From contig CM022668.1 of the NCBI GenBank assembly GCA_012295275.1, positions 372,001 to 436,000 of the forward strand: a stretch of DNA of 64,000 nucleotides, given 5' to 3'. The position numbers were made by a program, and so were the translations under genes. The notes under the pieces are model-generated. The model did no database searches and was not told the origin of the DNA. It saw only the letters and a list, made by a program, of their open reading frames with translations. Source of the stretch: Chrysomallon squamiferum (taxonomy: Eukaryota > Animalia > Mollusca). Of this stretch, positions 1-64,000 are shown piece after piece; position 1 is the first letter of the stretch, and each line of letters opens with the position of its first letter.

Positions 1-3000
1 CCCCTTAAACGCTTTTAAGGGTTAATCATTACATCTGATATACATCACGTAGTGGGTGTTTCTGTTCATTGAGATGAGAGGAACACACCTCGCAACCGCT
101 CGCACTCCGAAACTTTCAATCGTATGCACACGTAACAGACAGCATTGAATGCGTTCAGTTCTCAACCAGCCCCTTAAACGCTGTTAAGGGTTAATCATTA
201 CATCTGATTTCCATGATTTTGTGCGTGATTCTGTTTATTGAGAAGAGACGAACACACGTCGGAGCCGCTCGCAGTGCGAAACTTTCAATCCTATACAGAC
301 ATAACAGACAGCATTGAATGCGTTCTGTTCTCAACCAGCCCCTTAAACGCTGTTTAGGGTTAGTCATTAGATCTGATTTCCACGAGGTAGTGCGTGATTC
401 TGTTTATTGAGAAGAGACGAACACACCTCGCAACCGCTCGCACTCCGAAACTTTCAATCGTACACACACATAACAGACAGCATTGAATGCGTTCAGTTCT
501 CAACCAGCCCCTTAAACGCTGTTAAGGGTTAATCATTACATCTGATATCCATCATGTTGTGCGTGATTCTGTTTATTGAGAAGAGACGAACACACGTCGG
601 AGCCGCTCGCACTCCGAAACTTTCAATCGGATAAACACATAACAGACAGCATTGAATGCGTTCAGTTCTTAACCAGCCCCTTAAACGCTGTTAAGGGTTA
701 ATCATTAGATCTGATTTCCATGAGGTAGTGCGTGATTCTGTTTCTTGAGAAGAGACCAACACACGTTGGAGCCGCTCGCACTCCGAAACTTTCAATCGAA
801 TACACACGTAACAGACAGCATTGAATGCGTTCAGTTCTCAACCAGCTCTTTAAACGCTGTTAAGGGTTAATCATTACATCTGATTTCGATGAGGTAGTGC
901 GTGTTTCTGTTTATTGAGAAGAGACGAACACACGTCGGAACCGCTCGCACTCCGAAACTTTCAATCGTATACACACATAACAGACAGCATTGAATGCGTT
1001 CAGTTCTCAACCAGCCCTTTAAACGCTGTTAAGGGTTAATCATTACATCTGATTTCCATGAGGTAGTGCGTGATTCTGTTTATTGAGAAGAGACGAACAC
1101 ACGTCGGAGCCGCTCGCACTCCGAAACTTTCAATCGGATAAACACATAACAGACAGCATTGAATGCGTTCAGTTCTCAACCAGCTCTTTAAACGCTGTTA
1201 AGGGTTAATCATTAGATCTGATTTTGATGAGCTGGTGGGTATGTGCGTTTATTGAGAAGAGACGAACACATCTCGCAACCGCTCGCACTCCGAAACTTCC
1301 AATCGTATGCACAGGTAACAGACAGCATTGAATGCGTTCAGTTCTCAACCAGCTCTTTAAACGCTGTTAAGGGTTAATCATTAGATCTGATTTTGATGAG
1401 CTGGTGGGTGTGTGCGTTTATTGAGAAGAGACGAACACATCTCGCAACCGCTCGCACGCCGAAACTTCCAATCGTATACACAGGTAACAGACAGCATTGA
1501 ATGCGTTCAGTTCTCAACCAGCTCTTTAAACGCTGTTAAGGGTTAATCATTAGATCTGATTTCCATGAGGTAGTGCGTGATTCTGTTTCTTGAGAAGAGA
1601 CGAACACACGTTGGAGCCGCTCGCACTCCGAAACTTTCAATCGAATACACACGTAACAGACAGCATTGAATGCGTTCAGTTCTCAACCAGCTCTTTAAAC
1701 GCTGTTAAGGGTTAATCATTACATCTGATTTCGATCATCTGATTTCGATGAGGTAGTGCGTGTTTCTATTTATTTTGAAGAGACGAACACACCTCGCAAC
1801 CGCTCGCACTCCGAAACTTTCAATCGTACACACACATAACAGACAGCATTGAATGCGTTCAGTTCTCAACTAGCCCCTTAAACGCTGTTAAGGGTTAATC
1901 ATTACATCTGATATCCATCATGTTGTGCGTGATTCTGTTTATTGAGAAGAGACGAACACACGTCGGAGCCGCTCGCACTCCGAAACTTTCAATCGGATAA
2001 ACACATAACAGACAGCATTGAATGCGTTCAGTACTTAACCAGACCCTTAAACGCTTTTAAGGGTTAATCATTACATCTGATATACATCACGTAGTGGGTG
2101 TTTCTGTTCATTGAGATGAGAGGAACACACCTCGCAACCGCTCGCACTCCGAAACTTTCAATCGTATGCACACGTAACAGACAGCATTGAATGCGTTCAG
2201 TTCTCAACCAGCCCCTTAAACGCTGTTAAGGGTTAATCATTACATCTGATTTCCATGATTTTGTGCGTGATTCTGTTTATTGAGAAGAGACGAACACACG
2301 TCGGAGCCGCTCGCACTCCGAAACTTTCAATCGGATAAACACATAACAGACAGCATTGAATGCGTTCAGTTCTCAACCAGCTCTTTAAACGCTGTTAAGG
2401 GTTAATCATTAGATCTGATTTCGATGAGGTAGTGCGTGTTTCTGTTTATTGAGAAGAGACGAACACACGTCGGAACCGCTCGCACTCCGAAACTTTCAAT
2501 CGTATACACACATAACAGACAGCATTGAATGCGTTCAGTTTTCAAGCAGGTCTTTAAACGCTGTTAAGGGTTAATCATTAGATCTGATTTTGATGAGATG
2601 GTGGGTATGTGCGTTTAGTGAGAACAGACGAACACATCTCGCAACCGCTCGCACTCCGAAACTTCCAATCGTATGCACAGGTAACAGACAGCATTGAATG
2701 CGTTCAGTTCTCAACCAGCTCTTTAAACGCTGTTAAGGGTTAACCACTAGATCTGATTTTGATGAGCTGGTGGGTGTGTGCGTTTATTGACAAGAGACGA
2801 ACACATCTCGCAAACGCTCGCACGCCGAAACTTCCAATCGTATGCACAGGTAACAGACAGCATTGAATGCGTTCAGTTCTCAACCAGCTCTTTGAACGCT
2901 GTTAAGGGTTAATCATTACATCTGATTTCGATGAGGTAGTGCGTGTTTCTATTTATTTTGAAGAGACGAACACACCTCGCAACCGCTCGCACTCCGAAAC

Positions 3001-3203
3001 TTTCAATCGTACACACACATAACAGACAGCATTGAATGCGTTCAGTTCTCAACTAGCCCCTTAAACGCTGTTAAGGGTTAATCATTACATCTGATATCCA
3101 TCATGTTGTGCGTGATTCTGTTTATTGAAAGAGACGAACACCGTCGGAACCGTTCGCTCCGAAAACGCAATCCTATAAACAGACATATGGAACGGCATTG
3201 AAT
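1..3203. repeat. Tandem satellite DNA, 169-bp monomer (~19 copies), truncated by gap
   Basis: CCCCTTAAACGC recurs at 1, 170, 339, 508 (169-bp period). Monomers share AACAGACAGCATTGAATGCGTTCAG and CCGCTCGCACTCCGAAACTT. Confidence 0.97.
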
Positions 3204-3403
3204 NNNNNNNNNNNNNNNNNNNNNNNNNNNNNNNNNNNNNNNNNNNNNNNNNNNNNNNNNNNNNNNNNNNNNNNNNNNNNNNNNNNNNNNNNNNNNNNNN
3301 NNNNNNNNNNNNNNNNNNNNNNNNNNNNNNNNNNNNNNNNNNNNNNNNNNNNNNNNNNNNNNNNNNNNNNNNNNNNNNNNNNNNNNNNNNNNNNNNNNNN
3401 NNN
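3204..3403. other. Assembly gap (200 N)
   Basis: Run of exactly 200 N. Confidence 1.
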
Positions 3404-3783
3404 ACTTAATTATCTTTCTTTTTGTTTTTGAGTTGGTCCTTATGTCTGAAAAGCAGATCAACAGTCATTTAGCTATTTCTAAAGACCAACATTATGAAAA
3501 GACAATTCTCAGTACTAAATTGTAATTTATATCCGAACTCCCCCCAAAACAAGAAGAAGAAAACAAAAACACACAAAAACATATATCAACATATACAAAG
3601 TGAGTGAAACTGATAGGCAATTACCTAGAGGATCTGGTGTTTTACTTACTTCTTTCCTAATGTGTGTGTGTATGTGTGTGTGTGTGTGTGTACGCGCGTT
3701 AAACTTCGATAATTTCAGATGGAAGGGGTCTGAAAAAGCAGCTTGAATTTCTTGATTTGTAGCCATAATGCAGTAGTCATGTT

Positions 3784-3960
3784 TTAACATTAAAACATAA
3801 AGTTCATTTCAGTTTTCAGTTTTCAAACGTTTAAAAAATGGTTACGAACAAAAACTAACGCATGCTCCCGGTGACGTCATATAATATTATCTCCCTTATT
3901 CCGGTTCCCCTAAACGTTGTAAATTGTAACAATGTTAACCATAGCACCATTTATATAACA
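3784..3960. mobile_element. Solo LTR-like insertion (left terminus trimmed)
   Basis: Ends ATAACA followed by ATGTT. Absent from copy B (empty site GTCATGTTGAAATT near 33131). The copy at 46219-46406 retains both termini. Confidence 0.6.
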
Positions 3961-4265
3961 ATGTTGAAATTAAAAATCTCAATTTTTCTCTTATTCTTTT
4001 AACAAATTAATTCTAGCATACATAGATCACGAGTTATGAAAAAAATGAAAATTACACAAGGACTTTATAAAAAATCTTTACATTAGTACACATTACTACA
4101 TCTGATAACAAATGTAACTGATGTTTACACCTTACAGATTTATTTCCCCTTATGTCTGATGTGAAATTCATTTTCTCATTTAAAAAGAATTCTGGATGCT
4201 AGGAATCACCATCTCTCTTGATCATCAAGTAAGACATTGTAGGCCTACATGTATGCATAAAGTTC

Positions 4266-4508
4266 ACATATAAAAGTTTCCTGGGTATAATATTTTTTGT
4301 TTAGCCATAATAGAGATTTTAAAAAATGCATACCTGCATGGATGATTGATACAATGCATTACAATGTACATTTTTTCTGAATTGATCATTCAGGTTTTAG
4401 TTAATCTGATGTTAATGGCTGAAAAGGTGTTATTTTCATGTATGTGCATTTTTTAAATCTATATTGTGGCTAAACAAAAAATATTACACCCAGGAAACTT
4501 TTATATGT
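4266..4508. mobile_element. Foldback/MITE-like element with ~68-bp inverted arms
   Basis: ACATATAAAAGTTTCCTGGGTATAATATTTTTTGTTTAGCCA (4266-) is the reverse complement of the arm ending CCCAGGAAACTTTTATATGT (4508), with few mismatches. Region absent in copy B. Confidence 0.7.
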
Positions 4509-5108
4509 TTTAGCTAACATGTGGGAGATTAAATTTCAATAAAGGTCATCTCAAGATCACGTGGTCCACACGGTCAGTTTCAAGGTCACAGCAAAGGTCA
4601 AAAGGTCAAGGTACTCCAATATTATCCAAGCTAAACAAAAATGGCAGATTTGGTATCCTTGTCATTTTGCCTTTCTAACAATATGATATGAGGGTTCTAA
4701 GGTTGGTGGTCACACCCATTTTTGGCAAAAATCTCAAAATTCGGTGGGCCGTATCTCCCACACCACTGGTCTGATTGAGCTAAAATTTCAGATTTGGTGC
4801 TGTGGGATCCCAGTCAACAAGTATACCAAGAAGGTATCTGAGAAGGTCGGGTTTAAACCATTGGGTGATTTGACAGGGAATGACACTAAATCATTTGGAT
4901 TTCATATGTGAAAGTTAATTTAAGATCCAATCCATTGAATAAGAAGAACACGACTTTGGTTGATGATGTTTTGTCAGATGCTGAATGAGACATTGATGAC
5001 TTTCTGTTTCACAGTGTTTCATCTAACAAGTTCTCTTGAGACATTTATAACTTCTCATTTGGTGAGGAAATATAGTATAATAGAATAACTAATCCTATAC
5101 TCAAAGCC

Positions 5109-5305
5109 TCAAGTAATAAATGCATTTTCTCCAAATGTAGGAACCTGAAATAATATTATTAAGTTCATGTGTCAGACACTAAACAAAATTTAAAAATCTA
5201 ATTAACTGACATGTATGAATGTATGTATATTTAATCATTGTGTGTGTTTGTGTGTCCATATTACATATAAACTGAATTAATTTTTATTTATAATAATGCT
5301 ATATT

Positions 5306-5338
<33 letters not shown>

Positions 5339-5790
5339 ATATTACATATAAACTGAATTAATTTTTATTTACAATAATGCTATATTGGTGTGTGTGTTTG
5401 TGTGTGTTTAGAAAAAATATTTATCAATTTGTAAACTGCTAAATATCAGTGAAAATAAAATATAAATTAATATACCTTTAATGATGTTTGCTCCTTTATG
5501 TCCCATCACAAGTCTGAAGTTTGAAACAGTTATAAAGTTAGTAAATATATCAATAAACATGTAGTGAGTTATAGTATCTGTAGTATCTGTGTGTTTTTAT
5601 GTGTGAAAACCTGGTCAATTTATTTGTGTATCTATGACACCTGTGTTTTTAGAAACGTTTTGTATGTGTATGTGTGTATGTATACTGGTAATAGGTGGAA
5701 AAAATGGGTAACTAGTTCTAAAATTAATTTTACAAATAAGAACAAATATTTCTTGACTGTGTTAATTGTTTATGTTTCTTTGCCAGTGTT

Positions 5791-5838
<48 letters not shown>

Positions 5839-8800
5839 TTTACAAAACATTATTTAATAATTTGTAAACTGGAAAGTATCAGTGACAATAAAATATAAAT
5901 AAAAATACCTTTAATAATGTTTGCTCATTAGTGTCACCATCACAAGTCTGAAGTTTAAAACAGTTATAAAGTTAGTAAATATATCAGTAAACATGTAGTG
6001 AGTTATACTTACAGTATCTGTAGTATCTGTGTGTTTTTAATGTATGATAACCTGGTCAATTTATATTTCTATCTATGGCACCTGTGTTTCTACAAATGTT
6101 AGGCATGTATATGTGTGTATGTATACCAGTAATGGATGGAAAACATGGATAAATAGTTCTAAAATTAACTTTACAAATCAGAACATATATTTCTAGGCTG
6201 TGTTGTTTGTGCCTCTTTGTTGTTGTCTGCAGTCAAAATGAAACAATTGCTGTCATACCACAAAATTAATGCGATGAGTTTATTGTTACTTTGTGATCCT
6301 CAAAGTGCAGTATGTTGCTGGATATTGCTAGTAATCATACCTGTAATTTGACTTCACTCAGACTGCCCATGTTTTGGAAGTCATAGGCAATGTTAACAAC
6401 TGAGTAACATACAACTCTAACACCTGAGTAACATACAACTCTAACACCTGAGTAACATACAACTCTAACACCTGAGTTACATACAATCTAACACCTGAGT
6501 TACATACAACTCTAACAACTGAGTTACATACAACTCTAACACCTGTGTAACATACAACTCTAACACCTGAGTCACATACAACTCTAATACCTGAGTAACA
6601 TACAACTCTAACACCTGAGTAACATACAACTCTAACACCTGAGTAACATACAATCTAACACCTGAGTTACATACAACTCTAACACCTGAGTAACATACAA
6701 CTCTAACACCTGAGTAACATACAACTCTAACACCTGAGTAACAACTCTCTAACACCTGAGTAACATACAACTCTAACACCTGAGTAACATACAACTCTAA
6801 CACCTGAGTAACATACAACTCTAACACCTGAGTAACATACAACTCTAACACCTGAGTTACATACAACTCTAACACCTGAGTAACATACAACTCTAACAAC
6901 TGAGTAACATACAACTCTAACACCTGAGTAACATACAACTCTAACACCTGAGTAACATACAACTCTAACAACTGAGTAACATACAACTCTAACAACTGAG
7001 TAACACATACATACAACTCTAACAACTGAGTAACATACAACTCTAACACCTGAGTAACATACAACAACTAACAACTGAGTAACATACAACTCTAACAACT
7101 GAGTAACATACAACTCTAACACCTGAGTAACATACAACTCTAACACCTGAGTAACATACAACTCTAACAACTGAGTAACATACAACTCTAACAACTGAGT
7201 AACATACAACTCTAACAACTGAGTAACATACAACTCTAACAACTGAGTAACATACAACTCTAACAACTGAGTAACATACAACTCTAACAACTGAGTAACA
7301 TACAACTCTAACACCTGAGTAACAACTCTAACAACTGAGTAACATACAACTAACAACTGAGTAACATACAACTCTAACAACTGAGTAACATACAACTCTA
7401 ACACCTGAGTAACATACAACTCTAACACCACACTCTAACAACTGAGTAACATACAACTCTAACAACTGAGTAACATACAACTCTAACAACTGAGTAACAT
7501 ACAACTCTAACAACTGAGTAACATACAACTCTAACAACTGAGTAACATACAACTCACACAACTCTAACAACTGAGTAACATACAACTCTAACAACTGAGT
7601 AACATACAACTCTAACAACTATAACAACTGAGTAACATACAACTCTAACAACTGAGTAACATACAACTCTAACAACTGAGTAACACAGAGTAACACAACT
7701 CTAACAACTGAGTAACATACAACTCTAACAACTGAGTAACATACAACTCTAACAACTGAGTAACACACAACTCTAACAACTGAGTAACATACAACTCTAA
7801 CAACTGAGTAACACACAACTCACACAACTATAACAACTGAGTAACATACAACTCTAACAACTGAGTAACATACAACTCTGGTAACACAACTAGTAACAAC
7901 TGAGTAACATACAGCTCTAAACTGAGTAACACACAACTCAGCAACAACTATAACAACTGGGTAACATACAACTCTAACAACTGAGTAACATACATAACAA
8001 CTAACACAACTCTAACAACTGAGTAACATACAACTCTAACAACTGAGTAACATACAACTCTAACAACTGAGTAACATACAACTCTAACAACTGAGTAACA
8101 TACAACTCTAACAACCTGAGTAACATACAACTCTAACAACTGAGTAACATACAACTCTAACAACTGAGTAACATACAACTCTAACAACTGAGTAACATAC
8201 AACTCTAACAACTGAGTAACATACAACTCTAACAACTGGGTAAACAAACATACAACTCATAACAACTGGTAACACAACTCTCAACAACTGAGTAACAACA
8301 TACAACTATAACAACTGAGTAACATACAACTCTAACAACTGAGTAACATACAACTCTAACAACTGAGTAACACACAACTCACACAACTCTAACAACTGAG
8401 TAACATACAACTCTAACAACTGAGTAACACACAACTCAAACAACTCTAACAACTGAGTAACATACAACTCTAACAACTGAGTAACACACAACTATAACAA
8501 CTGAGTACTCTCTAACTGAGTAACAACTGAGTAACACACAGCTCACACAACTACAACAACTGAGTAACAACTGAGTAACATACAACTCTAACAACTGAGT
8601 AACATACAACTCTAACAACTGAGTAACATACAACTCTAACACCTGAGTAACATACACAACTCTAACAACTGAGTAACATACAACTCTAACAACTGGTAAC
8701 ATACAACTCTAACAACTGAGTAACATACAACTGAGTAACATACAACTCTAACAACTGAGTAACATACAACTCTAACAACTGGTAACATACAACTCTAACA

Positions 8801-11800
8801 ACTGAGTAACATACAACTCTAACAACTGAGTAACATAACATACTCTAACAACTGGTAACATACAACTCTGAGTAACATACAACTCTAACACTGAGTAACA
8901 TATAACAACTGAGTAACACTCTAACACCTGAGTAACATACAACTCTAACAACTGAGTAACATACAACTCTAACAACTGAGTAACACACAACTAACACCTG
9001 AGTAACATACAATCTAACAACTAACATACAACTCAACTGAGTAACACTCTAACACCTGAGTAACACAACTCTAACAGTAACAACTCTAACAACTGAGTAA
9101 CATACAACTCTAACAACTGAGTAAACATACAACTCTAACAACTGAGTAACATACAACTCTAACAACTGAGTAACTAAACTGGGTAACATACAACTCTAAC
9201 AACTGAGTAACATACAACTCTAACAACTGAGTAACATACAACTCTAACAACTGAGTAACATACAACTCTAACAACTGAGTAACACACAACTCTAACAACT
9301 GAGTAACATACAACTCTAACAACTGAGTAACACACAACTCTATAACAACTGAGTAAACTGGGTAACACACAACTCACACAACTATAACAACTGAGTAACA
9401 TACAACTCTAACAACTGAGTAACATACAACTCACACAACTATAACAACTGAGTAACATACAACTCTAACAACTGAGTAACATACAACTCACACAACTATA
9501 ACAACTGAGTAACATACAACTCACACAACTATAACAACTGAGTAACATACAACTCAACACAACTGGTAACATACAGTAACATACAACTCTAACAACTGAG
9601 TAACATACAACTCTAACAACTGAGTAACATACAACTCTAACAACTGAGTAACACACACAACTCTAACAACTGAGTAACAACAACTCAACAACTAACAACT
9701 GAGTAACATACAACTCTAACAACTGAGTAACACACAGCTCTAACAACTGAGTAACTGAGTAACATACACAACTCTAACAACTGAGTAACATACAACTCTA
9801 ACAACTGAGTAACATACAGCTCTAACAACTGAGTAACACTATAACAACTGAGTAACATACAACTCTAACAACTGAGTAACAGTAACACACAACTCACAAA
9901 CTCTAACAACTGAGTAATACAACTCTACAACTGAGTAACACACAACTCTAACAACTGAGTAACATACAACTCACACAACTATAACAACTGAGTAACATAC
10001 AACTCTAACAACTGAGTAACAAGTAAACTGGGTAATACAACTCTACATAAACTCTAACAACTGAGTAACATACAACTCTAACAACAACTGAGTAACACAT
10101 ACACTCTAACAACTGAGTAACACACAACTCTAACAACTGAGTAACACACAACTCTAACAACTGAGTAACATACAACTCTAACAACTCTAACAACTGAGTA
10201 ACATACAGCTAACAATAACACACAACTCTAACAACTGAGTAACATACAACTCTAAACAAACTAACAACTGAGTAACATACAACTCTAACAACTGAGTAAC
10301 ATACAACTCTAACAACTGAGTAACACACAACTCAACAACTCTAACAACTGAGTAACATACAACTCTAACAACTGAGTAACACACAACTCTAACAACTGAG
10401 TAACATACAACTCTAACAACTGAGTAACACACAACTCTAACAACTGAGTAACAACTAACACACAGTAACAACTGAGTAACACAACTCTAACAACTGTAAG
10501 TAACATCACAACTCTAACAACTGAGTAACATACAACTCTAACAACTGAGTAACATACAACTCTAACAACTGAGTAACATACAACTCTAACAACTGAGTAA
10601 CATACAACTCTAACAACTGAGTAACATACAACTCTAACAACTGAGTAACATACAACTCTAACAACTGAGTAACATACAACTCTAACAACTGAGTAACATA
10701 CAACTCTAACAACTGAGTAACATACAACTCTAACAACTGAGTAACATACAACTCACACAACTCTAACAACTGAGTAACATACAACTCTAACAACTGAGTA
10801 ACATACAACTCTAACAACTGAGTAACATACAACTCACACAACTCTAACAACTGAGTAACATACAACTCTAACAACTGAGTAACACAACTCAACACAACTC
10901 AAACAACTCTAACATACAACTCTAACAACTGAGTAACATACAACTCTAACAACTGAACAACATACAACTCTACAACTCTAACAACTGAGTAACAACTCAC
11001 AAACTCTAACAACTGGGTAACATACAACTCTAACAACTGAGTAACATACAACTATAACAACTGGTAACAACTCTAACAACTGAGTAAATACAATACAACT
11101 CTAACAACTGAGTAACATACAACTCTAACAACTGAGTAACACAACTAACAAACAAACTCTAACAACTGAGTAACACACAACTCTAACAACTGAGTAACAC
11201 ACAACTCTAACAACTGAGTAACACACAACTCTAACAACTGAGTAACATACAACTAACAACTGAGTAACACACAACTCTAACAACTGTAACAGTAACAACT
11301 GAGTAACACACAACTAACAACTGAGCAACACACAACTCTAACAACTGAGTAACACACAACTCTAACAACTGAGTAACACACAACTATAACAACTGAGTAA
11401 ACTAACAACTGAGTAACACAACACACAACTATAACAACTGAGTAACACACAACTCTAACAACTGAGTAACACACAACTCACACAACTATAACAACTGAGT
11501 AACACACAACTCTAACAACTGAGTAACACACAACTCACACAACTATAACAACTGAGTAACACACAACTCTAACAACTGAGTAACACACAACTCACACAAC
11601 TATAACTGAGTAACACACAACTCTAACAACTGAGTAACACACAACTCACACAACTATAACAACTGAGTAACACACAACTCTAACAACTGAGTAACACACA
11701 ACTCACACAACTATAACAACTGAGTAACATACAACTCTAACAACTGAGTAACATACAACTCTAACAACTGAGTAACATACAACTCTAACAGCAGTCACAG

Positions 11801-13067
11801 ACATCTCTCAGACCCATGTCATAGACAAATCTAACAACTGAGTCACAGACAATTAACAGTTGAGTTGCATACAACTAGCAGTTGAGTTACAGACATATCT
11901 AACATCTGAGTAAAAGACAAGTCTAACAATTGAGTCAGAGGGAACTAACAATTCAGTCACAGGTATCTCTAACAATTGAGTCATAGACAACTAACACCTG
12001 ATTAATGTAAACTCACATCTGAGTCACAAACAACTCTAAACAAAAAACAAAACAAAAAATATTAAAAAGTAACAGAAATTAATTAACACGTCAGTAACTC
12101 TCGAACTGTGATGGATGTAAGATGAAACTGATTTTGAGCAAACGGTGATGTCTGTTCTGAGTGAACTCATAACATGGTATTTTGAGTAATAGATCAGAAA
12201 CTATTTCAGTGCTCATTAATATGAAATATTATTTTTACAATCAGTAATAAGCACATGAAAAATATATCGAATAGCAGTACATTAAAAAAATAGTATTCAG
12301 AGCAATATTTCATGTAATAGATAAAGTACTATTTTTATTAACTCAGTAATTTACTATTAAATAATATTCTGAGTAATGACTAAATTTTGGTTTCAGTAAT
12401 GATAAACAGCATTTAGAACATCTGATAAAAAAATAATTACTTGAATAACTGATAACAAGTATTTTGATTATCTAACAAATAGTATTTTGACTAATTAATA
12501 AACAGTATATTGATTACCTGATAGTATCTGTTTTGAGTAACTGACAGTGCTATTTCAGTGATTAATTAATAACATTTTGAGTAAGTGATAAACAGTATTT
12601 AATGTAACTCATAAACAATATTCTGAGTATCTGGTAACACTATTTTGAGTTTTCTTACTTGAAAACTTACTGTGCTTGTCTGTTTATCATGATTATCATG
12701 CAGCAAAGGCTGAAAAATAAATTAAAGTGATTTACGTAAATAAAAATATAAGTCTGTATGTATAAACTGAATTTATTTTTAACTATGATAATGATATATA
12801 GGTGTCTCTCTGTGTGTATGTATGGGTATGTAAATGTTTATTTACCAACAAATTATTTAACAATTTGTAAACTGGAAAGTATCAGTAACAGTAAAATATG
12901 AATTAAAATACCTCAGATAATGTTTGCTCCTTAGTGTCACCATCACAAGTCTGAAGTTTGAAACAGTTATAAAATTAGTAAATATATCAGTAAATGTGTA
13001 GGCAATGAAAAAAGTGAGTTGTAGTATCTGTAGTATCTGTGTGTTTTTATGTATAAATCGTTTACAT

Positions 13068-13128
<61 letters not shown>

Positions 13129-16100
13129 CACTGATAATTATCTGTACAATTGTCATTATCATTATTTTTATCATAATAATCAACATTAAATAAGTTATTA
13201 TCGCTAAATTATCCAAAGCAAACTTAAAAAAGACAACTAAAAAGAAAAAGAAAAGAAGAACAAAGAAACAAATTCCTCTGATACCTTATTTATAATTTCT
13301 GAGTTTTCTCCTAACTGAACACACTGTGTTCCTCCACTGTTGTTCACTATGTTGTTCACTATGTTGTTCACTATGTAGATCACTGTCTCTTGATCTGAAT
13401 ATCAAAATTACAACAACTGTTAATTATATTTTCCTCTTAAATAAGAAAAAAGAAAAATAACATCCACATTTTTTCAATATCCTAGAAATGTTTCGTTACA
13501 AATTAACAATACTTTACAATCTTTTTAATAGAGAATTTTTATGGCAACACTATATTTTAAGATATTTATACTAAAATACATTTTTGGTGTCAAACACTGA
13601 CTTACACTCAGAGACACACCAGTTCATATATATAAATGTATAATATGGTAATATCAATATATACATAAATACAGCATCTTTAGTTTCCACTTATTTCCTT
13701 ACCATTATCCTTCTTACCTTTTCTAGAATCAGATGCTTTGTCTGTCTTGAAACCTCCTGAAATTTGAAACATAAATATTTTAACATTATGCATATTCTGA
13801 TATTTAAAAAACATGCTCTTGAAACCTCCTGAAATTTAAAAAGTAAATATTTTTACATTATATCTACTCTGATATTTTAAAAATGTGTTGACGGAAGTGT
13901 TTCAACTGCAAGTACAAAATTTGTATAAATTCAAAATGGCTGCCACCAAGTCCTGCAGAGGCCATAAATGAATTACTGGCAGATAGGAAAGTGAAATTAA
14001 AGAACCAAAATATGCTTTCCAAATTTTTGTGTGGCACTGCTGACAGCAGTAATTGACATGAATGACACAATTTATCTGGACAAATGATCACCACTGTAAT
14101 GTATGAACTTAGGTCAACTTTCTTTCCTGCCTCTGTTCAGATCATCTCTTATCTCAGTGCTGTTATTCAATCATTTACATATTAGAACACAAGCAGTTTC
14201 ATTCACTTTTACATATACAATGCTGACCCATCATTAGAGGCACAGAGGGGGATGGCATAAATGCTTATATTTTCAAGGACCTCTTGTTACACTTATTCCG
14301 AATCTTCATGTTCAGCATCAACAGTAACACAAGCAGTATTACTCCATAATGAACCAGTTGTGTAGAGTATCACAGTCTTCAATTTTATTCATGAGATACT
14401 TTCGTATCCATATTTGTCAGACACAGACATGTATTCAGTATTTATTTCTGAACCCATTCAAACCTGGTTTGAAAAGAAAACCTTTGTAAGTGATGTTTCT
14501 CTGAATCTAAACAAACTTCACACAGGTGGCCATTTTTTCTTAAACCTTCTGAAAAAACAACTTTGAGATCTGAGAAAAGGTACCAAAGGGGTTCAGGCAG
14601 AAACCTTAAATTAAATTCAAGTGATCTTAACTGAAATGAGAGTGTTGAGTATTCAATTTGTGCAGTAATTTTAATCATCCTTTGCTTTTTAGCATGCTCA
14701 TTGTCTCTCTGGAACATCATAATTATGTCATTCTGAAGGCACATTTTTGTTCACCAATAATACATTTTATGCACTTTTTTTTACCCAAAATCATCAGAAC
14801 TTTATGTAGATATTCAGATTGCCCTGCTCTCAAGTCTAACCAGAAGCAGCCATTTTGTTACAGGATATGCCATTTTTGGCACACATCTAATGGACTAGTT
14901 ACAAAATAAATGTTTAATTAAGAAGTTAGATATTCTTACCTTTTTTATAACATATTACTCCAAAAGTGATAAATGCAACAACAATAACAGTGATGATACC
15001 AGCAATCAGACCAACAGTATTAGTTCTTTCTTCTGTTTCTAAATAAAATTGAAGAAGTATTTAAATATTAATTGAAAAATGTTTTCAACATAAATAATAA
15101 ATAATTAAAAAAGGTAATTATCAAATTCCTGTTAAAAAATGAACTGAAAAGAACTGAATGTTTTTTGCATAAAACCAGAACATGAATAAAGTGATTTGTC
15201 TATTTCTAATAAATATTACAAACTATTAAAAAATATATATATTTTATAATATCAGTGCTGGGAAAATGTTCTCTTTTTACCAGTCTTGACCAATTTGTGA
15301 TCACTGGGGCTGATGTTATTTTTGAAAAACATTGTTTACTGGTAATATTTTAAAAATATTTTTGATCAAAAGCATGCCATCATTTCTGTAATTAAAATAA
15401 TTTTATTTGTAAACAGTCTCACAACAAATTAAACACTTTGAACAACTCCGACATTTACTGCATACATCTGTCAGTAGTGTTTTCTTTGTTAACATGAAAT
15501 GAACATTGTATTAACGGAGTTAACATTTTGAATTAAGACTGACTCTGATGTATTCAAGTCAACACTCTCAGGTATTTCCTACAATGGTGATTACAAGTCA
15601 TGTGGAAAAAAAATAAAATAAAATAAAAAGAATTCACTAAGATAGGCACCAGTTTATCTGCTTTATATTTCTTTTTGGAGCAGGAATTAGCCTAAACCTT
15701 GATTTCTTAAAACATGTAGATGATACTGCTGCTCACAGTCATTAATGGTTTGAGATAAGATATTTAATAACACTAAAAATTAATGTCATATATTTAAGTA
15801 AGAATTTATCATCATCCAGTCATTGTTCATGTTATTAGTAGTTGTGCCATCAGTTTCTGTCAAATCCACTTAACCATTCAACCAACAAAACATTTGACAT
15901 TTATTAACATTCAACATGATGTCTGTTTACATGCACACAAATAGATATATAGACAGACAAACAGAGATCAATAGACAGACTGACAGACAGATAAAAAATA
16001 AAAAAGAGAGATAACAAAAGGTAAAGAAGTTTGATATTACCAGATACTGATGGCTTTCTGGTTGTCCTGAAGAAGAAAAAGAAAAAAAAAATGTCAGTCA

Positions 16101-18560
16101 ACAAATTCTAAAATATTTACTATGAAAATGGTATTTTTCAGTATCTTAATCACATGTCTGTATGTAAATTAACTATCTTAACAGACATTACATACATAAA
16201 CTATGTACAAACCTATACCTACAGAAACAATGTTCACATTAATTCTATCACTTCATCTACAACAAAATATGTACATATTCATGCATGCATAAACACACAC
16301 ATACAAAAAACAACAACAAACCTTTCAGTCTCTGCTGTTGATTTTTCAGCTGTTTTTTCAGTTGTTGTAGTATCAAGAACACAGTGAAAACCTTTAAATA
16401 AACAAAAACCAAATTCAAAAACCAGTACATGTTAAAATTGGTTTTATTTTATTTATTTATTTTTGTACAACTAATGTCAAACTATAAACATTTTCAAGTT
16501 GATAACAGAAATTAATAAAACAGTAATGTATACATATAAAAATGTTTTTAATTAAAGTTAATAACACCACAATAATACAACAAGCCAGTTATTTAAAAGA
16601 AAATGTATTTAGACTATTTATTACATCACATTTATGTGTCACACATTATTATTTTATTTCAGTAAAGGTTAATAATATCAGTGTAAATCTTTTTCCAGTA
16701 CAGAACTTTGTCTTCAACATGGAGTTTGCCTATTTTTAATAATCAGGTTTTACAAGATAAAACTCACTTGAATTGAGTTTCCCTTCACAATTACTTTTTA
16801 AGCACTTGCATGGTTCATTGAAGGTAAAACAGTGACAGTTTTCTGGTGATGGGGCATACTGTTGTTGATAGTCACAGCTACACTTTGTGTCCTCTATAGG
16901 TGTACCCTCCTTACACATCTTTTTGCCCTTCGTTTCACATGTCCTGTGTCGGTGGCTGCACACAGGAAAGATAAACGAGTATGATGCTCTCCCCACTGGC
17001 TGATAGGACCCGGCAGGACACAATTCACACTTAATAGTCCCATCTGGATAGAGTCTAGCATACAATCCTGCAAATAAAATAGTAAAAACATATATCTGTG
17101 TATGTGTGTGTTATGACAGTAAACTGTTTTTATCTCACACAGTAGGGCCCTTAACCATACCCTAATAGGGCCTTGATCAAGCTATGGAAAGTTTTCACAG
17201 TGATAGTTAGAGATACTGTTTGCTATGTTTATTTAACTTAGAAAATTGATCCTAACTTATTAAACCACAGATCACAATTTAGTTTATACCTCTTGTAGAA
17301 TTCGCAGGCAGCTATTTTTGGTTTGTTTTGTTTATTATAATAAATTATATTATTGTGCTATTAAGGAACAGTTTTGGAAAATACCGGTAACATACTGATT
17401 ATTAACCTAAATAGCTTACTTCAGTACCATCCAACATCTCATAATTAACTGGTATGCATAATTAAAGTCAGTAAATATGTACCCATTCATTTCTGTGTAT
17501 ATATATGTGTATATGTGTAATATTAAACTCTGATATAATATTGTACACTTTGTTAAGCAAAATCAAGTGGCTAAGTGATGCTATATATTAATATGCATGT
17601 ATGTAACACTATTGCTTGAATAAACTGTATTTTCAAAAGTACTTTAATACCAGGTAATTATCAAAGCAACTATACAGAAAAAAAACCATAAGGTGCCATT
17701 TTTTCCAAATCTGCACAGTGTCATTTCTTCCGGGTGCCATTTTTTCCTACAACCATTACCATATTAGGCAACTATATTTTGTGTTATTTTTGTTTAAGTC
17801 TGAAGGAGGGACAAATGGTTATTTTGTTTCTGTATGCTCTATTTTATATGTAGGTACGTGACAAAATTTTCAAAATTATTAATTTCCTCAAACATTATAC
17901 ATCATTAGAAAGAGCAAAAAAATTACTTTTAAAATGACACCAGAATCTCTTTGATAGTATTGATATGAAAAAAGTTACGAATTGTTATCAGAATAAAATC
18001 TGCAGTTATTTGGACAAAGTGTGATTTATTTCTGTCATTTTGCAGGATAAACACTGAATATGTCTTATACCTTCAGTCCACTATACATGTATTATGTATC
18101 AAAATGAAGCATTTTATGAGTTCTAAACCTGTACTGTATTTCTAAACAAGTTGCTAAAACTCATGAATTTTAATTAATTAATTAACCAGACTAATTTATT
18201 GTATGCCAATATTTCTCAGCACCCATCTGAGTTAGTCAGTCACATAACCTAAAGTGACTTGTTATTATCGATACTTTGACAAAAAGAAGTAGATATACAC
18301 TACTGACCTGGAGCACACTCTCGTGGCTGGTGACAAAATGAAATAACGCTGGAATCACCAGATTCCTGACAATGCAGTCTCTCAGTCTTCTGACAAAATT
18401 TCCACTCCAGACTCTTGTACTCTTGTGTTCCTACAGCTGGGCAGTAGTCTAAACCTAACACATTAACACAATCCAAGTTCTCAACACACAAAACTACTAC
18501 AACAAACAATACACAGACTATTTCACGTGTACAACTATTCCATTTTGTCTGGACAAACAT
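5109..18560 (-). CDS. TNF receptor superfamily-like type I membrane protein, copy A (~323 aa), RHIM-like tail, no death domain
   Basis: Exons 18560-18308, 17067-16768, 16391-16322, 16066-16041, 15038-14940, 13756-13718, 13394-13285, 12709-12671, 5144-5109. All GT-AG and phase-consistent, 972 nt in total. Signal-like IVCVLFVVVVLC; CRD CELCPAGSYQ..CSHRHRTC..G..EGTPIEDTKCSC; stalk TTTTEKTAEKST; TM VGLIAGIITVIVVAFITFGVICY followed by KK; C-terminus VPTFGENAFIT*. Confidence 0.85.
5266..6200 (+). repeat. Intronic local duplications (~430-bp tandem pair, related to 12760-13060)
   Basis: The block AATTTGTAAACTG..ATCAGT..CATCACAAGTCTGAAGTTT recurs near 5426, 5859 and 12862. Confidence 0.75.
6394..11790. 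repeat. Intronic 24-bp minisatellite (ACTCTAACAACTGAGTAACATACA)n, ~5.4 kb
   Basis: Direct tandem repeat with CACCTG/CAACTG variants and many indels. Degenerate tail to ~12040. Lies in the last intron of copy A. Confidence 0.97.
13285..13394 (-). other. RHIM-like motif exon of copy A
   Basis: TTCAG|ATC...AAG|GTATCA. Encodes DQETVIYIVNNIVNNIVNNSGGTQCVQLGENSEIINK, with VQLG at 13320-13309. Confidence 0.75.
14100..14900 (-). mobile_element. Decayed hAT-like transposase relic (internally deleted relative to copy B)
   Basis: Homologous to 38700-40200, which retains hAT-like motifs. Many stops. Confidence 0.35.
17111..18278. mobile_element. Copy-A-specific ~1.17-kb repeat-derived intronic insertion
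   Basis: The same intron is only ~145-200 bp in B (41692-41835) and C (55846-56041). No clear TIR or TSD found. Confidence 0.55.
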
Positions 18561-19539
18561 CACTGTTTACATGTATAGTTGTCACTTTTTACACAATCAG
18601 TTGTAACTTTTTACATGTACATATACAAATTAAATATTTTTGTTTTTTCTTTTTGTTCTGTGTGTTGTCAGATGACAGTATTCTGGAAACACAAGAATAT
18701 ATTCTTCAGTCAGTTATTCCTACAAGAAAATAATAATAAATATTATGTCATGATTAATATTAAGAATCAAATTTAATTATATTGGTATTTTAGCAATTAT
18801 TTTTGACAGAAAGGATTATTTTGTTAAAATAGATATGTTGTCCTTCCAGTTCATCATGCAGAGACTTCTTTGTTAACTGCTGTACACACACACTCAATGT
18901 GATGGGTGAATGATCACTATAAAAACAGGAAGATTTTATAAAATAAGAAACAAAACTGCAATTTGGGTTGCAGATTTGGCTTAAATATATTTCATTAAAA
19001 TGAGTAGACTATGACTACTACTACTACAACTACTGTTTAGTTACATATATATTAACAGTAAATTACAAACCTGTTCAAAATATGTCGTCTGATTAGAAGT
19101 TAAGGAAATATTTCAAAATGACTAGTAACTTCCAGTACTAAGCCAAAGTAATTACCAGGAAATATATTTAAAAATAAACATGATTACTACATTGGGTCAT
19201 TGTCAGGAACACAGACAATATTATTTCTGTTCAGATGGTGACACTGATTGTGTGGGGTGTTACTGACATCACTACTTACAACATTGTACATTTTTTATAT
19301 TTATGTGTATTTGTTAATTTACATGTGTTGGTATTTGTATCTTCATAATAACATTAATTTTCTTCTTTAGAAATTAGTGTCTCAGTGATGATATGTCTTT
19401 AATATAACCAAAATAATAATAATAATTACAGGAAGTTCATGTGTATATGTAATGAAAAGGCTTATGGATCAATTATTATTAATGTGTTATGTATATATAA
19501 AGGATTTTAACAGAGACTTTAATACCAGGTAATTAGTTG

Positions 19540-20427
19540 AAAAAGTATTTAAATATTAATTAAAAATGTTTTCAAATTTACCAGCAACATAAATAATAAT
19601 TAAAAAATGTTTTCAAATTTACCTGCAATATAAATAATAATTAAAAAATGTAATATCAAATTCATGTAAATCATGAACTGAAAAAGAACTGAATGTGAAT
19701 TTTCACTCTAAAAGAAGAACACGAGGAAACTGATTTGTTTATTTCTAATAAGCATTAGAAACTATTAAAAATATATATATATTTTATAATATCAGTGCTG
19801 GGAAAATGTATTTTTTTTTTTTACCGGTCTTGACCCTTTTGTGATCTTTGGGGCTAAGGTTATTTTTAAAAAACATTGTTTATAAAAAAAAAGAAAAAAA
19901 GAGATATAACAAAAGTTACAGAAGTTTTGTGTTACCAGATATGAATGGCTTTCTGGTTGTCTTGAAAAATAATATTAAGAAAAACATAATTGTCAGTCAA
20001 CACATTTTAGAATATTTTCCAGCATCTTAATTACATCTCCGTATGTAAATTAACTATCTTACATACACATTACATATACAAACACAAACACATACTATGT
20101 ACAAAGCTATACATACACGATGTACACATTAATGCTATCACTTTATCTATAATAAAATAGATACATGTTCATGCATGCATACAAACATAAGTAGTCTCTG
20201 TTGTTGATTTTTCAGTTGTTGGTTTGTCAGTGGTTGTAGTATCAAGAACACAGTGAAAGCCTTGAAATCAACAAAAACTAAATTTAAAAACCAGTACATG
20301 TTAAAATTAGTGTTATTTTATTTATTTACTTTTTAACAACTAACATCAAACTATAAACATTTTTAGTTGATAACTGAAATGAATAAAGCAGTAATATATA
20401 CATATAAAAATGTTTTTAATTTATGTT
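19540..20427 (-). pseudogene. Orphan duplicate of stalk exons plus flanking introns, in intron 1 of copy A
   Basis: TTRKPFIS-type micro-exon at 19960-19936 (acceptor altered) and FHCVLDTTT exon at ~20260-20191 (donor lost). Intron sequence resembles copy B 40780-40860. Confidence 0.7.
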
Positions 20428-21335
20428 TTATACCATGTAATTAGTTCTTGTTAACACAATCAGTAGAAATGATAACGGGCAGATATATTAGTATTAGTAT
20501 GCAAGGTGTCCAAGTGCCTGAAATAAACATGAGATCACATCCATTAATCTGTTGTCAACTAGGTGTTTATGTGTTCAAAGACAACAGAACCCCTGCTATT
20601 TAATAAACAATGAACTTAAAATTCCAAAATGAAGTTAATTACATTTGTTAATGATTACTTTTAACACATGGGTTTGGGTGAAACTGATATCAGTTAAAAC
20701 TGAATGAACTGCAAGATGTTCTTAAGTGATTTAATAATCACCTATTTTATATTGATAGACTATTTCATTAGTATCAAACTGAGTAGAACTATATTAATGG
20801 CATTACCAGTTTCATATTATGTTACTTCTACTTGAACATATGATAACAGTATGGATAGAGAATGATATCATGTATAATAATATGGATAGGAGTTTTACTT
20901 ATGGATAACTCCTCAAAGAGGACATGACTAATGAACTTTGGCTGTTGATATAAATATTTAAATGAATGTAATAGACGGGTTCCAAGTGATGTCACAAAAA
21001 GGAAATTGGCTATCTTTGGCACAATGAAAGTGTTTGTTACTTATCAATCACAGTGAGGCATGGCATACAAGAGAAGTTGTACAATGCCAAAGAAAAAATA
21101 ATGTTATTGTAACGTTGAGGAGGTTACAACAGATCAGTGTGATGTAGAAAAAATCCACTATTATGTCATTCCAGCTATAAAAAAACATCAAGGTGAAAAA
21201 ATTGAGGAACTGAGCAGTGATTATGGCTGCAAAGTTGAATTAAAACATGGTTTACAAAAATCTAGCAAATGTTCAAATTTGTTCAGAACATTTTATAAAC
21301 AGCATATATTTTTCAGTAGTAGTAGCATCATTACA

Positions 21336-21374
<39 letters not shown>

Positions 21375-21499
21375 CATACATACTTTTTTGCATTTGTTTA
21401 AACAATTGTTTTCCATGATAAGCAATAATTAAAATCTTGTGTGTGTGTATATAAACATATATAAACAAAAAGGAGAACAAAAAGATATTTCACATTTAT

Positions 21500-21680
21500 A
21501 GTTTGAGGATACTTTTCAGAAGTAATTTATGTCATGATTATGAATATGAAGACTTTAGTCAGTTGGCCAGAATGTGAAAATTGAGAAAAACAATGCCAAT
21601 GCAGTTTTGCAAAAGTAGCCATAATTATACACTATTTTGAGATTTTATTAAAAGACCCTCAAACATACTGACAAGGGCAC
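21500..21680 (+). mobile_element. ISL2EU/PIF-Harbinger-type transposase fragment
   Basis: Frameshifted peptides LVSWPE..RKTMPMQF..IIIHYFEI.IKRPSNILTRA match the DDE_Tnp_4-type transposase pattern. Truncated by a deletion relative to copy C. Confidence 0.65.
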
Positions 21681-21780
21681 ATATGTTTTATGATTGTATA
21701 ATGTATTATCAAGTCATCTGAATATCATAATTAAATAATTAACATGAAATATAACTTGTGTTGTGTTTATTTCTCTAGTG

Positions 21781-22170
21781 CAGTGATTCTCAACCGCCGT
21801 GTCGCGAAACTTTGTGACGAACACCTGAAAAAACGGACAATGTGCATAAATCTCCGTTTCATGTTCTACTAATATGCCTTGGAGGAAGGAACTTCCTTTC
21901 TCCAGTGAATATGCACACATTCAAAGTCCACCAATCAGTGGCCGCCACCAACCTTTGCACCTTTCGCTCAAGGTCGATCAGTTGCCCATGAGACGTCAGT
22001 GTGATAGGTTGTGTGTGTGGTGTTGTTCCGCACTGGTCGTGTGTGCGCGTGCGTAATGCCGATTGCCGAATTAACGATCTCATCATATAATATTTAAAAT
22101 TATTACTGTGTCGCGACAGTTTCATGCGCTCGTAGGTATGTCGAGAGTAAAAAAAGGTTGAGAAACACTG
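21781..22170. mobile_element. Non-autonomous hAT (Charlie-like) MITE, 390 bp
   Basis: TIRs CAGTGATTCTCAACC / GGTTGAGAAACACTG. 8-bp TSD CTCTAGTG at 21773-21780 and 22171-22178. Confidence 0.92.
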
Positions 22171-22459
22171 CTCTAGTGGATAGACAGACTTATTGATTTA
22201 TATAGATTTAGCGTTAATATTCCTTGTTAGCTGGCCCTTAAAGCACCTTGTTACCCTAGGCTGAGCCTTAATAAAATATCTAAGATGTTTAATGGTGTGG
22301 GCCCCATGACAACAGCATATAGGGGTTTGGCATATCGGACACATTGGGAAGTGTATCATACACTGTATGTGCTAGGACAGTGATTTTGTGAGCGACATAT
22401 TTATAAATATAAATATAATATAATGAGTAACTAATGATAACTAATAATATAAATATTAC

Positions 22460-22560
22460 CTACAATTTCACATTATCCAGAATTCCTCCCGTTACAATAG
22501 TAACAAATAATAAACAATAAATAGCTATACAGAGAGAATTCGGGTTATTTCTGATATTTT
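22460..22560 (-). other. Putative non-coding first exon of copy A
   Basis: Donor TAG|GTAATA at 22460/22459. Block GAATTCGGGTTATTTCTGATATTTTC is shared with copy B at 43236. Confidence 0.45.
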
Positions 22561-22588
22561 CATATTCTATCTTCATGTTTACCCAGTT

Positions 22589-22599
22589 GGGGATTTCCC
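22589..22599. promoter_or_regulatory. NF-kB (kB) site GGGGATTTCCC upstream of copy A
   Basis: Matches GGGRNWYYCC. Positionally conserved in B and C. Confidence 0.65.
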
Positions 22600-25019
22600 T
22601 TATCTTATACTTGCTTATCGCACGTCAGTCCTCTCAAATAAATAGTTTCCGGTCTCAGTAACTGGATAAACTTCTAACATATAAAACTGTTATTATAAAA
22701 TAAAACATGTGTTTCAGAACTGTAGCAGAAATAAAATTTCGGTTATATAATTGAATTTATTTAAGAAAAATAATATTTGTTATATATAATATTATAACAC
22801 ATCGGACATGTTTGTTCGCTAGCTCAGCAGATGCATGAAAATCAAATTTTTGATATCTGTTTATTCCGTTGTAGTCATCTCAAATTTGATATTTTATAAT
22901 TAATCTCAATTTTAGAATTTGTTTTCTTGTTAATAGTAAATTTTGAAATATTAGGCCAAATCACTATTTTAAAAAAAAAAAAAAAAAAATCACATCCGCA
23001 GTATCGGATGTATTTACTTCTGTCATGACGAGCAAATTTGTGTTATTTTCAGATTCGAGTCGTTCATGTTTGAGACCGGTTATTGGCAGCACAAATCTGT
23101 TAACAATTAAAATCTAGATAAAAAATCAAACCCTTTCATGTAAGTTTAAAGTTATTCCTGTTTGAAATAGTATATCATAATCTTATGCTTGGCTATTGAA
23201 AATCAAAATATTAATGCCACATACTTCCCTAGTACAGAGTAGAATTTGCAGGCACAGGCTTTATTATTATAAAAATATATTTAAGAACACGGGTTCTTAA
23301 CTGTTAGGGTACTAAAAATGGACTATATAAACCACTTATGTCTGACCTATAGACAACTAAATGCTGTGACATAAATAACATTGGCAACATTAACCTTATT
23401 CTTTCAGAGAGAACAAAATGCTGTGACATCAATCACTATGTTTGGTCTAAACTGTTGGTTTTCAGACCTTTTTATATTCTTACATGTGTCAGTAATTCAA
23501 TTACACTTTGTGTGTATATTTCTCACTAATTGTTATATTAAAACTGCCAGAAACTATTATTTCTACTATGGGTTAGTTGTTTTCAACAGCAGACAATAGC
23601 GCATTCTTAATTTCACTTTTGCTTTTCAGGTTTCATAATTTTACAAGTTCTCATATTTCTTCACTTTATTTTTGCAGTGTATTAAAAGTGGAAAATGTCT
23701 ATCGTTTCTTGAAATGCCTTATCCAGCGTTGAATTGTGGTGTGACCTTTGTATGGGATGACACAATTAAGGTATTTGTATTTAACATTTTATTTTTTATT
23801 TTTTTATAAGATCAGTGTATATATATTTTGTTGTGATTTGAGATATTTTTTGTCATATCCTGCGTTTTTTAACAGTACTAACAAAACATTTCAGATTGAT
23901 ATGTCACAAGAGGATCGGATTTGTGAGGAGGAGTAAGCATATGAGGGCAATGTTTGTGATGTAGGTACACCACAAGATGATAGCTCTTATGATTACAGTA
24001 ATAATTTCTCATTATGAGAAAAAAAATGAAGACAAAATCTCAAGTAAGATGTATTTGTGCTACTTTCGTGTGTGATCTACGCTCTTATTTTAATTATTAT
24101 CTTGTTTATTCTTGGTTTTTTATTATTATTTTTCATGTCATAAATGAAACAAATTTTCCTTTTATTATATATTTATAATTTAACGAAATAAGGGATTAAA
24201 AAGTATACAAATTTGAATAATATCATCGATAAACTAGGCAAACATCTGCTAGAAACTAGAAAAAAAAGATCTTCAGAATTCTTCCTGATCTGTAACCAAC
24301 AGAAATAATCAAGGTGTGATTGGAAGGTTCAGTCCTCTCATCTTTTTCAAAATACAAATTTTCTAATCCAAGAAGGTTCTTTCAATTGCTTGAGTGTTGG
24401 CTTCAGTGTTTGGATCATCATAATTTCTGATCCAAGCTATGTCGAATCTGTTGTATTACTTTACCTGCCTGCTACACATGGTCTTATCTTACAGAAATTT
24501 CCAAGATGTTTAGCTGCTGTGGATTGCCCTTTATGTTATAGACCCCACACACAAGTTGTTTCATCATGTGTAGATCACAAGCCAAAGTAGCACCAATGTA
24601 TTCATGTTTTTTTCCCACTCACACATACATATACGTAATTACATTCAGTTAAAAACTACTTCAAACTCTTTATTACATCTATAAGTCATATATAATTTGA
24701 AAGGTATAATGTTTGACACACATTTCTGCTTTCAGTTCTTTTGAGATAAACATTTGTCTATCAAAAGAAACCAGTAATAAAAGATGTAATGCTTCAAAAG
24801 GGGTAATAAAATAATTAAGCCACAGTCATGCAAAATGATGTAGTTACAAGACACAACTGAAGTGTCCTTTGGTGATATGAACACAATTTTCATATATATC
24901 TTACATTCTTACAAATGATATTTTATTTTTAATTCATTTGTTTCTTAATTATTTTTATTATTATTATTATTATACTTTTTTTTTTGCCAGCAAGTCAAAG
25001 TTAATAATAAAGTTTAACA

Positions 25020-27000
25020 AAGAGATTGAAGATGGCTAATAGTTTGAAGAATAGAAAGAAACTGCAAATAATCTTGATGGAAAATCTGGGTAATGTTCAT
25101 GGTATTTGTGGCTACCATGAAGTAGGAAGAAATAATTTTAGACATAATACTAAAGTAATAGGTAAGTATTTAAAATGTGCATGCACAATAGAAAATGTAA
25201 AGAATATTAAACCAATTTGTCCTTATGGTATGGTTGTAGAAAATCTTGGATGGCGGAATAATGAAAAAAAATAAAAAAACGTATGTGTTATATGGTTACA
25301 GAATAGATGAAATGTCAAGCAGTTTGTTTTAGCAGCATGTTTAAAGATAATAGATACATCAGATGTCAAAATGAAGGACAGAAGCAGTGAAGAACACCAT
25401 ATCTGCAAGAAGCCATGACATGTTACAAAGTGCAATGATTCAGTGTGAAGTGTTTACTTTGGTACCTTGTGTGTTGTTTGAATATTCAGTGCTTCTCTAA
25501 AGGAACAAGAGCTGAGGAGATCACTTCCATTTGTGGAAGAAATAAATGTGATAAAAAGATATATATAACATTAAAGGGAACTAATTTTTGTATAGTCCAT
25601 TTTAATGTATTAGATAAAATAATTGTTTGGCAGTTAAGTTATTCTCAGTTAAGGAAAATACTGTAAATAACAAATCAGTTTGAAGAGAAAAAATTATGAG
25701 GGAAATCCAGCTAAAAATGTATTTTATCAAGAAAAGGTTAATCATAGCACCTCACATAGTTTTTACATGATGATCATAAATGGAAAAATGGCAAGAAATA
25801 CTGTAGTAAAGAAAATGTTGAGCTCAATTATGATACAACACTGGGGATATTGATGAATTCACTAAAGTAGAAAATACAGAAAAAATTTGCTCGGTGAATA
25901 GTAATGTTGTAGAACAAGATAATGTTTATGGATAAAATCACTGATGAAATTATATCCACCCCATCTTAAGATAGGCTTATAGTAGGAGAATTGTTTGGGT
26001 GTTCTGTATCTGATAAGTACTTTACATATAAACTTCCAATGCAGATAACATTTGAATTGGAAGCTGGACAGTGGCAAAATTTACTTAAATTATGAAATGG
26101 CAGGCCATCTGAATATGTGAAAATCAAGCACTGTCAACAGTGTTAGATTGGATGAATCAATGGTTTTATCTTAGCAGCACTTTCACATAAAGCAAAAATC
26201 ATGAATCAGCAGTCTGTGTTTTCAAATGCCAAAAGAACTACTGTTCACATATATTTAGTCATTTAATGAATAAGTTGAAACAAAGTTGCCAGAAAAATGT
26301 AAGCAAAAAACCAGCTGCAGAATATTTCTTTATATGGTAAGTCTGATGATGAATAGTAATGATATGAAAGAAATAACAAAATTCCTACATAGACAGACTC
26401 TTTTTAAAACACTGGTTTCAGAAGAATATTCTGATTTTGATGAATGTAATTTTGAACAAGTAGACATGAAAATGTTGCAACCTGGTTTCTATACAGAAGA
26501 AGAATTTCTTAATTTAGCTGAAGACTCTCCTTTTTAGTAATTTTCTCAAGTTATCTTAGAAAATGTTATGAAAATTTACTTGTCATATAAATTTGAAGAA
26601 GTAGTTCTTAAATATTTAAAACAAATAAATAAATAAAATTAAAAAAATATTGCTCATTTGGTCATTATGGTCCAATATACCTTTGAGAAATATAACAGAC
26701 TGAAAAAACAGCATCAGAAATTCACAGTAATAAAAACTTTATTCACAAAGAGATGAAAACAACTAGCACAATTGAAAATAGATTTAGAATTCTAAAATAT
26801 ACTGGACTGCAAGGCAGAACCCAAACAGACTGGATGATTTTTCAGAAAACAATTGTTTCAGTACAAAAATTGGCAGCTGCAGTTTGTGTGAAAGAATAGT
26901 GAAAGAATATTTAAGGAAGATAAAGAAACCATATAGTAAAAAAATGAACATAACAACAGCAAAAGCTGTTTTAACTAGTAAGTGCATTCCTAAGTATCCA
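25020..27000 (+). mobile_element. Highly decayed coding-like relic, possibly Mutator/NOF-FB-like transposase
   Basis: Broken peptides LDESMVL-ILAAL and KTSCRIFLYMVSLMMNSNDMKEITKF are reminiscent of NOF-FB-like proteins. Many stops; family recognition is weak. Confidence 0.25.
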
Positions 27001-27180
27001 GTCTCATTTTTATACAGGCCAGAAATGTTAAAGAAATACTGAATTATCTTAACAAAACAAAATTAATAAAAAAACAACAACATAACAATAGCAAAAGCTG
27101 TTTTAACTAGTAAGTATATTCCTAAGTATCCAGTCTCATTTTTATACAGGCCAGAAATGTTAAAGATATACAGAATTATC
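26947..27180 (+). repeat. Direct duplication of ~102 bp
   Basis: AACATAACAA.AGCAAAAGCTGTTTTAACTAGTAAGT...GAATTATC at 26947 and 27079. Confidence 0.85.
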
Positions 27181-27216
27181 AATTTTTTTTTTCTTTATAA
27201 AAATGAAATAAAGTTA

Positions 27217-27652
27217 CAGTTGAACCTCGGGTTATGAACTTACTTCGTTCCAGAACTCGCTTCGTAAACCGAAACGATGTCAGCCATATTGGATAGGGTA
27301 TAATAATTTTAAAAAAGCAATAACATTTTATGATTTTAAAAAATGCGAGCGCTCAATCTCAGTGCAAAAGCTTTTTGAGCTGCAACTGCTTATCGAAGAC
27401 TAAAGGCCCTAATTCATGATATATTTTTGCTATAGGGCATACCTATAATTATTACTTTGACGGCGGTTTTGACGTAAGCATCTATTCTTATCTTTACTAG
27501 ATGTTGGCGTCAAAAGACAGCTTGTCGTGGCGCGTCGCTGTAGTTCGTAACGCGGAACATTATTCGTAAACCGAGACAGAAATTACCCAAGATCACGGTT
27601 CGTTATCCGATTTGTTCGTGTTTCGAGAGTTTCGTAACCCGAGATTCCACTG
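27217..27652. mobile_element. Tc1/mariner-pogo (Tigger-like) MITE, 436 bp
   Basis: TA|CAGTTGAACCTCGGGTTATGAA ... TTCGTAACCCGAGATTCCACTG|TA: imperfect TIRs with TA TSD. Confidence 0.88.
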
Positions 27653-28550
27653 TAGCTGCATAAGTGAAAGATTTATCATCACATGAATCAGATTCAACCT
27701 GGAAATTTCATGGTGACATGCATTACATTTTAGAAAAAAATTTCAAATATATTTTGTCATAATATCTGTATTGAGGTACTCCAACTTTGGGGTTCTTTTC
27801 ATATGAGCCTGTCAATTCAAGGTAGAAAACAGATCCTGTCATTATTTAATACTGAAATATCATGATATTGGTTGAAATAAACATATCTGCAGAATTAGCA
27901 AATTACTAGTAACTAAAGCATAATTTTACGTGTATGCAAAAGCTTTAAAATACCCATTAATTGGAGTCATTGTTTCAGAAGTTAGTGTCTTGCATTACAG
28001 ATCTGTATTTTTGACTACTAAATCATTAATATGTGATATTTCTGTTTCCTGATGCACTTGAAAATGCTTTGCATTTTATCTGAAATTCTTTAAGGTAGAT
28101 GAAGGATTTATCTGGAACACTCATTGTTTTTTAAATAACTTTTTTATATTGAATAACATGATACATTGGTAACTAGGTTACAACTATCCAAATTATTCTC
28201 TGCTTTGTTTCATAATTCTGTTCAAAATGCTTAGCATTACATGTTAAACTGAGTAAACTAGGACGAGCACAACCAGAAATGATCAGTTATATTTTGGAAT
28301 TGTTTAAATTTGCAGCACTGGTAAATTTGTCTAAATACAGTAACCCCAAATGATGAGCCATTCTGGTAATTTTAAAGTTTGATTTATTGATTCATTTACT
28401 GATTGATTGATTTATTTATTTGATTACAGTTCATTAAAATGCACTTAACAATTCATTTTGTTTTTATTGTTGTTTGTTGTCGGAATTTTTATTTCTATTA
28501 TTTTGTGTGGGAGGTTTGGTGGGGGAGATTTGGGACATGTTCTTTATGGA

Positions 28551-28581
<31 letters not shown>

Positions 28582-31500
28582 CTTGTCTGTTATTATTATT
28601 TTTTTTTTTTCTCAACACATTTTGGACAGTGTAACTACTATGTTGCAAATGTTTATTGGGATGAGGTGTTGTGTTTTTCACTTTCTGGATGTTCTTTTAA
28701 GAATGATAACTTGAATATATGTAATTATGTTTTAATGCTTGTAAACTGTTTGATCTGCATAACAGACAGTTGAAGATCATTATGAATTCCAGATGACCTC
28801 ATTATTAGTAAGACACAGAACACTCAGACAGTTTCTGTGTTTGAAAGGTTTGTTGAAGGCCATGATTAATACTTTGTTTCTGAATTAATTTCCAATATCA
28901 TTTACATAGTCTGTGTTAAGAATCTTTTGATACAAAAATGTTCCCACTGATTGTATATAACAAAAAATAACTAGTTAGTGATTTCACACTCTTGAGTGAT
29001 TGTATTTACATTTGCATTTATAAAAGGACTGTCTAAAAGAATATAACAACAAACCCAACCTTTTGTCTTGACAGAACTTGTTTTACTCATATATTATAGT
29101 TTTAAGAAGCAATATTTTCCAATACAAATATGTTATAACTTTGTTGAAATAATTTTATACTACATTTATTAAATATAAATTTTGTAAATTCAAATGTTTA
29201 AACTATATTTTTATGAGAAATTAATAAATAGTTTTAAAACAGATTTCTGAGTTACCTTCATAGGATTTTATAATCGATGTAGACATTCTGAATTATTATA
29301 TTACGGTGTGCATTATGCATGGTCAAACTAACCAATTTTGATATGCTGGAGTTGGATTTACCGTGTGTATTATTCTTAGATGGTGTCATGAAACTTCCTT
29401 GAAGGACCTGATTACAGTTAAGCTTTTTCAGCTTGGTAACATAACACAAATCCTAATTTATTGGGTGTCCAATTTTGAGGGGTTTGTTTTGGAGACACTT
29501 TTAGTTTGTAGTATAACATTGGTTTAGGAAAGAAATCATACAGTAATCAGGTCCACCAAGGAGATTTGATCATGGAAACCAAGTTCATCAGGTGATCTAA
29601 ATTCCACTCCAATATATCAAATAACATGCCTGTTTGTATATCTTAACATATAACTACTTATCACTAAATGTATATCAAATTTCATTACAGAATGGGTCCT
29701 TTTTCTTCTGTTTTTTGATTTTTATATTTTTCATTCAGTTTTTAATTTTTGTTTTTACAGAATTGGTATTTATTTACTTTTATTTCAAATTGTTAACCAT
29801 ATTTAACAAGTTCGCTGGAGGTCAGACATTAACTGTGTGTTATTAATTATCACATTGATATTTGTATTTTGGAACAAAATCTTAATGCAGAATTAAGTAA
29901 AAATCTATGTTAACATAACTATGATTTGAACACATGGCCCTGGAGATTCAAGGTATTGAAAAAAATGTGTAGTGAAGCCTATATAATTGTAAACAGAAGA
30001 AAAAAATGATACAAACACTACATATTTTGTTATGCTTTCAACAAATCACTAACATAACAATTCTTTTTAACTGGAGGCATCTCTCAAATTTTCAGCCGTT
30101 CATCTGAGATATAGTTGATGCTGTTCAGGAAGCAGGACAATTTATAAACGACATTCTGAAACAGATGTCTGTTCTTCCAGAGTCAGTTAAAAAAAAAAAA
30201 AAAAACTTCTAAATTAAAATTATCTTTTGTTTTTAACTATTAAGTCTTTCTTGCACAACCTCTACAGGAAATGCAATAAACTTTCAGAGATTTCCAAACA
30301 GAATGTCTAATGTCATTTTTACCTTCACTGAAAGTAAAATATCTTGGACATAGAATAGTATCATGACGCTGAACACTATTTTGTCCAGTATTCCATTTTC
30401 TCTTAACTTAGTGTTTTTCTTTCCACATTCAGTTTTTCTGGCTGGTTGATCTCTGATGAACAGTTATGTGAATGGTAGTCAAAGGATGCTTGTGATCTTC
30501 ATAATAAAAAGAATTTCCTTTCCATAATGGAGGTTGACACATGTTTATTGTCTTTAATAGAATCCATCATATCAAAAATAAACTAATTATTTTTTAAAAT
30601 ATTAAATAAATAAAAAATGTTAACAATTTAAAAAAATATTTTTTGACATAGCTATTTCTTTCATTTTTATTTCGTTAAAAAACGAAAAAGAAAGAAAATG
30701 AAATGATTTGAACATTTTTTGTTTATAAAAATAACCACCAAAAATTAATTATCAAAATTCTTTATTAACTAATAACTCCTACAAAATTTAGTCCTAGTTA
30801 TTCAAATCAACTGATAATAAATTTTCAATGAAGACTTGACAAAAATGGAATGATGATGATGATAACAATAACAATAATAATAATAATAATAAATTAATAA
30901 GATATGCTTTTTCAAAAGAAATAAAACAAAGTGAAATGACGATAGTAAATAAAGTTTAGACAAAAATTCTTAGTTCTATATTTCTTTTGCATCATAATGC
31001 ATGAGAAAAAAAAAAAAAAAAAAATCATTGACTTTAGCACTACAAAGTTTGCAAGCGGTCCACTTTTTTTTTTTTTTTTTTTTTTAGTACTTCATTTTAT
31101 TATTATTTTGTTTTATCGGGAGTAGATACGCCTACTGGTTATTACAGATTAATACTGGAATTAAAAAGGAAAAACAATAGCAAATACTTCGTTATAGAGT
31201 TATCGCCTATGATAACTTGTTCCGTTAACCAGTCGATAAAAGTTCCAAACGTTCGTTTGAAATGTTCGCTGGCTTCACTTAGCTATGACAATCACGACAC
31301 GTCCGCATTGGACGGAAGTAAAGGTTTTAATGAATATCGTACCAGTAAATTGAGTAATACTTTGTGAATATTCAAGTAAACGATACTTATATGTATATTT
31401 ATTGTTTATTCCCCCCACCACTTCTTTGGCATTATCAGCTTTGAATTTCTCTTAAGCGATTCATACAAGCGACCTGAAGTTAATACCATATATGATATAC

Positions 31501-33510
31501 TATATAATAATTATCTCGGCACAACCCAGCTCAATGGTATAATTATATAATATCTATTACCTATTAAAATAATATATTTATACAAGATTATATTATATTT
31601 AATTATTTTTCATGATTATTAAATTCTTAGTTACAAGCAAATAAATAAGTTTCCTATACGATTTGTGTATGAGAAGGAACAAATAAATATATATGAAAAA
31701 CAAATTACTTCCACTGCAGTTTATTTAAAATTGGTTCTGCATAAGCTGTCATTGGTTCTGTGCCAGTTTCAGATAAATAAATCATTCATATTCAGAATTT
31801 ATAGATTCATGATTTAAAAACTCCAACTTCCATTCCCACTGTATCTTGTTACTGTCTTTCTGAGAACACATACAGCAAATTTGATAAAATAAACAAAAAA
31901 ATAAAACAATAATTAAAAAGATTTCATTTTAAAAGATTAATTTGTTCGTGCTTCCTTTCACTTTTCCAGACTTTTCTTTGATGTACAATATTAATTATGG
32001 ATATTTTAACTTCCTTAGAGATTAAATTTATTCTTAACACAATACTGTTTTAGTGTTTATTTGTGTTATTAGATTTTTTTTAAACTTTTATATACTGCAG
32101 TCTTTTTCACCCAGTCTAGATGAGTTCTATGAATACAAAACTGGAAATGTATTAATATTCACAGAAATTAGCAAAAACATAACACTGATATCGTGAGATT
32201 TCAAAATCCTTTCTGAATCCATGTGTCCTTTTTTCCTACACATGTTGTTGATATCTGTTATTTAAATTAGATGAACAGCTCATTACATATCATAAATATT
32301 TTTTCTTGTTTCAACTTCTGCCTACTAATTGTTCCTCTTCCTTTCCTTCTCTGCATCTTTAATTTGCAGTAAAAACAAAACAATTTTCCATTGCCTCAAT
32401 ATGACATAACAAAAAACCCACAATGTATATTTCTTTTTCCATAAAGCATGCATTTTTTTATATCAGTCATTTAAAGTTTTATCTGGGCTTAATGAATAGT
32501 AACAGTATGATAGGTGTGTCTAAATTCCAATTAATCATAAATGAAGTGATTATGTACTTCAGTACTTAAGGATTCTAATATAAAAATATGTTATTTCAGT
32601 TGAAAAAAGCATGGCCTTACAGAATTTTATAGTGGTAAGGCCTTTGTTACATATTTCCATTATTTACAAAAATTATAACAGTTCATATAAAATATGATAA
32701 ATTGTTATATCTAATTTAGAGTGCATTATAGACACATATAATGATATATTAATACTTTCTCATTTTAAACAAATCTTAATTATCTTTGTTTTTGAGTTGG
32801 TCCTTATGTCTGAAAGCCAGATCAACATTCAGTTAGCTATTTCTATTGATCAACATTATGAAAAGAATTCTCAATACTAAACTAATTTATATGAAAAAAA
32901 GAAAACTACCAAATAACTGGAAGATAACTGTTCTTTTATAATCAAATATAAACATATATCAACATATACAGAGTAAGTGAAACTGATATCTAATTACTTA
33001 GAGGATCTGGTGTTTTACTTCCCTCTTTCCTAATATATATATGTATATGTATGTCAAACTTCAGTACATTAAGATGGAAGGGGTCAGCACAAACAGCTTG
33101 AATTTTATGATTTGTACCCATAACGCAGAGGTCATGTTGAAATTAAAAATATCATCATTTTTCTCTTAACCTTTCAACAGATTAATTCCTTGCATAGATC
33201 AGAAGTTACGAAAAAATTAAAATTGCACAAGGACTTTGTAACAAAGTTTTATATTGATACACATTACTAGATTTGATAACAAATGTAACTGATGTTTACA
33301 CCTTACAGATTTATGTCCCCTTATGTCTGATGTGAAAATTATTTTCCCAAGTTTATCTGACACTTTAAAGTATTGTACAATTGCATGATACTGACAGTTT
33401 CATTCAGTTTATGAGTAATTTCAAATCATTTAATTGTCATTGATCTGAATGCTTTTATTGAGACGTGAACTAATAAGCAAAACCAAATACTTTGATGTGT
33501 GTGTGTGTGT

Positions 33511-33542
<32 letters not shown>

Positions 33543-34047
33543 TTGAGTGCATGTATGTTATAATCACACAAAATAATAAACAATTTGGATTTCAGATGCG
33601 GAAGTTAACTCAAGATCTAATCCACTGAACAGCCAACAACACATAAGAAAGAACAAATGACTTTGGTTGATGTTTTGTCAGATACTGAATGAGTGAAGGT
33701 ACAACTTCTCTTCAGACATTGATGACTTTCTATTCCACAAGGTCCACTCTAACAACATTCCATTTGATGACTTATCTTCAGACATTAATAATTTTCTGCT
33801 TGGTTTCTTTTCATCGGACCTTGACAATTTCCTTATCAAGTATATATATTTACAGTAAAGAATTTGTAAACAAAAAACACAATGAATCTGATGAGGAAAT
33901 TTATACGAGACAAATGTGTGTGACAACTTCCTGCTTTATCAGGAATTTTAAATGAGATAAATATATATAGTATATTTATATATTTACAGTAAATAATATA
34001 TATTTTTTTTATTTCACTGTAAAACATGTAATCCTGCAGTCAAAGAC

Positions 34048-42100
<8,053 letters not shown>

Positions 42101-43027
42101 GTATAGTTGTCACTTTTTACACAATCAGTTGTAACTTTTTACATGTACACTAATTTTAACATACAAAAACAGCTTGAATTTTATGATTTGTACCCATAAT
42201 GCAGTGGTCGTGTTGAAAATTAGAAAGCTCAGCATTTTTCTCTTATACTTTTAACAGATTAATTATATCATGCATAGATCAGAAGTTATGAAAAAATTAA
42301 AGTGGAGAAGGAATTTATAACAACTCTTTTTGTTAGTACTCATTACTGTTGTCACTTTTTACACGTACAGTTGTCACTTTTTACATGTACATTTTTAATC
42401 TGTACAAATATTATTTTGTACGTGTACAACTGTCATAGTTCAACCTGACTCCTGATTAACAGAACAAATTAAATCTTTCTGTTCTGTGTTGTCAGATGAC
42501 AGCTTTCTGGAAAAAGCGAACAAGAATACATTCTTCAGTCAGTTTTTTCTACAAGAAAATAACAATAAATATTATGTCATGATTAATTTTAAGAATCAAA
42601 TTTAATTATATTGGTATTTTAGCAATTATTTTTGACAGAAAGGATTATTTTGTAGAAATAGATATGTTGTCCTTCCAGTTCATCATGCAGAGACTTCTTT
42701 GTTAACTGCTGTACACACACACTCAATGTGATGGGAGAATGACCACTATAAAAACAGGAAGATTTTATAAAATAAGAAACAAAACTGCAATTTGGGTTGC
42801 AGATTTGGCTTAAATATATTTCATTAAAATGAGTAGACTATGACTACTACTACTACAACTACTGTTTAGTTACATATATATTAATAGTAAATAATAAACC
42901 TGTTTAAAATATGAATCTTGTCTGATTAGAAAAATATTTCAAAATGAAAATGAACCTGCATTAGTAAGCCAACGTTAAAACATATTAATAATAATATATA
43001 TATTTAAAAAAAAAAAAAAAAAAAAGG

Positions 43028-43059
<32 letters not shown>

Positions 43060-43279
43060 TTTTTGGCTTTGTTTTGGCTATATTTATCATTCATGTAAAC
43101 TATTTAAAACGCTCAGTGAAATTATGATTTATTTCTTCTTATTTTGCTAACAGTGGAAAAAATTGTATTAATAATAATAATAAAAAAATATAATAAGTAG
43201 TAAAGAAACCAATAAATAAATACCTGCACATTCGGAATTCAGGTTATTTCTGGTATTTTCGTGTTTTGGTTTCCCCGAT

Positions 43280-43290
43280 GGGGATTCCCC
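43280..43290. promoter_or_regulatory. Palindromic NF-kB site GGGGATTCCCC upstream of copy B
   Basis: Same sequence as the classical MHC class I kB element. About 55 bp from donor CAG|GTATT at 43224. Confidence 0.65.
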
Positions 43291-44460
43291 TAATGATTAC
43301 CAACCAAAGAAAAGTCATAGCGGTCGTCGTCAGTATTTGTAAAAGTTTACTTCAAACAATTTGCGAACCAGCAATTACGAATATATTATTAATTAATTTT
43401 ATACTAATGTACCGCGGTTAATTTTTACCGAAACCAGCAAGAACTGCAAAGGACCAAGTGAATTTATATTACGAATTTGTAACAAATTTGTTTGCTGCAA
43501 TATACTTTAATTCCGATTTACTGATCATTATACCAGCAATACATTGTCTATCAGGTAACGTTACTGAAGATGATCATCATTACAGTCAATCACAATTAAT
43601 AATATCTTTCAATGTATCGAACAGTCAGATGTGAAAAACAACAACAACAACAAACAACAAACAACAACAACAACAAAATATATTTACAAATATATATATA
43701 TATAAAATAAACAAACAAAATATACAACAACAAATATATTGCTGGTTGGTTATATATATATATATATAGACAGTTATACAGTAAAAATAAACAAACATGA
43801 CACGAAAGAAAACTGTTTTAAGTCCGTTTGAAATACAAACACAATGGCCAGGTCTCGCACTAAAACTAGGTCGATTTTTTATTTGTCAAAAGAAATTTTT
43901 TTAGCCGACAGTCATTTTCATGACACGAAAGTAACGTTTTTAAGTCCGTTTTGTCCACTGCGTTGGCTTTGCAGTCTTGGTACGTAAGTTTCTGCGATGT
44001 TATTTTGTGTGACTGATATTATATTGTTTTAAAACCGAAATTATAGATATGTAATTTAAACTGGTAATGTTTCCTTACAGGAATGTTACTTTTGATGTGA
44101 GAGTACTTGACAGGGGAATGTGTTATATAAAAACACACAGTGATAACATGAAAGATGGTTACAAATATAAAGACAGAACCAGATGCAGTGATCAGTCATA
44201 AAGACTGAATCGAAGTGTATATGTGTAATATATCAGAACATATTTAGTATGTGACACTAGAGACTGAACTTAGAATTGTAGTTTTATATACTAGTCGATT
44301 AGGACGTAATTATGTTTGATGTTATCAACAACTGATATTATCATTATTGGTTTCATTAGCATAATATCAATCAACAGAGCCTAAAATAAAAAGATAAAAC
44401 AATAAAGAAAATATTTGAGAGCAACACTTCTTTTCAATAGTTTAATTAATTAATTAATTA

Positions 44461-44464
<4 letters not shown>

Positions 44465-44525
<61 letters not shown>
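44465..44525. repeat. (TTA)n microsatellite
   Basis: About 20 TTA units. Confidence 0.95.
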
Positions 44526-44527
<2 letters not shown>

Positions 44528-46218
44528 TGTGGATGTTTGTTCCAGTGCGGTTTTCCTGTGCAGGTTTACTGATGTCCAGATAACAGAGTGCTATAGCATC
44601 TGGTTCAACGTGGTGGGTGGGGGGGAAGCATTAACACATTAAGTTTATCTGTGCGCTGCAATTTTACCGCGCCGCTTCTTTTATTCCCTTTTGTGGTTCT
44701 CAGGTTTTTTTTCTCATGTTTTAGGACATCTCAACTTAGAGTCAACGTTAAAAGTAAAACTGCTGGTGTGATTAGCGATATACTATATAACATTCTGTCT
44801 AAAATAAGATATAGGGCACTTGAAGCAATATCACACACACGCGCGCGCGCGCGTACTACAGTATATATATGCATGCACAGACCCATACATACATACACAC
44901 ATACATTCGTTTTGGATTAACTTAGTACGTGGTGTAATGACAAGTTTGACTACAAAACGGAACAGTCTTATTAAGGTTTCTCAGTTTTGGCGGAAAGGCG
45001 TATGCAGCGTTTTAAAAATTCCTCTTGGGGAGAGAAATGCATTTTAAGCAGATCATCGCAGCATATTAACCACAGAAGAATGACATTCTAGTCACTTTGT
45101 TTATCCTGTCTATCATATTGGTAATTTTACTCAACCACATTTGCATGACAAACCAGCCTGCAGATTAAAAATCAATTTATTTACGACTCGATGGTATCGA
45201 ATATCAGCATATACCCAGTTAGATAGATTACCGTCGTCTAGCAAACTTGACAGCGCGTGCTCTTTATAAACATAATTTATGGTTCTGTCGTCTCTTCCCA
45301 AGGCATAAAATAGATTTAAGAAATTTTACAAAACGAGTTTTCAAAATCCAGGTACGTTCATGACATTCCATTTAACTTGATTCTTGTTAATTGTTAGAGA
45401 TTTACACTTATAGTATGGATGTATGTGTGTGTTTATATTTATGCATTTAGGAATAAATATCCTGTTGCCGTATGTACTGGAGATAGACAATATTCGGGAG
45501 AGCAAAGTCCAGTGACGACGAAACTCGAAGGCACGGAACCATTCGCTCGCATTGCAGATGCGGACGACAAAACCTCTTGGACAGAAACAACAATAAATTT
45601 AACTTCTTAGGTAAAAGCCGTCGTGAAGTATATCAAATGTGAACAAGATCATTCTCACTTAGCACTGTTTTAACTGTGTGACGCGTTTGTTGTACGTCAC
45701 TCACAAAATATTTCATTATTAATATTGTACTCATTACTGTGTTTATTCTTTACTGTTATTATTATTATGAGTTGAAGATTCCTTAACCGGAATTCCGAAA
45801 TCAGAAACTTTTCCGAGCACCTGAAATTATTTTAAACCAAACTTAATTATCTTTCTTTTTGTTTTTGAGTTGGTCCTTATGTCTGAAAAGCAGATCAACA
45901 GTCATTTAGCTATTTCTAAAGACCAACATTATGAAAAGACAATTCTCAGTACTAAATTGTAATTTATATCCGAACTCCCCCCAAAACAAGAAGAAGAAAA
46001 CAAAAACACACAAAAACATATATCAACATATACAAAATGAGTGAAACTGATAGGCAATTACCTAGACGATCTGGTGTTTTACTTACTTCTTTCCTAATGT
46101 GTGTGTGTATGTGTGTGTGTGTGTGTACGCGCGTTAAACTTCGATAATTTCAGATGGAAGGGGTCTGAAAAAGCAGCTTGAATTTCTTGATTTGTAGCCA
46201 TAATGCAGTAGTCATGTT

Positions 46219-46406
46219 TGTTATGTTTTAACATTAAAACATAAAGTTCATTTCAGTTTTCAGTTTTCAAACGTTTAAAAAATGGTTACGAACAAAAACT
46301 AACGCATGCTCCCGGTGACGTCATATAATATTATCTCCCTTATTCCGGTTCCCCTAAACATTGTAAACTGTAACAATGTTAACCATAGCACCATTTATAT
46401 ACAACA
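46219..46406. mobile_element. Solo LTR-like element, 188 bp
   Basis: ATGTT|TGTTAT...ACAACA|ATGTT: TG..CA termini and a 5-bp TSD. Empty site in copy B. Confidence 0.7.
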
Positions 46407-46711
46407 ATGTTGAAATTAAAAATCTCAATTTTTCTCTTATTCTTTTAACAAATTAATTCTAGCATACATAGATCACGAGTTATGAAAAAAATGAAAATTA
46501 CACAAGGACTTTATAAAAAATCTTTACATTAGTACACATTACTACATCTGATAACGAATGTAACTGATGTTTACACCTTACAGATTTATTTCCCCTTATG
46601 TCTGATGTGAAATTCATTTTCTCATTTAAAAAGAATTCTGGATGCTAGGAATCACCATCTCTCTTGATCATCAAGTAAGACATTGTAGGCCTACATGTAT
46701 GCATAAAGTTC

Positions 46712-46954
46712 ACATATAAAAGTTTCCTGGGTATAATATTTTTTGTTTAGCCATAATAGAGATTTAAAAAAATGCATACCTGCATGGATGATTGATACAA
46801 TGCATTACAATGTACATTTTTTCTGAATTGATCATTCAGGTTTTAGTTAATCAGATGTTAATGGCTGAAAAGGTGTTATTTTCATGTATGTGCATTTTTT
46901 AAATCTATATTGTGGCTAAACAAAAAATATTACACCCAGGAAACTTTTATATGT
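46712..46954. mobile_element. Foldback/MITE-like element (duplicate of 4266-4508)
   Basis: Same long inverted arms. Confidence 0.7.
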
Positions 46955-47587
46955 TTTAGCTAACATGTGGGAGATTAAATTTCAATAAAGGTCATCTGAA
47001 GATCACGTGGTCCACACGGTCAGTTTCAAGGTCATAGCAAAGGTCAAAAGGTCAAGGTACTCCAGTATTTTCCAAGCTAAACAAAAATGGCAGATTTGGT
47101 ATCCTTGTCATTTTGCCTTTCTAACAATACCAATTTTATGAAGATTGGCCCAGTAGTTCCTGAGATATGAGGGTTCTAAGGTTGGTGGTCACACCCATTT
47201 TTGGCAAAAATCTCAAAATTCGGTGGGCCGTATCTCCCACACCACTGGTCTGATTGAGCTAAAATTTCAGATTTGGTGCTGTGGGATCCCAGTCAACAAG
47301 TATACCATAAAAATCTGAGAAGGTCGGGTTTAAACCATTGGGTGATTTGACACGGAATAACCCTAAATCATTTGGATTTCATATGTGAAAGTTAATTTAA
47401 GATCCAATCCATTGAATAAGAAGAACACGACTTTGGTTGATGATGTTTTGTCAGATGCTGAATGAGACACTGATGACTTTCTGTTTCACAGTGTTTCATC
47501 TAACAAGTTCTCTTGAGACATTTATTTAACTTCTCATTTGGTGAGGAAATATAGTATAATAGAATAACTAATCCTATACTCAAAGCC

Positions 47588-47784
47588 TCAAGTAATAAAT
47601 GCATTTTCTCCAAATGTAGGAACCTGAAATAATATTATTAAGTTCATGTGTCAGACACTAAACAAAATTTAAAAATCTAATTAACTGACATGTATGAATG
47701 TATGTATATTTAATCATTGTGTGTGTTTGTGTGTCCATATTACATATAAACTGAATTAATTTTTATTTATAATAATGCTATATT

Positions 47785-47817
<33 letters not shown>

Positions 47818-48268
47818 ATATTACATATAAACTGAATTAATTTTTATTTACAATAATGCTATATTGGTGTGTGTGTTTAGAAAAAATATTTATCAATTTG
47901 TAAACTGCTAAGTATCAGTGAAAATAAAATATAAATTAATATACCTTTAATGATGTTTGCTCCTTTATGTCACCATCACAAGTCTGAAGTTTGAAACAGT
48001 TATAAAGTTAGTAAATATATCAATAAACATGTAGTGAGTTATAGTATCTGTAGTATCTGTGTGTTTTTATGTGTGAAAACCTGGTCAATTTATTTGTGTA
48101 TCTATGACACCTGTGTTTTTAGAAACGTTTTGTATGTGTATGTGTGTATGTATACTGGTAATAGGTGGAAAAAATGGGTAACTAGTTCTAAAATTAATTT
48201 TACAAATAAGAACAAATATTTCTTGACTGTGTTAATTGTTTATGTTTCTTTGCCAGTGTTTGCATGTA

Positions 48269-48322
<54 letters not shown>

Positions 48323-51300
48323 TTTACTAAAAATTATTTAATAATTTGTAAACTGGAAAGTATCAGTGACAATAAAATATAAATAAAAATACCTTTAATA
48401 ATGTTTGCTCATTAGTGTCACCATCACAAGTCTGAAGTTTAAAACAGTTATAAAGTTAGTAAATATATCAGTAAACATGTAGTGAGTTATAGTATCTGTG
48501 TGTTTTCAATGTGTGATAACCTGGTCAATTTATATTTGTATCTATGGCACCTGTGTTTCTAGAAATGTTAGGCATGTATATGTGTGTATGTATACCAGTA
48601 ATCGATGGAAAACATGGATAAATAGTTCTAAAATTAACTTTACAAATCAGAACATATATTTCTAGGCTGTGTTGTTTATGCCTCTTTGTTGTTGTCTGCA
48701 GTCAAAATGAAACAATTGCTGTCATACCACAAAATTAATGCGATGAGTTTATTGTTACTTTGTGATCCTCAAAGTGCAGTATTTTGCTGGATATTGCTAG
48801 TAATCATCCCTGTAATTTGACTTCACTCAGACTGCCCATGTTTTGGAAGTCATAGGCAATGTTAACAACTGAGTTACATACAACTCTAACACCTGAGTCA
48901 CATACAACTCTAACACCTGAGTCACATACAACTCTAACACCTGAGTCACATACAACTCTAACACCTGAGTCACATACAACTCTAACACCTGAGTCACATA
49001 CAACTCTAACACCTGAGTCACATACAATTCTAACACCTGAGTCACATACAACTCTAACACCTGAGTCACATACAACTCTAACACCTGAGTTACATACAAC
49101 TCTAACACCTGAGTCACATACAACTCTAACACCTGAGTTACATACAACTCTAACACCTGAGTCACATACAACTCTAACACCTGAGTCACATACAACTCTA
49201 ACACCTGAGTCACATACAACTCTAACACCTGAGTCACATACAACTCTAACACCTGAGTCACATACAACTCTAACAACTGAGTCACATACAACTCTAACAC
49301 CTGAGTCACATACAACTCTAACAACTGAGTCACATACAACTCTAACACCTGAGTAACATACAACTCTAACACCTGAGTAACATACAACTCTAACACCTAT
49401 GTAACATACAACTCTAACACCTGTGTAACATACAACTCTAACAACTGAGTAACATACAACTCTAACACCTGAGTAACATACAACTCTAACACCTGAGTAA
49501 CATACAACTCTAACACCTGAGTAACATACAACTCTAACACCTGAGTTACATACAACTCTAACAACTGAGTAACATACAACTCTAACAACTGAGTAACATA
49601 CAACTCTAACACCTGAGTAACATACAACTCTAACACCTGAGTAACATACAACTCTAACAACTGAGTTACATACAACTCTAATAACTGAGTAACATACAAC
49701 TCTAATAACTGAGTAACATACAACTCTAACAACTGAGTAACATACAATCTAACACCTGAGTAACATACAACTCTAACAACTGAGTAACATACAACTCTAA
49801 CAACTGAGTAACATACAATCTAACACCTGAGTAACATACAACTCTAACAACTGAGTCACATGCAACTCCACCAGCTGAGTTACATACAACTCTAACACCT
49901 GAGTTACATACAACTCTAACAACTGAGTAACATACAACTCTAACAACTGAGTAACATACAACTCTAACACCTGAGTAACATACAACTCTAACAACTGAGT
50001 TACATACAACTCTAACACCTGAGTTACATACAACTCTAACAACTGAGTAACATACAACTCTAACAACTGAGTAACATACAACTCTAACACCTGAGTAACA
50101 TACAACTCTAACACCTGAGTAACATACAACTCTAACACCTGAGTTACATACAACTCTAACAACTGAGTTACATACAACTCTAATAACTGAGTAACATACA
50201 ACTCTAACACCTGAGTAACACACAACTCACACAACTATAACAACTGAGTAACACACAACTCTAACAACTGAGTAACATACAACTCTAACACCTGAGTAAC
50301 ACACAACTCACACAACTATAACAACTGAGTAACACACAACTCTAACAACTGAGTAACATACAACTCACACAACTCTAACAACTGAGTCACACACAACTCA
50401 CACAACTCTAACAACTGAGTAACATACAACTCTAACAAGTGAGTAACACACAACTCACACAACTCTAACAACTGAGTCACACACAACTCTAACAAGTGAG
50501 TAACACACAACTCACACAACTATAACAACTGAGTAACATACGTCAGTAACTCTCGAACTGTGATGGATGTAAGATGAAACTGATTTTGAGCAAACGGTGA
50601 TGTCTGTTCTGAGTGAACTCATAACATGGTATTTTGAGTAATAGATCAGAAACTATTTCAGTGCTCATTAATATGAAATATTATTTTTACAATCAGTAAT
50701 AAGCACATGAAAAATATATCGAATAGCAGTACATTAAAAAAATAGTATTCAGAGCAATATTTCATGTAATAGATAAAGTACTATTTTTATTAACTCAGTA
50801 ATTTACTATTAAATAATATTCTGAGTAATGACTAAATTTTGGTTTCAGTAATGATAAACAGCATTTAGAACATCTGATAAAAAAATAATTACTTGAATAA
50901 CTGATAACAAGTATTTTGATTATCTAACAAATAGTATTTTGACTAATTAATAAACAGTATATTGATTACCTGATAGTATCTGTTTTGAGTAACTGACAGT
51001 GCTATTTCAGTGATTAATTAATAACATTTTGAGTAAGTGATAAACAGTATTTAATGTAACTCATAAACAATATTCTGAGTATCTGGTAACACTATTTTGA
51101 GTTTTCTTACTTGAAAACTTACTGTGCTTGTCTGTTTATCATGATCAACACACAGCAAAGGCTGAAAAATAAATTAAAGTGATTTAAGTAAATAAAAATA
51201 TAAGCCTGCATGTATAAACTGAATTTATTTTTAACTATGATAATGATATATAGGTGTCTCTCTGTGTGTATGTATGGGTATGTAAATGTTTATTTACCAA

Positions 51301-51517
51301 CAAATTATTTAACAATTTGTAAACTGGAAAGTATCAGTAACAGTAAAATATGAATTAAAATACCTCAGATAATGTTTGCTCCTTAGTGTCACCATCACAA
51401 GTCTGAAGTTTGAAACAGTTATAAAATTAGTAAATATATCAGTAAATGTGTAGGCAATGAAAAAAGTGAGTTGTAGTATCTGTAGTATCTGTGTTTTTAT
51501 GTATAAATAGTTTACAT

Positions 51518-51564
<47 letters not shown>

Positions 51565-54500
51565 CACTGATAATTATCTGTACAATTGTCATTATCATTA
51601 TTTTTATCATAATAATCAACATTAAATAAGTTATTATCGCTAAACTATCCAAAGCAAACTTAAAAAAGACAACTAAAAAGAAAAAGAAAAGAAGAACAAA
51701 GAAACAAATTCCTCTGATACCGTAATTCTAATTTGTGAGTAGTTTCCTAACTGAACACACTGTGTTCCGCTACTGTTCACTATGTTGATCACTGTCTCTT
51801 GATCTGAATATCAAAATTACAACAACTGTTAATTATATTTTCCTCTTAAATAAGAAAAAAGAAAAATAACATCCACATTTTTTCAATATCCTAGAAATGT
51901 TTCGTTACAAATTAACAATACTTTACAATCTTTTTAATAGAGAATTTTTATGGCAACACTATATTTTAAGATATTTATACTAAAATACATTTTTGGTGTC
52001 AAACACTGACTTACACTCAGAGACACACCAGTTCATATATATAAATGTATAATATGGTAATATCAATATATACATAAATACAGCATCTTTAGTTTCCACT
52101 TATTTCCTTACCATTATCCTTCTTACCTTTTCTAGAATCAGATGCTTTGTCTGTCTTGAAACCTCCTGAAATTTGAAACATAAATATTTTAACATTATGC
52201 ATATTCTGATATTTAAAAAAACATGCTGACGGAAGCCATTAAACTGGAAGTACACTATTTATATAAATTCAAAATGGCTGCCAGCAAGTCCTGTAGAGAC
52301 CATTATCTCTTAAACAGCCTGCTCTAGACCCCATAAATGTATTACTGGCAGATAGGACAGTGTCATTAAAGAACAAAAATGTTCCTTCAAAATTTTTGTG
52401 TGGCATCGCAGACAGCAGATAAGATGCAGGTGACATGAAACACACAATTTATGGTGACAAATGATCCGAGATTTTATTTTTGGGTGCCAGAGATCAAAAT
52501 ATCAGTATACCAGCTGGATATGTTATAATATCTGAATTTTTACTTATTTCCTTACCTTTATCCTTCTTATCTTTTTTAGCACAAAATGTTTTAATCCTCT
52601 TGAAACCTCCTGAAATTTAAAAAGTAAATATTTTTACATTATATCTACTCTGATATTTTAAAAATGTGTTGATGGAAGTGTTTCAACTGCAAGTACAAAA
52701 TTTGTATAAATTCAAAATGGCTGCCACCAAGTCCTGCAGAGGCCATAAATGAATTACTGGCAGATAGGAAAGTGAAATTAAAGAACCAAAATATGCTTTC
52801 CAAATTTTTGTGTGGCACTGCTGACAGCAGTAATTGACATGAATGACACAATTTATCTGGACAAATGATCACCACTGTAATGTATGAACTTAGGTCAACT
52901 TTCTTTCCTGCCTCTGTTCAGATCATCTCTTATCTCAGTGCTGTTATTCAATCATTTACATGTTAGAACACAAGCAGTTTCATTCACTTTTACATATACA
53001 ATGCTGACCCATCATTAGAGGCACAGAGGGGGATGGCATAAATGCTTATATTTTCAAGGACCTCTTGTTACACTTATTCCGAATCTTCATGTTCAGCATC
53101 AACAGTAACACAAGCAGTATTACTCCATAATGAACCAGTTGTGTAGAGTATCACAGTCTTCAATTTTATTCATGAGATACTTTCGTATCCATATTTGTCA
53201 GACACAGACATGTATTCAGTATTTATTTCTGAACCCATTCAAACCTGGTTTGAAAAGAAAACCTTTGTAAGTGATGTTTCTCTGAATCTAAACAAACTTC
53301 ACACAGGTGGCCATTTTTTCTTAAACCTTCTGAAAAAACAACTTTGAGATCTGAGAAAAGGTACCAAAGGGATTCAGGCAGAAACCTTAAATTAAATTCA
53401 AGTGATCTTAACTGAAATGAGAGTGTTGAGTATTCAATTTGTGCAGTAATTTTAATCATCCTTTGCTTTTTAGCATGCTCATTGTCTCTCTGGAACATCA
53501 TAATTATGTCATTCTGAAGGCACATTTTTGTTCACCAATAATACATTTTATGCACTTTTTTTTACCCAAAATCATCAGAACTTTATGTAGATATTCAGAT
53601 TGCCCTGCTCTCAAGTCTAACCAGAAGCAGCCATTTTGTTACAGGATATGCCATTTTTGGCATACATCTAATGGACTAGTTACAAAATAAATGTTTAATT
53701 AAGAAGTTAGATATTCTTACCTTTTTTATAACATATTACTCCAAAAGTGATAAATGCAACAACAATAACAGTGATGATACCAGCAATCAGACCAACAGTA
53801 TTAGTTCTTTCTTCTGTTTCTAAATAAAATTGAAGAAGTATTTAAATATTAATTGAAAAATGTTTTCAACATAAATAATAAATAATTAAAAAAGGTAATT
53901 ATCAAATTCCTGTTAAAAAATGAACTGAAAAGAACTGAATGTTTTTTGCATAAAACCAGAACATGAATAAAGTGATTTGTCTATTTCTAATAAATATTAC
54001 AAACTATTAAAAAATATATATATTTTATAATATCAGTGCTGGGAAAATGTTCTCTTTTTACCAGTCTTGACCAATTTGTGATCATTGGGCTGATGTTATT
54101 TTTGAAAAACATTGTTTACTGGTAATATTTTAAAAATATTTTTGATCAAAAGCATGCCATCATTTCTGTAATTAAAATAATTTTATTTCTAAACAGTCAC
54201 AACAAATTAAACACTTTGAACAACTCCCACATTTACTGCATACATCTGTCAGTAGTGTTTTCTTTGTTAACATGAAATGAACATTGTATTAACGGAGTTA
54301 ACATTTTGAATTAAGACTGACTCTGATGTATTCAAGTCAACACTCTCAGGTATTTCCTACAATGGTGATTACAAGCTGTGTGGAAAAAAAATAAAATAAA
54401 ATAAAAAGAATTCACTAAGATAGGCACCAGTTTATCTGCTTTATATTTCTTTTTGGAGCAGGAATTAGCCTAAACCTTGATTTCTTAAAACATGTAGATG

Positions 54501-55933
54501 ATACTGCTGCTCACAGTCATTAAGGGTTTGAGATAAGATATTTAATAACACTAAAAATTAATGTCATATATTTAAGTAAGAATTTATCATCATCCAGTCA
54601 TTGTTCATGTTATTAGTAGTTGTGCCATCAGTTTCTGTCAAATCCACTTAACCATTCAACCAACAAAACATTTGACATTTATTAACATTCAACATGATGT
54701 CTCTTTACATGCACACAAATAGATATATAGACAGACAAACAGAGATCAATAGACAGACTGACAGACAGATAAAAAATAAAAAAGAGAGATAACAAAAGGT
54801 AAAGAAGTTTGATATTACCAGATACTGATGGCTTTCTGGTTGTCCTGAAGAAGAAAAAGAAAAAAAAAATGTCAGTCAACAAATTCTAAAATATTTACTA
54901 TGAAAATGGTATTTTTCAGTATCTTAATCACATGTCTGTATGTAAATTAACTATCTTAACAGACATTACATACATAAACTATGTACAAACCTATACCTAC
55001 AGAAACAATGTTCACATTAATTCTATCACTTCATCTACAACAAAATATGTACATATTCATGCATGCATAAACACACACATACAAAAAACAACAACAAACC
55101 CTTCAGTCTCTGCTGTTGATTTTTCAGCTGTTTTTTCAGTTGTTGTAGTATCAAGAACACAGTGAAAACCTTTAAATAAACAAAAACCAAATTCAAAAAC
55201 CAGTACATGTTAAAATTGGTTTTATTTTATTTATTTATTTTTGTACAACTAATGTCAAACTATAAACATTTTCAAGTTGATAACAGAAATTAATAAAACA
55301 GTAATGTATACATATAAATATGTTTTTAATTAAAGTTAATAACACCACAATAATACAACAAGCCAGTCATTTGAACAAAAATGTATTTAGACTACTTATT
55401 ACATTACATTTATGTGTCACACATTATTATTTTATTTCAGTAAAGGTTAATAATATCAGTGTAAATCTTTTTCCAGTACAGAACTTTGTCTTCAACATGG
55501 AGTTTGCCTATTTTTAATAATCAGGTTTTACAAGATAAAACTCACTTGAATTGAGTTTCCCTTCACAATTACTTTTTAAGCACTGGCATGGTTCATTGAA
55601 GGTAAAACAGTGACAGTTTTCTGGTGATGGGGCATACTGTTGTTGATAGTCACAGCTACACTTTGTGTCCTCTATAGGTGTACCCTCCTTACACATCTTT
55701 TTGCCATTCGTTTCACATGTCCTGTGTCGGTGGCTGCACACAGGAAAGATAAACGAGTATGATGCTCTCCCCACTGGCTGATAGGACCCGGCAGGACACA
55801 ATTCACACTTAATAGCCTCATCTGGATAGAGTCTAGCATACGATCCTGAAAATAAAATAGTAAAAACATATTTTAAATACATGTTTATGTGCATGTGCAT
55901 ATGTATGTATGTCTGTATGTGTGTGTATGTATG

Positions 55934-55967
<34 letters not shown>

Positions 55968-56306
55968 TGTGTGTATGTATGTATGTATAGACAGATTGAC
56001 AGACAGGCAGACACAAAAAGAAGTAGATATACACTACTAACCTGGAGCACACTCTCGTGGCTGGTGACAAAATGAAATAACGCTGGAATCACCAGACTCC
56101 TGACAATGCAGTCTGTCAGTCTTCTGACAAAATTTCCACTCCAGACTCTTGTACTGTTGTGTTCCTACAGCTGGGCAGTAGTCTAAACCTAACACATTAA
56201 CACAATCCAAGTTCTCAACACACAAAACTACTACAAGAAACAATACACAGACTATTTCACCTGAACAACTCTTCCATTTTGTCTGGACAAACATCACTGA
56301 TTGCAT
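47588..56306 (-). CDS. TNF receptor superfamily-like protein, copy C (~318-336 aa), RHIM-like tail
   Basis: Exons 56306-56042, 55845-55546, 55169-55100, 54844-54819, 53819-53721, 52609-52556 and/or 52165-52127, 51803-51721, 51161-51123, 47623-47588. All GT-AG and in frame. Confidence 0.85.
48863..50541. repeat. Intronic 24-bp minisatellite, ~1.7 kb
   Basis: Same unit as 6394-11790, but more regular. Confidence 0.97.
51721..51803 (-). other. RHIM-like motif exon of copy C
   Basis: Encodes DQETVINIVNSSGTQCVQLGNYSQIRIT, with VQLG at 51756-51745. Confidence 0.78.
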
Positions 56307-57269
56307 GTATAGTTGTCACTTTTTACACAATCAATTGTAACTTTTTACATGTGCATATACAAATTAAATATTTTTGTTTTTTCTTTTTGTTCTGTGTGTT
56401 GTCAGATGACAGTATTCTGGAAACACAAGAATATATTCTTCAGTCAGTTATTCCTACAAGAAAATAATAATAAATATTATGTTATGATTAATATTAAGAA
56501 TCAAATTTAATTATATTGGTATTTTAGAAATTATTTTTGACAGAAAGGATTATTTTGTTAAAATAGATATGTTGTCCTTCCAGTTCATCATGCAGAGACT
56601 TCTTTGTTAACTGCTGTACACACACACTCAATGTGATGGGAGAATGATCACTATAAAAACAGGAAGATAATATACAATAAGAAACAAAACTGCAATTTGG
56701 GTTGCAGATTTGGCTTAAATATATTTCATTAAAATGAGTAGACTATGACTACTACTACTACAACTACTGTTTAGTTACATATATATTAACAGTAAATTAC
56801 AAACCTGTTCAAAATATAAGTCGTCTGATTAGAAGTTAAGGAAATATTTCAAAATGACTAGTAACTTCCATTACTAAGCCAAAGTAATTACCAGGAAATA
56901 TATTTAAAAATAAACATGATTACTACATTGGGTCATTGTCAGGAACACAGACAATATTATTTCTGTTCAGATGGTGACACTGATTGTGTGGGGTGTTACT
57001 GACATCACTACTTACAACATTGTACATTTTTTATATTTATGTGTATTTGTTAATTTACATGTGTTGGTATTTGTATCTTCATAATAACATTAATTTTCTT
57101 CTTTAGAAATTAGTGTCTCAGTGATGATATGTCTTTAATATAACCAAAATAATAATAATAATTACAGGAAGTTCATGTGTATATGTAATGAAAAGGCTTA
57201 TGGTTCAATTATTATTAATGTGTTATGTATATATAAAGGATTTTAACAGAGACTTTAATACCAGGTAAT

Positions 57270-58160
57270 TAGTTGAAAAAGTATTTAAATATTAATTAAA
57301 AATGTTTTCAAATTTACCAGCAACATAAATAATAATTAAAAAATGTAATACCAAATTCATGTAAATCATGAACTGAAAAAGAACTGAATGTGAATTTTCA
57401 CTCTAAAAGAAGAACACGAGGAAACTGATTTGTTTATTTCTAATAAGCATTAGAAACTATTAAAAAAATATATATATTTTATAATATCAGTGCTGGGAAA
57501 ATGTATTTTTTTTTACCGATCTTGACCCTTTTGTGATCTTTGGGGCTAAGGTTATTTTTAAAAAACATTGTTTACTTGTCATATTACTGGAGAGAGAGAG
57601 AGAGAGAGAGAGAGATCAAAAAAAAAAAAAAAAGAGATATAACAAAAGTTACAGAAGTTTTGTGTTACCAGATATGAATGGCTTTCTGGTTGTCTTGAAA
57701 AATAATATTAAGAAAAACATAATTGTCAGTCAACACATTTTAGAATATTTTCAGCATCTTAATTATATCTCTGTATGTAAATTAACTATCTTACACACAC
57801 ATTACATATACAAACACATACACATACTATGTACAAAGCTATACATACACAATATACACATTAATGCTATCACTTTATCTATAATAAAATAGATACATGT
57901 TCATGCATGCATACAAACATAAGTAGTCTCTGTTGTTGATTTTTCAGTTGTTGGTTTGTCAGTGGTTGTAGTATCAAGAACACAGTGAAAGCCTTGAAAT
58001 AAACAAAAACTAAATTTAAAAACCAGTACATGTTAAAATTAGTGTTATTTTATTTATTTACTTTTTAACAACTAACATCAAACTATAAACATTTTTAGTT
58101 GATAACTGAAATGAATAAAGCAGTAATATATACATATAAAAATGTTTTTAATTTATGTTT
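57270..58160 (-). pseudogene. Orphan stalk-exon duplicate in intron 1 of copy C
   Basis: Duplicate of 19540-20427. Confidence 0.7.
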
Positions 58161-59067
58161 TATACCATGTAATTAGTTCTTGTTAACACAATCAGTAGAA
58201 ATGATAACGGGCAGATATATTAGTATTAGTATGCAAGGTGTCCAAGTGCCTGAAATAAACATGAGATCACATCCATTAATCTGTTGTCAACTAGGTGTTT
58301 ATGTGTTCAAAGACAACAGAACCCCTGCTATTTAATAAACAATGAACTTAAAATTCCAAAATGAAGTTAATTACATTTGTTAATGATTACTTTTAACACA
58401 TGGGTTTGGGTGAAACTGATATCAATTAAAACTGAATGAACTGCAAGATGTTCTTAAGTGATTTAATAATCACCTATTTTATATTGATAGACTATTTCAT
58501 TAGTATCAAACTGAGTAGAACTATATTAATGGCATTACCAGTTTCATATTATGTTACTTCTACTTGAACATATGATAACAGTATGGATAGAGAATGATAT
58601 CATGTATAATAATATGGATAGGAGTTTTACTTATGGATAACTCCTCAAAGAGGACATGACTAATGAACTTTGGCTGTTGATATAAATATTTAAATGAATG
58701 TAATAGACGGGTTCCAAGTGATGTCACAAAAAGGAAGTTGGCTATCTTTGGCACAATGAAAGTGTTTGTTACTTATCAATCACAGTGAGGCATGGCATAC
58801 AAGAGAAGTTGTACAATGCCAAAGAAAAAATAATGTTATTGTAACGTTGAGGAGGTTACAACAGATCAGTGTGATGTAGAAAAAATCCACTATTATGTCA
58901 TTCCAGCTATAAAAAAACATCAAGGTGAAAAAATTGAGGAACTGAGCAGTGATTATGGCTACAAAGTTGAATTAAAACATAGTTTACAAAAATCTAGCAA
59001 ATGTTCAAATTTGTTCAGAACATTTTATAAACAGCATATATTTTTCAGCAGTAGTAGCATCATTACA

Positions 59068-59101
<34 letters not shown>

Positions 59102-59269
59102 ATACATACATACTTTTTTGCATGTTTAAACAATTGTTTTCCATGATAAGCAATAATTAAAGTCTTGTGTGTGTGTATATAAACAAAAAGATATTTCACA
59201 TTTACAGTTTGAGGATACTTTTCAGAAGTAATTTATGTCATGATTATGAATATGAAGACTTTGAACAAT

Positions 59270-59545
59270 TGAGAAAAACAATGCCAATGCAGTTTTGCAA
59301 AAGTAGCCATAATTATACACTATTTTGAGATTTTCATTAAAAGACCCTCAAACATACTGACAAGGGCACAAAGTTGATCGAGTGAGAAACACCACAACAC
59401 AGCTAAATATCTGACTGGCATTATCCCTCAAGCATCTATTGCTTTCACATCTCTAGGGTGGGTAGGGCATGTTAGTGACAAATATATTACTGAGCATTGT
59501 TCCTTTCTATCAGACATCATACCTGGTGATATTATTTCGGCTGTC
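59270..59545 (+). mobile_element. ISL2EU/PIF-Harbinger-type (DDE_Tnp_4) transposase pseudogene fragment
   Basis: [68 protein letters not shown] matches the family pattern KHHNT.K.LIG..P.G.I.F.S.GWGG..SDK.IT..CGFL..L.PGD. Confidence 0.8.
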
Positions 59546-60648
59546 ACTGAATTCAAATTGCCTAACAAATTGTTACTACAATCACATCCACGCTTTTTAT
59601 TTTTATGCCATGGAATTGAAATTGCATAACTAATTGTAACTAGAATGGAATGGAATGGAAAAAAATTAACGTGCTAATCAGAGCTAGCTGTTGTGAAGCA
59701 TGTCTGCGACGGGCACGCTTTCTGACAGGTCAGCGGGCGTGTCCGTCGCTTAACTAGAATCACATCCACGGTCTTTTATTGTAGCTGCCAATTTTTTCTA
59801 ACTCCATGGTGTTGTTATAAAAAGGGCTGGCGTTTGGCAATTAAGCAGCGAAGGAAAAGGGCAACACATTTTTTTGTTTTGTTTTTTGACACAAAAACAA
59901 ACAACAATTCTATGAATTTATTGACTTACAGATTGATCGGTTGAACAGCCGGTGGATCTACGGATGGAATGGCTGATTGACGGATCAATTTGAGTGGCCA
60001 ATTAAATTAATAATTAAAAACAAAACTATACGTGCTGTACTTTCAGACCATACTAACTCGTATTTTTTTTTTTTTAATTCTTCTCTTGTACATAATAAAT
60101 ATAAATAAGTTCATGTTCTTATTCCTAGCTGCAAATATTTATAACATCTTTTAAATTAAAACAGAAAAATAAAATAAAATAAAATAAAATGTAAATAAGT
60201 TAACTATACTCTTGTTATTCTTTTTAGTTACAGGTGTTCACAGCATCCTTTTAATCAATAAAAAGACCATTGGCAACAAAAAAAAAAGAGAAAAAAAGTT
60301 GGAATTGTTGGACCAGAAGAAGGCAGCCAAAAAGAACAAAGAAATATCAGCACCAGCCGACAAGAGGACAAACAAACAGGACACAACCAACACAGACCCG
60401 GTGATGACTAGGAGAGCTTCAACGAGCCAGACAAGTACTTGAAACAAGGAGCGGATAACGTGTACGAAACCTCGGAACCAGTTCATTACGATCCGATATG
60501 CTGGACACTCCCTTGTGTCCTGCAATCGTAACGAGAACCCACTCAAACATATGTTTTATGATTGTATAATGTATTATCAAGTCATCTGAATATCATAATT
60601 AAATAATTAACATGAAATATAACTTGTGTTGTGTTTATTTCTCTAGTG

Positions 60649-61038
60649 CAGTGATTCTCAACCGCCGTGTCGCGAAACTTTGTGACGAACACCTGAAAAC
60701 ACGGACAATGTGCACAAATCTCCGTTTCATGTTCTACTAATATGCCTTGGAGGAAGGAACTTCCTTTCTCCAGTGAATATGCACACATTCAAAGTGCACC
60801 AATCAGTGGCGGCCACCAACCTTTGCACCTTTCGCTCAAGGTCGATCAGTTGCCCATGAGACGTCAGTGTGATAGGTTGTGTGTGTGGTGTTGTTCCGCA
60901 CTGGTCGTGTGTGAGCGTGCGTAATGCCGATTGCCGAATTAACGATCTCATCATATAATATTTAAAATTATTACTGTGTCGCGACAGTTTCATGCGTTCG
61001 TAGGTATGTCGAGAGTAAAAAAAGGTTGAGAAACACTG
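60649..61038. mobile_element. Non-autonomous hAT (Charlie-like) MITE, 390 bp
   Basis: Same TIRs as 21781-22170. TSD CTCTAGTG at 60641-60648 and 61039-61046. Confidence 0.92.
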
Positions 61039-61448
61039 CTCTAGTGGATAGACAGACTTATTGATTTATATAGATTTAGCGTTAATATTCCTTGTTAGCT
61101 GGCCCTTAAAGCACCTTGTTACCCTAGGCTGAGCCTTAATAAAATATCTAAGATGTTTAATGGTGTGGGCCCCATGACAACAGCATATAGGGGTTTGGCA
61201 TATCGGACACATTGGGAAGTGTATCATACACTGTATGTGCTAGGACAGTGATTTTGTGAGCGACATATTTATAAATATAAATATAATATAATGAGTAACT
61301 AATGATAACTAATAATATAAATATTACCTACAATTTCACATTATCCAGATTTCCTCCCGTTACAATAGTAACAAATAATAAACAATAAATAGCTATACAG
61401 AGAGAATTCGGGTTATTTCTGATATTTTCATATTCTGTCTTCCCAGTT

Positions 61449-61459
61449 GGGGATTACCC
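61449..61459. promoter_or_regulatory. Variant kB-like site GGGGATTACCC upstream of copy C
   Basis: One substitution relative to the copy A site, at the equivalent position. Confidence 0.45.
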
Positions 61460-64000
61460 TTATCTTATATTCGTTTATCGCACGTCAGTCCTTTCAAATA
61501 AATAGTTTCCGGTCTCAGTAAAACTGTTATTATAAAATAAAACATGTGTTTCAGAACTGTAGCAGAAATAAAATTTCGGTTATATAATTGAATTTATTTA
61601 AGAAAAATAATATTTGTTATATATAATATTATAACACATCGGACATGTTTGTTCGCTAGCTCAGCAGATGCATGAAAATCAAATTTTTGATATCTGTTTA
61701 TTCCGTTGTAGTCATCTCAAATTTGATATTTTATAATTAATCTCAATTTTAGAATTTGTTTTCTTGTTAATAGTAAATTTTGAAATATTAGGCCTAATCA
61801 CTATTTAAAAAAAAAAAAAAAAAAAATCACATCCGCAGTATCGGATGTATTTACTTCTGTCATGACGAGCAAATTTGTGTTATTTTCAGATTCGAGTCGT
61901 TCATGTTTGAGACCGGTTATTGGCAGCACAAATCTGTTAACAATTAAAATCTAGATAAAAAATCAAACCCTTTCATGTAAGTTTAAAGTTATTCCTGTTT
62001 GAAATAGTATATCATAATCTTATGCTTGGCTATTGAAAATCAAAATATTAATGCCACATACTTCCCTAGTACAGAGTAGAATTTGCAGGCACAGGCTTTA
62101 TTATTATAAAAATATATTTAAGAACACGGGTTCTTAACTGTTAGGGTACTAAAAATGGACTATATAAACCACTTATGTCTGACCTATAGACAACTAAATG
62201 CTGTGACATAAATAACATTGGCAACATTAACCTTATTCTTTCAGAGAGAACAAAATGCTGTGACATCAATCACTATGTTTGGTCTAAACTGTTGGTTTTC
62301 AAACCTTTTTATATTTTTACATGTGTCAGTAATTCAATTACACTTTGTGTGTATATTTCTCACTAATTGTTATATTAAAACTGCCAGAAACTATTATTTC
62401 TACTATGGGTTAGTTGTTTTCAACAGCAGACAACAATAAGCATTCTTAATTTCACTTTTGCTTTTCAGGTTTCATAATTTTACAAGTTCTCATATTTCTT
62501 CACTTTATTTTTGCAGTGTATTAAAAGTGGAAAATGTCTATCATTTCTTGAAATGCCGTATCCAGCGTTGAATTGTGGTGTGACCTTTGTATGGGATGAC
62601 ACAATTAAGGTATTTGTATTTAACATTTTATTTTTTATTTTTTTATAAGATCAGTGTATATATATTTTGTTGTGATTTGAGATATTTTTTGTCATATCCT
62701 GCGTTTTTTTAACAGTACTAACAAAACATTTCAGATTGATATGTCACAAGAGGATCGGATTTGTGAGGAGGAGTAAGCATATGAGGGCAATGTTTGTGAT
62801 GTAGGTACACCACAAGATGATAGCTCTTATGATTACAGTAATAATTTCTCATTATGAGAAAAAAAATGAAGACAAAATCTCAAGTAAGATGTATTTGTGC
62901 TACTTTGGTGTGTGATCTACGCTCTTATTTTAATTATTATCTTGTTTATTCTTGGTTTTTTATTATTATTTTTCATGTCATAAATGAAACAAATTTTCCT
63001 TTTATTATATATTTATAATTTAACGAAATAAGGGATTAAAAAGTATACAAATTTGAATAATATCATCGATAAATTAGGCAAACATCTGCTAGAAACTAAA
63101 AAAAAAAGATCTTCAGAATTCTTCCTGATCTGTAACCAACAGAAATAATCAAGGTGTGATTGGAAGGTTCAGTCCTCTCATCTTTTTCAAAATACAAATT
63201 TTCTAATCCAAGAAGGTTCTTTCAGTTGCTTGAGTGTTGGCTTCAGTGTTTGGATCATCATAATTTCTGATCCAAGCTATGTCGAATGTGTTGTATTACT
63301 TTACCTGCCTGCTACACATGGTCTTATCTTACAGAAATTTCCAAGATGTTTAGCTGCTGTGGATTGCCCTTTATGTTATAGACCCCACACACAAGTTGTT
63401 TCATCATGTGTAGATCACAAGCCGAAGTAGCACCAATGTATTCATGTTTTTTTCCCACTCACACATACATATACGTAATTACATTCAGTTAAAAACTACT
63501 TCAAACTCGTTATTACATCTATAAGTCATATATAATTTGAAAGGTATAATGTTTGACACACATTTCTGCTTTCAGTTCTTTTGAGATAAACATTTGTCTA
63601 TCAAAAGAAACCAGTAATAAAAGATGTAATGCTTCAAAAGGGGTAATAAAATAATTAAGCCACAGAGTCATGCAAAATGATGTAGTTACAAAACACAACT
63701 GAAGTGTCCTTTGGTGATATGAACACAATTTTCATATATATATCTTACATTCTTACAAACGATATTTTATTTTTAATTCATTTGTTTCTTAATTATTTTT
63801 ATTATTATTATTATTATTATTTTTTTTTTTGCCAGCAAGTCAAAGTTAATAATAAAGTTTAACAAAGAGATTGAAGATGGCTAATAGTTTGAAGAATAGA
63901 AAGAAACTGCAAATAATCTTGATGGAAAATCTAGGTAATGTTCATGGTATTTGTGGCTACCGTGAAGTAGGAAGAAATAATTTTAGACATAACTATAAAG

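Follow-up and report, generated by a model that had tools for sequence, protein, structure and literature searches.

The 64,000-nucleotide stretch of the Chrysomallon squamiferum genome analysed here (in the following, the window) contains three tandem gene copies on its minus strand, denoted A, B and C, which probably encode TNF receptor (TNFR)-type receptors, two of them (A and C) bearing a RHIM-like motif of their own. Judged from sequence and RNA contigs, the feature is real and expressed; it is not a canonical RHIM and would, if functional, represent a new receptor-borne variant of RHIM-type signalling. The copies were found by self-comparison and splice-site anchors, and joining their exons by coordinates, with AG/GT ends, yields open frames of 349 (A), 329 (B) and 353 (C) residues. 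Each copy comprises (i) an N-terminal hydrophobic stretch, (ii) an ectodomain with 18 cysteines, (iii) a Thr-rich stalk, (iv) one transmembrane (TM) helix, and (v) a tail. Hydropathy places two hydrophobic stretches at residues ∼8–35, a putative signal peptide, and ∼222–249, that is, in a type I layout.

In gene A, exon 1 (18308..18560; this and all following exons on the minus strand) provides the start codon, the hydrophobic stretch that is likely the signal peptide and the first Cys-rich module, while exon 2 (16768..17067) encodes the TNFR-type cysteine-rich modules, as assigned from RNA joints, profiles and models. The last cysteine and Thr-rich stalk (exon 3, 16322..16391) and further stalk (exon 4, 16041..16066) rest on the gene model and RNA joints, and the TM helix (exon 5, 14940..15038) on hydropathy and RNA joints. 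A basic juxtamembrane segment follows (exon 6, 13703..13756; gene model and RNA joints), whose donor, in frame in either case, lies after 13718 or after 13703, the latter being taken in the RNA. Exon 7 (13285..13394; frame scan and RNA joints) encodes the RHIM-like motif with its VQLG core and an in-frame 12-bp repeat expansion. The tail continues with exon 8 (12912..12950), which is of a repeated tail exon type, and exon 9 (12671..12709), both 39 nt long and placed by gene model and RNA joints, a second 39-nt copy of the exon-8 type (5909..5947) and the last coding exon with the stop (5109..5144). Gene C (47588..56294) has 12 coding exons with the motif exon, again encoding VQLG, at 51721..51803, and gene B (34048..42088) has 10, its motif exon (36629..36711) retaining the front strand but reading VQTE in place of the core, as seen in the copy comparison.

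Introns of C are 96–99% identical to those of A, so that C may be a recent duplicate or an uncollapsed haplotype; the contrast between A and C described below holds either way. Copy B is 92–93% identical to A in its ectodomain and has a diverged TM exon. At the DNA level, B and A are 97% identical in exons 1–2 and 95–100% in exons 8–9, but differ by 20–26% in the TM exon, exon 6 and the motif exon, a mosaic pattern which suggests gene conversion. The juxtamembrane exon of B (38393–38452) further encodes two cysteines within an F-C-T repeat, possible palmitoylation sites that are absent in A and C. Orphan copies of stalk exons 3/4 with altered splice sites lie upstream of A (19934–20264, minus strand) and of C (57667–57996, minus strand) and may be remnants of a further duplicate.

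Splicing and reading frame were examined with RNA contigs from four runs of one study, mapped to 12100–18700 at 90% likeness, a setting at which any allele or paralogue may align. The joint of exons 1 and 2 (17066/18307) was found in two of the four runs, the 2–3, 3–4 and 4–TM joints each in all four, and the TM–6 joint in one. The motif exon (13394–13285; 110 nt, AG/GT ends, phase 1 to 0) is joined to exon 6 in all four runs, through letters between, and to exon 8 at 12950/13285 in three, the fourth showing 12951/13287 with one letter between; the 8–9 joint is again present in all four. An exon-8-type piece follows exon 9 in one run, and in another the end of such a piece is joined, by a loose contig end, to the last exon. 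Since the contigs connect a close variant of the motif exon to both neighbours in the VQLG frame, the exon is coding and in frame, as the sequence-only reading had claimed for 13285..13394 and its quoted peptide, and for splicing to ectodomain, stalk, TM helix and tail; the context given there for C was likewise correct. The contigs show a single I-V-N unit, compared with 3.9 copies of the 12-bp repeat in the genomic sequence of A, and hence derive from an allele or paralogue other than A. In two of the four runs a Tyr replaces the Cys before the core, and VQLG is present in the RNA form. Two further joints were each seen in one run: the in-frame joint 16389/18306 skips exon 2 and would give an isoform devoid of most of the cysteine-rich ectodomain, and at 18700/18307 the donor of exon 1 connects to an acceptor further upstream, near 18718, reflecting either back-splicing (circular RNA) or a tandemly copied exon.

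The ectodomain is of a divergent TNFR-superfamily type, as judged by profiles and predicted folds, and would presumably bind a ligand; the window itself contains no candidate for one. A profile built from 27 relatives and exons 1–2 of the window (A8) retrieved two matches from the PDB, OPG (E 4.5e-6) and the second cysteine-rich domain of TNFR1 (CRD2), and all four PDB matches of profile A1 were TNFRSF members (best CD40, E 0.0096); exon 2 alone had no PDB match. The top three ESM Atlas clusters were TNFR_c6 (scores 0.85–0.86). Among the Foldseek rows listed for the exon-2 model (pLDDT 68), 38 of 39 are TNFR-type, none at E≤1e-3, and the model of the abalone relative P0057 (ectodomain pLDDT >90) yielded 19 matches at E≤1e-3, with DcR3 best (6e-5). 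In the VIA comparison, the top 22 rows for P0057 were all TNFRSF members, with modest best values (Z 6.2, rmsd 3.7, 93 aligned). The claimed TNFR-type ectodomain is thus borne out by family profiles and fold, but not by Pfam: despite its 18 cysteines, neither of the two ectodomain exons nor any of the 36 relatives scanned matched TNFR_c6. A/B/C share the hydrophobic N-terminus, Cys-rich TNFR-type fold, stalk and single TM helix with TNFRs that lack a death domain (CD40, OPG, HVEM, DcR3 and invertebrate members; PMC4979521), yet their ectodomain is too divergent for TNFR_c6 and their tails contain no TRAF motif.

A search with exon 2 returned 19 representatives at E≤1e-3, the named ones being from molluscs apart from P0001. 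This top representative match is a Cys-poor repeat protein and was dropped as spurious. A word-indexed comparison of exon 2 with longer proteins found no match among three candidates. In the ectodomain tree, A/B/C are not resolved among the gastropod rows, with abalone proteins as nearest relatives. The Haliotis protein XP_046377158.2 and the Mytilus protein XP_063419304.1 share with A/B/C the cysteine framework of exons 1–2 and the overall layout, and A/B/C mark an unannotated family of mollusc receptors that is missed by Pfam. The tails of these uncharacterised receptors are, in contrast, unrelated in sequence to those of A/B/C, and no similarity was found between the tails of the window genes and the 57 collected proteins. 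With the caveat that some fusions may be gene-model artefacts, the same ectodomain and hydrophobic segment are followed by a CARD (P0035, P0052), by an Hsp70-like (P0054), ankyrin (P0015) or Ig (P0044) region, by short tails or, in abalone, long disordered ones carrying a looser RHIM-like stretch; in the Mytilus members a CARD follows the TM helix, and the tail of P0030 looks helical while lacking a Pfam match. This pattern suggests that tails of the family are exchangeable modules, the RHIM-like motif taking the place that a death-fold domain has in mussels. Likewise, amphioxus RHIMs occupy the usual positions of death-fold domains (PMC4262963).

No death domain is present in the tails of the window genes (83–108 residues of short charged exons, with the stop exon joined in the RNA), in agreement with the sequence-only reading. 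A death domain hidden downstream was considered and rejected, as the last exon has a stop and is joined in the RNA. The proposed tail length of ∼75 residues proved too short: the tails measure 104 (A), 83 (B) and 108 (C) residues, to which the RNA-used second donor adds ∼5 in A and C, the difference arising from the additional 39-nt exons and from a last exon located beyond a 5.5-kb minisatellite intron. Searched with patterns for TRAF2/3 and TRAF6, none of the three tails contains a consensus site. Since neither a death domain nor a TRAF2/3/6 motif is found, the usual TNFR outputs are missing. The tails are otherwise 25–27% charged, and the motif is their sole uncharged, Pro-free window rich in Val, Ile and Asn, the kind of segment as which RHIMs have been described (PMC4262963); by composition, its flanks are charged, rich in Ser/Thr and poor in hydrophobic residues.

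Within this segment, a six-frame scan of the window placed VQLG on the minus strand at 13320 (A) and 51756 (C). The core tetrad in its published definition, (V/I)-Q-(V/I/L/C)-G, is present in both A and C and also in the RNA form, with B reading VQTE, and such a bare tetrad arises in ∼1.2% of shuffled tails. When compared with the six RIPK1/3 RHIMs of the PMC4262963 supplement, which also agrees with the RIPK1 and RIPK3 sequences quoted in the sequence-only reading, copy C fits the residue classes of the front half exactly, followed by three extra residues, the core, and aliphatic residues in register. Among 300,000 shuffled versions of the C tail, none contained both the front half and, across a gap of at most 4, the tetrad (analytically 4e-6 per tail); this pattern was chosen post hoc. 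It is absent from all 57 collected proteins and has a single occurrence across the six frames of the window, C alone fitting and A and B failing. At the level of sequence, copy C thus resembles RIPK RHIMs well beyond chance, and to this extent the claim of a RHIM stands; it does not extend to the canonical spacing, which is absent, nor to Pfam RHIM, which matched neither any homologue nor any of the motif segments (27–36 residues, short queries of low power run without a positive control). The aliphatic pair lies at −11/−9 in B and C, and I-V at −10/−9 in A, compared with −8/−6 in canonical RHIMs, so that we classify the motif as a RHIM-like variant. As foreseen in the sequence-only reading, three extra residues precede the core and a Ser occupies the position of the conserved Asn that, ahead of an apolar residue, follows a canonical core. 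In a deep scan of RIPK3, nucleation is increased by single insertions ahead of strand 2, three-residue insertions lying outside the scan, and changes in the third strand have little effect (bioRxiv 10.64898/2026.02.19.706818), for which reason the exchange of Asn for Ser appears minor.

With the RHIMs of RIPK1, RIPK3, TRIF and ZBP1, copy C shares the I-x-N-S-S-G front strand, VQLG, trailing aliphatic residues and charged, possibly unstructured flanks. It differs in its three extra loop residues and in having no Asn at its customary position behind the Gly, and the motif is lost in B; moreover, it is borne here by a receptor rather than by a cytosolic kinase, adaptor or sensor. VQLG of A and C, but not the sequence of B, also fits the VxxG core of cryptic RHIMs (cRHIMs), a very loose criterion. 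Searches of the PDB and ESM Atlas, again with short queries and no positive control, gave no RHIM-related match for the motif exon or for the abalone segments; the motif-exon profile retrieved a β-hairpin of CD44 (E 0.014) rather than any RHIM fibril. For the exon of A, predicting a complex of four copies gave a score of 0.02 and a mark of 0.32, from which we draw no verdict.

Conservation of the core, chosen beforehand as a point on which the RHIM claim might fail, gave a divided result: the tetrad is kept in A and C, but it is lost in B and absent in its strict form from all 36 homologue tails, these being what remains of the 57 collected proteins after removal of 12 (P0001 and 11 shorter than 150 residues) and of 9 without a TM call. 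In 7 of the 36 tails an aliphatic strand precedes a less strict stretch, VI[LV]G, all of them abalone orthologues from three species, the pattern having been drawn up only after the abalone stretch was seen. The loop of this stretch is one residue shorter than that of RIPK3, and its conservation does not exceed that of neighbouring positions. No homology between this stretch and the motif of the window was detectable by hhalign (0.1%), and MAFFT did not align the two on the tetrad.

Copies A and C differ at 10 of 83 aligned bases in the motif exon, all in residue-changing codons and with the tetrad unchanged, and at 1 of 300 bases in the flanking introns (Fisher p 1.3e-6, post hoc). As several of these differences share codons, they are not independent. 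Nine of the other ten exons differ by 0–2.8%, and exon 9 has also diverged (4 of 39). The excess of residue-changing over silent differences is not significant for the motif exon alone (p 0.095), while gene-wide the count is 26 versus 1 (p 0.013). Similarly, primate RIPK3 shows rapid change around a fixed RHIM core (PMC12119088). Fast change around the core is as expected for an interface subject to host–pathogen conflict or partner specificity, which the motif may represent.

On balance, and with somewhat better than even confidence, we favour the view that the motif is a RHIM variant which would confer amyloid signalling on a clustered receptor. With an amyloid motif of its own, the receptor might directly nucleate a fibril for signalling: a ligand would cluster the receptor and thereby bring several tails into contact, whose front and VQLG strands could then stack in register into a cross-β seed, and the stack might recruit a RHIM adaptor, likely of the spiralian RIPK1 type, with NF-κB or death signalling as the outcome. 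RIPK1 bearing a RHIM is reported for spiralians, namely zebra mussel and Lingula (PMC12119088). Copy B, having a near-identical ectodomain and no core, would serve as a non-nucleating or decoy version. It is tempting, though we rate it at somewhat less than an even chance, to extend this to a mollusc TNFR-type family with interchangeable tails, in which, in the present lineage, the position of the CARD or death domain has been taken by a RHIM, ligand clustering nucleates amyloid directly on the receptor, death-domain adaptors are bypassed, and tandem copies with one ectodomain, diversified around the core and in one case without it, act as activating and decoy receptors in an arms race.

Three other explanations deserve consideration. 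The motif might be a non-amyloid linear motif, likely a β-hairpin or strand docking onto a folded adaptor, with its RHIM likeness an ancestral residue or the product of convergence. The columns invariant in A, B and C are in fact those of the front strand and of GTQ-x-VQ, with the L and G of the core excluded, and both the non-canonical spacing and the CD44 hairpin match agree with docking; yet that match is weak, derives from three near-identical rows and concerns an extracellular protein, while both halves of C fit the residue classes of RIPK RHIMs far beyond chance, and we consider docking unlikely, if worth keeping in mind. Alternatively, a RHIM-derived motif could be inhibitory, the receptors capping or soaking up RHIM assemblies or serving as ligand sinks. 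Pirk sets a precedent as a RHIM-like inhibitor (PMC4262963), and the altered spacing, the core lost in B and the exon-2-skipped isoform of one run would be consistent with such a role. The core is, however, preserved in A and C as well as in the RNA form, and the membrane receptors with such motifs, PGRP-LC and SRB2, activate (PMC13506858), so we judge inhibition to be rather improbable.

Finally, exon duplication could have produced a fast-drifting tail of low complexity, devoid of any signalling motif, with VQLG present by chance. A bare tetrad is expected in about 1% of shuffled tails, the 39-nt exons are repeated, and the tail is unlike any of the 57 collected proteins. The extended pattern in 0 of 300,000 shuffles argues against this view, as does the concentration of substitutions in the motif exon far above the level of the flanking introns, which is unexpected under drift; we therefore regard chance as improbable.

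A RHIM variant on a TNFR-type receptor would add to the receptors known to carry an amyloid motif of their own, which include PGRP-LC, shrimp SRB2 and insect STING (PMC4262963, PMC13506858 and PMC10268257). Like PGRP-LC/Imd in Drosophila and SRB2/IMD in shrimp (same sources), A and C combine a membrane receptor with a putative amyloid-type motif in a predicted cytoplasmic tail without enzymatic activity; in contrast, the ectodomain is TNFR-type rather than of PGRP or scavenger type, and the core follows canonical (V/I)Q(V/I/L/C)G instead of a cryptic VxxG. The literature searched, mostly outside subscription journals, contained no TNFR with a RHIM, though a prior case may be among the RHIM proteins, TM ones included, in Figure 1 of Kajava 2014. 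Nor are RHIMs mentioned in the papers on invertebrate TNFRs or lophotrochozoan apoptosis that were examined. A RHIM-containing protein of oyster was reportedly described by Liu et al. in 2024. PMC4979521 lists the role of invertebrate TNFRs lacking a death domain as an open question, to which a receptor-borne RHIM, if confirmed, would provide a concrete and testable answer. It would also link receptors of the TNF type with amyloid signalling independently of the mammalian relay through death domain and RIPK1. The three copies further constitute a natural experiment, in which near-identical ectodomains are combined with a core that is retained amid differing flanks in two copies and lost in the third.

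Several additional features of the locus were noted. All three last exons (5109–5144, 34048–34083 and 47588–47623, minus strand) end in P-T-F-G-(E/G)-N-x-F-I-T, a stretch (PTFG-E-N in A) that is reminiscent of either another cryptic RHIM core or a docking motif at the C-terminus and is retained in B despite loss of the first core. A third exon-8-type copy in A (5476–5513, minus strand) has 38 nt and, being one base short, cannot be spliced in frame, whereas its counterpart in C (47945–47983) is intact. The intron after exon 9 holds minisatellite arrays (6394–11935 in A, 48863–50538 in C and 34479–35434 in B) of 24-bp units, or 44-bp units in B. One frame of the C array is open over 314 codons and encodes an 8-residue Val/Cys repeat, with a Pfam Cornifin match below cut-off. 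The arrays were taken as non-coding; those of 24-bp units sit between spliced exons, and that of A is full of stops. At one end of the window, a 169-bp satellite of 18.7 copies spans 1–3164, and a 200-N assembly gap lies at 3204–3403.

Follow-up and report, generated by a model that had tools for sequence, protein, structure and literature searches.

A putatively RHIM-like tail exon diverges sharply between tandem copies of a TNF-receptor-like gene in Chrysomallon squamiferum, probably under selection

Why should two tandem gene copies with nearly identical introns differ at many sites of one short coding segment, and is the motif within it a RHIM? We analysed a 64-kb stretch of eukaryotic DNA (the window) from Chrysomallon squamiferum. 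The comparisons below indicate a real difference, on which selection has probably acted, around a motif that is putative as a RHIM.

Self-comparison of the window identified one minus-strand gene in three copies, A, B and C, which follow each other without gaps and share a unit boundary at 32762/45829. Copies A and C diverged by about 1% in their aligned parts, with large indels in addition. Copy B was about 97% identical to C in exons 1 and 2 and at 50760-51359, and far more diverged elsewhere. A 169-bp satellite (about 19 copies, window positions 1-3203) adjoins the assembly gap (3204-3403) at which copy A begins. An intronic minisatellite with a 24-bp unit occupies about 5.6 kb in A (6394-12039) and 1.7 kb in C (48863-50541), and a related one with a 44-bp unit lies in B (34441-35441). 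Relics of stalk exons 3 and 4 were found upstream of exon 1 (C, 57668-57993; A, 19935-20261; the exon 4 relic has AA as acceptor) and are likely remnants of another gene copy.

Comparison of the copies and of splice sites gave copy C an open frame from a putative ATG at 56294 to a stop in 47588-47623 (Table 1). Two Cys-rich exons are followed by a Thr-rich stalk, a transmembrane exon and a tail of 84-121 residues built from short exons. RNA contigs contained the joints 55167>55544, 54845>55143, 51404>51752 and 51161>51364, plus a link to the last exon. The start codon and signal peptide of exon 1 were assigned by eye; direct inspection of the N-terminal hydrophobic stretch and of the single transmembrane-length helix, which is followed by basic residues, indicated a type-I topology. 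The cytoplasmic tail, which ends at the stop in the RNA-joined last exon, contained no death domain; it is polar and of low complexity, and no other domain was seen in it. The last exon, in which TFG precedes EN and apolar residues, bears a loose resemblance to the latter half of the RHIM-like exon. In C, an extra 370-bp duplication (52098-52870) bears two juxtamembrane exon versions, 6a and 6b, of which A retains only 6b intact. The A counterpart of exon 47945-47983 (5466-5513) has a 1-nt deletion and an in-frame stop, so A would need to skip that exon.

Table 1. Coordinates of the gene copies and exons in the window (copy C unless stated)
Feature	Positions	Strand	Remarks
Copy A region	3404..25155		About 99% identity to C across aligned parts
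Copy B region	32762..42975		Mosaic
Copy C region	45841..64000		Extends to window end
Exon 1	56042..56294	-	Putative start, signal-like hydrophobic stretch, first Cys-rich part; covered by RNA contigs
Exon 2, TNFR-like Cys-rich domain	55546..55845	-	RNA joint to exon 3
Exon 3, Thr-rich stalk	55100..55169	-	RNA joint 55167>55544
Exon 4, stalk	54819..54844	-	RNA joint 54845>55143, from B-type transcript
Exon 5, transmembrane helix	53721..53819	-	Hydrophobic stretch directly visible; 0 A/C differences
Exon 6a, basic juxtamembrane, candidate for C transcripts	52556..52609	-	Truncated in A
Exon 6b, juxtamembrane	52127..52165	-	Putative donor choice; in-frame alternative donor possible 15 nt further
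RHIM-like hypervariable exon, copy C	51721..51803	-	27 codons; core VQLG; AG/GT limits and open frame
RHIM-like exon, copy A	13285..13394	-	36 codons; core VQLG; 27-nt in-frame insertion
Same exon, copy B	36629..36711	-	Core VQTE (Gly lost)
39-nt exon directly after RHIM-like exon	51364..51402	-	Identical in A, B and C; RNA joints
39-nt exon, HDN/CVD site	51123..51161	-	4 non-synonymous A/C substitutions; B has HVN; RNA joint
Candidate duplicate of 51364 exon	48393..48431	-	Exon of such type follows version D in X9 RNA
Candidate second duplicate of 51364 exon	47945..47983	-	Counterpart in A frameshifted
Last coding exon with stop	47588..47623	-	X9 RNA loose end joins preceding exon type

The segment 51721-51803, which the sequence-only reading had singled out, is exactly one minus-strand exon. 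Exact alignment gave 10 A/C substitutions in its 83 nt, all in codons that change. Seven follow VQLG, as had been counted (51722-51744; 6 of the last 8 codons changed), and three lie upstream (51769, 51771, 51786); TQCVQLG is indeed identical between A and C. The description of these changes as only non-synonymous holds codon by codon, but pathway counting gives 9.5 non-synonymous to 0.5 synonymous. A 27-nt in-frame insertion in A, derived from a 12-nt tandem repeat, had been missed, and two 3-nt indels that compensate each other are an alternative reading of three of the exon substitutions. The four further substitutions reported for the next exon (HDN against CVD) exist, but in the second exon downstream; the true next exon, placed by the 51161>51364 joint, carries none.

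The by-eye estimate of about one intron difference in 400 bp was too low: we measured 5/1416 locally (1/283) and 1/107 over the whole duplication, with no A/C differences in the upstream intron 51804-52126. Non-coding A/C divergence amounted to 126 substitutions in 13,536 aligned sites (0.9%). At a rate of 1.0%, 10 or more substitutions in 83 nt would be expected with P ~1e-8; random placement reached 10 in 0 of 5000 trials, and the densest 83-nt non-coding window, of all those scanned, held 6. The RHIM-like exon is about tenfold more divergent than nearby DNA and also denser in changes than exons 1 and 2 (12/553, Fisher P 1.5e-4), where 6 of 7 substitutions in exon 1 and all 5 in exon 2 are non-synonymous. 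Transversions make up 8 of the 10 exon changes versus 54 of the 126 non-coding ones (P 0.04).

Among the public runs listed, 9 of 11 contained the stretch (one organism, three studies; 2 of the 9 are RNA). Comparisons with them rest on contigs, not raw reads; contigs drop variants, and contig depth gives no copy number. The A/C differences survived in these contigs, the A exon being unchanged in run X1 (13267-13407) and the C exon in run X2 (51570-52053), and X8 RNA had the letters of C at two sites of the exon. The A type was not seen in X9 RNA, the only RNA compared with A, nor A or C in X5, in contigs that drop variants.

At least four versions of the exon were found: A, B, C and D. Version D occurs in X5 DNA, and five of its changes recur in spliced X9 RNA from a different study. 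Between A and D, 8 of the 83 exon sites differ (7 non-synonymous) but no more than 1 of 104 in the intron (Fisher P 0.011), and 6 of the 8 changes fall at sites outside the A/C set. D reads RQYVQIG; three of its changes lie within TQCVQLG, one of them replacing L by I in the tetrad. The core, which had been called invariant, is so in the A/C pair, but not in B (VQTE) or D (VQIG). Even in A/C the spared stretch does not stand out (P 0.04 over the 21 nt of TQCVQLG, 0.19 over the tetrad and 0.23 allowing for gap placement), a gap of at least 24 nt among 10 random sites arising 23% of the time. A possible fifth version is represented by a single 101-nt contig in X3, where the core seems to be missing from the loose end. 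By run, A and C-like versions were found in X1, C in X2, D in X5 and the fifth in X3, with B-type in all four. X9 RNA splices the exon at the limits seen in C for versions B and D, and joins the B-type letters to the next exon.

A HMMER search of a protein library with exon 2 returned 14 proteins at E<=0.001; two of them, P0001 and P0004, owed their match to repeats and were not taken into the alignment. The other named relatives are all molluscan (Haliotis XP_046377158, XP_071101112 and XP_067686942; Babylonia, Littorina, Ostrea, Potamilus). They are uncharacterised type-I membrane proteins with the same ectodomain Cys pattern and 24-39% identity to exon 2. A model of the abalone relative P0019, from an alignment that includes exon 2, had ectodomain pLDDT mostly >90. 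Its best Foldseek match was DcR3 (E 1.2e-4, with a low TM-score, TMq 0.23), and among the matches listed all were TNFR superfamily or viral TNFR proteins. For exon 2 itself, the best Atlas matches were TNFR_c6 at 0.85-0.86, a lead only. At E<=10, neither exon 1 nor exon 2 matched any Pfam family, TNFR_c6 included; exon 2 had no match in a PDB sequence search, and a word-indexed protein search found nothing among 8 candidates. From the fold of the abalone relative, we infer that the receptor has a TNF-receptor-like fold. With the TNFR superfamily members that lack a death domain (DcR3, OX40, HVEM, CD40), it would share a signal-like N-terminus, an elongated Cys-rich ectodomain, a stalk, a single transmembrane helix and a short tail; unlike them, it has a RHIM-like segment in the tail and an exon 2 that matches neither Pfam TNFR_c6 nor PDB sequences. 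The known members of this group use TRAF-binding motifs.

The RHIM core tetrad is described as (V/I)-Q-(V/I/L/C)-G (extract of PMC9444067). VQLG (A, C) and VQIG (D) fit this consensus and VQTE (B) does not; the strict tetrad arises in about 1% of shuffled tails. In RHIMs, the core is followed by a conserved Asn, a variable residue and an apolar residue (extract of PMC4262963). Such an Asn-x-apolar element after the Gly was absent in A, C and D. The conserved Asn belongs at Gly+3, where A, C and D all have Ser; all three also have Ile at Gly+5. The proposed RHIM identity drew its support from the tetrad; the profile searches were blank. Pfam, whose searched library presumably includes the RHIM model, gave no match for 3/3 exon peptides at E<=10, nor for 14/14 and 4/4 relatives, and PDB sequences gave none for the exon peptide; the exon queries were short, and these searches had no positive control. 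The Atlas search with the exon and a profile-profile comparison of the exon with abalone proteins, likewise without positive controls, found nothing.

The tails of three abalone relatives contain a beta-arch-like VI(L/V)G, preceded by apolar-x-apolar and, like the motif in this gene, followed by an apolar residue at Gly+5, but they are not alignable with the tail of this gene. This shared pattern was drawn up post hoc; copy A fails it, and the 3 of 6 relative tails that match are all abalone and non-independent. When the abalone tail motif served as query, the hits (2 of 3 candidates) were the query itself and one close relative, also from abalone. The cRHIM core, VxxG with Gly at position 4 (extract of PMC10268257), is present in A, C, D and the three abalone relatives; a loose core of this kind arises in 16-27% of shuffled tails, so the match is weak. 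On balance, the sequence evidence tips modestly towards a RHIM-type function of the VQLG segment.

The proposal of diversifying selection was supported by the gene-wide substitution counts and by the exon-confined differences between A and D, but not by the counts in the exon alone. Across the 1023 coding nt that align, the A/C substitutions number 25.5 non-synonymous to 1.5 synonymous (P 0.002-0.04, depending on mutation model and rounding); exons 6a and 47945-47983, having no intact counterpart in A, are left out of this count. Outside the RHIM-like exon, 1 of 17 substitutions was synonymous (P 0.03-0.08). The excess within the exon was not significant, either for A/C (9.5:0.5, P 0.05-0.32) or for A, C and D together (about 16 variable sites, 1-2 of them synonymous, P 0.05-0.28).

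Gene conversion is evidently active in the cluster, because B and C differ by 2-4% at 50760-51359 and by 14-25% at 51560-51859. The local A/C introns are also more alike than the wider background (P 0.005). In the exon, A/C pS was 0.03 versus a pN of 0.16, and pS for B was 0.34-0.37; the low A/C value appears unlike that of an old neutral tract such as B. A neutral tract would be expected to bring synonymous changes and to spill over into the introns, and neither was seen in two comparisons. Selection, with conversion sharpening the divergence peak, is likely and is favoured over a neutral tract. A divergence peak under gene conversion has been described (extract of PMC3924837), where exon 5 of the red/green opsins is likewise a diverged exon amid near-identical introns in tandem copies. 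Unlike opsin exon 5, the exon studied here combines low synonymous divergence with several segregating versions, which suggests recent diversification rather than an old protected difference. Two donor routes were also considered for the A/C exon changes. Copy B was rejected as donor of the C changes, since at those codons it either agrees with A or shows a third state. Because every copy has the same next exon, the idea of a cDNA-mediated tract is unlikely to tell much.

The exon might still owe its state to mutation and conversion without special selection: short tracts, copied in from diverged paralogs that have gone unseen or from old alleles, would create the differences together with slippage indels, and homogenised introns would exaggerate the contrast. 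We consider this unlikely. The B/C mosaic, the unusually similar local introns, the 27-nt slippage insertion, the substitutions readable as indels and the non-significant exon counts are what it would lead one to expect, but it sits poorly with the failure of B as donor, the scarcity of synonymous changes, the arrest of differences at the exon limits in two comparisons, the transversion bias and the gene-wide non-synonymous excess. Alternatively, selection could be real and the motif not a RHIM, VQLG having arisen by chance in a rapidly evolving segment to which another adaptor docks. The rarity of the strict tetrad in shuffled tails, the conservative L to I change in D, which stays within the consensus, and the similar motif in abalone tails make this reading rather improbable, even though the negative profile tests, the missing Asn-x-apolar element, the loss of the core in the expressed version B and the amino-acid excess outside the exon agree with it.

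A different question is what A and C represent. The assembly may have set two alleles of a single locus side by side, or the copies may vary in number; the case would then be one of balanced allelic polymorphism and not of paralog divergence. We regard this as plausible, if somewhat doubtful; it alters the label, not the signal. It agrees with the roughly 1% divergence with large indels, with the start of A at an assembly gap and with the different versions in different runs, all four of which have B-type; contig depths also look lower for A, C and D than for B, a weak hint given that contig depth is no measure of copy number. The gap-free order of A, B and C with a common unit boundary speaks against it, and the run-by-run versions and depths that favour it come from contigs. 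Sequencing or assembly error, by contrast, is extremely improbable. Nothing points to it beyond the nearby gap and low-complexity flanks, and because A is exact in X1, which may be the source sample, and C is exact in X2, from another study, assembly error is excluded.

Selection on a RHIM-type motif would fit the following mechanism. A ligand would cluster the receptors; together with an adaptor that bears a RHIM, for example a RIPK1-like protein of molluscs, the tail motif might then nucleate an assembly of beta-sheet (amyloid) type, with NF-kB signalling or cell death as the outcome. RHIM-bearing RIPK1-like proteins are described from the zebra mussel (extract of PMC12119088). Changes in the flanks and core would tune partner or strength, and flanking residues are known to shape RHIM fibril structure and activity (extract of PMC9444067). 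RIPK3 tetrads with a polar third residue failed in NF-kB activation (extract of PMC12119088), so B, with VQTE, would likely be a weak or non-signalling version. Selection, whether exerted by a microbial antagonist or through partner specificity, would favour different versions and conversion would keep introns and neighbouring exons alike, which together would produce a narrow divergence peak. That the exon is the most variable tail part of a spliced, death-domain-less TNFR-like receptor, with VQLG a likely RHIM-type motif diversified by selection, is a proposition that we hold to be evenly balanced. A bolder form seems rather unlikely to us: molluscan TNFR-fold receptors would signal directly through their own tail RHIM, and the exon would be a multi-allelic specificity switch (VQLG, VQIG, VQTE, core-less) under diversifying selection, individuals differing in amyloid partners or in resistance to microbial RHIM antagonists. 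Escape from an antagonist, as first suggested, found no support: the antagonists cited have mammalian proteins as their targets, and this gene has molluscan relatives. A literature search for RHIMs in molluscan herpesviruses gave none among the matches listed (10 of 107).

In mammalian RIPK3, positive selection is clustered around the conserved RHIM tetrad (extract of PMC12119088). Fast-changing residues around V/I-Q-x-G are common to both cases, and natural tetrad variants tune activity in RIPK3. However, RIPK3 is a cytosolic kinase compared across species, whereas the present case concerns variation in the tail of a membrane receptor within a single species, with some versions in which the tetrad, conserved in RIPK3, is changed or lost. 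Membrane receptors with cRHIMs in their tails are known in insects and shrimp (extracts of PMC4262963 and PMC10268257; review PMC13506858). Drosophila PGRP-LC (PMC4262963) and shrimp SRB2 (PMC10268257) would resemble the receptor described here in having a RHIM-like motif in the cytoplasmic part and in signalling without a folded intracellular domain. Their ectodomains are of PGRP or scavenger type, not of TNFR fold, their motifs have been tested whereas the present one is putative, and these extracts report no hypervariability, unlike the case here. Literature searches gave no TNFR-fold receptor with its own RHIM-like tail among the matches listed, and the extract of PMC11463336 makes no mention of RHIM; the figure of lancelet RHIM architectures in PMC4262963 may show such a receptor.

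If the reading of a TNFR-fold receptor with its own RHIM is true, such a receptor would take a shortcut comparable to that of insect PGRP-LC, and a function could be assigned to a molluscan receptor family that has no name yet. In mammals, TNFR1 reaches RHIM signalling indirectly, via its death domain and RIPK1. The within-species variation of the motif would provide a natural allelic series for the influence of flanking residues on the choice of RHIM partners. Should the motif be something other than a RHIM, the locus would be an ordinary fast-evolving immune-type receptor cluster of an invertebrate.

Variation was also observed beyond the RHIM-like exon. The transmembrane exon of B (40264-40362) is strongly diverged from that of A and C, though exons 1 and 2 are nearly identical. 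Paired activating and inhibitory receptors have a shared ectodomain joined to different transmembrane regions and tails, and B may, as in such pairs, present the same ectodomain on a different transmembrane region and tail. Exon 2 showed at least five further differences in X9 RNA (55675, 55747, 55752, 55755, 55780), indicating that the ectodomain is polymorphic too.
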